DNA from: Blasia pusilla
Taxonomy: Eukaryota
NCBI GenBank assembly: GCA_050084515.1
Contig: CM114271.1
Span: forward strand, 11,718,001 to 11,782,000
DNA: 64,000 bases
Direction of reading: 5' to 3'
Notes under the pieces: model-generated
The model's database searches: none
The model's input: the letters and a program-made list of their open reading frames with translations, nothing else
Told to the model about the DNA's origin: nothing
Program-made: the position numbers and the translations under genes
Shown here: positions 1 through 64,000 of the stretch, piece after piece
Position numbering within the stretch: the stretch's first letter is position 1
Layout: the number at the start of each line of letters is the position of its first letter

Positions 1-2870
1 GGTGATAAAACTTTGGAGGCATTTTTTAGGGCTTTCCCGGGTGATTCAACCGTCTGGTTCCACGTCGATTAGAATGATGCCCAAGGCTTATTCCAACCGC
101 CATTTAAAGCTTGTCGAGAGCTTTCCAACGCATCCAAAATCGCTTGATTCTGACACTCTGAGCTCATGCAATAGCTATTTCAATATAGGAAAGTGCAATT
201 AGTGAAGAAAAGTTGTGTAGTTTGCTCTCTACAGGCCAATTTGGACTTATTCTTTCATACACTTGATCAATTTTGGCAAATTTCAGGTCAATTTTTGTGT
301 AGGAGTGGTCTATGCTTTAATTGGAATAGTAGAAAGCATGAAATTATGTTTTTATGAGTGAAATAGTTTATCATGGAGTATTCCTCAACAGCAATCACAA
401 GCGAGAAGCTAGACAAACAAAATTACAATGTCTGGAAGGTTCGTATGAAAAAATTTCTCATGGGTCAAGAACTATGAGAGCTTGTCACAGGTGATGAGGC
501 CAAGCATGAAAGTGACTCATCAGACTTGAATGTTTGCGCTTGGAACAAACGCGCAAGGCAAGTAATCCACTATATTTTAATAACGATCAGTTCGCCAATG
601 ATAGGTCGGATCCAAGATGTTGATACTCCAAAAGAGGCCTGGGATGCATTGGAAAAGTTGTTCCAAACATCTAAAAAGGCTAGAAAGCTTCAATTGAAAC
701 AACAATTGAACGTAGTGAGCAAAGGATCGCAGAGCATCAATTATTATATTATGAATATTAGACATATTGTTGATCAGTTGAATAGCATTGGAGTAACAGT
801 AGAAGATGATGACCTGATTTTATTCACTTTTCAAGGCCTTCCAAAGGAATACAAGTCCTTTGAGACCTCTATCTGTGTGAGAGAGAAGTATCCAACCTTT
901 CAACAGTCAGTTCCTCTGTTGATCAGTAAAGAGATGCGCCTAGATGGCAGCGGTAGCTTGTCTAGTCTGCAAGAGAGTGCCCTATTTGCAGGTTATGGAT
1001 CAAACAGAGGTAGGGGTCGTGGATGAAACTTTCATGGTCGTGGTGGATATCAAGCATATGGAGGAAGAGGCACTCAATATAACGTCACTCAATCAACTAG
1101 GAACCAGTATCAGACACAATCACATGGTGGTGATGGTGGAAACCGTTGGGGTCGAGGTCATTTGTAGAGGGTCCCTGGATCTTGCAATTACTATGGGATA
1201 AAGGGTCACTATACAAAGTTTTGCTTCAAGAAGAAGGCATATATGAGAACATGAGCCTTACAACAACAAAACTATATGGAGCAACAATACCAAGAGCAGT
1301 ACCAAGAATAACAACATTCACAAACAGAGCATCTCTTGGTCATGACTCATCATATGGGAGCAATGGTCAAGAAAGACTCGACAGCAGATCGGTACATGGA
1401 CTCTGGTGCATCAAATCATATGACCTCACAAGAAAAATGGTTCAGTAGTTTGAAGCCGGTGAAAGATCGTGCAATTGTGCTCACAGGAGATGACACTCAA
1501 CATTATATCACGCATACCGGTAAAGTTCCAATAGCATGAGATGATCTTTGTGCTCTTGGAAATGTTCTCTATGTTCCTCCCATTACAAGAAATTTGATCT
1601 CTATAGGACAGATAGTAGAACAAGGTTATCAAGTGAAGTTTAACGCAGATGGTTGTTTCATTGAAACAATGGATGACCAGACTACGATAGCCAAAGGAAC
1701 AAGATCTGGCAGAATGTTCAAATTAGATATTTCTATGCCAGAGATTCAAACAATAATGTATGGTCAATCCAGCCAACAAGTCATAGATCTAGATGTATGG
1801 CATAAAAAAATTGGACATATGAATCTTCAAAGATTACAAAGTCTTTCATCATCTAATATAGTAACAGGATTCCCTAAATTAGCGAGTCTTGCTATGTTAG
1901 AGATTAGTCATGCTTGCCAATTTGGAAAACAAGCTATGCCCTTGGCCTAGTGAGCCAGTTTATCCAAGCATCTCGAAAACTTCACCTTAATGTTGTGAGG
2001 AGGATAATGCGGTATGTGAAATTCTCTATTTAATCTGGGCTTAAATTTTAACCTTCTTTGAGTCTTCAATTACAGGGATTCACAGATGTTGATTGGGTAA
2101 GAAGCGTGTCTGATCGACACTCCACATCTCGTTATTCATCTACTTTCGGAAGCGCAGATATAAGTTGGGCCTCAAAGAAGTAACCTACAGTTGCTGTATC
2201 TTCAACAGAGGTTGAGTATAGAGGAGCAACCAATGCAGCATGTGAGGCGGTGTGGCTTCACCGATTACTTGTTGAGATTGGTGTTAGTAACTTAGAATCT
2301 AGTGTAATATATGCATACAATATTAGTAGCATCAAGCTTGCTGATAACCCTGTGTTTCATGCTCGTACAAAGCATGTTGAGGTGCACTATTATTTTATTA
2401 GAGAGAAAGTGCTTGCAGGAGAAATTGATCTTGTGTATATAGATACAGATCAGAAAATTGCTGACATCATTACAAAGGCATTGTCTAGAGATAAGTTTGA
2501 GATGTTTAGAAAGGATTTAGGCGTTAGAGATATGGATATGAGCTTGAGGGGGAGTATCAAAGATTGAGTTACAGTCAAGCTCATGAGACACATGAACTAC
2601 TATATTTGGTACTCACACGAAGTAGGGAAGCTTAATCTGGGTTAGTCAATTAAGCACGATTATCTTAACTAGGATTAGTTAATCACAGTTAGTCTAACTT
2701 GAGACTATGGTTAAGGGTAGGATTATGATTGCTTGTATATACCCTATATAATTGAGAAGAGGACCCGCCTCCACTCATTCTCTCATTGCAAATTTCGTTA
2801 TCCATGGTGGTGTGTGTGTGTGTGTGTGAGACGTTTTCCACCAATTATGCTTGTTTAGGAGTTTTCCACA
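1..2870 (+). mobile_element. Ty1/copia LTR retrotransposon copy 1 (5' end outside window; internally deleted, decayed)
   Basis: Gag-like ORF 526-1026, protease YMDSGASNHMT (1336-1539), GAG-pre-integrase WHKKIGHMN...HACQFGKQ (1594-1950). At ~1945 it jumps to the RT C-terminus and RNase H (NPVFHARTKHVEVHYYFIREKV, 2250-2567). PPT ttgagggggag, then 3' LTR 2555-2870. Confidence 0.95.
2555..2870 (+). repeat. 3' LTR of copia copy 1 (TA...CA termini)
   Basis: Homologous to 11312-11622 and 15629-15940; follows the PPT; ends gttttccaca. Confidence 0.93.
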
Positions 2871-5800
2871 TCTTTGGTACTCACCATTATTTTTTTTTTG
2901 GGTATGATTCAAATAATTGACTTTTGATACGCGGATGTAAGTGAATTTTGGCGTTGTTGGGCATAATGGATGAAACTCTATGGCAGCAAGTGGAACTCTC
3001 AAATTGCCATCAAGTTAGGTGTTATTCTTGCTAACTTGTTGTCTATAGAGGGAGAGAGGCACTTGGAACGGTGTTCCTCATATGATTGATGAGAACGTGG
3101 AATCCAATCAGAGTTCATCTTGGGATGGTGTAGATAATTTTCAACAAAGTCCTAATCCATACGAAGAAGAAAGGAATTGTAGAGTGAAAGAGAGAAAGGC
3201 CAAAGAGGCGGAGTTGTTTGGTGGGTTGAAGGATTTGTAATTGTGATCTTGGATAACCTTTATCTTTCGCTTTATTTGGTCAAATGTATCATGTTCATAT
3301 AGTGGTTGTACATTAGGAAATATGAAAGATTTTGTGTGATCATATTTTGAAGGTTTTCTTCTCCAATGGGCTGTGAAGGAGCGCAAGCCTTTGCCATTTT
3401 GGAATCCTACTCTTCCATAAAGACACAACTTATGGTTGGAGGAGAAGGCCACTAACCAAAGTGTAATCCCCAAGGAGACTCAAGAAGATTGTTCACATAG
3501 TGATTCCAAAGACCCCTTTAATAATCCACTCCTTGAGATGGACTTCTTGGGGGCATAAGAGGATGACGACTTGTTGCTGGAGGATGGGAGGGTACTTTCA
3601 CTTCATATCTTGTTCTTTTGTTACTCTCTTGAGATTTCAGAATTATGGATGTTGTATTTACTCACAATGAGATGTCTGTTTTGAATAGCCTCAAGCAAAG
3701 GAGCGTCCAGTTTTAACACGAAAGTGTACGAAATTCCACCTATACAAACGATGCGGTAATGTAATTGTAGTCATGGAGGAATATTCAGCTATCTCTATAT
3801 GTATGATAAGTATGTAATAAACTCAGTGGTAGAAGCGTGTCATTATGACTTCACTAATCTTTATTCATCAAATGCTCTCTAGTTTAGTTTACTAACAAAT
3901 TTACTTACATGTGCAGCCCATGGACGGAACTCTATCACAACCCATAATGCCTTCGCAAGCATATCCCCCTCCTCCACCCCCATGGGCACAAATCCGGATG
4001 CTGTGGTGGGTACTTATGATGATGCAATCATCGATGGGTTATGGAAGTCAATTTCAACCACCATGGAGCAATGAAGCTCAATCATCCATGACCATCCCAT
4101 CCCTGTGGGTAAGCAGGTTTGCTATTCTGCCCTTTCCTATTTTGCACACAGGAATTCAATTAATTGGAAGTCTAACTAGCTAATTGCATTTCTTTTGTGG
4201 ACACAAGGGACATGGGCCATCCCAGCCGCCGCCCCCAACACCATTGGCCAGCCGGAATACGGACGACCAATTATATCGTAGTAGGTCTCAATCTTGTGCA
4301 ATACCAAGCCCATCAAAAAATTTGACCCCGCAACCAGCTGCATCAATAGGTAACTTCTTGCTTGGTTCCGAGTTCCCAAATTTATATTAAATAGGCTATT
4401 GGATTCTTGCACGAGGCGACCTGAATTATAGAATGATGAAAATGTGGTACTTTCCAGACCTATGTTCATGTGGCTACTCAATTCTTGAGTCTATGTCTTG
4501 GAAGTTAATAAAATGATATGATATGATACCAAATTCATGTCCGGAGAAATTGGTTTAAAGTTTAGTTATTTCTAGGTCATCTGATTTGTTTATAGATGAT
4601 GTTTTTTTTTGGGAAAGTTTTCAAAGTTTATTGATTATAGTTAGGGTAGAGTTCACTACACTTATACTATTTTCTGATCTATACTCATGGATTGTTCATG
4701 ATACATATGACTTTTGAGCATTGAGATAATGGTTCTCAATTTCTATGACCTTGTTAAAGTGGCTGCTGAATTCTTGAATAATATCTTTGATTTATGGAAA
4801 TGTGAATGTGGTAGTCTCGACATTCATATTCAATTGGCTATTGTATTCTAGAACCTAAGTTTCTAAACTTTAGAAATGAGATGATGGTAGAATGAGTCCA
4901 CATTTCCTAGGCTTAATGGGAGAGTACAATTGTTCTAAATGTAAATGCATAACTCTTTTCTAACACGTTGGCTTGACACGGCTAGTAGCATGACCTTAAT
5001 CTGGTTGTATAATTGCAAAACTTTTTTTTGTATCTAATTGATCCTTGGATTATATATGCAGAGTATGGAATCCAGAGTTACTATTCAATCGGAAGAAGTG
5101 GAGCGTAAATTTGGATGATGTGAAGTTGCAGATGGAACGGCAAAACAAAGCATTAAGTGTACTCATGGAAATGGTGTCCAAGCTTACTTGGACACTAGAA
5201 ATAAAATCAAACTCGATATGTCTTCAACACCACAACAGACTACTATAGAAGCGGATACAATTGGTTTAGTCACAAAGATATGACTATTTAAGTCCCATAA
5301 ATTATGTAGTCATTGCAACATAACTGCATGAGTCATACCATTATGACTAGAGAGAACTTGAAGCTTACTACTTCAGTTATTGAATCATACTATGCTAGTT
5401 ATATCCATATGACTAGTGGGATTATAAATTTGGATATTTTGGAATGTTTATTATGCCTTTTGAATGGTGCAAGAATTAATGGATTTGAATATTGAAATCC
5501 TCCTTTCCATTTATATGGTGAACACTTGAGTGTTCACCTTAGCACACATTATAATTTTGAAAAAAGTGCACATAACAAAACAACATCATATATCCAGAAA
5601 CATGGCAACTTAACTACATGGAAGTAGCGCATGAGCATTATGTTGTTACATTGAGTAGTGGCATCTTGAAGTAATCAAGAAACTACATGTATTTTTTCTC
5701 GGAGTTTAGAAAGAGATGTAATAAGAATGTCTTGCTACAAACGAAACATATGCAAGCAATTAACCAAGCAAATAATGAAAACATACTCTTGAAAAAAGAT

Positions 5801-7467
5801 TTTGAGGGATGGAATGTCACAAAAGAGTAGCTTCCATACACCAAATTACAAAATCAATCACTATTACATGGGGTTATAATCCAAATAGATTAAAAAAATG
5901 CAAATCAAATATAGTAGGGTTTTTTTAATCTCATCTTGAAAAAGCAAGAGAGATGTCATCCATGAAAATAAAGATAGTGCACCTTAGATAGTCGACTGCA
6001 AAAAGAAAAGACTACTCTACTGAATCACCTTTCTCATACGTATCTCTGGCCAAAGCATGCTTGAGCCAAGTGCATCACCAAATGTTTCTTGTGCAGGATC
6101 GTCATCAAATTTGGCATCCACAAAGCATGTTCTGGTTCGAACACCTCGTTTAGATTAACCCTCACCGTGCCTAAGGGGATGTCTTTGGCATGGAGCTTGT
6201 CTCTTCCACCAAGACCTGATATAACTCCTGACCCAAGCACCATCCTATTCAACTTTGGCTTGGTGAGTAATACGTAATCACCAATCCGCAGCTACAAAAA
6301 TACATAGGCATTTGGTTAGTGTCAATTCAAATTCTTCCCACATGCATATGCACCATCAACCTGGAAAAAAAACTGCTATGATATACTTGTTTGAAAGACC
6401 ATCCCCATTTCGGAAGATGATGCAAAAAGTTCACAAGTCCTAGACGACCATTTGACTCTCCACAACAAGAAATATTAGTGGCGTCATATGAACCTCGAAT
6501 AGAAGAGGCCATTGTAGGCAAGAGAAATTACCTTACTTCTTTTCTTGGACGACCCGGATCTGATTTCACTTTCCTGCTCATTCAAAGCAGGAAAGTGAAA
6601 TCAGATTGTAGCCTAGACTTTAGTCTTTTGGCTGGTCATGATTTTGTTTGGCTGTCCATGCTCAGGTTTTCTGCACATTATGCACACCAAGGTCCATTGA
6701 ACGATGTACGAAGAAATGACCATTATTTTGTGGATAGGTTGAAAACTACACCAAGGAAAAATTCATTATGCCAAGGACGACATACTTACGAGTGATCCGA
6801 GTATCACCATATGCACTTTCTGTGGAACTTCTCCTTTTGTTGCTCCGTTCTGGCACTTCTACAAACAATCCAAGTATTGAGAAATGAATTGTAAAACCAG
6901 ATTCTTCACTTCAACAAGTAATTATATTATAAGACCCTGCATCTAGTGAAGCTAAACTCACTCCTTACCACCAGATTGTGTAGTTGCCATTGCTTCTTTT
7001 TGTGTGGAGATCTTCCTCTTCCTTAATTTTCCGGCTTAAGACGTTGGTATAGGTTCAACAATGACTGTAAGTTACTCAAAACAAAGAAAGTTAGTTCTGA
7101 AATACTAATGTTGGAAAGAACAAGTAGTTATAACCATTGAAAATTGGAGGCGAAAGAATGAGAATGGGCTATCGGATGTGAGTCCATGTCATCAATGACA
7201 TATCACACAAAGTAGTCCATGTCACTGATGACATTTCATTATTCCACGTCATCTAAGTGACATGTCAGTCATGGCCTCATGACTACATCCTCGAGTCATA
7301 TACCAACGTCCACCTAAGTCGACCATCCTAGTTAGCCTTGTCGCCAAACAAATATGACTTGGGTTTTGTGTCTAAAGAAGTCGTAAGTCATTGTTAGTCG
7401 TAGTATGTAAAGTATGACTCATATGAGTCATATAACCTAGTCATAAAACGAGGGATTTCTTCTAGTG
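2871..7467. mobile_element. Decayed CACTA (En/Spm) DNA transposon, right-hand part
   Basis: Terminus ...gatttcttctagtg at 7467 (CACTAGAAGAAATC on minus). Dense subterminal tagtcata/tatgact motifs at 7180-7445 and 5265-5420. Minus-strand TnpA-like C-terminal peptide at ~6035-6290. The other end is outside the window. Confidence 0.8.
6034..6292 (-). pseudogene. TnpA/Tnp1-En/Spm-like (Transposase_23/DUF8039-like) C-terminal domain remnant
   Basis: LRIGDYVLLTKPKLNRMVLGSGVISGLGGRDKLHAKDIPLGTVRVNLNEVFEPEHALWMPN, then after a frameshift DDDPAQETFGDALGSSMLWP; resembles the CACTA ORF2 C-terminal pattern. Confidence 0.65.
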
Positions 7468-9900
7468 AGACACGACAACATGAATGAAATTTTCCCGCTT
7501 CGAGGCCGAGACGTTTTCCCTTCACTCTAGTTCGAATGTGGCGCTCTTCTTGGCTGCCTAGATCTTGGACCAGCAAAGAATTATGATTGCTGCATCTTGG
7601 GAGATGAAGGTATTCGCCCAAGTCTTCTTCTTAATTTGAGATCCCTTCACGAGCATCTCATCAACCAGGTCCTCACTAAGGAATCCATTGTATTACGACA
7701 CGTGTGTTGTAAGCACCTTTTTTATTATGTTGCATTCTTGGATCCAATGGTGGGTCATGTTCCCCTCGAATAAAATCCTACACATGTGAACACAAAGTTA
7801 GACTAATGATCCCTTGCAACCCATCGATTTCCGTCTGGTTGCACCACAGAATATGAAAGAAAATATCATGTACAGAGTCAGTGCAACCCGTCGGACTCTG
7901 ATGGATTGCACCACTCTCTGCAAATTGCAAGGATGCACAACCCGTCGGACTCCAACGGGTTGCGAAAATCTCTCCGAAATGGAATCTCTTGGAGGCCCAA
8001 TGTAGTTTCTACAACCCGTTGGACTCCGACAGGTTGCACCACTGTTCGCAGATAGCAACAATGTGCAACCCGTTGGGGTCCGATGAGTAGCACATGGATG
8101 TCCATCGGCATGAAGTGATGCAAGCCTGTTGGAGTCCGACGGGTTGCTGGGAGGCCCCAAAAGCGGAAATTTTACGCTACTATTGAACCAATTTACCTAA
8201 AGAAAATATGGTTGCAACCCGTCGAACTCCGATGGGTTGCTTTTATGCCTCTAATGACTAATTAACTAGACCATTGTGCAACCTGTCGGACTTTGACGGG
8301 TTGCAAAACACATGTTTCATCCAAAACCTTACTAGAAATCTCGGTCATTTCGCAACCCGTCTGAGTCCGACGGGTTGCAGTAGCCAGGTTTCATCCAGAA
8401 ACTTGGCTACAAATTACTCATTTTATTACCCTTTGGACTCCGACGGGTTGCAGGACGATCTAGCAAAATATCATGGAAGACGTAAATTCAACCCGTCAGA
8501 CTCCGACGGGTTGCTGGACTGTATCCCAAAATGCCTATGGAAGGTCAAAAAGGCTTTGGTCTATCGACTCCTATGATTCTTGCCAATCTATATTCTGAAT
8601 ATTTCAGCAACCTGTCGGACTCCGACGGGTTGAAGCAAGCAAAAAATATTCACAGAGAAAGATCAACTTACGTATTCATCGAAGCATTGCCATCTCCACC
8701 GTTGCCATGTGATGCGAAAAGGGATGGAGGACGACTGCCCTTATGCAGAAATGCGTCTCCAATGAATTCAAGTGCTCCGCTACAAATTGTGAGCATGCCA
8801 TGAACCTGTGGTTTCTATCCCAGATAGAGAAGTAGAGGTCTCGCATCCAACTGAATTGGGTTCCTTCAATAGCTCTTTTGAACTCCTAGTCTCTGATCCT
8901 CCAGAATGTGTCCAAGGCCTCCAAGTCTTCTTCCGTCACCAAAGCCTGCGTTCCATGTTCATCATAAGGTTGAACATAGAACTAAGGGAAGCTATCGATG
9001 TAAGATGTTGTGGCAATCGACAGCTTTAGCTTTGCGATGTCCTTGTCCGACTGAATTTTGTGGACGTACTCCATGGTCTGCAGTCAACAAAGTGGAATTC
9101 TTGGGGACTTGTGACCATCCACCACTGCCATCTGCTTTACAACTTGCAAAAATATCGAGAATTTCAATAAGATGCTCTTTAATATATGTCAATTAAGAAA
9201 GTAATTAAGAATGCTCTTTCAGATATGTCGATGTCTGCTTACCCTCTCAAAAATTGGGTCAATGTCGAGGCTGGCCGGCTGCTGTGGGACAACAGGTGGC
9301 AAGTCCACTTGAAATTCATTGATACAAAAGAGGTCAATTTCTTCCACCAGGTCTTAAGGAGGACGAAGACTCTTCTCCTGCTTCTTCAAAGATGTCCACC
9401 ATCTCCACACTTACAATCCTCATCACCTCCTTGTCGGTCTCCTAAACTTCTGCGGTTTCTTCAGTAGATTTTAAGTTCATTGTGTCCCTAGACCTCATCG
9501 TAGAGACATCCTCCATCTCAATGTTGTCCATAGGATGAACAGGTCTTTCTTCCATGGCGATAGCTTTCCCCTCCACGCTTTTGCCAATTTTTCCCTCTTG
9601 ATAGATGCGTCGAGACGCTTCTTCTCTCTCTTCTTGTCCGCGACTCTTTTCTTCAAGGCCTTTGATGTCTCAGCCTATACATTTTGCCTTGAAAACTCCT
9701 CCACATCAAGCTTTGCCTCAAGCTCCTGCATGCGCATTTATGCTTCCCTCTCCCGGTCCTCTATCTCTTGTTGCCTAATTTTTTCCGCCAAGCGAGGGCC
9801 AAGAGATGGCGACGAAGGAGTCTTGATGGACTTGGGAGTGACGCTCCCAACCTTTGTTGCTTGTGTTTTCCTCATCATTATGAATGTCAAAGATCTACAC
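7468..9900 (-). pseudogene. Spliced gene for a coiled-coil + ParB/Srx-like domain protein, inactivated by C-to-T stops; 3' part cut by CACTA
   Basis: Manual minus-strand translation of ~9142-8672 in one frame: VVKQMAVVDGHKSPRIPLC*LQTMEYVHKIQSDKDIAKLKLSIATTSYIDSFP*FYVQPYDEHG...WMRDLYFSIWDRNHRFMACSQFVAEH...AVVLHP...VEMAML. WD(G>R)NHR matches the ParB/Srx DGxHR motif. Donor gtaag at ~8671, acceptor tgtgtag at ~7778. The next exon 7777-7468 reads ILFEGNMTHHWIQECNIIKKVL... apart from TAA/TAG/TGA stops. Upstream exon(s) ~9243-9880 are charged and coiled-coil-like. Confidence 0.65.
7814..8635. repeat. Palindrome array A: ~12-13 copies of TGCAACCCGTCGGANTCCGACGGGTTGCA with unique ~25-65 bp spacers
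   Basis: Copies start near 7814, 7882, 7937, 8011, 8064, 8121, 8213, 8277, 8352, 8426, 8488, (8555, degenerate), 8608. The array lies within the predicted intron of the ParB-like gene. Confidence 0.92.
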
Positions 9901-10155
9901 TTGTGCACTCCTGAAACTATACTGAAACACGATCGACTCTATCAACTCTCAAAGCGTCGTCACTTGGAGCGTCGTTACCTTCTAGCGAAGGGGCTTTGAT
10001 TAACGTCGTGTTCAAAAAACGTCGGGACCTCAACTGTTGGGAGGACTCGTCGGAGGACAAAGAGCTCCAACTGAAATCGCGGAATGAAAAAAAGAAATGC
10101 GCAAAATTTGTGCCTTATACTATTTTCGAGCCGTTGAGCTTACCATCGGGTCTTG

Positions 10156-11130
10156 GCAACCGTTGGACCGACGACGACGTCGGCCATTCCGGTGCTTTGC
10201 ATGGTTCCCCGTGCAACCCGTTGGAGTCCGACGGGTTGGACGGTTCCCTCGTAGTAGGAATACGATGCAAGGTCCCCGTGCAATCCTTCAAAGTCGGATG
10301 GCTTGCACGGTTCCCTCATCGTAGGAAGACAACGCGAGTTCCCCGTGGAACCCGTTGGACTCCGACGGGATGCAAGGAAGAAGCGACCATCATGCAACGA
10401 AACGAGACGGGTTGTACGAGCAGGGGGTATGGACCAAGAACCCCATCTACGGGTTGTCCATCTACGTATGGCCATTATTTTCGTGCAACCTGTAGAACTC
10501 GGACGGGTTGCAAGGACAAAAGTGGCCAACGGGTTGCAAGTTGTTAGATTACAAAAAGTTGTTGTCATGGCCGGGACTTCCTTCCTTCTTGCAAGAGGGT
10601 CAAGATCAGACAGTGCGGTCCCTAGGGTCGTCGAGGACGTAACGGAACCCACCTCGGCTGTCCATGTGCAACCCGTCAAACTTCGACAGATTGCACTAAG
10701 GAAATGTTCTTCACTTTCTCACCCACCATTACGAATGCTGCCACTAGTTTGAACCCCATCAGATTGCAACCTGACGAAACCCAATGGGTTGCAACCATAC
10801 GGATTCCAAAATTTTGCAACATGTCGGACTCAAATTTTTGGAGTCACATGATTTGCAAGTAGACAGATTCCAAAAATTTGCAACCAGACGGATTCCAAGG
10901 GTTTTCAACTTGTTGGACTCCAACGGGTTGCAACTTAGCGGAGTCTGACAATTTGCAAGTAGACAGATTCCAAAAATTTGCAACCAGATGGATTCCGAGG
11001 ATTTACAACCTATCAAACTCCGACGGGTTGCAACTTGTCGGAGTCCAATGATTTGCAACCATAAGGATTCCAAAAATTTGCAACTTGTCGAACTTTGACG
11101 GGTTGCAACTAGTCGGAATCTCAAAGGTTG
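10156..11130. repeat. Palindrome array B (intergenic, between the divergent genes)
   Basis: Spaced copies near 10212, 10279, 10347, 10393, 10484, 10667, then a dense head-to-tail run at 10750-11130 mixed with a gattccaaaaattt variant. Confidence 0.9.
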
Positions 11131-11311
11131 AACTAATCTCGTGAATGGCAAAACTTAGGCAATCTCGACAGTCAAAAAACTTCAATATGTTCAATCCCAA
11201 GGGTAATTTATTTATAATGGAATTTCCTTGGTCCAGACAGCGTCTAAAAATCTCACCTACCAAACAACAGCTTGTAAGACGATTTATGTCAAAAGTTTAA
11301 CGGTCACTATT

Positions 11312-11622
11312 TATTGAAGATTGAGTTACAGTCAAGCTCATGAGACATCTGAATTGTTACATTTGATACTCATACAAAGTAGGGAAGCTTAATCTTGGTT
11401 AGTCACTTAAGCGCAATTATCTTAACTAGGGTTAGTTAATCACAGTTAGTTTGCTCAAGACTATGGTTAAGGTTAGGATTAGGGTTACTTGTAGATACCC
11501 CATATAATTGTGAAGGGGACCAACCTCCACTTATTCTCTCATTGCAAATTTCGTTCTCCATGGTGGTGTGTGAGTGTGAGAGCCGTTTCCCACTAGTTAT
11601 GCTTCTTTAGTAGTTTTCCACA
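11312..11622 (+). repeat. 5' LTR of copia copy 2
   Basis: tattgaagattg...ttttccaca, directly followed by the PBS. Confidence 0.95.
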
Positions 11623-14600
11623 TGGTATCAGAGCGATAGGAGAATATCACTTGAAATTCTTGGTGTTTGAGGAGAGAAGAGAGGCAAGAGAAGGCAGAAC
11701 ATCAGTTTGGGAGAAGGAAATTTTGTTTTGAGCTCAGTGGGTGCAGATTTCAGGTGGAGCTTTGACGGTGATAAAACTTTGGAGGAGTTTTTAGGGCTTT
11801 CCCGGTCGATTTAGCCATCTGGATCCGTAGCGGCTAGAAAAATGTCAAAGGCTTTTTCAAGCCATCTTGTAGAGCTTATCGAGAGTTTTCCAGCTAGCCC
11901 AAAATTGCTCGATTGTGACATTCTGAGCTCCTGCAGTAGCAATTTTAGTGTAGGAAAGTGCAATTAGTGAATAAAAGTTGTGCAGTTTGCTTTCTACAAG
12001 CCAATTTTGACTAGTTCTTTCATACATTTGATCAATTTCGGCAAATTTCAGGTCAATTTCTGTGTAGGAGTGGTCTATGCTTCAATTGGAGTAGTAGAGA
12101 GCCTGAAATTATATTTTTTGTCAGTGAAATCGTTCGTCCTGGAGTTTTCCTCAACAGCAATCACAGGCGAGAAGTTAGATAAGAAGAATTATAATGTCTG
12201 GAAGTTTCGCATGAAATAATTTCTCATGGATCAAGAACTATGGGAGCTTGTCATAGGTGATGAGGCCAAGCATGAAGGTGACTCAACAGACTTGAATGTT
12301 CGCGCCTAGAACAAACGCGCAAGGTAAGTAATCCACTACATTTCAATAACAATCAGTTCGCCAATGATAGGTCACATTCAAGATGTTGATATTCCGAAGG
12401 AGGCGTGGGATGCATTGGAAAATCTATTCCACACATCTACAAAGTCCAGAAACCTTCAATTGAAACATGAATTGAACGAAGTGAGGAAAGGATCGTAGAG
12501 CATCAATGATTATATTTTGAGTATTAGACATATTGTTGATGAGTTGAATAGCATTGGAGTGACAATAGAAGATGATGATATGATTTTGTTTACTCTTCAA
12601 GGCCTTCCAAAGGATTACAAGTCCTTTGAGACCTCTATCTCTGTCAGAGAGAAGTATCCAACCTTTCAAGAGTTAGTCCCACTGTTAATCAGTGAAGAGA
12701 TGCGCCTACTAGGCAGCGGTAGCTCGTCTAGTCTGCAAGAGAGTGCGTTTTTGCAGGTTATGGATCAAATAGAGGCAAGGGTCGTGGCAGAAGCTTCTGT
12801 GATCTTGGTGGATATCAAGCATATGGAGGAAGAGACACTCAATATAACGTCACTCAATCAACTAGGAACCAGTACCAAACACAATCACAAGGTGGTGGTG
12901 GAAACCGTTGGGGTCGAAGTCAACAACAGAGGGTCCCTGGATCTTGCAATTACTGTGGGATAAAGGGTCACTATGAAAATTTTTGCTTCAAGAAGAAGGC
13001 AGATATGAGAATAGGAGCCTTACAACAATAAAACTATGTGGAGCAACAACACCAAGACGGGTACCAAGAAAAATAACATTTACAAACAGAGCATCTCTTG
13101 GTCATGACTCATCATATGGAGCAATGGTCAAGAAAGACTTGACAGCAGATTGGTACATTGACTCTGGTGCATCAAATCACATGACCTCACAAGCTAAATG
13201 GTTCAGTAGTTTGGAGCCGGTGAAAGATCCTGCAATTGTGCTCACAGAAGATGACACTCAACATCATATCACGCATACCGGTAAAGTTCCAATAGCATGA
13301 GATGGTCTTTGTGCTCTTGGAAATATTCTCTATATTCCTACCATTGTAAGAAACCTGATCTCTGTAGGACACATAGTAGAACACGCTTATCAAGTGGAGT
13401 TTAACGCAAATGGTTGTTTTATTGAAATAATGGATGACCAAACTACGATAGCCAAAGGAGCTAGATCTGGCAGAATATTCAAATTATATGTTTCTATGCC
13501 AGAGATTCAAACAGCAATGTATGGTCAAACCGGCCAACAAGTCATAGATCTAAATGTGTGACATAAGATAATTGGACATATAAATCTTTAAAGATTACAG
13601 AGTCTTTCATCATCTAATATAGTAATAGGACTTCCTAAATTAGCGAGTCCTGCTACGTTAGAGGTATGTCTTGCTTGCCAATTTGGAAAACAAGCTAGAT
13701 TTCCTTTTCCAAAGCAAGGTAGAAGAGCATCCAGGATATTGGAGTTGATCCATAGTAAATAGCATCGCAATCTAGCCTTAGTGATTGCGAGTACTTTATT
13801 TCAATTTGTTCATGACTTCCCTAGGTATATATGGGTATAATTTTTGAAAGCCAAGTTAGAGGTATTCTCAGTGTTCCAAACATTCAGAGTCCTAGTAGAG
13901 AAGCAGACTCGACAACACATTATGAAATTGTGTTGTGATGGAGGAGGAGAGTATCTTTCAACACAGTTTGATAACTATTTACGTTAGAATGGCATCCAAC
14001 GTCAAGTTACTTGCCGTTATACTCCACAAAAAAATGGAGGGGATGAGAGGAAGGATCGATGTATTGTTGAAACAACACGAGCTATGTTGAATGAGAAGAA
14101 GATGCCTAAGGTGTATTGGACAGAGGCTTTAGCATGTGCACTCTTCTTAATCAACCAAACTCTAATAGTAGGAGTTCATGATAAAACTCCATTCGAAGTC
14201 TTCACCGGAAGTAAACATGATTTCTCCTTCTTCAAAGTATTTGACTGTATTTGTTATGCTTATGTTCCTTCTAAGCGATGTCAGAAAGTAGACCCCAAGT
14301 TTGAAAGATGTATCTTCATTAGCTATGCTGATGGAACTAAGGGGTATAAGTGCTACATTCCATCCTCTAGGCAGCTTATTATTAGTCGCGATATTATCTT
14401 TGATGAGCTAAAGTCATGGTATGCTCCATCTGAGCCTATTCCACCTCTAAACTTTTCTATCGAGAGGGAGAATATGATTGTAAACCAACAGACATTGTCT
14501 TCAACTTCCCCAAGTACTAGTATAGGACTAGGAGAGGTCCTAGATTCATCGGTTAAATCTATGAGTCCATGGAGGTGAAGAGTACGTATTCAATTTGTTG

Positions 14601-15628
14601 ACACAAGTTAGAGCTTGAATCAAGTGTTAGAGGCATCTACCTGTGAACAATAACTTTGTAGATCAAATCGAGTTACACATCCAATTCATAGATTCATAAA
14701 TGAAGGTTTCCTTGTGACACATCATGCATATATGATGACCACCTTTCAAGAACAGGAGCCAAGTTATTTTGAAGAAGGTGCAAGTAAAGTCAAATGGATT
14801 AAAGTTATGGAGGAAGAGCTTGCTACATTAAGATATCAATAAACATGGGAGCTGGTTGATATACCTTCCGGTAAGGAAGCTATTGGTTGCAAATGGGTTT
14901 CCAAAATCTAGCGCAATCCAGATGTTACAATTAATATATACAAAACAAGATTGGTGGCTAAGGGCTATGCATAACAATATGACATCGATTATGAGGAAAC
15001 ATTTAGCCCTATTGCAAAGATGGCGACTACGAGAATAGTGGTTATAATTGCAGTAAGTAAGAATTGGAGATTATATCACATGGACGTCAAGAATGCCTTC
15101 TTGAATGGAGATCTACACGAGGAGGTATATATGACTCAACCACCTAGATATAACCATCCCAAGTTTCCATTTCGCGTATGCATGATGAAGAAAGCTCTAT
15201 ATGGGCTCAAACAAGATCCAAGAGCTTGATATGGCAAATATACGTTGGGCTTCAAAGAAGCAACCTACAGTTGCTTTATCTTCAACAGAGGTTGAGTACA
15301 GAGGAGCAACCAATGCAGCATGTGAGGCGGTGTGACTTCATCGATTACTTGTTGAGATTGGTGTTAGTAACTTAGGACCTAGTGTAATATATGCAAAAAA
15401 AATATTAGTAGCATCAAGCTTGCTAATAACCTTGTGTTTCATGCTCATACAAAGCATGTTGAGATCCACTATCATTTTATTAGAGAGAAAGTGCTTGCAG
15501 GAGAAATTGATCTTACGTATATAGATACAGATCAGCAAATTGGTGACATCTTAGCATTGTCGAGTTAAGTTTGAGATGTTTAGAAATGATTTAGGCGTTA
15601 GAGATATGGATATGAGCTTGAGGGGGAG

Positions 15629-15940
15629 TATTGAAGATTGAGTTACAGTCAAGCTCATGAGACACCTGAACTGCTACATTTGATACTCACATAAAGTAGG
15701 GAAGCTTAATCTTGGTTAGTCAGTTCAACGGGATTATCTTAACTAGGGTTAGTTAATCACATTTAGTCTAACTCAAGACTATGGTTAAGGTTAGGGTTAG
15801 GGTTGCTTGTACATACCCTATATAATTGAGAAAGGGACCAGCCTCCACTTATTCTCTTATTGCAAATTTCGTTCTCCATGGTGGAGTGTGAGTGTGAGAG
15901 CCGTTTACCACCAGTTATGCTTCTTTAGCAGTTTTCCACA
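15629..15940 (+). repeat. 3' LTR of copia copy 2
   Basis: Preceded by PPT gagggggag; followed by TSD ctatt. Confidence 0.95.
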
Positions 15941-15999
15941 CTATTCACTATAAATTTAAAATTCTCATTATCATTCTTACTTTTATTCTTATTCACCTA

Positions 16000-18900
16000 A
16001 TGGTGGAATCATCATTGTTGTCATCTGCAAATGGATAATTATGTGAAACTCACATGTGGCAGTCATCTAGCGGCCCTTCCTCAATCAGAAATAATTCGAC
16101 CGCAAGCTCTTGATTCTTGTGTATAAGTGGATGAAAATTTCCTCTCACTCCGATTTCTTCTCCAAATTGGAACAATTTGGTTTCCACGGATGTAAGGATG
16201 CAAACGAAGGACGTTGTAGATGAGACAGTCTAGCCAGGGATTGGAGACTCCAAAGTATGGAATCTCCTACCTTACACAAATGGACAATACATAGTGTATG
16301 GCTTGCCTTTGAAGCCTTATGTTTCTCAAGTCGAGAGTCTACAATTTCCTAGTGCACCGAGCTCCACGTTTGCCACTCCTACCTTTGGAGATCCAACATC
16401 GAGTCCAACTTCACCCGTTCGTGATAATGTTGTACTTCTTGAAGAGATTCCGAATGTCGTCGACCTCACGGGATCTGTTAGACATCAAACGGACCCTGCC
16501 TCTGCCTACTAGTGCATAAACTTGCGGTTGCAAGTTTTGAGCAATAGTTTGTTGTCATCTCTGCCCTTAAAAATGTTCAACCACATTCTTGTTGACGAGC
16601 TTCCGCCCACATATGATGGAATTTGCCTTTTTGAGTTGCCTCTACTTGCTGGTCTTGCTCAGAAGAAAGATGGAGGATGCTTGAAGGGTATGGACATAAA
16701 GTCTGACTGTCCTCGATGGTACAGGCTACAACGGACAAGTGCTTCAATTCCATATGGTCCTTCAATGGTTTCTCGTCGCCAATGCGTTGGAGCCCTCGAG
16801 TGTAGAACTCATGGCTGCCCGTTTCTAAAGCGCAATGGGGAATCAATGCATCGCAATTCCCCCCAAAGAATGCAAAAACTACATATGAGGTAGGTACGAC
16901 TATACCGCCAAGAGGCAATCGATGTCCTTATTGTGAGACCTCCCCTTTCTGCATTGGAGCGTGTCCAACATACATTTATTTCATTATGCAAGACTACAAT
17001 TCTACATCCGAGTACATCAGGCTAACAGTTCATGTTGGGTCCCAAACTCATCTTGTTACCGGTACAATTCAGAGACACATCAAGGAGGATGTGGCAAAGA
17101 AAGTGGCTGAGGTATATAGAAATTCTTCGGGATCAAAGCCTGGAGTGATCAAATTGACAAAAGCATCACAAATTTGTGAAGAATTGCTTGGAATCCCTGG
17201 CTTGGACGAGATCACAACTGCTAAGGAGAAATAATTATGGGAAAATCTAGCATTTCTCACTAATCATGAATGCTTTAGGAACTTGTTGCATCAAATACGA
17301 GTACATGATGGAAAGACGATCGAAATGGATGCCATCGTGAGGATCTAGGCTAACTCCAAAATTCCATTTATTCAGATATGGTAGTTCATGAGCCAGGAAG
17401 GCGAAGGATCTAGACCTTATGCCTTCAAAATATCTACGACATGATAGTCTAGTGGCCTCGATCTTATTGATAGAATGAGGGAAGGAGAAGATCTTTATGG
17501 CATTTGGATAAGCTTTGATATTTGCTACAGAGTGTTGAATGGATGGTTGACCATGGATGCGCATGTTTATGACCATGTGGAGAAGGGACTCAAAACCATT
17601 TTTGTGTATGAGGTAAAAGCTGAAGACATTAGAAGTCGGTTTTTTACGGCTTGCAAGGTGCATTTGCCTGCAATCCGTCGCATTTTGATAGGTTGCATCA
17701 ATCTGCAAGTCGTCGGATCTCGTTGGCTTGCAAGTTCCAAGTGTGCAAGTTTACTCACTCTACAACCCCTCGGATTCCGACAGGTTGCATCAGTCTACAA
17801 TCCGTCGGATCCCGACGGATTGCAAGTTCCAAGTGTGCTAGTTTACTCAGTTTGCAACCCATCAGATTCCCATAGGTTGCAAGTTTTTCCCTATCGACAC
17901 TTCTTGCAACCTGTCAGAATTTGATGGGTTCAAAGTCTGAAATTTGGTGAAAAAAATTCTCCCAACCCGTAGGACTATGACGACTTGCACAAAGAAATTA
18001 TAAGGAAAACTTTCCCCCTACTGGCAACCGGTCGGATTTGGTCCGGTTCCAAAAAGAGGTTCCTTTGTGATGTAAGTCGTTGGAATCCGACAGATTGCAC
18101 ATGGATTCTACAAGGCGGACTAGTCTCCTACTTGCAACTCGTCCGATTCCGACGGGTTGTAGTAGGAGGTTCCTGGGTGTCGCAACCCGTCGGAAAGCGA
18201 CGGGTTGCAGATAGAAATTCCTGGGATGCCTCCGACTTGCAACCCATCGGGTTTTGACATGTTGCAATTTTCTTTGCTTAGAGATCTTTTTCCATTCCCT
18301 TATCACATTTTTGTCTCAAGGATTGAACCTTCACGAAAATGCCCTCTGCCCCAACACAAGTGGAGCCAAGAGTGTTCATTCCACTTGGAGGTCAATCCAA
18401 GCATGCCAAAAAATTTCACTCATGGAGGCATGCCAACAAGACCAAGCAAGGGCAATGCTGCAATCCAAACATCCCATATCTTCCTCACAAAAGGCGTAAC
18501 CAAAGAAAAGGGTCCTTTGATTTACGAGCTCTATGTTAGGGCCGCCGTGAGATCTGGTGATGAGATTTTGTATGTGGAAGCCTTCAATCGGTCCATAGTC
18601 GAAACTCCTCTCGAGCAAGATGTCCACATTGGTGGAGACATTCATGGGCGTGTTTCAAGACGTCCCATATAGATGGTGGTAGACGAGTGTGAGCGAGACT
18701 CTTGGAGACCAGGTAAGTATCTTGACTTCATGCAAGTTAAGCACCAACATCGAGGAACAAACCTGGTGATTGATTTGGATGATGAAATTAACCTGGCAAG
18801 GTATTCAGAGACACCGGATTGCTCATAAATTCGAGTAGAAGTAACTTATCCAAAATCACTGAATATTTTATTTCAAAATCCCTCTGTTGCTGGAACTTCC

Positions 18901-19682
18901 TAACATACGGTACTTTCCTGAATAAGAACTGTACAAGGACAAGACGACCATTTCCTGGCTTTTGGGGGCTGAAAAACTTTGATCATTTTACCAGGACCAG
19001 GGATCAATTGAAGTACTTCTTCTACGGAAATGAATCATGCCCTTCCTGAAAGTCTTATCCGGCTCCCATTAGAGCTCCAGGGAATACCCTCATGATTTGG
19101 CCCATTGCTGCAGGTACCAATTGAACTCATGAGGAAGTAGAAAATCTTACAAGTGCCGGATTCATACTCGTAGACGGAGGGAGTTTGGAACAGGTTAGCA
19201 TTACAGAGACTTTCTCATTTTGGATCCAACCTCAGATTGACGTCAATATTTATCCGGAGAAGGTGGATGATCTCAATCCACTATTTCTATTCGAGTCAAG
19301 AAATGGGGTGAAGAGAAATAGAATGTGTAGGCCAACAACATAGAGAGCAAAGCAAATCGCATTAGCTCGGGAGGCAAACATGGAAATCATCGCTACAAAA
19401 GACGTTCATAGTGGCAATGGAATAGGAAGGATGTATTGGGTGAGGAACAACACTATGAATTCAAGTGTCACATAGGTGTTTATGGTACACATATGTTGCT
19501 TTCCCACATGTTCCTGTGATGACTTTGTCCAAAGAGAGAAAACTGGGAAAAGGTATTTCCCTTACAAGCATATGTACTATGTGTTGCTTGTAGTTTTAAG
19601 AGAGTCAGAGGTAGGAGTAGGAATCCACCAACCAATTTTGTCCCTTAAAGAAGTGCGTAGTATCCTAAACAAACCACTTTGA
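16000..19682 (+). pseudogene. MULE-type transposase remnant: Cys/His (WRKY/GCM1-like) DNA-binding region, partial DDE core, C-terminal SWIM finger
   Basis: SRRQCVGALECRTHGCPFL...CPYCETSPFCIGACP...RLTVHVGSQTH (16770-17050). WISFDICYRVLNGWLTMDAHVYD, a likely first catalytic Asp strand (~17500). PNTSGAKSVHSTW (TNxxES-like, ~18350). PTCSCDDFVQREKTGKRYFPYKHMYYVL, a SWIM CxC...CxH with one Cys mutated (19476-19682). Many stops and frameshifts. Confidence 0.7.
17668..18268. repeat. Palindrome array C (~12 copies) inside a predicted intron of the transposase
   Basis: Coding sequence ends at ...ACK|gtgcat (~17657) and resumes at ~18320; between them are repeated gcaacccgtcggaNtccgacgggttgc variants. 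Confidence 0.88.
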
Positions 19683-19788
19683 GGATGCAACATGAGGTCT
19701 TAGATTATACTTTGAAGTGCCAGAATGTTCACTTTGAGGATGCAACATGAGGTCTTAGATTGTACTTAAAAATGCCAGAATGTTCACT
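19676..19788 (+). repeat. 55-bp tandem duplication over the transposase stop codon
   Basis: cactttgaggatgcaacatgaggtcttagatt...gccagaatgtt occurs twice head-to-tail. Confidence 0.9.
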
Positions 19789-20152
19789 ATGAGCTTGAAC
19801 TCTAATCAGCTAAGGAAAAATGATGAATCTTTTTCAGACCTTGGATGGAAAAAGTAATTTGTTCCAAATTTGTGATTCCAATGATTTTTTAGTTTTTTTT
19901 AAAATTTTGTGCAAGTTGCAACCCATAGGATTTAGACGGGTTTCCAGAATGTGGAAGAGGAAAAACCAATTTATGGGAGTGTTTAAGCACAGAGAACAAA
20001 ATTGAAAAAATATTCACAAAAAAATCTTCCTCTCTTCAATCCAACGGAAACTATTTTCAAATCACAAGAAACTCTCTTCCAAAAAAAATATCCCTTTGGG
20101 TTGAAGGTAGTTTTCTCTCTCCTCTCTTCCTCTCTTCCTCTTACCGCGCCTC

Positions 20153-20412
20153 CAGGTCAAGAGGCAAGGAGATGTCCCACGAGCATAGGTTACCGTGGAG
20201 AGGGCTTGGGAGAGGGAAGGGTGTACACCTCCAAGAGAGAGAGCTTGAGAGCTCATTCTCTCTTTGTTCAACCTCTTGGCATGAAGCGACGGAGCTATGG
20301 TCATCCTTGCCTTGTGTGTGTAACCCAAGCCTATCATAAGGAGAGTGGGTTTGGTTTGACATGAGAGAGAGTGCACACCATGGAGAGCTTGGTGTGAGAT
20401 TTGATCGATTTT
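20153..20412 (+). repeat. Fragment of a long LTR-like dispersed repeat (family also at 30766-32038 minus and 41514-42700 plus)
   Basis: aggtcaagag...gagagctcattctctctttgttcaacctc...gtaacccaagcc...ggagagtgggtttggtttg is shared by all three loci. Confidence 0.85.
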
Positions 20413-20414
20413 AT

Positions 20415-20692
20415 TGGAGATATTTTGGTACTTCTCGTTGTTTGGATGCCATGAGTTAGCATGGGATCATGTGTGTATGTTCGGTAACACCGATGTATGT
20501 TGTGTAGCAATGTGTATGCGTACGACAACTTGCTCCTGATACAATATTGGTGGCGAGGCATGCAGACTGACATCCAGAAGTTTGTCATGCGCATACATAT
20601 GGCTACATAACATACATTGTTGTCACCGAACATACACACACACATACTCATGGCATCCAAACAACAAGATGAGAAGTACCAAAATATCTTCA
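20415..20692. repeat. Two short (~110 bp) gypsy LTR copies in inverted orientation
   Basis: tggagatattttggt...gtacgaca (20415-20527) and its reverse complement (20583-20692); same family as 42740-42867 and 42927-43042. Confidence 0.8.
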
Positions 20693-21430
20693 ATCGCCCT
20701 CTAGTTGATGGTTAGGTCCCTCTAACTATAGATAGCCATCTATCCCTACCTACTATGACATACATCTCTCAGACGCAAAGAGCAAAAATATCAGGTGCTC
20801 ATGTCGCCCCATCGTTAGTTTCCTTCCTTTCATCCATATCATAGACACAAGTCAGAATCTAACTACCTACTCTATCTACATCTGGAGCATATCCATCATC
20901 CCTGATTGAGGAACCCTAGTGAGAGTGACGTTAGATATGCCATATGCCACCCTATCAAACATCCATCACATACTAGCATAGTGGCTACACCACAGGTCGA
21001 ACCATACAACATACATTTGCAACCCTATAGGAACTACTGCTAAGCTTGGATCAACTCTAGCGTCAATATTAGGAAGGTGAGATGGCGCACAATTACGCAG
21101 AGTTGGTCCTTCCAAATCATCCCATTGTGTCCCTCCAATAAGGGAACACCAGATGGCAAAATCTCACGCACCCTTAAGATAGTGCGCCCTCCAATCACAT
21201 CCAACGTTGTGGGTGCCGTCTGTTGCAAGTAGACATATTCTCTATGATGAAACCTCTAGATAGTAGGGCGATAACCACCTCCCCAAATATTCGCATACCT
21301 CGACGTAAATTAGCAAGTATGGTGAGAAAAATGCTGAGGATGCCTGCCTGCTGAATCTGTATCCTATCACCAACCACGACAACTGGAGGTCCCAATCACC
21401 TAGGTAACCTCTGTGCAAGCCATACTAGAT
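20583..21430 (-). mobile_element. Tcn1-like Ty3/gypsy 3' remnant (integrase C-terminus, PHD finger, PPT, LTR)
   Basis: QQTAPTTLDVIGGRTILRVREILPSGVPLLEG is homologous to 49262-49735 and 43215-43616; decayed PHD at ~20870-21020. Confidence 0.85.
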
Positions 21431-22620
21431 TCCACATCCTACAAATGTGAGTCAAGTCCAAGCGTTTATAGGATTGGCAAACTTCTATCCATGGTAGGTC
21501 AAGGGTTTCAGTGTGATTGCGAGGTCTTTGACCTTGCTAAAGAGGCTTCATCAGGTTTGGCATTGGGGAGATGATCAGGAGCGAGCATTTCAAGAGCTCA
21601 AGGACAAGTTGACATCCTCACCCATTTTACAGAGACCGGTTAGGGGTCACCCATTCCAGTTACCAATCGGAGCATGTTGGGTCTAGGGGCAGTGCATACT
21701 TAGAGAGATGACAAGGAGAGGGAGTTTTTTGTGGCTTCCGCGAGCCAATCGAACAACATTGCACAGGAAAAGTACAACTCCTATGAGGGATAGTGCTTGG
21801 TTGAAGTGTGGATTGTTGCACTTTTCAAGTGCTATCTATTCGGCAACCCTTTCACACTTATCACTGATCATCAACTGTTGAGATGGTTGATGGAGTCCGA
21901 CAAGCTTATGGGAAAGCTTGCTAGATGGGCTCTATTATTGCAGGAGTACAAGTTTGAGGTGGTTCATAGGCCAGGTTGGCTGAACCAGGATGCAGATGGG
22001 TTGAGTCGCAACCCATGTTCGAGTTAGAGAGACAATGCATGAGCTCAATGGCATAGAGAGACAGACGAGGAGATGATGACTGGTTGGTACCCATCTACTT
22101 TTCTTTGTTGGTTGATTATGATAGGTCAGCAATATGTGGTTAATCTAGTGGTGGGGTTAGATGATGAGTCCTCAGATGGGATATGGATTGAGTTGGCTAG
22201 TGACATGCGGATTTTTTGTCTACCCTACAGATACTCAGATATGGAGCGAGCCTTGATTCAGAGTAGGAGTTAGGACTTGTTGGAGGCATGACTTGTGGAG
22301 TTATCGCATGGGGAGTATGCATCTTCCATATTCATGCCAGAGAAGAAGGATTTGTATGGCAATTGGACGGATAGGTGGATGTGTGGAGATTACCGTCCTA
22401 TCAACCGATAGACGAGGTCATATCAATATGCCATCATGAGGAGATCTTTGATGTGGTAGGGCATGCAAAGATCTTTAGTACTATAGATCTCCGTGTTAGC
22501 TATCATCACCTTCCTATCAAAGTGGAGGACAAGGAGAAGGCAATGTTATGGGGGATTGATTGATTCGAGAGAGATTGTTTGTATTAGTGACGGTTCTTAC
22601 CATTTGGGTTGAAGTGCCAA
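21430..22620 (+). mobile_element. Gypsy pol fragments (RNase H followed by RT N-terminus)
   Basis: FTLITDHQLLRWLMESDKLMGKLARWALLLQEY (21797-22027); EEIFDVVGHAKIFSTIDLRVSYHHLPIKVEDKEK (22375-22563). Confidence 0.85.
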
Positions 22621-23336
22621 CATAGAAAGAATTATTAGTGCCTCCTTGCACAACAATTCATTCATAGTTCTCTGTCTTTTGGCCATTGCTACAACTACAA
22701 AGGTAAAAGGTAGACAGTTAATGGCTTGAAAGCGAATATGAGAGCTTTCTGGATAATTTCCAGCAAGCGGTTGTGAATCACATATGTTCATACAACTGGT
22801 GTAGAGCTACATCGAGCTATACAACTGAGTACAGAAATCGTAGCCTCAACACCCTAAGATTTCTGCACAGCTGTGAACCAAATGCAAGGGAAGAAATGCC
22901 ACAGCACAAAAGCAATAGAATAAAACCGCGAAGGCCCTTTCAATGTGAAGCCCTTGAGAGCAGGAAAATGAAATACGGGTTAAGAGGAAAACAACAAGCC
23001 AATGTGCGGGTGAGCTGCCTCACAACTACGCAGCAAGAGCGAGAGAGAGGCCCACCAAGGTGCCAATCGGCCACGTAACCAAAACGAGAACCGCAGAAAT
23101 CTGCGCGATTAGAACCGTAATGACCAAGTGAGGGAGTTTGATCTACAAAGAAGTTCTGAGAGAGTTCTACCCGCACAAGAAGAGCGGCTCCAGATCACCA
23201 AGGCTCACGAAATATGAAATCACAAGATTGCAAGCTTCCACACGAGTATGAATGACTAGAATGTTACTTAACAAAGAAGGTTGCACCGCATCAAGCGAAG
23301 CAATGCAAGACTGAAGAAGAAGACGGAGGCACGAGC

Positions 23337-23719
23337 AGCGGGGGTGAGGCAATCAAGAGCGGAGACACTCCAGTCTAGAATCTCCAAGATAATCGAGCTC
23401 GACTCAATGAAGAAATGGCGGGTCCGATGTGGAGCAGCAAAAATCATCAACGGCGAGTAGTGGGAGGAGGCGCGAGAGAGAATCACGGCGGGGCTAGGTG
23501 TTCAAACAAAGGTGCACAAACACGAAGCGGGAGTGAGGCAATCAAGAGCGGAAACACTCGAGTCAGAATCTCCAAGATAACTTAGCTCGACTCAATGAAG
23601 AAATGGCGGGTCGATGTGGGAGCAAAAAAATCTGTCAACGGCGTAGTAGTGGGAGGAGGTGCGAGAGAGAATCACGCTGGGCGGGCTGCAGAGTTCAAAG
23701 CAAAGGTGCACAAACACGA
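23337..23719 (+). repeat. ~190-bp diverged tandem duplication
   Basis: gtgaggcaatcaagagcgga...ctcgactcaatgaagaaatggcgggtc...caaaggtgcacaaacacga at 23337-23525 and 23527-23719. Confidence 0.9.
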
Positions 23720-24811
23720 GCAGAGTGAGCGGCCTCGGCGGAGCGCCGAACGAGACGGAACAAACTTCAATAAAGAAGTCGAACGCGACGGAACAAGGAG
23801 GCGCGCGGGGAACAAGGAGCGCGAGCGGGAAGGGGCAGCAGGAGCGAATGTGACACTTTTCGAATGTGGGGCCGGAGGGGTCTCCACACCTCCACCCCTC
23901 CGTAGGGCCCCTACCGGCTGCACCTGCCGCGAGTCCCCGACTCCCGAGTGATGCGGCAATGGGGAGTCATGGGACTCATGAGAGCCGCAGCGGTGTAGCG
24001 GCTAGCCCATCCCTAAAAATATTTAGGGTTGTAAAGTGGGCGGTTCAGATTAAAAGATCACATGGCCCCGGATTTCCGACAGCTAGAAAGGATGTCAGTA
24101 GATTTCCGCCAAATGTAACGAGGAGACGATTTAAATCTGACGTGACACGGGGCCCAAGGTCCGTTGCCGTTCACGCCGTGGGGTATCCGGACCAAAGCCG
24201 ACCGAAGCAGCCAGTTCAGGAGGATTTCCGAAACGTGTCCCCAACCCACCGAAAACCCAGCCGGGAACTTTTAGCTGTAGTCGGAAATTTCTAAAAATGA
24301 CCGGCCGGGATTACTCGTAACCCCGGATCTCCCCGTTCCTTGGGACGGAAGGAGCTACGGAAGGCAGCGTAGGTCGTGGCAGTGCGGAAGGCACGGAGGC
24401 TGCACCGGAAAGTGTGTCAGAGGATGTCGTGAGGCGCAGAGAGTCCAAGCCGCTAGGTCCCACTAAGGGCCGGGTCGCATGGGCAACTTCTTGGGGTCGC
24501 TTGCGACCCCAAGAAGCCACCCGCCGACTGGAACTGCTCGCCGGCGGCGGCTTTCCAGCCGGTTCCTTCCAACCGGCTGGGAACGGAAAGTCCGTTTCGA
24601 TTCGGAAACAATTTTCCTCCCACCCCCCCCTTTTCCTTTCCTTTCGGTTCTTATAAATTCAATCCTTCTTTTTTTTATTTTGCTCCTTGTCTGAGTTGTC
24701 ATTTTCATAGATTTCATGTTTCATGCATATTTTAGTCACATAGTAAGACATTCATTTATTTTTTTATTATAAGATTTTTTATTTTCTTTTTCTTTTTCAA
24801 CTTTTTTAATC

Positions 24812-26106
24812 ATGGATATTTTAGATGAAGAGAGAATGAACATGTGCTTCTTGACTATTTATTTGGTTCTTATAATTCAAATTTTTTCTACTCGTCTTTT
24901 TTTCTTTCAAGTTAGGAGTAGGAGGTCCTTCTTTCATTATCGTGCTCTCTTCTATTTCCAATTCATGATGAATGCTAGGTCTAGTATTACATCACGTCGC
25001 ATGTTCTCTCCTTGGTATATTTTGCCACGATCTATGACATTTACATGTCTTTTCATTGACGAAACTATAATAAGAAGAGATCATCCGGAGCGATTTAGAG
25101 ATTTCTTTCGTGTTACGGTAGATACATTTGACTTCATTTGTGATATGTTACGGAGTCGACTAACTACTAATCCTCCCCATTCCCTACAAGTCTTACCAAA
25201 CAGGTTGTTGAGTGTTGAGAGACAAGTCGCTATTACTCTACGACGTCTTGCCACAAGGGATCAAATGAAGGGGATTGGAGAGTTTTTCGGTATCGGAAAA
25301 TCTACAACTGTGCAAGTTGTCTTTAGAGTCATTAATGCACTTGTGGAGGAGGCACGTGGGGCAGTGGCTTGGCCGAAAGGACAGCATATGGAGAGGGTAA
25401 AATCAGATTTCGAAGCACAACATGGATTTTTGAATTGTTGCGGTGCAATTGATGTCACTCACTTCCTCATGGAACTACCAGCGGGTGCAAATTCCACAGT
25501 TTGGTATAGTCATAAAAGCAAATCTTATGCTTGTGCGATGCAAGCTATCGTTGATTCAAGACTGAAATTCCTAGATGTGTTCATTGGATATCCTGCTTCT
25601 ATTCATGATACTCGAATTCTTCGAAACTCCCAATTCTACAAAAATGTAACTTCCAACCAAAGGGTCCTAGATGGACATTCACTTGCATTAAGAAATGGTG
25701 AGAGGATTCGAGAGTATATTATTGGTGATGCAAGATATCCACTCTTGTCATGGCTCATAGTTCCTTATCCATGAGCACCTATCGGACAAAAGGACACTTG
25801 GAACTTTTATCATTCTTCCATGAGGATGTGTGTGGAGAAAGCTTTCGGCCGATTAAAAGGGACATGGCGCATACTCAATCGAGTCATTTACAAGCACTAC
25901 CGAAGATGATATTTGCTACATGTGCTCTTCATAACATCATGATAGATAGAGAAGATCCTCTAGTATATGATCTCATGGATCCCTCCTCCTCGACAAGAAT
26001 GCATGTAGCACAAGGTCATAGCAATCCTCCAAACAATGAAACAACATTTGAAGGAAGGAGAAATCGTGATGCTCTTTTCGAGCATATCATGGCAAGAGTT
26101 GAATAG
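24812..26106 (+). pseudogene. Harbinger DDE transposase (DDE_Tnp_4/HARBI1-like) with one premature stop and one frameshift
   Basis: CCGAIDVTH, GYPASIHDTRIL, YIIGDARYPLLSWL; TGA at 25772-25774 read through in frame to HSSMRMCVEKAFGRLKGTWRIL; frameshift into MIFATCALHN. Confidence 0.92.
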
Positions 26107-26275
26107 TAATTTCAACATATCCGTAGAAATACATAGAATTACACGTACATATAGCATACAGGTAGAAGTACCTCATATATATCCATATATATGCTTTACA
26201 TATAAGTACATCTCATATGGCTATTTTTGTTCATTGTGTCCTCAATGAAGTTCAATTATTTCTTAATGTAAACTC

Positions 26276-27596
26276 TCAAGATCTCCCTTGAAATCCCCTA
26301 CCAAAGGCATGACAAAAGGCTGTAGAAATCATTGTAAGAGCATCCACATTCTGTTGTAGGACTTTCAACTCTAATTTTCGCTGTTCAATATCCATTCTTT
26401 GACCATCATGTATAACATCTATCATGGCATCAGTAGATTCCTTCCTGGCATCTCCCATGGAGCTCTTACGCCGTCGTTTTCCTCTAATCCCATCCTTGAG
26501 GCTCTTCCTTTTCGAAGTTTCCTTGCCGAAATCTACATTGCCACATAACACCACTAAAGTCATTAACTACATTTCCACATAAGACCAAAAAAGTCACAAA
26601 AATCATTAAAGACAATTATAAGAACCTTCAGTATGAGCACACGATGAAGGCGCACGCGGAGTAGTTGGGATCTCTTCTGCATCCACTGGGACTTGAAATG
26701 ATTCCACATCTATACAAACAATAAATAAATTAGTAGTAGCATATGTGCATAATAAGTGAAATTAACAAAGAAAAGAACTTCCTTTGTTTCATATTCATGT
26801 ACCTGGAGAAGACGATGGAGGAGAAGGTTCGTTGGTTGGGATCTCAAATGACTCCACCTCTATATAAACAACCAATACGTTAGTAGTAGCCTTGTATTGA
26901 TACTAAGAAACAAATGAACAAGGTGACATCCTTCTTCTTTTGGTAAGATTGATATACCTGGTGGCACGAGTGAAGCTACGGACTCATGGGTGGAGGATTG
27001 AAGTTAGCATTAAGATCAAGTAGAAGTGAAGTATCAAAGGTGGACACTCCCATGCTCTCCGGGTCCACGTCTTGTCTTTTGGGGAGCTATTCTACTAGAC
27101 CCTTGTAATAGGCTTCATCAAAGTTTGAAGGTAAAACTAGTGCTTTCTGGTCCTTTCTCAGCATGCGAGTGTCAAAGTAAGACAATTCGCCGCTTTTGGC
27201 CTTTCGCTCCCAATCATGAACCTGTAATGAAAACTTACATGAGTGTCAATTGTAAAATAAAGACACTTCATGTTTTGCATCACATCATAAAAATTGGATA
27301 CCACCAACTTCACTTACTTGTTTGAATTCTTTTATGAGAGCACTCCATTTCTTTTTGCACGCCTGGCCATCACGAATAGGTTGCTTTATCCCATTCTTCA
27401 AACAAAAGTCAGCCACTTTTTTCCACTTTTGTTTTAAGGTGGCCATAGTAGATTGAGTAGTATAATTCAGTTCTAATCGCTCCATTTCATCTCGTTTTGC
27501 TGCAATCAGAATTTGAATCTCGGAAGTTGTCCATGGAATCAGCTTAGCATTCTGCGTTGGTACTTGAGAATCGAGTATGACACAATCCTCGTCCAT
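26276..27596 (-). CDS. Harbinger Myb/SANT (trihelix-like) DNA-binding protein, spliced; internal exons not resolved
   Basis: Exon 1 WTTSEIQILIAAKR...KWKKVADFC...RDGQACKKKWSALIKEFK with gtaag donor at ~27317; last exon coiled coil ...EQRKLELKVLQQNVDAL (26276-26545). Confidence 0.85.
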
Positions 27597-29336
27597 ATGA
27601 CTTCCTTCCTACAACGGCAAGAAAAAGAGTAGTGAAACTTTTATTTTTGAAAAAATGGATTGAAGAAATAATATGACTTTCCAAGAAAAAGAGTAGTGAA
27701 AATTTGATTGTTACTCTTATGCAAAGATTTCAGTCATTGGATGGAATCAAGGAATGGTTGAAAAAGTTTATTGAGGATGGTGGGTGGAAGTTCCTGAACA
27801 TGGACGCAAAGTTTATTGAGGATGGTGGGTGGAAGTTCCTGAAAGCAAAGGCCGCGGGAAAGCCATGCGTGTGTCTTCGTTATACTCTCCTACTTGTCCT
27901 ACCGCGCTGTCGGGATGAGTCAGATTCTGAATGCGCGACTCTAGCCCGTGCAAAACGAGCGGAAGACGTCTTCAGACAGCGAGAGAAGCTCTCGGAGAAG
28001 CAGCTTGTGCTCCTGTGTTCTTGCCAGATCTGGTCTTGAACCTCACGCTATCGCTCCATGAGGCTATATTCCAGGCAGGCTGTCTACTTGGAACGAGGTG
28101 GAGATCAATGTGTACAGTAGAGAATTTCTGGGCTCGTGGATTTTGGTCAGAAGAGAGAGAGAGAGCGGTCGAAACCCCTTTTCTCGACGAGGACGAACTT
28201 CTGAACAGGCCCGAGGGAGAGTGATGCCCATGATTTGTGTTTGGTATAGCAGCAGAAGAGAGTTCCTATAGGACCGGCTCTATGCATGTGAATTACATGG
28301 CATTCGACCGGTACCTTCACATCCAGATTATGGATATTGCCTCCAATTTCTCACCGTCGATTAGGATCTCGTGGTCCGGTGGTCTTCTTACTGCTGTGTT
28401 TTCGTTTTCCTTGGCTGCGGCCGTTGCCCAAGCTCCAGTCCAGCAGTGCTACCAAGGGAAAATACCATGGGAGGAACCGGAATGGATTCATTCACCTGGA
28501 CGGATGCCCATTGAAATCTCCCCGTCGTCTTGCACTCAAGCCCAAGTGACCATGGGTCAAGTAAGTCATCACTTTGAAAATGTAAAATCCATCCTCGCAG
28601 TCAAATCCTGTGCATGAAGTAACTGCCCCCACGAAATGTGCAAACTCGTGGCGGCGCTAGCAGCAGCAGGAGCTCGTGGACACAATTGAGCCTGTAAATC
28701 ATCTTTCTCTTACGTCGGTCACAGTCGATTCGAAACGAAAGTTCGGATCGATTTGGTCAGTGACTTTACTTCTCGAGCTACAGTACTTGAAGAATCAAGG
28801 AGATCTTAAGATTCTCTAATAGTGTTCCATCTTGCGTCGAGATCTGCAGGATCTTATGAAACATTCTAGATTCCACAGAAATTCCAAAGAGCGTGCAGTT
28901 TGAGCGTTTAGAGTTTAAGGTGTCCAAACACCCTTGACGCCAGACGCAATCACATCATCACAGACATGGGCTGCGCTGCGCTGCACTGGGTTGGGGCTGG
29001 GCGAGTGGTTGCGCGGCTCTGATCCGGAAGTGTATGGACGACGTACAGGCGCCTGCGAGAGGAACAGAAATGGGTACGAAGGAGGAATACGAGACAGAGT
29101 TCGAGGAGTCTCGAGGCTTAGCTGTCCTGACATAAACGATCATGGAATCTGGATTTCTCGCTATCCTACATCTGAGACTTCGCGGCTTGGCTCGTAGATC
29201 AGGATTATTTATTAGATTTGGAGCAATATAAAAAGGGAAGTCGATCATGGATGAACACCACGTCAGGGTAGGACGAGGCGACGGCATTCAAGAGTACATG
29301 GCAGGTGACCTCATTGCACAAGTCCATGATTACAAC

Positions 29337-29339
<3 letters not shown>

Positions 29340-29431
<92 letters not shown>
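29340..29431 (+). repeat. (GA)n microsatellite
   Basis: About 45 perfect GA units. Confidence 0.99.
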
Positions 29432-29433
<2 letters not shown>

Positions 29434-30765
29434 GATGAGAAATGACTAACCAAGAAGTCAATCAGTAACTTAATATTTGTTTTCCTATCATGCTCGTAGT
29501 TCGTCGCTCAAGAGAGTAGGCTCCGAGGGTCTGCTCCAGAAATCTAGGCACGAGAGGAAGCTCTCAATCTCTAGTTGTGAGGGCAGCGCTGACACGGTGC
29601 GCCAGAATGACCATTTATTCGAAGCGGTGAGATTGCGTCTGCGACGATTCGAAAGAGCAATGTCAACGCCATATTGTTTCTCCATGAGATGAATGGATCG
29701 AAGGCTGCATTTACGATAGAGTTCGAGACACAAAAACTAGAACATACTGACAATCCATAGCCTCAACTATCCGGAAGGTGAGGTAAGCCTCCCAAGGTCA
29801 ATGAGACGACTCATCGCACTTCAAGTGCACAAAGACATTTCAGTGCACAAATCGATGGCAAAAGATCCAATCTGGAGAGTTGATTTGCCTCAAATCGTCT
29901 TGTGAACATTAGGTTCACGACCAACCGACTTGCACGAGTTGTATCTATCCCCACTCGTGGCGGCGCTAGCAGCAGCAGCAGCTCGTGGACACAATTGAGC
30001 CTGGCTCAACACACACCCAACTGTACTCTTTCGACAAATGATCTCTCTGGCTTTTGTTCAGTCCTCGGTGGTCTTGAGCAAAGTGCAAACTTTCTCTTCA
30101 ATTCAAAACTACATGAATATTGTATGCCTGGTGCAAGCTTTCCACCAGATTCTCCCAAGTAATAATCTGTGAATTCGAATGTAGGCCAAGATCAGGGCCA
30201 ACAGATCCAATTACTTCAATTCATGGCCATCCAACCAAATTCTTCCTACGTCATGGGACCCGGCTACAAGAAGGCCTCTCAAGAAACTTTTCGTCACAAG
30301 AAACTATTCGTCACCCTGCCGTCGGAATGGATCCAAACAGAAAGCGAAAACGGCTAGAAGTGGAACCAGAAGGACCAATTTTTTCAATTTTCTACCGGCC
30401 CCAACGGGTTGTGGACGTCGCAAGGACGCAAATCATTTCTTGCGCCCACTTTTTTTGGGCGCAAGAAAACCAAGGACTGCCGGATAAAACCAGCGACTCT
30501 CTTTGCAAATCACCGACTCCGGCCTGGACAAAAAATTTTGGACCGTCAGATGGAGATCTGGTTTAACAAGGACCAGCGTCGGACACCGACGTTGGCCCAT
30601 GGGACCCGGCCCTAAGGCGCGACCGACCTTGACCGCGGCGGCTACGATGGCAACAGGATCCCGACATGATGCCGTAGGGAGGGCGATGTCCCCCTTTTCT
30701 TGTCGTTTCACTTAAATAAACCCCGAGAAAACTGGGTCTATCCTATTTTCCCTTTACGTGAGTAA

Positions 30766-32038
30766 CGTGACAGCCCCCTTCTCACAGATTCACAAAATGG
30801 ATGTTTCCCCACAAATTCCTCCTAGGATTGAGGGTCAACATCCCCAGAAATATTTTTCACTCACTTTCTTACTTCCAAGTGGCTCTTTACTTGTCCTATC
30901 CACGAAAATAAAATATCTTTACTTCTCTGCCCCTCACTCAAGGAGTTACTAAAGAACTTGGAAATTTCACTCACACCTTCGAACGGTGGCCATGGCAGCC
31001 ACACAAGAATTGTCGTAACTTCTTAATAAAACAATTAAATCACACACCGTTTCTTTAGCAGCGTACAAAACTTTCTAATCTACGACCTTGTCAAATTGGT
31101 GTCTCCATTTTATTTTCCACCAAAAAATGACAGGGATTGTCGTGCAGCCCAACGTCTCTTTCTCCTACGCAAAATTTGGCAGCGCTTCCGCCCTGATTTG
31201 TCCCCAAAAAAATGTAAAACCTATGAAAATACAAATTAGCAAGCTACATGGTGCTTCTGAGAGCACCAGCATGGAGCAACTCGCCCCCATACTCAATCCC
31301 TGTCAAAAATTGGGCAGCGCTTCCGCGTGCCACTCTCCTGTACAAAAATCAGCAATGCAAAACAACGAACTGCATGAATTCTACCCCCGTGAGCACTACC
31401 ATGAGCCATGAAGCGGGGAACACGGTCCCCAACCTGCACCAAACAGCAAGCACCTGCGAGGTCCCCCATGAAGATCTCTCACTAACTCATTCTCTCTTTG
31501 TAAAATACGATCCAATCTCTCTCAACACCATAGCTCTCAAATGTGTGCACTCTCACATGTCTCTCTCAATGTCAAACCAAACCCACTCTCCTAATGAGAG
31601 GCTTGGGTTACACTCACAAGGCAAGGGACCATACCTCCGCCGCCTCATGCCAAGAGGTTCAACAAAGAGAGAACGAGCTCTCAAGCTTTCTCTCCTTGAG
31701 GTATACCCCCTTCCCTCTCCCAAGCCCTCTCAAACGGTAACATATGCTCACAAGTCACCTCCTTGGCTCTTGACCTGCTGTAACGGTCAAGGGCCACTTC
31801 CCAAAGTGTAAATTTAACTCTACCAAACATGGAAATTTACCCAAAATAGTAAGTTTCTCTATATGAGGAAGTTGTGTACGTTGATCCAAATGAACCGAAA
31901 CGAAGGGAAAACTTGCTCTCTCAGGTTTCCCGGGACCTCAGCTGATCATCCTCGACCTCTTGAGCATGTCCTCCTCTACTCGCAAAGGCCCTCTACTAGA
32001 TCTCTTTGATCTATCCTAAAAAGTCATGACATGTCACA
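30766..32038 (-). repeat. Long (~1.27 kb) LTR-like repeat
   Basis: Ends (c)gtgacagccccc...tgtcaca; homologous along most of its length to 41514-42470 in opposite orientation; no matching TSD seen. Confidence 0.7.
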
Positions 32039-32494
32039 CGGTGGTCGAATGTTCGTATCCAAGGTTCCTCGATTGTTGGTGAAGTATGTGTCTACTCCAA
32101 TGCCTCAACCGAGACCGAAAACTTAGTTAACATGCAATTGGTGAAGGTGGAGGAAGTGCTATCTCCCAAGGCGAAAAAGATAGTCACGATCCACACCTCC
32201 CTCATCACAAGAAAAGCAACATGGGGGATCCATCCAATGATGCTCAATATAAGAGTACTGATCTAATAGGGGAACATTCACCATTGTGTGTGTGTAAGGT
32301 GTCCAATGATTCTTACCCATGCTAGAGAATTTTCTATCATTGTGACTCTTTGTGATGCACAAAAAGGAGCAGAAGTCCAACAATGGTAAAATCCAATGGC
32401 CTCCAATAGGGTAATCACTTCCCTATGGGCTCCTTCAATATATCCTGCACAAATAGGAAATAACCATGTGCAATCAGGAATCATACACAATTAA

Positions 32495-33030
32495 AGATGC
32501 ACAAACTTCACAACGCACAGAGCAATAACATATGCACATATCGCTCACTTGGTAACACCAAAAGTGTTCACACCATTCTCACTCGTGTTCCCTGTTCAAC
32601 ACATTTAGTAGCTTAGATGCACAAACTTCACAACACACAGAGCAAGAACATATGTTAATATTGTTGAGTTGGTAACACCATAACTGTTTGACATATTCAC
32701 TAGCCTAGATGAAAAAAATTCACAGCACATAAGCCAAGAGGATATGTTGATATTGCTAAGTTGGTAACACCAAAACTGTTCAACACATTTACACAACTAG
32801 ACGCACAAAGTTCACAACTGATGTAGCTAAGTTGGTAAAAGCAGAGCAAAAGCATATGTTGATCTTGCTATGTTGGTACCACTAGAACTGTTCAACACAT
32901 TCAAAAAGATCACAACATAGAGCAAGAGCATATCTTGCTAAGTTGGTACCAGTAGATTTTTCCAAGATGGTATGTTGATATTGTCAAGTTGATAACACCA
33001 AAATTGTTCAACACATTCATTAGCCTAGAT
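32495..33030 (+). repeat. Degenerate ~91-bp minisatellite
   Basis: Units agatgcacaaacttcacaac...agagcaagaacatatgttgat...gttggtaacaccaaaactgttcaacacattcactagcct start near 32495, 32616, 32707, 32799, with partial units after. Confidence 0.8.
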
Positions 33031-33059
33031 TCATTGCCCAAAGTTGTTGCCCTAATAAG

Positions 33060-34770
33060 AATTTTTTACAGGGAATCCCAATCAAGTAAACTAGATGGTA
33101 GGAGGTTTGTTAAACCCTCTCTCTACACCCTTCCAAGTACATTATGCATATTTGGGTAAGCTGAAGGGTCTAGGTATTCGGATCGATTTGGCTAGTAATA
33201 TGCCTCTCTTTCAACGATCCTTCAAGTATTCTCATATGGAACGAGCCTTGATTCATAGTAGGAGTCGAGACTTGCAATTGGTTGACGTTAAACCCATGGA
33301 GAGGTTTGCACACAAAGTATATATGTGTCACAATTATGCTAACAAAGGACATGCATAGCTTTTGGATCGATAGGTGAATGTGTAGGGATTACCATCCTCC
33401 CAATCAGCCTTCGAGGGCCGATCGCTATGCAATCCCTACTCTTGAGCTTTAATGCAGTAGAGCATGCAAAGATCTTTCATTTTTTGGATCTCCGTATTAG
33501 TTATCATTAGTTACCCATTCGAGTGGAGGACAACGAGAAGACAACATTTTGGGGGATTGATCCTTTTGGAAGGACTTTTTGTACCAATGGCGATTTTACC
33601 CATTCAGGTTGAAGAACGGCCTTGCAGGATTTCAGCATGTTATGGATAGGATTATGTATTGCGACTCTCATAGCCAAACATATGCTGATGTGGAACATCA
33701 GATATCTAGTAGGCTCACACTAGGATGGATGCGCGTCGGAGAAGTCTCTTGAAGGAGACACAAGATGTAAGATGCAAGCAAGACTAGGCGTTTCAAGTGA
33801 TGAGGTTCGTGACCTAGTAATCGAGACCAAATGCAAAGCAAGACTTGAGATGAGTTCAAGTCCCATGAGATTTGGTTGCTAAGAGGATTTTGAACTTGAT
33901 TTGCGTTTGAGTGTTTTGCCGTGTTAAAGATCATATTGACCAGAGCCAATGTGCATTTAGAATGAATAAGGTGGCGTTGGAAAGTTCATAAAAATACAAT
34001 TCCAACAAAGGTGGGGAGGGGGTGGAGATCTCTAGAACTATATATAAGGGGGAGGTGCTCCAAGGGGTGATTGGAACTTGAACTCTGCTTTGGGGCACCG
34101 CGGGGTGAACCAAGGGCACAGAATGGATCGGGAGGTTGGCTCAAGGTATGGACACCAAGCCAAGTCCAAGGGAGCGAATCATGGATGTGAACCTTGGACA
34201 TCAACCCGTGGCTGATATCTTGGATCTCGGTTAGTGACTCATTTGAGATTCATCGAAAAATTGGAACCACCTGGCGAGAAAGTGTCGTTTTAGATGTCTG
34301 GACTATCTAGGAAGTCTGTCCCAAGTCTAGGAAGACTTGGCCGTATGTTTAGTGAGGGATAGGAACTGTTGAGCTTGATGAATGGCCCGAGTTGAAAACT
34401 TTGGGAGACATAAGCGAGACTATTGTAAGTGTGCTTGGGTGCAAATCAGTAGTGTGAGCGGGGCCTCGTGAACGCAAGCTTTCTCATCGCTTGAGATCGA
34501 CATTCAAGACAATAGGTGCACGACATTCTGGTTGGTTTGGTTTTCACAAGATGTTACATTAATTACATCACTATCTTCAATATCATGTTTAAGGAGCACA
34601 AGAGACATATGGGAGGTGTTCCAATGATTGCAATAACGTAGGCTAACGTTGCATCCAGGCAAGTGCACATTCTTTCATGACCAGATTGAGTACCTTGGAC
34701 ATACCATTTATCCATGGGGTATTAGAGTTTAGTAGACAAAAGATGGAGGCCATAGCGAGAGATGCGAGTC
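33060..34770 (+). mobile_element. Two decayed gypsy RT fragments (33060-33690, 34500-34770) around an ~800-bp TATA-containing, possibly LTR-like segment
   Basis: GIRIDLASNMPLFQRSFKYSHMERALIHSRS is homologous to ~22180-22270; downstream DILVGLVFTRCYI...LHPGKCTFFHDQIEYLGH is homologous to 47260-47450. Confidence 0.65.
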
Positions 34771-37700
34771 AAGTCTGAGCTTTCATGAGATCGAAAAACT
34801 GAGTAGAGAGTTCTAATGCAAACAATGATCCTTATGATAAGAAAAATCCACAATAGCTATTTCTCACAAGTAGGTTGTCATGTTTGGCCTAACTATTGAG
34901 CAACCTGCAAGGGTGTCAACAACACCAACTTAACATCCACAATACTAGACGTTCACACGGTGCAAACAAATGAATACCGAGGCTGCATGTGACATATATG
35001 AAGTGCATCACTATCACAACAAGCGGCCACCTATGGTCTTACGGGAAGGGTCCATGTTGAGCACAATTATGAGGCGATGGAAGGTCACTACACTAAGTCT
35101 ATACACTCGGTATGACTTGCACTAGTATGTGTGTGGAACTACAAGATTCCACTTCAATCAAAATATTATAATATCCAAGGTGGTGCGGAAATTCTTAGCG
35201 ATTCCTAGTTCAAAATAGCTGCGAAACTAGTAGCTGTACCTAATCCAATCGTGCAGTTTATATAGGTTCCTTTGGCGTGCAGAAAATTACAAAGAGGCTT
35301 CCAATTGTGATGATTTCCTTCTCTCCCTGATCTAGGTTATAGCTCTACAGCACCCATCGGAGAACGACGAAATACATGGCACCACATTCTCTACAACCGT
35401 CGATAAGAGGGCATAGAAACAATTGTGCACGATTCCTCGTCACGCACGGAAATTCCACCAATCTCGATGATAAAACCACTAGGACCAGCAAACCGAGATG
35501 ATCACCGCCAAGAGACAGTACGACAGTGAAAATCGAGTAGGGCATAGGGTGTAGGAACTGTTACCAGAGTGTGGTGCAGGGAGTGATAGTAGTGAAGAAA
35601 ATGCACACATGTTACACCCAACAACAGGGGCATTGGAGATGTGCGGACCATGAGGTCGCTGTGGGCGATTGAGAGTATTCCTGAACACCAGGCTTAGGGT
35701 CGCCGGATTGCTTGTTTGAAGGCAGCAACGTTTGAGTTATTGCATTGACAATTGGCAGAGAACCCGGTGGGCTGTACAGGAACAGTGGAGATCGCGCGCA
35801 CGCTGTAGAGATACGAAGGGAAGGAGGTTTTTCAGCAGATGTGAACGAGGACCGTATGCGTACCCATACAAGAGTTCTACTAAAAGGCGGCAACGGCAAT
35901 ATAAGGAATAAGCGATACCTATGAAGAGGAAAACCGAGTCAATTACCAATACTAGTGGTTGGGACATTCTGATCACATTTCGAAAGCTTTGTCGCAATTG
36001 CGCATTGTGACTGATAGAGATTCCAGAAAGATGTCTTTACCCCTGATCTACATTAGAAAGGTAGGTAGGCAATGAGCGAGAACTGAGCATTTTGATAGGG
36101 GCACAGACCAGGTAATTGCGAAGAAATACTTGCTAAGCCTGTAATACTATGAAAGAAAACTGTCATAATGAAGAGGGACAACAAAATCCAGCTGCTCCGA
36201 GTTGCATATGTGGGCAGGGAGAGAATGACTCTCTTGTTCTCTGAACCATCTACTTGCCTCGGGCATTCAGTCAGTGGTCAGGTGCCAAACGGTGTCCGCA
36301 ATGAAATAGTAACATTCCCTCACCGCCCAAAATATACACGCCGATATTGTCACAACACATCTTGCATAGTGAGCTGGGAGACCTACTCACGCGGGCCCAA
36401 GGAGAAAAAAAAATCTTTTAGAATTGTCCCAAAAAAGGCCGTGCTATCTTGCCACACACTTGAGACAACCCGATCGGCATGGCAATGCCTTCAACAGCTG
36501 AAAGAATAAACTCGAAACATTCCCTCAGGCATGGCAACATCCTCAACAGCTGAAAGGTCTAACAAAAAAGGCAGGTCTGTCGAATGAGGGTTTTTGTGCA
36601 GGCGCTTGGTCGAGAGGGTTTGATAGAGTTCACGTTCCCTTTTCTCCCCGTCTTACCCGCATCCCCTAAGTTATTTTAGTAGCGCATACTTAAACGAGGC
36701 ACCTCAACTTGAAGTGATATAACATGTGTCGTGGCATCTGATGGGCCTCCGATTTCTCTATCTTCTGAGCCATGTCGCCAGGAGACTTAAATGCAGTATT
36801 CACACAATAATAGTAGGAGCCGTTGAAACTCAAAAGCCATACTTCATCTAAGATACTCAAAACATCTGGATGATTCTTCTCGACATACACCCGGTGATAG
36901 CTTTGCCATTATAAAAAATTTGTGGAGTGCACTTTCTCCGAGCTCGTGCGACTATCAGGTATTCTTACACTACTACGGCGAAGTAAGTAATGAATCTCAC
37001 GTCACACAGCACAGGTAAAAGTAAGTAAGAACAGGGGTCTGAGGATCTTTCATGGATTAATATATGTGGGGTTCTAACTCTAGATCCACAAGCCTTATGT
37101 ATATTCCACATCAATTCCAATCACATGACTTTCATCCTGATGACCATGAGGGACAGTCCAAACTCAAGTCAGACAATATCTGGCCGTATTTGATAAAAAC
37201 TTCAGATTAAAAAGTCCTGCCTTAGCACAAAACCACTTCGCTTTGCTAGGTATCTGACATATTCTGTACCAACCATTTTTCTATTTAAGAGAGCGAATGG
37301 GGAAAGTCGATGTATTTTCTGTGGTGCTTAACTCCCTTTCAAAGTGGGAGTCCATTATATCTGGTTAGTTCATCTAAAAGTACGCCTAAAAACCTAATCT
37401 GACGAATCAGGTGTTGCAAGATTCAATAGAGTTTTCTTATTGCTACCATCCAGTTGCGTGGCTTACACCGGTCTGCTTTGCAAAGTCAGGAACCCACCTG
37501 CCTTCATTTCTCATACCCAATACCACTTCACCGTGGAGTTTTATCAACAGGTCCTTTTTTAATCAAACTGTTTTATTTGCAAACATATATGAAGACCCCC
37601 TTCAGATGAAGGGGTCTTCATACAAACCTTGAACTGATCTCGGATTATTTGCATCATATCAGAATCCAACCGCAGACCCTGACCTTGCCACTCCATTGCC

Positions 37701-38015
37701 AAAAGCCAAGTAACATGATCAACTACCTCATTTACCAGGTTATAATATGGTTTGGATGAAGACCTCAGAATATACCTAGCTCAGCACCAAAGCTCGGAAG
37801 CATCATCACTTCACTGGTGTTCTATCTCGGCAACAGATTCATCACCTGTAGTTGATTTAGGCTCCCTTCTCCTTTCTAGATTGGAGCTTCCAAGTGAGAT
37901 TCCTTGGGCAGTAAATCAATCGAAGAGGTTCGAGGAAGGGGAGGGCATAGGAATCATGCAACCCCATCTGATGGGTTCTGTTGAAGACAATGTGTGAAGG
38001 ACAAAGAGTACAGGT

Positions 38016-38049
<34 letters not shown>

Positions 38050-38331
38050 GGAATTCACAAGTCATTTATCAACAACATTCAGCACTCCACCATCAATCTT
38101 AAAAGCAACAGTTATTGCCAGACCAATATGGGAAAGCTATCAGCTGTACAGTTCAAATCATTCTGAAAGCCCTGTGAACCACCCTACCTAATCAAAAAAG
38201 ACTTCCGATCTGTCAGGCCCATGCAAAGTAGGCACAGGTTTGGAGCCTGAATCCACATGGTCCTGCGAACTTTTCAGTGTACCCGGAAGAGTACTGCTTA
38301 TCTGGGTGATGAGGACAAGTTCCCGTTTTGC

Positions 38332-40018
38332 TCACTTTTTGGTCTTCTGAGGTGATGACACTTGCACATCTTCGATGGTCATATCTTGTAGATTGAGCAA
38401 CAACGCATCAGAACTCAAGAAGACCCTGTTTTGTGAGTTAGCCACAGTATTTGCTATCTCCCGACTTGCCTCAATTTTTCTTAATGTAATAAATGCGGGA
38501 TTACTAGAAATCGCTTCTCCAATCAACTGTGCACTCTTGGCCTCTCCCTGCAAAAGCAAGCGATGACACAGACAAAGTAAGATCAGATATGCAAGACACC
38601 TTGCAAGTCTCTCCGAAGTCCGCATGACAGAAGAGTACCCCATGGCCAAAGAGTAATTATCTAGACCTGCATCTCATAGGGCCTTAGTGTGAATGAAAGA
38701 CTCTCGAAAAGTTTCATTACCACATGACATTGAACAAAGGTCTCACTTCGAACGTTCAAACGAATATACCTGTGCCCGGATAATTGCACTTCTTTTGTCC
38801 TGCTCTGCCTTCTCGACAACAAACTTTGCACGCTCTGCTTCCTGGGCGGCTACTTGCTTGGCCTCAATTGCAGCAGTGAACTCCCGTCCAAAGGTGAGGT
38901 TGGTAATTGACACATCATCTAATGCAATATTGAAGCCGGCTGCTCTCTCGTGTAAAATTCTTCTGATCTCCCTACTCACTACCTGTCAAAGCAAATTATT
39001 TCTTCATCACTTTTGACTCCTTGAACCTTTCTAATGGCCTCCTGGGCAACATTTAACTGTGAAAAAATGAATTGTTGCAGAAGACGTTGAAGGCAGTTAA
39101 GAGGGACCTCGCATTCCTTGATAGAGGAAACGGAGAATATAAGAGTCGGCCGTTGGACACACCTCACGTTGAGTGATCAACTGACTTGCGTTGTACTGGG
39201 CAACGACAGCCTTCAACGTTTCTTGAACAATCGATGGTAGGACACGATCCGCATAATTTTCACCGAGTGTTCGGTATATAGTGGGCAACATTTCAGCCAC
39301 TGGCCTTGTCAACACTCGTAGGGTAATCCTGACCTGATCATAAAAAGGAAATCTAATCACCATGGTACATCATAATTCTCTGAAACACGACCTACGTGTA
39401 TCGTGTCACAAAACCATTCGTGAGAAGACAGAATAAAGGTGCAGAAAACACAAAGCTGCGGAATGCTCGAGATCATCAGAAGCCTAAGGTTCAGGAATTC
39501 AAAGCACCATTTGCAAATCTCTGCTTCCAGAGGTACTCTCCACGATGTTGGGGCGGGCTCTAACGTCGTAAATTACTGGTCTTTCAAACCAAGGAATCAT
39601 AAAATGTGTACCCTCCGGATAAACCTGGATAACAGACGCCATCGAAAGAAATCGACGTCAAGGAACTAAAAGTTAGACAAAAACAACCACCTCGATTCCC
39701 CAGTCCACGAATTTTCTGGCTTTCCAGAGTACTTCACGGTTGACGTGCATCCACAATCTTGCCCTTCATAGAAAAAATCGCTGGTAGATGAAACCCTAAA
39801 ATCCGAGAGAAACTAACTGAAAAACAGAGTCCAGATACTACCTCATCCTTAACTCCTACTAGTCGATTGAAAACGATCGCACGATGGCCTCCTTCCACGT
39901 TGTACAAGCTGTTCATGGCACCATAGATTCCTATCCCGCCAACCAAGACCACCTTCGCCAACGACCCTAGAGGCCCGGCATTCGGCAGCTTCACATTCCT
40001 CACGCTGTTCAGATTCAT
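38332..40018 (-). CDS. PHB2: Mitochondrial prohibitin, PHB2 type (plant PHB1/2/6 class), 297 aa, 5 coding exons
   Basis: Exons 40018-39842, 39624-39508, 39333-39163, 38982-38770, 38547-38332, all GT-AG phase 0. Motifs [101 protein letters not shown]. Confidence 0.97.
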
Positions 40019-41513
40019 GTTAAGGCCTCTGCGCGAATCTCTCCACCTTCCCACGACAATCTACAAACAGATAGGTAAGCAATCAACGCAACAATCGATA
40101 GTGTCGCAGATTATTGGAACCTCCTCAGTCTCCGATCGATCCGAAGTGGGTCAGGTAGGCAGCGACACCTTCGAAAGCCGTGGTCTCTGCGGTGTGATCC
40201 CATTCTCTCTGTCTTCGATTCCCTTGCCTACCCTAACCCTACTGAACTCTCCGTAATCGGTCCATGTTCGCATCGGGCCGGGTTTCAAAGATCCGGGTTC
40301 CTATATCATGGGTACCCGATTATTTTAGGGCCGAATTCCATGCTCGCTATGTCGCGGAATGTTTTCCGCCCTAACCTTTTGGGCGATAAAATATTCACGG
40401 TCGCGGTGACCTTATTAAGGGGACAGTATGAATCATTTTCGAGCACTATGGATGCCCAGGTTACCCGTGCAGACTTACTAATGTATGCACGTGTTGAATT
40501 TTTTTTAAATGATAATTATTTCTTAAAATTATTACATGTCATTCTAAATCAATTAACTGGTCAAATGGTAATTCATCCCATTGATTAAGAGTGCCAAGTG
40601 TCAAAAGCATGGGATTTTGAAAAGTGAAGGTCATTCTCCAAATAGTAATATAGATTTGAATCACTGAAGTTATGTAGACGATTCATCTCACATATAAATC
40701 CTTACAATTCCATGTTAGTTTAGAAGTCTTGTCAACCGGATTGCTTGCTTCATGCACATTTCAAGAAAGCATCCAATGACACTCCGCCAAAGGAAGAATA
40801 GAGGGAGCCACATGATGTCAAGACCACCTTTGCATTCCAAACCGCTAACGTCTCCCTAGTCTATAGATTCCTCATGTTGGAAATAGTTCACCTTAACGAA
40901 GACAGAAATCATTCACAATATTGTGCATAGGAAGGATGAGTGCAATAGGATTACTCAATCTCAACCACTATCACCAACCACTACTCTTTCACGAAAACTA
41001 CAATACAAAAAAAGAGTCCAATAAGCAGATAAATGAACATTTGTACCATTCGTATACACCAACATAAGGGCAATTTTGGCCCTCTCGCATTTTGTTTGAC
41101 CCAAAAATCTACCTTGGAGGAACTAGCAATAAAGTCTTAAAGAAGGAGGGATGCACAACCACTTCAATCGTAGTTATGTGTTGCCGTAACGCACAATTCG
41201 TGACCAGGATCTATGCTCCAAATGGTGAGATAATCCACTTCAAGCCCATAATGTGCATGGTTGTTGAAATTTTATCATATACTTGAAGCAGCTCGTTGAA
41301 TTGCACAGAAACAATGGGCCAAAATCATTTACTTATGAGGTTCTTGAGTATCCCATAAACTCAATTAACGTACAACCATCTACCTCCTGTGATTGGAATT
41401 CCCAATACAAGTTACTAAAAATATGTTGAACATTTCTTGTGTTGACACCACAAGCTTTAGAGAGAGAATCGATGGAATGGAGTCATTGATTATCCATGGG
41501 GACCCGAAAGGAT

Positions 41514-42700
41514 TGTAACGTCATGTAGGATATATCGGCAAGATCTAATAGAGCGCCTTCAAGGATACTAGAGGAAAACCTCAAGAGGTCAAGGATAACA
41601 AGATGAGGCCACATATAACTTGAGGGATCAAGTTTTCCCTTTGTTTCGACTCATTTGGAGCCATATAAAGATAATTCTATTTTAAGTAAGTTATTGCTTT
41701 GAGTATAGTTGACTTTCTACTTTAGGAAGTGGCCTTTGTCTTGTAGGAGGTCAAGAGCCCACGAGGTGACCTACGAGCATAAGTTACCAAGGAGACAGCT
41801 TAGGAGAGGGAAGGGGTTATACCCAAAGAGAAAGAGTTTGGGAGCTCATTCTCTCTTTGTTGAACCTCCTAGCATGAGACAGCGGAGCTATGGTCCTCTT
41901 TGCCTTGTATGTGTAACCCAAACTTCTCATTAGGAGAGTGTGTTTGGTTTGGAGAGAGAGAGAGAGAGAGAGAGATTTTTGTGCACCATGGGGAGACTTT
42001 GTTGTGAGAGTGTCACTTAATTTATAAAGAGAAAATGAGATTGAGAGCTCTACATTGAGGGAGCTTATTGGTGTCTTTCTGTGTTTGCAGGTTAGGGACT
42101 CTATTCCCCCTTAATGGCTTATGGTAGTGCTCATGGGAGCAAGAGTCGTCCATTTTAGTGTGTTCCTTTGCATTTTTTCATACATAAGAGTGGAGTGCAA
42201 AAGCGTTGCCCAATTTTTGGTAGGAATTAAGTATGGGGGCGGATTGCTCCATGTTGGTGCTCTCGAGAGCATCATGTAGCTTATTGGTTTGTGTTTTTAT
42301 AGGTTTTAAAATTCGTGTGGGAGGAATCAGCGCAAAAGCGTTGCTAAAATTTATGTAGGAGTGGAGGCCTTGGCCTGCCAATATTTTATGAAAGGTCAAA
42401 TAAAGAAACTAATTGACAATGTTGTAGATCAGGAAGTTTTGCACGTTGTTAAAGAAGTGGTCCACAATTTTGACATCTGAGCACAAAGTTGTGATCATTT
42501 CTATGGTCTTCCATAGCCAACTTAATTGTGAAAGGAAGGAGCAATTTTGAAATTTTTTGGTAAAATCCATAATTAAGTGGTTGAAAAAAGTTTAAAATAG
42601 TTTCATCCTAGTGCATAGGACAAGAGGAAAAAAATGATTTGAGGGTAAAGTCAAGTGGAAACTTTATTAAGTAGGTATTAACCCAAGATTTATGGGGCTT
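41514..42700 (+). repeat. Long LTR-like repeat, second near-full copy
   Basis: Begins tgtaacgtcatg; aligns by eye with the reverse complement of 32038-31000; right end approximate. Confidence 0.7.
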
Positions 42701-42739
42701 AGTGTGGTATAAGCCAAGTGTGAGATCATTTTAGTGAGT

Positions 42740-45700
42740 TGTCGTATGCATACTTATCGCTACACAATATACATCATTGTCACCAAATGCACGAAAGAAC
42801 ACACACATGATCCCATTCTAACTCATGGCATCCAAACATCGAGACGATAAGCACCAAAATATCTCCAATGTATCTCTGAAGGCGCGCTATTAGATTTCGT
42901 CGATCTATCCTACCAGACATGCCAGATGTCGTGCTCATACTCATCGCTACAAAACATACATCGTTGTCACCAAATGCTCACACACTCTTATGCTAACTCA
43001 TGGCATCCAAACATCAAGACGATAAGTGCCAAAATATCTCCAATCGCCTCCCTAGTTGGTGGTTAGTGCCTCTAGCTCCAAATAGCCATCTATCCCTATC
43101 TACCATGACATACATCTCTAGGACGCTATAAGCAAAAAGGTCATGTATTCATGTGGCCCCATCGTTAGCTGCCTTCATTTCATCCATGTCATAGATACAA
43201 GTCGGAAGCCATAACTACCTACTATATGTACATCTCGGGCACATCCATCGTCCCCGAGGAACCCTAGTGAGAGTTGGTGTTAGACATGCCACATACCATC
43301 CTCTGAAACATCCATCACATACTACCATAGTGGTTGCACCACGGGCGGAACCACGCAACATACATCGCAAGTCTGTTGGAACTATTGCTAAGCTTGGATC
43401 AACTATACCGTCAATTCTAGAAAAGTGACATGGCATGTAGTTACGCATATGGTCCTTCCAACACATACCATCATATCCCTCCAATAAGAGAACATCATAA
43501 ACCAAAACATCTCGCACTCTCAAGATAGTGCACCCTGTAGTCACATCCAACGTCATGGATATCATTTGTTGCAAGTAGACAATCTCCCTGATGAAACCTC
43601 CGGATAGTCGGTCCAAAACATACTACCTCCCCGAATAGTCGCATACCTTAAAGTATCCCAACGTTATGCAATCACCGAGTTCTCAAACTCCATGGGTATT
43701 ACTCCTTGAAACAACTCAACCCTCTAAGCATATGCTCTCATCTATACATCTGGGTCATCAAGGTTCAACACCTCACCAGCATCTTGACAAATGATTGCAG
43801 GTAAATCCGGCTCTCGGAAATAAAGCAAGGAGTATGGTGAGAAAGACGCTAAGGATGTCTTCTTGCTGAAATTGTATCCCATCTCCAATCACGGAAATTG
43901 GAGGTCCCAATATCCTATGTGAACTCTATGCAAGCCATACTTATGTAAACCTCTCTTCACCATCTGAATAACCCTCTCCGCTAGTCCATCTAGCTTATGA
44001 TGATCCCGCGAAGTGGTACGGTGGTCAATTAGCGCCTAATCACATAAGGTATGAAACTCTCCGAGAAACTTCGTATCCTGATCTGTCAACACCTCAACTA
44101 CTGCGCCATCATGACTTAACACTCGATCTAGGAAGGCATATGCTACTCCCTCACTTGCTTTGTCAAAAAGTGCAACCAACTCTATCCACTTTGAGAAGTG
44201 CTCGACCATCAGCAACACATAACGACTGTGATGTTCTGTCATGAGTAAAGGTCCTGCAAAATCCAAACTCCATCTATAACCTAAATCCATGATTGGACGT
44301 GGATGCAACTATGGAGTCACAGTATTGAACCATGCCTAGATCCGATCACACACCATACACCTAACAAAAAACTTTTGAACGTTAGTTTGCATGCCTTACT
44401 ACTTATACTATATGTCTAGCAAGTTGTATGTCTGCTTCACTCCAAAGTGACCTAACTCCTCGTAGGCATGCTACACCAAACGTGCTATGTGCAAAGGATA
44501 AGGCAATACACATACTCTACCATCCTCCAAATCTTGCAACACATGCATCCCCTCCCACCAAAACCATCTGGCTCGAAGTAGGATCTGATTCCGCTCTCTA
44601 ACACCCAATCGAAATCAGAAGGATGATCAATCAAAACTCAGGTTCCGGTTTGAGAGATGGGAGTCCCTACCTAAACAAGGGCTTTCGGAACTCTAATTCC
44701 TCAATCAAATTTTCGGCCTCTTTCCTTACTACCTCACCATCAGAACTCTAGATCTAGTTCTCAAAATGAGAAGGAGGATATGCTTGTGACGCTGCCAATA
44801 CGCAAGTACTCCAAGACTGCTCCATCCTCGTGAATATCTTGAACACTTTTTGCCTCCCGATTGACCTTTGGATCTAAGGACTCTCTGTCATACCTTGTCG
44901 TTGAAGTCTCGACACTCATGCTCTCCATAGCCAATAAGCCTAAATATATTGAAGCATGCCATCCAAGCACTAACTCCTCGTCACTCTCTCCATGCCAACA
45001 AGCTTTGATCGCATCTTGTTGACTCGAGCATGAGTTACGACTCAACCCATCTACATCTTGGTTGAGCATCCCAAGTTGATGTACCATCTGGAAATCATAC
45101 TCTTGCAACAAGAGAGCCCACCTCGTAAGCTTCCTTGAAAGCTTGTTGGACTCCATAAACCACTTAAGTGGTTGATGATCACTAATAATGGTAAAGGGTT
45201 TGGCGAATAAGTAACGTCTAAAATGCACGACACGCCAAATTGCATCCAAGCACTCACCCTCTGCAGCGTTGTTTGAGCGACTAACATAAGCCACCATAAA
45301 CTCTCTACCCTCATTGTCATGTTGAGTGAGCACCGCTCCAATCCCCAACATACTTTAATCTGTATGCAAATGGAAAGGATGCCCCTTAATAGGTCTCCTC
45401 AATATGGGCGCAAACGTCAATCAATTTGTCCTTAAGCAACTGAAATGCTCTCATCCCCTCAGTGCCATTTGTTATCCACCTTGGTTAGCAAGGTTAGTGG
45501 CTTTGCAATCAAACTGAAATCCTTGATGTAGTGTCGATAGAAGTTCGCTAGTCCCATGTATGCACAAACTCAACTCACATCCTTAGGGCATGGAATGCGT
45601 GAGATGGCCTCTACCTTTGTTTGCTAAACACCAAGACTAGCTAGATATATCGTGTGACCCAAGTACTCAATGTGATTGTAGAAGAACTTGCACTTGCTTG

Positions 45701-45890
45701 AATGTAGCTTTAGCCCATGTTCGTGCAATCGTCAAAACATCTCCTCCAAATGTCGCTCATGCTCCTCAACCGTGGCGCTAAAGACTACAATGTCAACAAT
45801 ATAACACCTAGCAAAATCCAGACCTGCCAAGATTCTATCCATGACCATGTGAAAACTTTGTCGGGGCGTTCATTAATCCAAATGGTAAGA
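42740..45890 (-). mobile_element. Tcn1-like Ty3/gypsy remnant (RT-RH-INT-PHD, PPT, two short LTR copies)
   Basis: RH ORF 44761-45351; integrase WSLDFAGP...EHFSKWIELVAL (44036-44308); PHD CDGCFRGWYVACLTP...WMCPRC (43215-43616); LTR copies 42927-43042 and 42740-42867. Confidence 0.9.
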
Positions 45891-47029
45891 TACTTGTTGA
45901 TTGTCGTGATGTCCCCTAATATCTCAACAATTATCGTCCTATAAGTCAATTAATACATTTGCACTCATTACAATCACACCCATCCACATAGCCTAAATTG
46001 AAAATACAAACAACATGGCACATGCTACCTACATAAGCCTACTACAAGGACTTATGTCCATTAATGAGTTTTTGTTATGTTTCGGGCCTAATAGCCTACA
46101 AAACTCCTCAAACTTTAAACCCAACCCTTTTCTCTTTGCAATTTAGATGAACTATATAACAAGTTTGGCCTACTCCTTATCTTCTTCTTTATACAATGGT
46201 CCAACATGTAACCTCAACCTAGGTATGTTGTATTGTCCACACTCCCTTATCTTTGCACTCACTCTAGCAACAAGGACATCTCAATTCATTGAACAAGTCT
46301 CCTCTCCTCGGTCTTGGGCACACAATTTTCCCGGAATCCTTGGGAAGTCCAGCATGACAAAACTCAATGGAGAGTTGAATCCTACCACCAGAAGCAACAA
46401 TGACCTTTGAAATCTGACCAATACAATGATGCATTTCCCGCTTGTGTATGCCTCTTTTTCTGCCCTCTCTATCGTGGCATATATGCATCATACAATTCAA
46501 CACTAATCCTTCTACACTAAGCCACATCAACATTGTCTCTTTGGTGCCTAGACCCAAAGACCAATCCTTCCAAGTAAAGTAAATGTGCTTATGTAAATGA
46601 TTGTAGCACCACTTTGGGTTCCACCATAGCCATGGAGCACCTCTGAAAATGGACTTCTCATAACAAACCAAAGAGGATACGTCTAGAGGTAAGGACTTTA
46701 AGGAAGAGAGGGTAAAATTCTGAAACTCTCCACGTGGAATGACCAATGGTATGAACCGATTCTAAGGATCCACTACCATATTTGATGGCCTAAGAGAAAT
46801 ATACCCTCTAACAAAATGTCAAACTCCACAGAAGAAGATAACCCTCACGACTTAGGATTGGCATGTGAAACTATGAATCTTGGAACCTACAATCCACACA
46901 AATAAATGTTCCTTAGATCAAAAAATCCTTAAACTCCAACACTCACCCCTCCCGCAATCGAATCTGCACCAAAATCTCCTGAAATTATGAATCAATACAA
47001 CAACCCGGACTTCAGCAATCTCATCCTTA

Positions 47030-50014
47030 TAGGTATGCCATGCCTACACTTGAGGAGATCTTTGATGTGGTGGGACAGGAAAAGATTTTCAGTACTTTGG
47101 ATCTTTGGGCAGAATACCATCAATTGCCGATTCAGGAGAGTGACAAGGCCAAGACATCATTTTGGGGTGTCAACTCTCATAGCAAGGATTGTTTGTACCA
47201 ATGGAAATTCTTACCCTTTGGGTTGAAAAATGCACTTGCCGAGTTTCAGAGAGTGATGGACAGGATCCTAGTAGGGTTGGATTTTGTTCGGTGTTACATT
47301 GATGATATCTTGGTGTTCAGTAACACGGTGGAGGAGCATCAGATACATTTGCAGATTGTGTTTGAGCTGTTGAAAGCTTATCGTCTAGGTTTGCATCCAG
47401 GAAATGTAAGTTCTTCCATGAGGATGTTGAGTACTTGAGTATGTGATCTATCCAGGTGGTTTGGGAGTTCATCAAGCAAAGGTGGAGGCTATTGCACTTA
47501 TTCCGCGTCCGCTAGATGTGAGTAGAGTTCAAGCATTCATGGGATTGGCGAACTACTATAAGAGGTATCTGAAGGGATTTAGTGTTATGGAAAAGCCTTT
47601 GAACCAGATGCTAAAATCAAATCAAGAGTGGCACATGGGAGATGATCAGGAGAGAGCTTTTGTGGAGCTCAAGGCCCAGTTGCTGGTGGCGCCTATCTTG
47701 AGGAGACCTATCAGAGGGCGCACATTTCAGTTACACACTGATTGGAGTAGGTTGGGACTTGGAGCGGTGTTGACACAACATGGTGATGCGCACATGGAGT
47801 TTGTGGTGGCCTATGCAAGTCGTTCGAATAATGCAACGGAGTCGCGCTATAGTTCATATGAGGGAGAGTGCTTGGCAGTAGTGTGGGCTGTGACACACTT
47901 TAGGTGTTACTTTTTTGGCACACCGTTTACCCTTGTTACTGATCATCAGCCGCTCAAGTGGTTGATGGAGTCTGACAAGCTTACAGGGAAGCTTGCACGG
48001 TGGGCTCTTATCTTACACGAGTATGACTTCCAGGTGGTATATAGATCTGGAGTTGCCAACCTTGATGCTCATGGGTTGAGTAGGAACCCATGTACTAGCC
48101 AAGAGGATGCAACTGGGGCTAGATGGCATGGCGAGGTTGATGAGGAGATGGTGTCACGTTGGCATGCATCCGCCTTTTTATGTTGGTTAGGGGTGGACTC
48201 TAGTATGGAGGACCACATGACATCTTACTCTAGTCAAAGGGTAGATGGCCAACCTTCAGATCATAAGGTTGGAGATGGTGGTACAGATCAACGTGATATT
48301 CATGATGATGCATTGGTGATGGAGTTCCTACGGACCAGTAGGGTGCCAAGCATAGTGAGTGTCAAGGAGCGAGACCGTGTTCTTCAACATGCTAAGAGGT
48401 ATCAATTGGAGGGAACACATATTCTCCGTATGTGGGAGGATGGTAGAGTACGAGTAGTGCCGCATTTGGCTCAGAGAGAGGGCATTGTGCAACATGCCCA
48501 TGAGGAGTTGGGACATTTTGGGGTAAAACGTACGTATAGCTTACTCCTTGGTCAGTATTGGTGGCGTGGCATGCATACTCAAGTGCAGCAGTTGGTGTCA
48601 CGTTGTATGGTTTGTGACCGGGTGAGGCCATCATTCAATGCCCCTACACCACAGTTACACCCCTTGCCTATTATGGGGTTGGATTACCGTTAGAGTATGG
48701 ACTTTGCGGGACCATTACCGTTGACTGTACGACATCATCGATATGTGTTGGTGATGGTGGAGCACTTCTCCAAGTAAATTGAGTTGGTGGCATTATCTGA
48801 CAAGGCAAGTGAGGGAACGACATATGCGTTTCTTGATAGAGTGCTTACTCATTTTGGTGCACCAGCTAAAGTGCTGACCAACCAGAGTACAGAGTTTCAG
48901 GGTGAGTTTCAGGTCTTGTGTGACAAGGCGTTGATTGATCATCGGACCACGTCTCGAGATCATCCAGGCGGATGGTTTGGCTGGCGTGTGGTTGGGGACG
49001 GTAAAAGGGCATTGCGCAAGTATGGCCTACAGAAGGGGCATCTTGGAGATTGGGATATTCAGTTGCCATGGTTAGCCATGGGATATAGGTTCAATCGCCA
49101 AGCATCCTTGGCTTCCTTCTCACCTTATTTTCTGTTATATAGTCGAGATCCAGACTTGCCAACATCAATTCGTCGGGAGTCTAGTGAGGTGGTGAACCTT
49201 GATGACCCAAAGATGTGGATGAGAGTGTGTTTTCAACGGGCAGAGCTCTTTTGGGAGAGTTATGCCAACAACCTTTGAGAACCTTGCCATTACTCAACAC
49301 AGGGATACGTTGGGGTATGCAACCATTCAGGGTGGAGGTTATCGACCATCGATTCGTAGGTTCCATATGGGAGACTATGTCTATTTGCAGCAGATTGCAC
49401 CGACAACGTTGGATGTGTCGGCAGGCCGCACTATTTTACGAGTGGGCGAGATGTTAGCTTATGGAGTTCTCATGTTGGAGGGTCGTGATGGAGTTGTTTG
49501 GAAGGACCATGTGCGTAATTGTGCGTCATGTCATCTTCCAAATGTGGATGGTACTGTTGACCCAAGCTTAGCCATGATACATGCTAGCTTGAGGTGCATG
49601 TTGTGTGGATCTGCTGGTAACGCAATTCGTATATTGGTGTGTGATCGGTGTTCTAGGGGTTGGCACATGATGTATTTGACTCCACATATGGATGTTGTTC
49701 CTATTGGAAGGTGGGTTTGTCCTCGATGTAGTTAGGAGAGGTAGATGACTTGATCTTTGCGTGATATGGATTACAGATAGGCGACTAACGATGGGGCAAC
49801 CTAGCACCCGGCCTTATGATTCGTGCACCCAAGAAGGTGTATAGCATGTAGTAGATGTATAGGGCTATCTGGGAGTTAGAGGGACCTAACCGCCAGTTAA
49901 GGGGGCGAGTTGTGGTACACTTGTGTTTGTGTATGCTCTTGTCTATGTTATGTATGTATGTGACTATGGTATGTCAGCGATGTATGTTGTATGACGATGT
50001 GGATTCGCACGACA
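47030..50014 (+). mobile_element. Tcn1-like Ty3/gypsy pol (RT-RH-INT-PHD) with PPT and 104-bp 3' LTR; gag, protease and 5' LTR absent
   Basis: RT LPFGLKNA...CYIDD (47040-47438); RH and integrase HHCC HEELGHFG...CMVC (47443-48693); integrase core; PHD finger (49262-49735); PPT aagggggcgag; LTR tgtggtacac...cgcacgaca 49911-50014. Confidence 0.95.
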
Positions 50015-50298
50015 GTTGTCATGACCATACGGATTATGTCGTAGAGTATAGTGTGCTAGTAGAGGCCATACCTTACGTAGGACCGTAGTGTCTAGGTAGA
50101 GATGCGGTTTCATACATAGGGTTAGGGGTTACTCAGTTGAGGGTGACTTTTCCAGTAGGGCCCGCTCTTAGGTTGGAGGATATAGTATGGAGTGCACTCA
50201 AAGAACTGTTAGTTCTTTGAGTTGAGCCTGTTGCATTGGGAGTTAGCCTTGGTAGTGAGTAGAGGTCTTGGTTGTGTTATGACAGTAGGTCTTTTAGT

Positions 50299-50402
50299 TA
50301 TGGTACACTTGTGTATGTGTATGCTCTCGTCTATATTATGTATGCATGTGAGTATGGTATGTCAGCGATGTATGTTGTATGACGATGTGGATTCGCACAA
50401 CA
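50299..50402 (+). repeat. Second copy of the 104-bp LTR
   Basis: Near-identical to 49911-50014; abuts and truncates the LINE ORF1. Confidence 0.9.
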
Positions 50403-51160
50403 TTCTCCCTTTCAATAGGGAGTGCTGCTCTTTGCTTGGTGGTTAGATTTGGGAAGATACGGATAGCAGATCCTTTGAAGACTGCTTTACTTCGGAGGAT
50501 GGCCAACTGCATTTCCATCGCTGGTCCGCGTTGTGAGGGATCAAATTGTGCCAACATTGGCGTTGGTCGGTCCCCTATTCCTTTCCCAAGTCTGATCCGT
50601 GTGAAGGTGACTGTTGGTGTGACCTTGAGAGTTGTGAAGACTTTCTCTTGCAAAACTGAATTATAGTCTTCTTCCTTGGAAAAGTGCAATCCCATGATAA
50701 CTAAATTGAGTTCTTTGGTTTTCCTATCTTGGATTTCTAGGACCCTATCTGCTTCCTCTTTTGCTACCTCTTTGGCTACCTGTGTTGCAACCTCCGTGAT
50801 TTGTGTTGAGGTCGAGTGCTTGCCCTGTACTTGAGTCCAAGCTCTAAGAGGATTTGCAGGGCTATTCCCTGTTAAACAATACTCTTGCATTGCTTTCCCA
50901 AGCTCAGTGTTATCCTCTTTGAAGTAGGCAGCCAAGTCCTTCTTCAATTGCATGTTTTCAGCCCTCAAATCGATCAGCTCTAATTCCAGAGTTGTCTTAT
51001 GAGCCGTCCATTCGAGGAGATTCGATTCCTCGGTGGACATCCATCTACCCTGCTCTTCTTTTGATGCCTGCATCATTGTATTCCATGCCAACATCTGGTT
51101 GGCCTGAAAGCTTTCCCATTTTCCTTCTAGTTCAGAGAACCTTCTAGTGATGGATGCCAC
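50403..51160 (-). mobile_element. Non-LTR retrotransposon (LINE) ORF1-like coding region, 3'-truncated
   Basis: Coiled coil followed by ELNLVIMGL...RIRLGK...RPTPMLAQF...ILRSKAVFKGSAIRIFPNLT, an RRM/CTD pattern typical of LINE ORF1. Confidence 0.75.
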
Positions 51161-51717
51161 TTCCAGATATGGTATAACCTCTGTTGAATGTGTGACAGAT
51201 GCATGGAGTCATTCCTTGTCACAATGCCTCATTTTTTTCCCGACATAGTGGCGAGAGTTTGGGGCGATCAATCTCCGTGAGCCATTTGATCTCACGGATC
51301 GTCCACTGTCCCTGCTCTTCGTTTGCTTGTGGGAAAGATCCTTGACACATGTCGTGTCTTGGACCTCCTCCGGTGAGGTTTCTAACGTTGGTTGTTCTGT
51401 GGTAGTCATGGGTGCAGTGTTTACTCGATGTAGTGGTCGATGTGCTCAAGCAGTGGGAATGGGGAAAACAATTAGATAGGGTGTGCTTTACTCCAGAGAA
51501 ACCATAGTCTCGTCTATGGAGTCAGAGGGAAGTCAGAGCTTGAGAATCGTCTCAACATCCCTGGCTTTTGCCCGTTCCATGGTTAGGTAGGATCATCCAG
51601 GGAGGTGCAGCCGGATTTTCTTTGGGAGTTCTGGTCCCTCAAAAGAGAGAGAAGGGTATGAAGTAGGGAGACTCTGAAAACGGGGTTGGAATTTGACAGA
51701 AAAGTTGGACCATCTCT

Positions 51718-51721
<4 letters not shown>

Positions 51722-51790
<69 letters not shown>
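51722..51790 (+). repeat. (GA)n microsatellite
   Basis: Perfect GA run. Confidence 0.99.
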
Positions 51791-51793
<3 letters not shown>

Positions 51794-52699
51794 TTGATGT
51801 CTACCTGCTTCGTGCAATCGAGTGTACTTCTCAAATACAATAGCTAGTCGTTGTCAACTTTCGATCTGGTGCATCTAGCATGGAAAAAAGGAAGGCCATC
51901 AAACAAATAGGGAGAGTGTTTCAAAAAATAAAATGCAAGAATATGAAGTGAGCAATTTCTACCTATCGAAGATAAGCAATAAGATGCACATATTGAGATA
52001 CTCACAATTTTCAAGAGCTTCACGGATCATCGTTCTCGAGTGGCTTCGGAGAGTCCCACAAGATCAAAAATCACAAATGGCTCTCTGAAAACTGAAACAC
52101 CTTTGCCAAATTCTCCAGCCCGAACCCTCTGCCTCGTGTCACGAACCCTAGACCTCCTACCACCATACACTTGGCCCTCATTGAAACTATTATAGTTCAT
52201 TGATCTCAATAATCTAATGCTGGGAAAAAAGCACTAATTGATAAATGTGAGATAGACAAGGGAAATTAAGTGCATGATTTCTAAAGGGCTCTATGTTGTT
52301 TCCTTTGAGCCCCATCCCACTTTTCACCATTGGATTTCCCTATAACTTTGAGGATTTTTTCATGTTTGCATTATTAGAGCAATCAATGGTTTAAATCTTC
52401 TTTAGGAATTTCTTCTAACTTCAAGTATCCGTATACTACCATTAGGGTTGCATAATAGAATGGATTGTTTATTTATGGTGTTATTGCATACTTAATGATG
52501 ATTTTGTATTTATTCCTATATTTTATATTCATTTAATTTTAACCAATAAAAAGATGATACATTGCAACATAGGATACTGAGTTCCCTATGGTAGATTTGT
52601 AATTATTTGTACCGGCCTACCAATTATTCGGACCCTATGTTATAATAGGACCAAACAAAAAATCTTCTAGTCCTTTTGCATGTTTAATTATAATTTGCC

Positions 52700-55600
52700 C
52701 TTTTTTTTTAATTAAGAAACCCCTTTCGCCGTACTCACATGGAATACTAATATCCTCAATTGACATCCCTGATGAGCCACCAACATGGATATCACCAAGC
52801 CATAATTTATGTGACTTCATACCTACTACAGAGGATATGCACGTTACACAAGCTCATCAACCTATTAATAATGATCCGAGTATTATTGAGGACAGTTGTA
52901 TTGGGCAATATGACAATGTTATCAACAACGGACGCAAAACTCATACTTTTGAGGTATCTATACATGTCAGTCCTATAGTTGTTCAGCAAGTATCTTTTGC
53001 ACCTCATGGTTTAAACTTCCCATCTGAGAATGTTTAGTCACCAATGCAAAATGTTGAAATAGTTTCAAAAGTCAATAAATCTCCCAATCTTGCACGAATT
53101 CAAAACTTCCAAGAGAGCAATATTAAAAAGTTAAGATTACGATGGAGTGTCAACCATATAATCGGTAGTCATGCTATTGATTCTATGATAGAAATATGCC
53201 CTTCATGCCATGCCCTATATTGGAAGTGTGAAAAGGTGAAGACTACAAGGTTTCAAAACTCACCTTTTGGTATGTGTTAAGATCATGTAAAAGTACAACT
53301 TCCGTTCTTTAAGGCTTTTCCTCCGTTTTTGAAATCATTGATTTATGGTGTTGGAGCCCAAAGTCTTTAATTTCTTTCCCACGCTCGAGCTTATAATTAT
53401 GCTCTTCAATTAACATCTATCAGAGCCCAAGTTAGGAAGGAAGTTGATGGCTTCAAACACTTTTGTATTCAAGATGGTATTTATCATTGTATCGGTTTTT
53501 TGCATCCTATTGAGTGAAGTCATCCACAAGTTGTTTAAATATACATTGAGAGATATATAAGTCGTATTTCAGATCTAAATAAAGCATATGTTCGATTACA
53601 TTTTATTCTATTATTTATCTATGGTGGAGCAGGTTGGCATCCTAGAATACCACTTGGGACATTTAGCGAGGACAGAGCTGCCATATTCCTACTCCAATGG
53701 AAGGAGAGCGGGAAGGATTAGATGATGGCATTCAAGAAGAAAGAATTGATGATGACTTACCATGTGAAGGAAGGAAGAAGACGGTTATTGCTCTATAATT
53801 TGCCTCATTTCGACTACAAAGGCGTGTTGGGGCTGAAGATGATAATATAGTGTTTTGTTTTGGTCGTCATACTCAAGAGTATATGGTTGATATTTATGCC
53901 ACCGTAGAGATGCAACGACTATCTTAGGGTTTGCTTGAATCAAAGAGAGTTGTGAGCTAAATTATATCAAGATGTAAAGGATGCAATGCATTAAAATGAC
54001 GGAAATGATGCAAGGTTTGGGAGACGCTTTATATTGCCTTTTTTTTAGTGGGGGTCCACGCCATATGCATCAAATATATAAAGATGAAATGGCCATTGTA
54101 AGAGACCTCGGAAAACCCGATTATTTTCTTACGATGAAGTGCAACCCAAAATGGGAGGAGATCACATCAACACTATTATGAGGTTAACAACCTATTGACA
54201 TACCAAATTTGGTTATTAGAGCTTTTGAAAAGAAGAGAATAGAATTACTAAGGCTGATTCTTGATAAGAATATATTGGGTAGGGTTGTAGGATGCATCAA
54301 TGTGGTTGAATTCCAAAAAAAGTTTACCTCATGTACATATTTTGATTATTCTAGGTAATGAGGATAAGCCACGCTCTACATCTCATTATGATGATATTGT
54401 ATTAGTTGAGATACCTAATCCCAACACTCATCCAAGACTTCATTCTATTATAGTTAATTGCATGCTTCATGGTCCATGTGGACAATTGAATCTAAATGCT
54501 TCAGGCATGGATAAGGAAACAAAAAAAGTGTACCAAAGGCTATCCCAAGCCATTTGCGACCATGACTACAGAGAGTGAGGATTGTTATTCAATTTATCGA
54601 AGGTACGCAATCTATGCCCATGTTTAATATTTTTTGTCTCGCCATGATTTGTAAATATTTTTCAGGAAATTTTGTAATGTTTTCTTCCTCTTCCTTATAT
54701 CACAAATTGGATAATGGAATCAAGATAAGGAATCATGATCAAGCTTTGGATAATCGTTGGGTTGTTCCTTATAATCCTTTGTAATGTACTCTCTTTGATT
54801 GTCATATCAATTGGGAGATCGCAAATACCATTTTTACTGTGAAAGACTAATATAAATATGTATATAAGGGATCAGATGCCATCTCATTTAAGGTGTCAAA
54901 TGATGCAACTACATCCGCGACAATGGATGTTATTAATGAAACCTCATATTGTTTGGATGCAAGGTAAGAAGTCTTTGTTTCTTTTCTCTTTCGTCACTTC
55001 AACATTTCGGGGCATTATAAAACAATCTATTCTATACTAATATATTTTTATTATATTTTTATGCTATTTTTGTATATATATATTTTGAGGCATGTTGGAG
55101 ACTTTTGAAGTTCAACTTATATGCAGAACATCCAAGAATTGTAAGATTTGTAGTTCATCTTCTAGAGACGTAAATAATCTTCTTCAACGATCATGATATT
55201 ATAATGGATATTCTACAAAGAAATAGGGAGACAACTCTTACACAATGGTTTGTAACTAATTGTTTGGATTACTCAGCTCGGAAGTATGTATATATGGATT
55301 TTCCATTCTATTATCCTTGGAGCAATAAGAAATAGATTCTTAGAATTCATAAAAGAAACGGTTGTGGTCATCCGATTGGTCGCTTATATCTATTTGCAAA
55401 TGACATACTGTTAAACCCTCTTCAAGTGCATTTTCATGATTTTCCAAATTATTTGCAATGCTTTATGTATTATATATATATTTATATTTACATGTATGTT
55501 TGTGTAGGTGAAAAAGAACGCCATTGGTTGCGGTTGCTACTTCATCATATTCAAGGTGCAACTACATATGAGTACTTGAGAACTGTGGATGGAGTGTTAT

Positions 55601-57820
55601 ATCCAACCTTCAAGGAGGATACTATTCAGATGAGTCTTCTTGAGGATGGTAGGGAAGTATACTCATACTTCCAAGAAGCTTCTGAAATCCGCACACGACG
55701 TACGCTTCGTAAACTATTTGCCATTATTTTAGCATACGACACACCTGCTCGACTTTATGAACTATGGAGTCAATTTCTTCTCTTGCTTATAGATGATATC
55801 CTATATGAACAACGTGAGGTAATTCCTATTCTTATTTCCTTTTGTACATCTCTTCTTTCTTTCTTCTATTAATCGACTTATTTCATGAATCGTGAGATCT
55901 ATACAGAAAAGAGGGATTCCTGATCTTGCCCCCAATGCTTTGATTGTTAATACCGCACTTTTGGAGTCCACTTTCATTTGCAAGATCAAGGAAAGAGACT
56001 ATCGGATTTCCCATATATGCCCCAAGCTGATTTCCACACTCAATCTTCCTATTCATATTTGGAACCAGAAGAGCTCCTTTATGATGAAGATTCATTATAT
56101 GAACGAGCTAGGTTAGGAGAGGAGAGTTTGAATGATGGATAATGATTGATTTGGAATGCTATGCATAATAATCTTGATAGCATCATTTCCGGAGATAGTA
56201 CACATACTTCCAAAATTTTCTTCATTGATAGACCTGGCGGAACTGGAAAAACCTTCTAATACAATCTTCTTCTTGCAAATGTACGAGGTGTTGGAGGTAT
56301 GGCTTTAGATGTTGCTTCATGAGGGATAGTTGCTTTGTTGTTAGATCGAGGATTACAACGCATTCACGCTTAAAGATTCCAATCAATGTAGATGAAAACT
56401 CTTCTTGTAAGTAAGTGTCTACTTAATTCATAACTTTGCAAGTCCATTGAAGAGTGTAATATGTTGCCCATTATACTAATATCTTTGAGTATTTTTTTGT
56501 AGTTGACCAATAAATAGCGAAGCTACACGCTTAATTCAAAGGACTTGACTTATCATACGGGATGAAGCACCTATGACCCATCCCCATTCATTCAAGGTTG
56601 TTAATTGGTCCTTCCAAAATATCATGGAAGTTGTATCCGAAGACTTGAGAAATGTTCATTTTGATGGTAAATTAATCATCTTTGGTGGGGATTTTTGGCA
56701 AGTCTTGCTTGGAGTTTGTCACGAAGACCGTCAAAAAATTATTCAAGCTACATTAAAGAGGTCATCTTTATGGTTTCATGTGAGGATGATGAAGCTTACA
56801 ACAAATCTAAGGGGTCAAAGTTTGGAAGTGAACATGCGTGTACAACAACAAGCGTTTGTAGATTGATTATTGGAAGTGGGAGAGGGTCGTGTATCTTTGC
56901 AAGCTCACTTGGGAGATGATTTTATACAATTACCAATTGATATGGTGACCAAGAGTAAGAAAATAAATGATCTTATTCACATCATCTATGAAAATGATTT
57001 TGAAAAGTTTCGTGACATAAATTTTTTGAGAGATATAACAATTCTTACACCAAAAAATTGAGATGTTGATGACATCAATACTGAGGTCATATCTCGATTT
57101 TATGGAGAGATAATATTGGTTTTCCAATAATTTAAATATCAATATCTCCATGGATTCTTTAAATGTATTATGCATTGAAGTTTAAATCATGTTCTAAGTT
57201 ATATTTGTTCTATGAAGGAACGTACTTTCCTTAGTCTTGATTCCATTCCAAATGAGGGAATGAGTCATGTCGATCCCACAAATTTTTTTTTAAATACGTG
57301 CTTACCGTATGGTTTACCACCACATCGATGTTTGAAAATTGGTTCATCTATCATGATCTTACGAAACTTGAACGGTTCAAAGAGACAAGCTAAGGGAACC
57401 CAATTCGTGATTCGTGGAATCATAATCGGGAGGAACACTGGAGATCGAGTGTTTATCCCACATATTCCATTGATTACATCAATATCAAATTTAACTTTTG
57501 ATTTATGTAGATTTTAATTTCCTATTTGTCTCGCTTTTGTCATGGCTATAAATAGGTCTCAAGACCAAACTTTAAAAATTATAAAAATGTGTTTATCTTT
57601 ATCAATATTTTCTCATATCAATTATATGAAATATTATAAAGAAGAGGACAAAGAAATGAAATTTCTATCTTAATAAGAAGTGAAGCACATTCAAATGAAA
57701 AGGGTCTCTATAAAAAATCCTTTAATAAAATATTTTTTTTCACAATTGATATTTTATACCCTTTAATTTTTTGTTTTTCAAAACATCCCTTGCAAAAGTT
57801 TTCTGACGGGCACTTACTAG
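52700..57820 (+). mobile_element. Decayed Helitron (Rep/HUH + Pif1 helicase) with recognisable 3' end; 5' end uncertain
   Basis: Zn finger CPSCHALYWKCE; GGPRHM...GKPDYFLTMKCNPKWEEI; LPHVHIL (HUH); MLHGPCG; DNRWVVPYNP; IDRPGGTGKT (~56225); DEAPM; FGGDFWQVL. Imperfect hairpin 57787-57810, then CTAG|T at 57817-57821. Confidence 0.93.
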
Positions 57821-59791
57821 TATCATGTAGTATAGGTTCCGATATGGCGCGCACCAACTGAAGGAGTTTTCCAGGTACAAGTTGCGGCCCGAGTTGCAGG
57901 CCGTGGCAAGTTGTTGAGCACCCTACATCGATATTGTAAAACCTGTCAGTTCCCCTTGACTGCAACGACTGTGACATGGCTCTCTGCTATTTGTCTGATG
58001 GACTTAGACCCATGTGCCTCGAGTCGGACCAAGTGGTACATCGACACGTCCCAATGTTCCACCTTGTCCTTCGTAGTCGTCTCGGACAGAACTTTATTTG
58101 TTTGTTTGTTGGGACGGCTTTTCCGGTGAAATTTCATTTCTTTGATTAGTGCAATTATACGAATTTAATTTGTGGGGATTACGCAAGAGAGTTTCCTAAT
58201 GTAATGCCATTTGCTCGGAATGCAGAATGCGAGTTACATCAGGGTTTGAAGGCACAGATAGTCAGTGTGACTGAATCTGTGTGTGTGAGAGAGAGTTATG
58301 AAGAAGAGTACACAGAGATTCGGACGCGGTCACTGGCACTGAACGATCTGCAGGTCATAGAGGTGAAAGGCAGGGGCTGAAATTTCAGAAGAACGGCTGA
58401 TAGACTGGAGTCCTTAAGAGGAAGGGGAAATAGAAGTGTGACGAAGTGGGACGGATTAACTCAGAGAGAGAGGGAGAGAAAGAGAGAGAGAGAGAGAGCG
58501 AATGCAGCGGGAATAGAACGCTTCATTATCGTCGGCGGTGGGTTTGCAGGAATTTGCCCAACGAACCGAGGGGTAGATCATGGTAGATCAAACACGTCGA
58601 TGATGATGGTGATGATGATCAGGTGTAGGAAGATCATGATCAATGCGCGTATATCGATTTTGGCGCAGAATGACGCTCAGGAACATGCCTTGCTACAGTA
58701 GCTAGAGGTAGTCGGGAAGAGTGATTTTCCATTATCCACTCATCATCATCAACCTTCTTGGGGCTCTCAAACTCTCGCTGTGAACCCTCTTCCTGCGCGG
58801 GGAGTGTGGTTTGAGAACTCTCTTGGGAACTTATCATTGAAATCAACATCTGGAACTTTACCGTCCCGGGGTTTCTCTTCGGCAGAGGAGAATCTCTGTT
58901 CTATTCGAGATTCTCCTCACACGCAATTACCTCGTCCTCCTAGGTTTGATGGCAGAATATATCTTGTAAGGTAACCTGGAAATTGATTGAGAAGAGCAGA
59001 GACTTTTTTGCCGTGTTTTTGAGGCGGTATGGTAGAATTTGATGATGGCGAGAGCGGACATGCAAGAGGGATCACTTACAGGAACGGAAACAAGTAGTGC
59101 AAGTCTTGTCGAGTGATGTGTGTGACATCTCCTCTGCTGCAATGAGTGCTCCGCATCACAAGCTCCCTGGCAGGTTCTTTCCATCCTTCAAGACCTATAG
59201 AAGACTCAGAGTTATGTTGGATCAGCTAAGCGTGTGCAGTATTTTCAGAAGTTGCGATGCGCTCTTTGCAACCCGTCGTTCTACAACGGGTTGCCCGGGT
59301 ACCTTGCCTTGTTATCTCATGGGTCAAAATTTACTTCTATGAAACGTTTTTCTACACCGTATGCAGTACCCGCCACATGGGCAGTATATTGCAGTGTCTG
59401 CTTGAATGATTATTGGTTGGGGTCAAGCTGGTCTTCAGTTGCGGATGATTAATAATCCGTAGCATTTAAAAACTGACAAGGAAAAAAACTGACAGGAAAA
59501 AACTTCAGAGAAAGAGTATTAGTGTCAGGATTGAAACGAGTAATTCACCTCTTGTCTACCTGGGAGGTAGAAGGTTCGTGTAAGCAGTTCCTAATTGCCT
59601 CTTTCGTCCGTGGATATATTATAGATAATGGGTGTGCTGAAGGTAAATCGTATCGGCAGGGTTATCATGTAATGGATCATACACTTAATTTCTTCCTATT
59701 TTCCGTGCGTGCAATTTTCTGTATTTTTTGAAGTTCAAACAGGGTTTGGGGACGCCCTTAAGAGCTTCCAGTGTCTACAGCTTTATCGTGA

Positions 59792-62700
59792 ATGATGTTG
59801 AGGTACAACGATGTGGAGGACGAGATTCTAAAATGATCCTCTGTGACACTCTTACTTTAGTGCCGATTGTAATGGAAGACACCATGTACTATTATAGTCA
59901 ATCATAGCAGGATAGCTGGAAAAAGAGCACAAGTCAAGGCCCTGAATGGTGTGAATATTCAAGGTTATTAAAAGGGTCAAATCGAGGAAAGTTTTCCTGT
60001 GGTTGACACTGCTCAGCTTGTGTTCATGGTCACAATTGATTTCTCAAAGGCTTCTAGCAGGAGTCATTTTCAGGGTTCCTGGAATGTGGGCCAACCTCCA
60101 CTCACATTTCTCCGATGGTTTATCCCTTGGAGGGTTTAAAGTATCTGGTTTTCTCAGCATTTCTATGTTGTGGTAATCTGGTGTGCTCTGCATGTACGCG
60201 GCTCTTGTTGTTTCTCTACATTCCGTTACTATGTTTTTTTTCAAAGTTAAGGGTATTGTCTACCACATGTGAAAATGATGTACTCAAGGTCATCTCCATA
60301 TTCCATCTGGGGATTTTTTCTCATTACATGATTTGGTGCGTTCTACAAATTGTCAAGCAAATTGGATTGATGAAGATGTACTTTTTCTATTTGTGGATAC
60401 AAACACATATACAGGAAGATGAGAGCAATGGAGGATGATTGAGGAACACTTGACTTAGTTTTGAATGTTTATGTACAGGTGTTGGATGTTATTTCCAATT
60501 AGTGGAGGGTCAGTTTCCTAAACTTTCTTAAGGATTGGCCTCAAAGAAACTACAAAGACAGGGTCTCCCTTGAAATGTCCTAACTGAGGCAGTTGTATTT
60601 TTTGCAGCAACATTACTTGTCGTTATTGGGCAACATCAGGAACATGTTTTTTTGGCGACCAATGCAATTTTGCACACAACACTGCTGATAGGGCCACGTC
60701 AGGAAGAGCTGGTGGGTACACGATCACGAGGCCATGTGGGTGATGTCTTAGAACACTCCCTAGTCTTCCGATCTGGATTATATCAAACTTTTGGTTTCTA
60801 ATGTCTATGAAGACAGGGTCTGTTTCTGTCTCTACTCTCTAAATTGTACCATGTCCAATTTTGGAAGTTGAAAAAAATACAAACTTGCAGGACTCGTCCC
60901 AGATGGGTAGTGAGTCGCTTCCCTCCTTTCAGCTTGGTCGATTGATGGGCCACATTTGAAGTGTTTGTTTCTTGCATAGTTTATGTGAAGCTTCTGCATA
61001 CTGACAAACAGTGGACGTCTATGAGAGATGTTTTTCAGTTCTGTCTGCTTTTGAATGCATGAGTGCTTCTGACAGATTGTGGAAGACTGGTACTCGTAAT
61101 GGTTTTGGCCCTTTTTATGCAGCTTTTGAAGTGGCCCCTCTTATTAAATAGGTTTCTGTGCCTTGGTTTTCAGTTCCTAAGCGTGAAAAGGCCTGCAAGG
61201 AGTTACTACTGACTGGTTATTGCAAGGTGGGATGACTGCTTGACTCTCCTAGCTTTCAGCTCCATAGAAGTGATCAATCCACTGAAATTGCTTGTACAAG
61301 TCTATCAGATCTTTTTGATGTCAATTCCAAGAGAGTTGATGAAAGTGATTGGGCCTATTCTTTCCAGAAGTAGACTTCAATAATGAACATTAATAACAAT
61401 ACCTCTGCAAACCATCAGATTAAAAAAGTCTAAGCAAATTTAGAAATTCGTAAAAATAGTCATGATATTCACATTTGAATTTTGATATTTGATAACTCTA
61501 GAAAATGCTCCTAACTTGGAACTTTTGAGAGAAAGAGAGTTTAAATGATGAAGCCTCATGGGTTCAAAAGAGGACATGTGTTACAATGTGATATGCATAA
61601 TTCTAAAGGGTCGACCACCTTTTCTTAATAGTATAGATACAAAGTATTTGTCGTGTCAAAGGAAGTTGGGTTTTTATCGAGAGAAAAGCAAAGGACAATG
61701 AGGGAAGCAGAATGAGACTAACAATGTGTATAGGGGTTATATTTGAGAAGACAGAGGATGCCTCGTTTTCACTTCCGTTGGATAAGCATAGAGCGTAGGA
61801 GGTACAGAGTACGAACTCGAGTGTTTTTTAAACTGGTGAAGTTTTAAAAGGGGATTAGTAAGATTAAAACCCATGAGTCATGCTCATTTAGATGTAAACA
61901 GCAGGTCTTTTAACCTCAAATATTTTGCCAGACTGACAAATGTTCTAGTAGGTTGCTCTGCCTATCTATGATCAGCTGGCACTTTGCTTAAAATTTTCTA
62001 CTCCATCCAAGATTTTGTGTCGACATGCATAATTGATTGCTTCCATTCGTGATTCAGAAAGTCCCTAAACAGTTTCGTTTTTGCTGTGTCCTGAATCCTG
62101 GCCATGAAATGGTTTCAAAGAATAAACAGGCACAAATTTTAAATCTTCTGTCTTGTGTTCAACTATTCTCTAGTCTGCTCACCTTGAAAGATCAGAGGTT
62201 TGGAAGCCAATTCTTCTATGTCTAAGGAGGTTTCTTTGTCCTGGTTGGGCTTTCTTGACGTTGGTTGTTCTCATTAATAATGGATGAAACGTAATTAAAA
62301 TTTTCCAATAACAGGAGTAGACTCACTACGGGCAGGTCATATGCTTGTCAGGTGATGTTTAAATCTCTGAAATCAATATCTAAGCTGTTGAAAGTTTTTT
62401 TCGCTAGGGAGTATTGCACATAGAAAACAGGAGAACCAATCTGTGGATCCAATATTGATTTTGATGTGATTTTGCAGAATGAGAACGATGGGTGTGAATA
62501 CAATCATAACATTCCGGGAGTAACGCGGTCTGGGTAAGCAGCTTCCTTCTCTACTCAAGGTGGGTAGATAAGACAGTTGTGTGGTGTCAGTTCTGGGTTT
62601 GCTGGCTGAGGTTCATGTTGTGTGGAATGCTGCTTAGCTTTTTATTCAATACACAGGAACTTTTACACCTGTGGAACTACAGGTAGGAGAATATTGTAAA

Positions 62701-64000
62701 GAGTATAAATGTAGGGACTTGTTGGTGATAGTCTTGTACATTTAGTTAGCCTCCCCTACAAACAAGCTGCATGTCTGCCGTCTTTTACCTTCAATGTTGT
62801 TCATTCAGGATTAAATTTCTGAGTTGGGATGTATGTGCAAGCTGCGTTTAGTAAGATAAACTTAACTTTTAAATGTATTCTGATTTTTTTGGGGCCATGT
62901 TTCACATCCTCATAGGCCACCTACTCCAACCAGTGTTGGTGCTGCCAGCTCTGCACCATCCACATGGACTGCTTCTTCAAGTCGTGCTGGGGTGTCTTCA
63001 ACTCCAGGCACAGCTGGTAAATTGCGAGCTTCTTGTTTCTTTCTACAGTCGATGCTTCATTGGCTCGATGCCTGGTGCTCCTATGTGATCAATCACGATT
63101 ATTTTGCATGATTTCTGCTCATAGTTTTGTATTTGTTGTTCTTTCCTCACAGCAGCTGCAGCTATTCGAAATAAAGGTCTTCCTGTCACTGCCCCAGCGT
63201 TTGTACCAGCGGCAGTAGCTGCTGCCCAGAGGGCATCTCTGACTGCATGGGGTGGTTTAACCCCTGGTGGAGGAAGTATCTTGACTAGTGTGAATGCACC
63301 AGCTGCTTATGTCACATCGACAAGTCTGACTGTGTCCAGTAGTACATCTCAAAATAATGGTGTGTTGTCAAATACGGGTGCAATTCCTGGCAACAATCTG
63401 AGCACACCCACGCCTCTTGGAATTGTGGGGCGATCACTTGAAGTCGAGCCTGGTGCCTCCTCTGAAGGTCTATCTGGTCCAACATTTGTGAGTGGCACTC
63501 TTCCAGCAAGTTTGAATGCCCAACCATTTGTGCCTAGTAGTTTACTGTCCAGCAGTTCTGTAAATGGGAGTAATTCTACGACAACGAGTTCCATTGCAAG
63601 TAGCAGCATCGGAAATGCAAATGCTGCTCCTTATGTACCTTCTGGTGTGGCTTCAGCGATTGGTGCAGCTCCATATGTACCAAAATCGAAGCAACACTTG
63701 CTTAGCGGTGCAGTGGGTGCAGGTCGACCTTTGGCCGACCAGTCACATCTTGGGATTGGAGGTCCATCTCAGCAGATGCAAATTCGTCAACAGATGTCTC
63801 AGTTTCAGCAGCACCATCAAGCTGCCCATATGCTGGCAGTTGCCGCCCGGGGGAATGCTATGAACAGCCCTTACATGAACATGGATGTTCCAATGGTCAT
63901 GCCTCCTTTCAGGTTACCTGATGGGGATGATCCAGCACTGGGCATGACTGCGATGTCACCACCCAATCCTGCGTTTGTTCTTCCTCTAACTCGTGGGACG
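59792..64000 (+). CDS. PAN3: PAN3-like poly(A) nuclease regulatory subunit, N-terminal part (2 CCCH fingers, PAM2-like motifs); continues beyond window
   Basis: Phase-consistent GT-AG exons: 59792-59802 (start tentative), 60608-60711, 61174-61226, 62478-62533, 62916-63016, 63153-end. They give CRYWATSGTCFFGDQCNFAH and CKELLLTGYCKNENDGCEYNH (PAN3-type C-x8-C-x6-C-x3-H), then a low-complexity region with LPVTAPAFVP, SLNAQPFVP, NANAAPYVP, IGAAPYVP. The pseudokinase domain is not in the window. Confidence 0.72.

Follow-up and report, generated by a model that had tools for sequence, protein, structure and literature searches.

Palindrome arrays in and around a ParB-like pseudogene of a liverwort-type mobile element: possible relic docking sites for an element-encoded protein

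ParB-like genes with adjoining inverted-repeat arrays are the subject of a very recent, experiment-free proposal for how giant algal transposons recognize and modify themselves. The genes in question, PAG3, are accessory genes of giant Plavaka (EnSpm/CACTA) transposons in red algae; in the proposal of Petroll et al. (2025, bioRxiv 10.1101/2025.02.11.637652), the PAG3 protein would bind the very element that encodes it and modify that element. In Ectocarpus, the element Sola1-1_Ec32 carries a ParB-like and DNA-methyltransferase accessory gene on the strand opposite its transposase (PMC12477816). Experimental work is available for Arabidopsis VANDAL21, where VANC21 was shown to be a transposon-encoded sequence-specific protein; its motifs accumulate as dynamic tandem repeats, which lie in the introns of VANC21 and VANB21 and upstream of VANA21 (PMC5735166). 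In bacteria, sopC of the F plasmid consists of 12 repeats with an inverted-repeat site for a dimer of the ParB-family protein SopB, and it lies beside the SopB gene (PMC3177203).

Here we describe a locus in which three clusters of one palindrome lie in and around a ParB-like pseudogene. It falls within a stretch of 64,000 nucleotides, the whole of which we call the window. By analogy with the algal elements, the locus suggests that the same module of ParB-like gene and array is present in the liverwort lineage. We found no report of bryophyte ParB-like transposon genes in the literature covered, which excludes most subscription journals. The locus offers a defined 29-bp palindrome together with a protein family that has intact members in sequenced liverworts, and it raises the question of whether eukaryotic transposons reuse recognition of the bacterial ParB-parS type. 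Since the copy in the window is dead, its value is that of a pointer to the family and not of a functional locus.

One palindrome, three clusters and a conserved intron

The repeat unit is a palindrome of 29 nt, TGCAACCCGTCGGA-N-TCCGACGGGTTGCA, with arms of 14 nt each and a free centre base. An earlier note on this DNA had described a CRISPR-like array of such palindromes, and the array itself is confirmed by repeat search and shuffles: array A (7815-8634, no strand assigned, as for all palindrome features below) holds 12 copies, which the repeat search groups into a single family (28 nt per copy, 7815-8633). Identity to the reference copy ranges from 64 to 100%, and the start-to-start steps are 67, 54, 74, 54, 56, 93, 64, 74, 73, 63, and 119 nt. 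The spacers measure 25-90 nt, a wider range than the 25-65 nt first given. With up to 3 mismatches allowed, the 27-nt consensus gives 18 strand-matches in the window, where 100 shuffles put the expectation at 0.00; a 12-nt half-site with at most 1 mismatch is found 30 times (0.08 expected).

The array was thought to be confined to the intron, but half of the half-site matches (15/30) lie elsewhere: seven at 10213-11031, seven at 17777-18250, and one at 59268. They define two more clusters. Cluster B (10200-11132), with at least 10 full palindromes, is situated upstream of the ParB-like gene, 0.3-1.3 kb from its putative start; array A is inside that gene. The part of cluster B at 10765-11132 is a tandem run almost without spacers, with periods of ~25 and ~50 nt. 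Tandem Repeats Finder reported related arrays at 10198-10355 and 10851-10996 and missed array A. Cluster C (17669-18266) has 10 or more palindromes that belong to this family, with the centre mostly GGATTCC, and is located between ORF-bearing pieces of a plus-strand gene. It may be intronic, because a donor-like site (GAG/GTAAAA, 17612/13) and an acceptor-like site (18281) flank it. A lone degenerate copy lies at 19917-19944 and another lone copy, distant from the clusters, at 59267-59294. All three clusters are restricted to non-coding DNA, either within or next to the ParB-like gene and the divergent gene that neighbours it. Matches between clusters are of palindrome length only (26-30 nt), and what the three clusters share is the palindrome and no larger unit. 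Spacing differs by context (~25 nt without a spacer, 67 nt, and 54-119 nt). The 34 full copies in the window, aligned over 28 positions each, differ from a single consensus by 156 changes in all, a mean identity of 83.6%. The exact palindrome pattern was found at 0 loci in IMG/VR. The centre GANTC is the site of CcrM/HinfI-type methylases, members of Pfam family PF01555; this detail is weak, because odd palindromes always have a free centre and the flanking GA/TC is a ~1-in-16 coincidence. Two inverted CCGAC cores also occur in the arms; CCGAC is the plant DRE/CRT core, and by this resemblance a host factor might be a candidate binder.

Array A fills most of an 894-nt intron of the ParB-like gene (7778-8671, minus strand), leaving 37 nt unoccupied at each end. 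The intron is supported by homology with P0018, L003, L001, and L002, and its borders agree with those first predicted, with the donor GTAAGT at 8671-8666 and the acceptor AG at 7779-7778. Residues 132-296 of the protein P0018 align to 9164-8685 and residues 294-387 to 7797-7525, exon 2 of the relative L003 aligns to 7746-7561 (E 1.2e-6), and GTAAGT stands at the same codon in 4/4 aligned genes, the conserved junction being AMHxLN|GTAAGT. A metagenome scan with an 8-sequence alignment of the ParB-like family yielded relatives on three short contigs, and all three keep the intron. In L002, the same intron holds two copies of a different palindrome, which is the sole palindrome with arms of at least 8 bp in that contig and differs from the repeats upstream of the L002 gene. 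The L003 intron has one degenerate half of the L002-type palindrome. Two DNA sequencing runs matched the locus (0.07 share of words), and no RNA runs were among the matches listed. Run X2 contributes 751 diverged DNA contigs over 7300-11200, array A included; these data are contigs, so that their depth does not give a copy number. Joints inside array A in these contigs fit a variable number of units and may partly reflect alignment ambiguity among the repeats, and no intron-less copy was found among the joints listed.

The spacers had been described as mutually dissimilar, and most pairs are; 2/55 pairs are nevertheless similar at p<=0.0033 and 6/55 at p<=0.05, against 2.75 expected (for example, 7911-7935 with 8039-8063, and 8306-8350 with 8380-8423). 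Part of array A arose by duplication, with plain tandem duplicates that include the spacers: D3 is a two-unit repeat of 128 nt and D4 a repeat of 74 nt. The possibility raised against the original description, that the spacers are diverged copies of a tandem unit, is therefore borne out for some spacers but not for all. In recently duplicated units, the palindrome has diverged as much as the spacer. The 34 copies have 343 Watson–Crick pairs, compared with 345.9 +/- 5.0 in shuffles, and no pairing covariation was found among them (8 compensatory changes vs 9.3 +/- 2.5 by chance), which lends no support to the suggested selection for RNA hairpins. Of the 156 changes, 94 are C>T or G>A, and 56 of those 94 fall at CpG sites, of which a unit has four. 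The arrays of the window copy now decay neutrally, without sign of present selection.

The ParB-like gene family and its surroundings

The gene that hosts array A is, on sequence grounds, a pseudogene; its family is multi-copy and comes mainly from liverworts. We collected 67 homologues; 11 of the 20 looked up are Riccia sorocarpa paralogues, and a further homologue comes from Calypogeia fissa. In the window, all parts of the gene lie on the minus strand. The putative N-terminal coding region (9353-9878, with an ATG at 9878) is low-complexity, Lys/Glu-rich, and contains stops, and is covered by diverged contigs of run X2. The exon for the ParB/Srx-like domain (8672-9188), assigned by homology and predicted fold, has three in-frame stops within the domain and a 1-nt deletion immediately before the donor. 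Exon 2 (7525-7777), which also has in-frame stops, encodes the start of a helical region that follows the ParB-like domain.

The label 'ParB-like' holds at the level of the fold, as judged from predicted models. The AF2 model of the homologue P0013 has a pLDDT of 94.5, and in a VIA structure comparison its first 14 rows are all ParB, Noc, KorB, PadC, or sulfiredoxin (Z 8.2-6.0), the best at Z 8.2 with an rmsd of 2.9 over 98 aligned residues. A longer model gave a best row at Z 8.6, rmsd 2.5, also over 98 residues. Support for a ParB/Srx-like N-terminal fold is moderate, because VIA rates a Z of ~8 as middling; Foldseek E-values were weak (best 0.042). Sequence profiles were silent: Pfam gave no family for the window gene at E<=1 and the ParB family in 0/19 homologues, a search of PDB sequences with profile A1 gave 0 matches at E<=10, and the ParB-like profile gave 27 pattern matches in IMG/VR, of which 0 were confirmed. 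A DGNHR motif is nearly invariant in the family and reads DRNHR in the window copy. It may be the counterpart of the ParB GERR or Srx GCHR phosphate-binding motif (GxxR after the central strand). The P0009 model contains a confident helical domain at residues 274-390, where ParB has its HTH, and the only alignments that reach it are 7bnk_A (150 residues, rmsd 5.8) and 8qa8_F (137 residues, rmsd 5.7).

At the C-terminus, three of seven long or fragmentary homologues (P0070, P0068, and P0071, which form one 90% cluster) match PF01555 with E-values of 5e-5 to 9e-6 and 23.7-26.2 bits, below the Pfam cut-off of 26.7. A pattern search found no D/S-P-P-Y catalytic motif, and Pfam found no oxygenase domain in the homologues scanned. 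We also looked in the window for exons of a methylase or another C-terminal part: an HMM built from 14 long homologues matched the ParB-like exon only, and tblastn matched that exon and, with P0018, exon 2. A preprint on Marchantia 4mC methylases, including DN4MT1, a possible relative of the methylase part, does not mention ParB in the portion consulted.

The surrounding locus is TE-rich, liverwort-type, and eukaryotic, with copia, gypsy, Harbinger, and Helitron domains found by Pfam. That scan took in 237 stop-to-stop ORFs out of the window's 336 of at least 60 aa, namely 130 (all of at least 60 aa starting before 24000) and 107 (of at least 75 aa starting from 24000). A copia-type LTR retrotransposon (11312-15940, plus strand) is a later insertion; its LTRs (11312-11622 and 15629-15940) are 91.7% alike, and by eye CTATT stands on either side (11307-11311 and 15941-15945). 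Beyond it lies a degenerate Cys-rich gene on the plus strand (16513-17612), possibly encoding a transposase or DNA-binding protein. Taken over 16513-19679, this second gene has no Pfam family even at E<=10, no homologue among proteins of 250-2000 aa or 78-249 aa, and no paralogue within the window. For its Cys-rich N-terminus, ESM-Atlas gives a lead to GCM (12% of members) and FLYWCH (14%) zinc fingers, with a score of 0.95. Near 19500-19580, a DDE stretch resembling that of MULEs and a SWIM-like CxC...H motif were picked out by eye, but family and homologue searches did not support them. At the cluster edges, we found neither terminal inverted repeats nor a target duplication, and inverted matches of at least 11 bp are the palindrome itself only.

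Candidate roles of the palindromes

We think it somewhat more probable than the opposite that the palindrome arrays are relic docking sites for the element's own DNA-binding accessory protein, a reading drawn from analogy and architecture. On this view, a liverwort-type genome would harbour a multi-copy mobile element that carries all three clusters of the 29-bp palindrome. The accessory gene of this element would encode a ParB/Srx-like N-terminal domain and then a helical domain and, in at least one cluster of full-length homologues, the protein may end in a beta-class N6/N4 DNA-methylase-like domain (a weak match). The palindromes would be the cognate sites of a dimeric element-encoded DNA-binding protein, most likely the ParB-like accessory protein. 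Tandem duplication would have multiplied these sites in non-coding DNA of the element: within the accessory gene's own intron, in the intergenic region upstream, and in non-coding sequence of the neighbour gene on the opposite strand. With many sites, the protein could recognize 'self' DNA with high avidity and, once bound, could serve to mark the element or to regulate it, with DNA modification, resistance to silencing, and control of copy number as examples. Binding to the palindromes, the identity of the binder, and the consequences of binding are what we infer here.

This docking role is supported because the clusters share the palindrome only and lie in non-coding DNA by a ParB-like gene, because the conserved intron of L002 carries a different palindrome, and because published precedents exist (PAG3, Sola1, and VANC21). 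It is weakened because the gene is a pseudogene whose arrays decay neutrally, because the palindromes of recent duplicates have diverged as much as their spacers, and because ParB sequence-profile matches are absent and the methylase match lies below the Pfam cut-off. The earlier note had spoken of regularly spaced binding sites; analogy and architecture favour binding sites, but the spacing is irregular. A bolder version, which we regard as rather unlikely, is that a land-plant-lineage element possessed a working bacterial ParB-centromere logic, in which a dimer would load on the 29-bp palindromes, spread or methylate, and so mark 'self'. The protein would then be a ParB/Srx-type nucleotide switch, fused in full-length copies to a beta-class N6/N4 methylase-like domain, and spreading or methylation from the palindromes would counter silencing or control copy number. 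Subfamilies would then differ in protein and palindrome together, a co-evolution hinted at by the different palindrome that L002 has in the same intron.

Of the other explanations, a functionless minisatellite is unlikely. In that case slippage or unequal exchange would have expanded a palindromic unit prone to form hairpins in the non-coding DNA of a mobile element, where it would persist only because it does no harm. The plain tandem duplicates D3 and D4, with their spacers, speak for a minisatellite, the contig joints fit it, and so do the pseudogene status of the window copy, the lack of covariation, and decay mostly by C>T and G>A. Such a process would, however, copy unit and spacer together, and the three clusters have unrelated spacers and share the palindrome only. 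Nor does it sit well with a relative that has a different palindrome in the same intron, or with the recurrence of analogous arrays by ParB-like genes in distant lineages. We judge it somewhat less probable again that the palindromes are sites for a transposase, like subterminal or foldback repeats, instead of the ParB-like protein. The spacer-less run at 10765-11132 does resemble the repeat-built ends of foldback-type elements, the zinc-finger lead for the neighbour gene would suit a transposase, and the subterminal tandem repeats of Muta1 raise transposase binding and excision (PMC5499845). Against this, neither terminal inverted repeats nor a target duplication turned up at the cluster edges, two of the clusters (A and C) lie internally between exons, and no transposase family matches the neighbour gene.

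The intron array could instead act as RNA, its excised units pairing into dsRNA and giving small RNAs that regulate or silence the element. The intron folds far better than shuffles (-375.8 vs -260.2 +/- 8.4 kcal/mol, z -13.8), with units that pair mutually over ~27 bp in the predicted fold. Strong folding is automatic for any palindrome array, though, and compensatory changes are at chance level. In Rfam, 7000-19000 returned three sub-threshold rows only, two of them miRNA families far below their gathering scores (best rows, 27.6 bits vs 211 and 25.9 vs 100), and the clusters outside introns would require another explanation; we hold an RNA role to be very unlikely. A separate non-autonomous foldback or MITE-like element inserted in the intron would account for array A as a compact block between unique sequence, with other blocks holding the same unit. 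By eye, however, positions 7815 and 8634 have no target-site duplication or distinct terminal sequence, the block shows internal duplications and no defined element structure, and the same intron of relatives also holds palindromes; such an insertion is highly improbable. The resemblance to a CRISPR-like adaptive array, in which partly palindromic repeats alternate with mostly different other sequence, is superficial, and for practical purposes this reading is refuted. The array lies in a spliceosomal GT-AG intron of a eukaryotic locus, Pfam scans of the 237 ORFs contain no cas-like domains, the repeats vary and the spacers are irregular and in part mutually homologous, and 7778-8671 had no match among 50,697 phage records.

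Comparison with known systems

A bacterial likeness to the arrays, here read as docking sites, is sopC, an inverted-repeat array beside the gene for a ParB-family protein. In sopC the repeat has a constant 43 bp and its inverted repeat spans 16 bp, in contrast to the 29-bp palindrome and irregular spacing here, and our locus has no ParA partner or plasmid context. Muta1 resembles the locus in that short arrayed repeats raise binding of an element protein and copy number matters (PMC5499845), where binding in our case is proposed; its repeats are 12-bp direct repeats within terminal inverted repeats, whereas our locus yielded no termini and has two clusters in internal positions.

Sola1-1_Ec32 shares with our family the order of a ParB-like domain followed by an N4C/N6A-type DNA methylase, for which we have a weak match in one homologue cluster. 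It also shares the protein length (~1,100-1,200 aa there; 1207 and 1191 aa in the Riccia homologues P0070 and P0018) and the placement of the gene on the strand opposite a second element gene. The sections of that paper drawn on here mention no repeat arrays (PMC12477816), and the methylase match in our family is below the Pfam cut-off and absent from the window copy.

The likeness to PAG3 is closer on the side of the arrays. In both cases the N-terminal domain of the accessory protein is ParB-like by profile or fold methods only, and the best HHpred match of PAG3, 7BNR, is also among the top fold matches here. Tandem inverted-repeat arrays adjoin the gene in both, and most copies are degenerate. 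PAG3 is fused to a putative 2OG oxygenase, compared with the weak N6/N4 methylase match of one cluster in our family; a Plavaka transposase is identified there only, and an array in the gene's own intron is found here. The lineages also differ, red algal in one case and liverwort-type in the other.

VANDAL21 differs in that the VANC motif is a 9-bp non-palindromic YAGTATTAY and VANC is not ParB-like; the resemblance is architectural only. Within that architecture, the palindromes occupy the same three places as the sites of this experimentally proven system: the gene's own intron (array A), the non-coding DNA of a neighbour gene (cluster C, possibly intronic), and the upstream region (cluster B).

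Palindromes in and beyond the intron

Array A, the set of palindrome copies in the 894-nt intron of the minus-strand ParB-like gene, comprises 12 copies of a single palindrome at 7815–8634 (repeat search), spanning 820 nt and leaving 37 nt free on either side. Alignment of all window copies defines a 29-nt unit, TGCAACCCGTCGGA-N-TCCGACGGGTTGCA, whose arms of 14 nt each flank one free centre base. The 27-nt core, at up to three mismatches, has 18 strand-matches in the window versus 0.00 in 100 shuffles, and the 12-nt half-site, at up to one mismatch, has 30 versus 0.08. Chance is therefore excluded as the origin of the array, which is real and non-random. It is not a CRISPR-like array, as had also been claimed, nor is it regularly spaced: successive copies start 67, 54, 74, 54, 56, 93, 64, 74, 73, 63, and 119 nt apart, and the 11 spacers, counted with 29-nt units, range from 25 to 90 nt.

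The proposed confinement to the intron fails as well, since 50% of the half-site matches fall outside it. Cluster B (10200–11132), upstream of the gene, has a 67-nt period at 10198–10355 and 25/50-nt periods at 10851–10996 (Tandem Repeats Finder), the latter stretch consisting of palindromes set back to back, nearly without spacers. Cluster C (17669–18266) has its own internal duplication of ~92 nt, and two further copies stand alone at 19917 and 59267. BLAST between clusters returned matches of palindrome length only (26–30 nt) and found no shared spacers. Among the 34 full-length copies (12 in array A, 10 in B, 10 in C, and the 2 lone ones), the centre base is C in 16, T in 8, G in 5, and A in 5, and the surrounding GA-N-TC is found in all clusters, with position 14 kept in 30 copies and position 16 in 31. 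The variant GGATTCC occupies the centre of most cluster C copies, and most copies of array A have GGACTCC.

The ParB-like gene and its relatives

As judged from sequence, the predicted intron is real and is supported by three lines of homology, and its borders had been placed correctly. Read on the minus strand, the intron opens with the consensus donor GTAAGT (first base 8671) and closes with a pyrimidine-rich acceptor whose AG ends at 7778. The homologous protein P0018 aligns unbroken along the protein and in two pieces along the DNA (residues 132–296 to 9164–8685 and 294–387 to 7797–7525). All three metagenome contigs that encode relatives (L001, L002, and L003) are split in the same codon context, ...AMHxLN(K/G) followed directly by GTAAGT, which is invariant across the four-way DNA alignment, and exon 2 of L003 matches 7746–7561 in the correct phase (E 1.2e-6). 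By eye, the intron is ~105 nt in L003 and ~227 nt in L002.

A search of 1.8 billion library representatives with the domain encoded by exon 8672–9188 yielded 67 homologues at E ≤ 0.001, of which 16 reach E ≤ 1e-10; identities are 23–36%. Among the 20 homologues whose records were consulted, the liverwort Riccia sorocarpa accounts for 11, all annotated as hypothetical proteins, and the other 9 name no organism; one further homologue comes from another liverwort, Calypogeia fissa. The window copy is broken: the domain contains three in-frame stops, DRNHR stands in place of the conserved motif DGNHR, and a 1-nt deletion precedes the donor.

Pfam gave no match to the window gene at E ≤ 1 and no ParB family among 19 homologues, and a profile search against PDB sequences found no match. 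At the level of the fold, the ParB-like label is supported by structural models. From 57 aligned sequences, AlphaFold2 gave a confident model of the homologue P0013 (pLDDT 94.5), whose top Foldseek matches, though weak, are ParB and sulfiredoxin (6sdk_A, E 0.042, probability 0.98). VIA-align places it against the N-domains of ParB, Noc, and KorB with Z of 8.2–7.3 over 90–104 residues (rmsd 2.6–3.4), followed by PadC, sulfiredoxin, and other ParB/Srx proteins. A 570-residue model of the homologue P0009 repeats this likeness (Z 8.6) and contains a confident helical domain (residues 274–390) in the place corresponding to that of the HTH in ParB; structural alignments into this domain are poor (rmsd 5.7–5.8).

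Full-length homologues reach 900–1200 aa and are conserved well past exon 2. One 90% cluster has a C-terminal match to PF01555 (N6/N4 DNA methylase) at 23.7–26.2 bits, slightly below the cut-off of 26.7, and such a methylase-like part was not detected anywhere in the window. A pattern search of this region in the Riccia homologues P0070 and P0018 did not find the catalytic motif D/S/N/T-P-P-Y/F/W/H; visual inspection shows LDLPTG or LDMPSG in its place, with a motif-I-like IDFAGGWG farther on in P0070. The domain is perhaps divergent or inactive. GANTC, the centre of the palindrome, is the site of CcrM/HinfI-type methylases, which belong to PF01555, to which the P0070 C-terminus shows its weak match; this may be a coincidence.

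The gene family is repeated DNA. Contigs from X2, a DNA sequencing run from another organism, cover 30 of 30 bins of 7300–11200, array included; among 751 contigs, 18 are at least 99% and 416 less than 90% alike. Several link one palindrome to a distant one, for example 7963 to 8607 across 18 other letters (depth 25.9), and such joints are compatible with copies that have fewer units, with the caveat that repeats align to one another ambiguously. A 48-nt unit occurs twice in the homologous intron of L002, the two copies lying 95 nt apart and being 85% alike; at its core is a different palindrome, ATCTCGGC-N7-GCCGAGAT, the only one with arms of at least 8 bp in that contig. The short L003 intron retains a degenerate half of it, and L001 stops just inside the intron. 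These three short contigs, a thin sample, point to intronic palindromes as a family trait whose sequence varies by lineage. Upstream arrays may likewise be a trait of variable sequence: L002 carries three non-palindromic tandem 54-nt repeats (1–166; 85–93% alike) that precede the start codon by ~130 nt.

Neighbouring elements

The window resembles the TE-rich DNA of land plants, with copia pieces (gag, RT, and integrase) and gypsy pieces (RNase H and integrase with PHD fingers). The copia element at 11312–15940, with LTRs at 11312–11622 and 15629–15940 (91.7% alike) and, by eye, CTATT on both flanks as an apparent 5-bp target duplication, is a later insertion that parts cluster B from C and interrupts the intergenic region of two divergent genes; with it subtracted, cluster B would be an intergenic region of ~1.7 kb. 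Its segment 11767–13697 is 88% identical to 1–1936, part of a related copia-type element at 1–2871. The second of the divergent genes is a degenerate, multi-exon plus-strand gene (16513–19679) with a Cys-rich N-terminus (CPRWY...C..ALECRTHGCPF, CPYCETSPFCIGACP). Searches found no Pfam family and no homologues for it, and the sole lead is an ESM-Atlas match to GCM/FLYWCH zinc fingers. A SWIM-like CSC...KH motif was read by eye near 19500–19580. This gene may be the element's transposase.

Farther along lie a Harbinger/PIF-type DDE_Tnp_4 transposase ORF (24773–25771, plus strand, E 1.2e-13) with a Myb/SANT-like partner on the opposite strand (27288–27608, minus, E 2.3e-07), and two oppositely oriented gypsy-type pol regions (43218–45354, minus; 46983–49732, plus), each with a PHD finger ORF at its integrase end (PF00628, E ~3e-07). 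Helitron-type PIF1-like helicase pieces with a 2B domain occupy 56549–57514 (plus, E 8.4e-19), and the lone palindrome at 59267 lies 1.7 kb past them. Two minus-strand ORFs with SPFH/Band 7 domain pieces (38746–39369) are probably an ordinary host gene amid repeats.

Growth, decay and possible role of the palindromes

The spacers had been described as mutually dissimilar. At p ≤ 0.05, similarity is found in six of the 55 spacer pairs, versus 2.75 expected, two of them at the permutation floor (p ≤ 0.0033), and the array contains a two-unit 128-nt duplication (7884–7963 versus 8012–8091, 74% alike) and a 74-nt duplication (8257–8330 versus 8331–8404, 72% alike), the unit alignment recovering the same pairs as the repeat search. 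Ordinary duplication in tandem, with later divergence, thus produced some of the array, and some spacers are diverged tandem copies, an outcome that the earlier note itself had named as a refutation and that holds here in part; the remainder have no detectable relatives. Of the 952 positions in the 34 copies, 156 deviate from the consensus, including 51 C>T and 43 G>A changes and 56 CpG-site transitions, a pattern typical of plant repeats that are methylated and unconstrained. The main rival reading, in which the arrays are minisatellites that are no more than tolerated, would sit well with this growth and decay; set beside the unrelated spacers and the palindrome-only likeness between clusters, we consider it rather unlikely.

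The earlier note had suggested selection for RNA hairpins. Arm pairing does not exceed that of right-arm shuffles among copies (343 Watson-Crick pairs versus 345.9 ± 5.0, P = 0.75), and pairing-preserving double changes are not in excess (8 versus 9.3 ± 2.5), so the 34 copies give no sign of a hairpin, RNA or DNA, under selection. Folding of the intron RNA is far stronger than in shuffled sequences (z −13.8), and the units pair mutually, as would happen with any palindrome array. We lean, with modest confidence, towards reading the palindromes as multiplied docking sites of a DNA-binding protein that the element itself encodes, the ParB-like accessory protein being the likeliest; the copy here is dead, and the palindromes survive in it as a relic in decay. 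Such a protein would dock on the palindromes of its own element; this binding and its consequence are suggested by the architecture and by published analogues, while the anatomy, homology, fold, and decay of the locus are direct results. Binding by the transposase instead has a candidate in the neighbouring Cys-rich gene and a precedent in Muta1, where subterminal tandem repeats raise transposase binding and excision (PMC5499845); array A lies within the ParB-like gene itself, and we regard this alternative as improbable.

Docking on the palindromes by the ParB-like protein would have several parallels. The Bostrychia genome paper describes giant Plavaka transposons with an accessory gene, PAG3, whose N-terminal ParB-like domain was detected by HHpred only (top match 7BNR) and which "tandem arrays of inverted repeats" adjoin across families; its authors suggest that the PAG3 protein binds and modifies its own transposon (bioRxiv 10.1101/2025.02.11.637652). 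The Ectocarpus Sola1 element is reported to encode, on the strand opposite to the transposase, a 1104-aa accessory protein with ParB-like and N4C/N6A DNA methylase domains (PMC12477816). In Arabidopsis VANDAL21, VANC21 was shown experimentally to bind a short motif that builds dynamic tandem repeats in the VANC21 and VANB21 introns and upstream of VANA21 (PMC5735166), and F-plasmid sopC consists of 12 43-bp repeats, in each of which SopB, a ParB-family protein, binds an inverted repeat of 16 bp (PMC3177203). Our search of the literature on ParB with liverwort, Marchantia, bryophyte, and eukaryote transposons found no report from bryophytes. The window locus combines a gene of the PAG3/Ectocarpus type with a VANC-type layout of sites.

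Follow-up and report, generated by a model that had tools for sequence, protein, structure and literature searches.

A decayed, probably Mutator-like transposon with a divergent gene for a predicted ParB/Srx-fold protein and three palindrome arrays

Background

In bacterial ParB systems, parS is read by a helix-turn-helix and not by the N-terminal NTP-binding domain. Among plant transposons, the Arabidopsis VANDAL elements (Mutator-like) encode VANC, an anti-silencing accessory protein, and carry short motifs that recur in non-coding stretches of the same element; from one VANDAL subfamily to the next, both the protein and its motif diverge, the motifs are not known to be long dyads, and we know of no sequence or fold relation between VANC and ParB. 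More similar modules have been described in algae. In the red alga Bostrychia moritziana, PAG3 is an accessory gene of Plavaka (EnSpm/CACTA-type) transposons whose product has an N-terminal ParB-like domain; tandem inverted-repeat arrays adjoin the gene, the elements are giant and mostly degenerate, and the protein is proposed by the authors to bind and modify its own element (accessible text of bioRxiv 10.1101/2025.02.11.637652). The Ectocarpus element Sola1-1_Ec32 encodes an accessory protein of about 1100 aa with ParB-like and N4C/N6A-type DNA-methyltransferase parts, which is suggested to bind and epigenetically modify its own transposon (accessible text of PMC12477816). In addition, the Dam methylases of some chlorophytes and chytrids carry a ParB-type HTH at the N-terminus and trace back to ParB-linked loci of phages (Iyer et al., BioEssays 2016, PMC4738411, accessible part).

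Here we analyse a 64-kb stretch of DNA, called the window throughout, in which positions 7468-20152 very probably represent a truncated, defunct copy of a large DNA transposon of Mutator-like type, interrupted by a copia insertion and composed of two divergent genes, a transposase and an accessory gene encoding a ParB/Srx-fold domain; this judgement covers anatomy and family assignments jointly. Compared by description rather than by sequence, the element resembles those with PAG3 in its ParB-like accessory gene with adjacent palindrome arrays. However, the available text of the preprint describes a ParB-like domain fused to a 2OG-dependent oxygenase, in Plavaka elements (also Zisupton and others) of red algae, whereas long relatives of the present protein have a DNA-methylase-like domain, the transposase is IS256/Mutator-like and a liverwort provides the nearest named relatives. 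Sola1-1_Ec32 has its accessory gene on the strand opposite to the transposase, as here, but belongs to a brown alga and has a Sola1 transposase, and palindrome arrays are not mentioned in the accessible part of the report (PMC12477816); furthermore, the methyltransferase match in our family is sub-threshold and occurs in Riccia relatives only, not in the window. The chlorophyte-type Dam methylases likewise combine, in eukaryotes, an adenine methyltransferase with a part derived from ParB, but that part is the HTH according to the accessible text (PMC4738411), whereas our family has an N-terminal Srx-like domain and a methylase-like match to PF01555.

With bacterial ParB/parS and the CTP-dependent clamps KorB and Noc, the element shares the fold of the N-domain, a G-x-x-R-type motif (DGNHR here) and clustered palindromic sites near the gene. 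It differs from ParB/parS in a dyad of 29 bp instead of 16 bp, a eukaryotic transposon setting, a helical insertion of about 50 residues in the N-domain and the lack of a Pfam ParBc match. The likeness to VANC and VANDAL would be an analogy of logic only. The element is a land-plant-type, Mutator-borne member of a kind of module for which algal transposons already provide examples. The original prediction was not aware of a description of the module in plants, a claim to novelty that needs correcting in view of the similar modules in print for a red and a brown alga, as far as the accessible texts go; for land plants, the literature yielded no description of such a ParB-like gene/palindrome module. 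As a whole, the observation behind that prediction is partly confirmed and its interpretation partly supported.

Results and discussion

The ParB-like accessory gene

The exon for the ParB/Srx-fold domain lies on the minus strand at 8679-9146 and is a pseudogene. The family profile matches 8682-9146 (E = 5.5e-38), three in-frame stops occur within the domain (read-through P0001), and the copy has DRNHR, as first read, where its relatives have DGNHR, a motif invariant in all 15 aligned sequences of the family. Directly past the stop of this exon is a GTAAGT (8666-8671). A second exon on the same strand (7525-7797), broken by two stops, corresponds to the segment after the ParB domain in long relatives; it was recovered by tblastn against the window with residues 294-387 of the Riccia protein P0019 (E = 0.002), and window positions 7561-7692 match locus L001 at 885-1016 (E = 4e-4), while Pfam gave no match in this exon. 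Possible upstream exons and the 5' region of the gene are putatively placed at 9147-10140 (minus strand), in charged, low-complexity frames where the homology search found no relatives.

The ORF family comprises 68 representatives, with its best named matches in the liverwort Riccia sorocarpa, and is without a Pfam model. ParBc matches none of 59 members at E ≤ 10, and the weak Pfam matches among these members are to DUF1015 (three), DndB (one) and DUF6551 (one), which we take to belong to the same clan as ParBc. An AlphaFold model was obtained for a relative, P0002 (pLDDT 81.7; core blocks 83-98). Foldseek with this model gave no match at E ≤ 0.001 (best E = 0.047, with probability 0.97-0.98 among the matches listed), and every one of the 27 rows listed down to rank 45 is Srx, ParB, Noc, KorB, SbnI, PadC or pNOB8 ParB. 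VIA-align of the ParB-like model resulted in Z = 7.9-7.5 over 92-99 residues. In a Foldseek-independent search of 48,161 chains, 13 reached Z ≥ 2, of which eight are ParB/Srx-type by title and the remaining five (Atu1540, BrxU, SspE, 9jfl and Osa) are presumably of this type as well. The highest Z values, all middling (below 8), were obtained for the CTP-binding N-domains of KorB, ParB and Noc. Predicted structure hence supports a ParB/Srx fold for the family, as originally suspected, the relative's model matching only ParB/Srx-type chains in AlphaFold and Foldseek analysis. The conserved part is the nucleotide-binding N-domain, not the DNA-reading helix-turn-helix.

Riccia relatives of the protein are about 900-1200 aa long. 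The N6/N4 DNA-methylase model PF01555 matches three of the six Riccia proteins scanned (E = 9e-6 to 5e-5), with sub-threshold scores of 23.7-26.2 bits against a cut-off of 26.7; the matches lie near the C-terminus and involve just the end of the model. One of these three, P0073, also has the ParB domain, and the scan gave no match in P0019, P0018 and P0038. Downstream exons of the metagenome loci described below are collinear with the long Riccia proteins, and the methyltransferase-like domain is absent from the window copy.

The transposase

On the plus strand, 16525-17636 holds the N-terminal two thirds of a transposase-like gene, with a zinc-finger region of GCM/WRKY type and the initial part of an RNase-H-like catalytic domain, disrupted by stops and a frame change. 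A profile built from 44 relatives matches 16525-16860 (E = 1.4e-16; profile positions 194-304) and 16872-17636 (E = 5.3e-38; positions 311-562), and the region also has a tblastn match to L050 (E = 2.4e-11) and an Atlas lead to GCM (0.95). Profile positions 563-714, which make up the second half of the catalytic domain, had no match anywhere in the 64 kb; in L028 and L044 both halves are adjacent. This gene and the ParB-like exon are both broken, and the copy is inactive, as had been stated.

A C-terminal transposase region follows at 19089-19670 (plus strand). A finger/DDE/SWIM transposase had been proposed, of which the GCM-type finger and the first part of an IS256/Mutator-like catalytic domain are upheld, while the SWIM part consists of a CxC...xH-like motif read by eye, with its third cysteine replaced, and a weak tblastn match to L028 at 2413-1895 (E = 3.7e-4); no Pfam model matched this finger. 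Eukaryotic Mutator elements (MULEs) typically have a GCM/WRKY-type finger at the N-terminus and a SWIM-like tail, both of which are seen here, but neither Pfam MULE nor Transposase_mut matched in the 26 relatives scanned or in the window's frames, and the family is without a Pfam model. All four Foldseek matches of the transposase model at E ≤ 0.001 are chains of ISCth4, a member of the IS256 family, followed by the GCM domain 1odh (E = 2.2e-3). ISCth4 is also the best structural match to the catalytic domain (Z = 10.6, 9.8 and 8.5, compared with 7.0 for integrase cores and 6.5 for Hermes). The Mutator-like assignment is supported because ISCth4/IS256 is structurally closest and the zinc finger is of GCM type. 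To our knowledge, CACTA, Plavaka and KDZ transposases have no solved structure, and the fold search therefore leaves room for them.

Palindrome arrays, nested element and boundaries

The 29-bp dyad TGCAACCCGTCGGAnTCCGACGGGTTGCA occurs in 41 copies between 7815 and 19945, in agreement with the roughly 40 parS-like palindromes first noticed, and these form three arrays and a lone copy. Array A (7815-8634; 12 copies spaced 54-119 bp apart) is flanked by both exons of the ParB-like gene and hence apparently intronic. Array B (10212-11132; 16 copies) lies between the two divergent genes; its last ten copies follow each other at 25-50 bp steps with ends mostly shared, and the array has a 25-bp tandem structure. 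Array C (17669-18266; 12 copies) occupies the place of the second half of the transposase catalytic domain in relatives, and the lone copy (19917-19945) has six mismatches. Allowing at most three mismatches to the 27-nt core, we found 18 matches over both strands, or 11 distinct sites, against none in each of 100 shuffles. At most nine mismatches in the 28 specified positions gave 42 sites in the whole window; the control at this threshold is the about 51 kb outside the region, with one site, the shuffles applying to the three-mismatch threshold only. This outside site, at 59267, is a solitary related dyad.

Between arrays B and C is a Ty1/copia LTR retrotransposon (11312-15940, plus strand), not part of the module. 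As originally noted, it is a nested insertion with the target-site duplication CTATT (11307-11311 and 15941-15945), and it has LTRs (11312-11622 and 15629-15940), a primer-binding site and Pfam matches to Retrotran_gag_2 (E = 1.2e-11) and RVT_2 (E = 1.2e-23). The reading of 7468-20152 as one unit stands for the arrays, the nested copia and the divergent gene pair, but not for its two end positions as termini: a comparison of 6500-8000 with 19600-20400 gave no terminal inverted repeat, and shared termini with a target-site duplication were not found either. The left edge cuts through the ParB-like gene, as judged from a second exon at about 7525-7797 and the length of the relatives. On the right, the element abuts an unrelated repeat, itself a truncated copy, at 20152/20153; this is a breakpoint rather than a demonstrated terminus, and the missing part of that repeat is absent from the left side of the element.

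Recurrence in related loci

We surveyed 80 metagenome loci with ParB-like genes, 33 of them non-redundant and used for the dyad count. The transposase profile matches ten of the 80 (eight non-redundant groups), always with the match and the ParB-like gene on different strands, and with the match upstream of that gene in nine; among the groups with at least 5 kb of upstream flank, it was detected in 6 of 16. At least three related dyads lie within 3.5 kb of the gene in 14 of the 33 loci, with no dyad family near it in the other 19, and dyad density is 0.49 per kb near the gene versus 0.21 per kb far from it (2.3-fold), under a loose dyad-family rule that also produced small families in unrelated window sequence. 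Clear arrays are present in L003 (14 copies of a 24-nt dyad), in the L019/L023/L027/L050/L067 group and in L008. The predicted co-occurrence of ParB-like gene, transposase and arrays is thus seen in related loci, with the same divergent orientation of both genes. None of the 80 loci contains the dyad of the window, indicating that the sites differ between lineages; because the loci come from few related metagenome samples, these are paralogous lineages and not independent species. The related loci share the layout, each lineage with its own palindrome.

Possible roles of the palindromes

The best explanation as a whole, which we regard as plausible although somewhat short of probable, is a Mutator-like element whose arrays recruit its own ParB-like accessory protein. 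Recruitment itself, with the palindromes as cis sites to which we infer binding, is put forward more tentatively. The ParB-type NTP-binding domain could be a switch or clamp, and the protein would act in cis on the DNA or chromatin of its element; in the long forms this action would probably proceed via the methyltransferase-like domain, marking the element or shielding it against silencing. Protein and palindrome may co-evolve, as in VANC of VANDAL elements. Counting against recruitment, array C is inside the transposase and not beside the ParB-like gene. This position, together with that of array B between both genes, would suit palindromes that are transposase binding sites read by the GCM/WRKY-type zinc finger, like the subterminal arrays of CACTA or hAT, with the ParB-like gene as an unrelated passenger or regulator. 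The DNA-binding GCM-like domain of the transposase family and its co-occurrence with arrays in the window, L003, L028 and L038 also favour such sites. However, arrays flank the ParB-like gene or fill its intron even where the transposase is undetected (L019, L027, L032, L080, L008 and L047), the arrays here are internal and not demonstrably subterminal, and those of the red alga adjoin the ParB-like gene in elements of a different transposase superfamily, according to the available preprint text; we therefore consider transposase sites somewhat unlikely.

The arrays might instead have arisen by selfish or neutral tandem amplification of a unit prone to form hairpins, or as short non-autonomous insertions, with no dedicated protein partner and a position near the gene that is inherited history. 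We judge this unlikely. It would agree with the replacement of transposase coding region by array C, the tandem structure of array B, the solitary dyad at 59267 and the 19 of 33 loci lacking an array, but lineages with different dyads place their arrays alike relative to the gene, which would be difficult to account for unless selection acted on a protein-site pair, and most copies keep their symmetry even though C>T and G>A decay is heavy (117 of the 202 changes among dyad copies). That the ParB/Srx-fold domain is an enzyme (like sulfiredoxin, the serine kinase SerK/SbnI or ParB-type nucleases), for instance nicking extruded palindromes or acting on a protein substrate, rather than a DNA-loading switch, is in our view very unlikely: fold matches do include Srx, SerK, SbnI and Osa besides ParB, and an invariant DGNHR is expected of an active site, but the top Z values belong to the CTP-binding N-domains and the DNA-methylase-like fusion in long relatives suggests that the target is DNA. 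Capture of host fragments is common among Mutator-like elements and the window copy is a pseudogene, so that a Pack-MULE-style capture of part of a host gene, without any function for the element, may also be considered. Such an origin appears highly improbable, since the gene keeps its place and orientation beside the same transposase family in the eight non-redundant locus groups, the ParB-like domain of each group sharing only 28-38% identity with a single reference member. Moreover, of 20 family representatives checked, 11 are distinct proteins of Riccia, and every part of the stretch, the ParB-like gene included, is multi-copy with 80-95% likeness in runs of the source organism.

A ParB-like gene family and its fold

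The spliced minus-strand gene of the original prediction was found in the frame at 8679-9200, where, with stops read through, all the quoted motifs are present, including DRNHR. Neither single ORFs nor read-through frames of this gene have a Pfam match, and the broken ORF gave only chance matches to PDB sequences (phmmer). A HMMER search of 1.84 billion representatives recovered 68 relatives at E <= 1e-3 (best 1.4e-16, 33% identity); among 20 representatives, the liverwort Riccia sorocarpa accounts for 11, all hypothetical proteins, and amphioxus for one, while eight are unnamed. The family shares the motifs IPLCRL...VR...GY...FYV...WD..W...FE...VWDGNHRL.AW...H..V...AMH..N, in which DGNHR is invariant in all 15 sequences of a tighter alignment and is probably equivalent to GERR of ParB. 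The profile of this alignment matches the window at 8682-9146 (E 5.5e-38). Against PDB sequences, a family profile gave one chance match and nothing relevant. The Pfam model ParBc (PF02195) matched none of 59 members even at E <= 10, and the weak Pfam matches among them are to DUF1015 (three members), DndB (one) and DUF6551 (one). In a 3875-aa protein of Branchiostoma lanceolatum (P0036), the first third of the domain is matched in 12 repeated stretches (E 2e-7), together with odd Pfam matches such as Mu B C-terminal.

ParB-type proteins are DNA-segregation switches of bacteria, plasmids and phages. The fold was studied on the relative P0002 in place of the broken window copy, and its AlphaFold model (59 aligned sequences) has a mean pLDDT of 81.7, with blocks of 83-98 over residues 71-220. 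Foldseek returned nothing at E <= 0.001 with this model (best E 0.047, probability 0.97-0.98), and the matches listed down to rank 45 are without exception chains of sulfiredoxin, ParB, Noc, KorB, SbnI, PadC or archaeal ParB-N. The N-domains of KorB, ParB and Noc were aligned to it by VIA-align at Z = 7.9-7.5 over 92-99 residues. A Foldseek-independent search of 48,161 representative chains gave 13 at Z >= 2, all from the ParB/Srx superfamily: KorB, PadC, two sulfiredoxins, pNOB8 ParB-N, SerK, SbnI and Spo0J by title, and Atu1540, BrxU, SspE, a Dnd-system protein and Osa, which we take to be members. We regard the ParB/Srx fold originally proposed for the ORF as established for its family at the level of a model, at middling Z values. 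The part matched in the model is the nucleotide-binding N-domain and not the DNA-reading domain; canonical ParB clamps (ParABS) carry a helix-turn-helix that reads parS and a dimerisation domain, have a ParA partner, and bind and hydrolyse CTP. The segment following the ParB-like domain here has no Pfam match.

Gene extent and a possible methylase-like domain in relatives

The sequence GTAAGT lies directly beyond the stop of the ParB exon in the window, and many predicted relatives stop at the same point, suggesting an exon boundary here. Residues 294-387 of the 1191-aa Riccia protein P0019 have a counterpart at 7525-7797 on the minus strand (E 0.002), a putative exon 2 that also matches what follows the ParB exon of the metagenome locus L001 (E 4e-4). 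As this match lies beyond palindrome array A, the array is most likely intronic, and the gene would reach ~7480-7525, near the left edge first proposed for the element. Exon 2 excepted, the C-terminal parts of the long Riccia proteins and the downstream exon profiles c5, c2, c8 and c4 are absent from the window. No Pfam match was obtained for exon 2 or for the downstream ORFs of the metagenome loci, and P0019 had only chance matches among PDB sequences (phmmer). In the loci, the exons flanking the downstream array on its two sides are collinear with the long Riccia proteins.

Three of six Riccia relatives match N6_N4_Mtase (PF01555) just under the cut-off of 26.7 bits (23.7-26.2 bits, E 9e-6 to 5e-5), and the other three have no match to this model. 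All three matching proteins fall within a single 90% cluster, and the one of 1207 aa also carries the ParB-like domain; Atlas leads to methyltransferase are weak (0.79-0.81). The methylase-like domain is absent from the truncated window copy. A conserved downstream exon, ORF cluster c4, reads VDLVIVDVPSNLL...GAILLFHADD in the loci L009, L013-L015, L023, L027, L038, L039, L041, L043, L050, L061, L067, L070 and L080, and the collinear segment of P0019 (~940-1011) reads VDCLFLDMPSGL. This sequence resembles amino-methyltransferase motif IV (DPPY), except that another residue stands in for the aromatic one; some lineages may therefore have an altered or inactive methylase-like domain.

The transposase

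The plus-strand gene had no Pfam match at E <= 10, either as single ORFs or in six read-through frames, and a word-based search with its zinc-finger ORF found no homologue. An intact relative, P0076, was reached through a related metagenome locus and led to 180 proteins at E <= 1e-3; the 120 of these that were listed have no precomputed Pfam domain or organism name, and a few of them are labelled 'hypothetical protein', with nothing more. Neither 25 longer relatives (E <= 1) nor P0076 (E <= 10) matched MULE, Transposase_mut or another transposase family of Pfam. Most of the gene predictions end at one point (…FWHF.YRQWGGFM), suggesting that an intron is conserved there.

The profile built from 44 members matches two stretches of the window, 16525-16860 (E 1.4e-16) and 16872-17636 (E 5.3e-38); among PDB sequences, the transposase profile had one chance match. 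The residues D535, D601, C630 and H633 are invariant in the 44 sequences, with the third catalytic residue not located, and the last 150 profile positions, including the second invariant aspartate and the C..H pair, were not found in the window. Palindrome array C starts 33 bp past the end of the profile match; since the two halves of the catalytic domain adjoin in the loci L028 and L044, this array occupies the place expected for coding sequence. The stretch 18166-18669 was considered as the region of the second catalytic aspartate and dropped, as the profile did not match there.

IS256 is a bacterial relative of the eukaryotic Mutator elements, for which GCM/WRKY and SWIM fingers are typical. 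The model of the transposase relative P0107 (pLDDT 77.7) has four Foldseek matches at E <= 0.001, all of them ISCth4 of the IS256 family (E 1.7e-4, probability 1.0). Its Z scores are 10.6 (221 residues), 9.8 and 8.5 to ISCth4, compared with 7.0 to integrase cores and 6.5 to Hermes. The GCM DNA-binding domain 1odh is matched at E 2.2e-3 (Z = 5.8 over 129 residues), and the Atlas lead for the zinc-finger region is likewise to GCM (0.95). A SWIM-like tail at 19089-19670 matches L028 (E 3.7e-4); the window has a CxC...xH-like motif and L028 has PCKH, with no HMM match. The predicted catalytic domain is RNase-H-like and closest to IS256/MuDR among solved structures, a comparison blind to CACTA, Plavaka and KDZ, which have none. 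The reading as a Mutator-like transposase is supported by the modelled IS256-like fold and a probable GCM-type finger; the Pfam MULE models do not match. At its start (residues 1-83), the transposase model has a ubiquitin-like fold, with Z = 5-6 when compared with the Ubl domains of USP7 and TBCB.

Palindrome arrays in the window

The 27-nt core of the 29-bp dyad was found 18 times over both strands at up to three mismatches, representing 11 sites, and not once in any of 100 shuffles, a comparison that covers this core at this threshold. A looser scan, allowing up to nine mismatches at 28 specified positions, gave 42 sites across the 64-kb window. Forty-one of the 42 are inside 7815-19945, in agreement with the ~40 parS-like palindromes first reported as three arrays and a lone copy: array A at 7815-8634 (12 copies), array B at 10212-11132 (16 copies), array C at 17669-18266 (12 copies) and the single dyad at 19917. 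Their consensus is TGCAACCCGTCGGACTCCGACGGGTTGCA. Changes of the types C>T and G>A account for 117 of the 202 differences from this consensus, which would fit an old, cytosine-methylated copy. The remaining site, a lone related dyad at 59267-59295, ~39 kb off in surroundings that look unrelated to the element, has the same GCAACCCGT arms and another centre.

Co-occurrence in related loci

Scanning metagenome contigs with the ParB-like alignment yielded 80 loci (146 of 251 candidate stretches confirmed) in 48 non-redundant groups. As they come from a few related source samples, these loci are best regarded as paralogous lineages and not separate species. The dyad of the window is absent from all 80, and other dyads occur in clusters beside the ParB-like gene. 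For instance, L003 has 14 copies of TGAGGTGCCGGTAAAGGCACCTCA and L008 has three copies of AGCATTCGGCGCCGAATGCT, while arrays of TTCAACTTTCGACACCAAAAGTTGAAG-like dyads flank the gene on both sides in L019, L023, L027, L050 and L067. More dyad families occur in L028, L032, L038, L047 and L080. A fixed rule, which also groups dyads into small families where the sequence is unrelated, finds three or more related dyads no farther than 3.5 kb from the gene in 14 of 33 non-redundant loci and none in 19; dyad density is 0.49 per kb near the gene versus 0.21 per kb farther off.

The transposase profile matches ten of the 80 loci (eight groups); in all ten the two genes are on opposite strands, and in nine the match lies upstream of the ParB-like gene. 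Of the 16 groups whose upstream flank reaches 5 kb or more, six yielded a transposase match. Every transposase copy inspected in the loci contains stops. The proposed co-occurrence of ParB-like gene, transposase and palindromes holds as far as gene order goes, but not as a unit within shared termini.

Comparison with known systems and possible mechanism

The text of a survey of the ParB-CTPase fold (PMC12704722) gives sulfiredoxin as the main eukaryotic member, and the words 'plant' and 'transpos' are absent from its main text. In the text of a Bostrychia preprint on giant Plavaka transposons (bioRxiv 10.1101/2025.02.11.637652), binding and modification of the own element are proposed. Likewise, the texts of this and another algal genome paper (PMC12477816) propose that ParB-like accessory proteins of transposons bind their own repeat arrays and modify the element, and that of Iyer et al. 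(PMC4738411) describes Dam-type methylases of chlorophytes and chytrids fused to a ParB-type HTH. The module reported here is of the kind already proposed for algae. As in PAG3, the accessory gene of red-algal Plavaka transposons, an N-terminal ParB-like domain is encoded in a DNA transposon with adjoining inverted-repeat arrays, both in the window and in the loci; the likeness to PAG3 and to the brown-algal Sola1 accessory proteins is one of published descriptions. PAG3-type proteins have a fused domain that modifies DNA or chromatin (2OG oxygenase or DNA methyltransferase), and the candidate counterpart here is the sub-threshold PF01555 match of the Riccia relatives. A non-exhaustive search of main texts found no description of a ParB-like transposon gene in land plants.

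The window and its relatives add to this module a Mutator-like transposase and genomes for which liverworts are the closest named relatives. The original observation was, as a whole, largely right, with both its ParB/Srx and its Mutator-like readings supported. Moreover, the comparison adds evidence beyond the text of the algal papers, in that many paralogous lineages share the layout of gene and arrays while the palindrome differs in each, as one would expect if protein and site co-evolve. Since both protein families lack Pfam models, they are overlooked by standard annotation.

Here, as in the literature, the mechanism is one that we infer. An NTP-gated clamp of the ParB fold would be loaded onto the palindrome arrays that surround its gene and differ from lineage to lineage, and would spread over the element, leading to N6-adenine or N4-cytosine methylation of the DNA in cis. 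The protein and its palindrome would evolve together as a private address code, protecting the element from silencing by the host. That transposons of eukaryotes, land-plant Mutator-like elements among them, possess a true ParB/parS-type system of this sort, with a palindrome-loaded clamp spreading, methylating and shielding the element, is a speculative and rather unlikely reading. Genetically tractable bryophytes could bring the idea within reach of a test.

Nested copia, element ends and flanking sequences

The nested Ty1/copia retrotransposon was recovered with CTATT on both sides, as first described; its LTRs lie at 11312-11622 and 15629-15940, a tRNA-Met-type primer site follows the 5' LTR, and Pfam matches copia gag and RVT_2. 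The boundaries proposed for the host element were not confirmed as termini. Mutator-like elements have long terminal inverted repeats and an 8-10 bp target site duplication; between the proposed ends 7468 and 20152 no terminal inverted repeat was found, nor such a duplication. A repeat of another family starts at 20153 as a truncated copy, its other copies running ~220 bp longer, and the missing ~220 bp are absent from the left side of the region. Both ends of the region look like truncations, and the region is hence a fragment of a larger element; homology common to the related loci spans more than 12-15 kb. The window copy is dead as well as truncated, in accordance with its reported inactivity.

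All parts of the stretch are covered at 80-95% likeness by contigs from three DNA sequencing runs of one organism (shares 0.19, 0.07 and 0.05; no RNA run was listed), indicating that the element family is repetitive there. No piece spans the stretch, and these contigs reveal no terminus in the form of a point where many of them start or stop.

The second repeat family to the right of the region occurs at 20153-20698, 31501-31777 and 41526-43048, the first copy being truncated relative to the other two. Just left of the region are different dyads: ATGTCATCAATGACAT at ~7186, ATGTCACTGATGACAT at ~7219 and, at 7413-7432, TATGACTCATATGAGTCATA, a palindrome perfect over 20 bp. These may belong to the neighbouring element. 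An open frame of 85 aa at 6034-6291 (minus strand), with no Pfam match, resembles a piece of another transposon protein, presumably a CACTA-associated domain.
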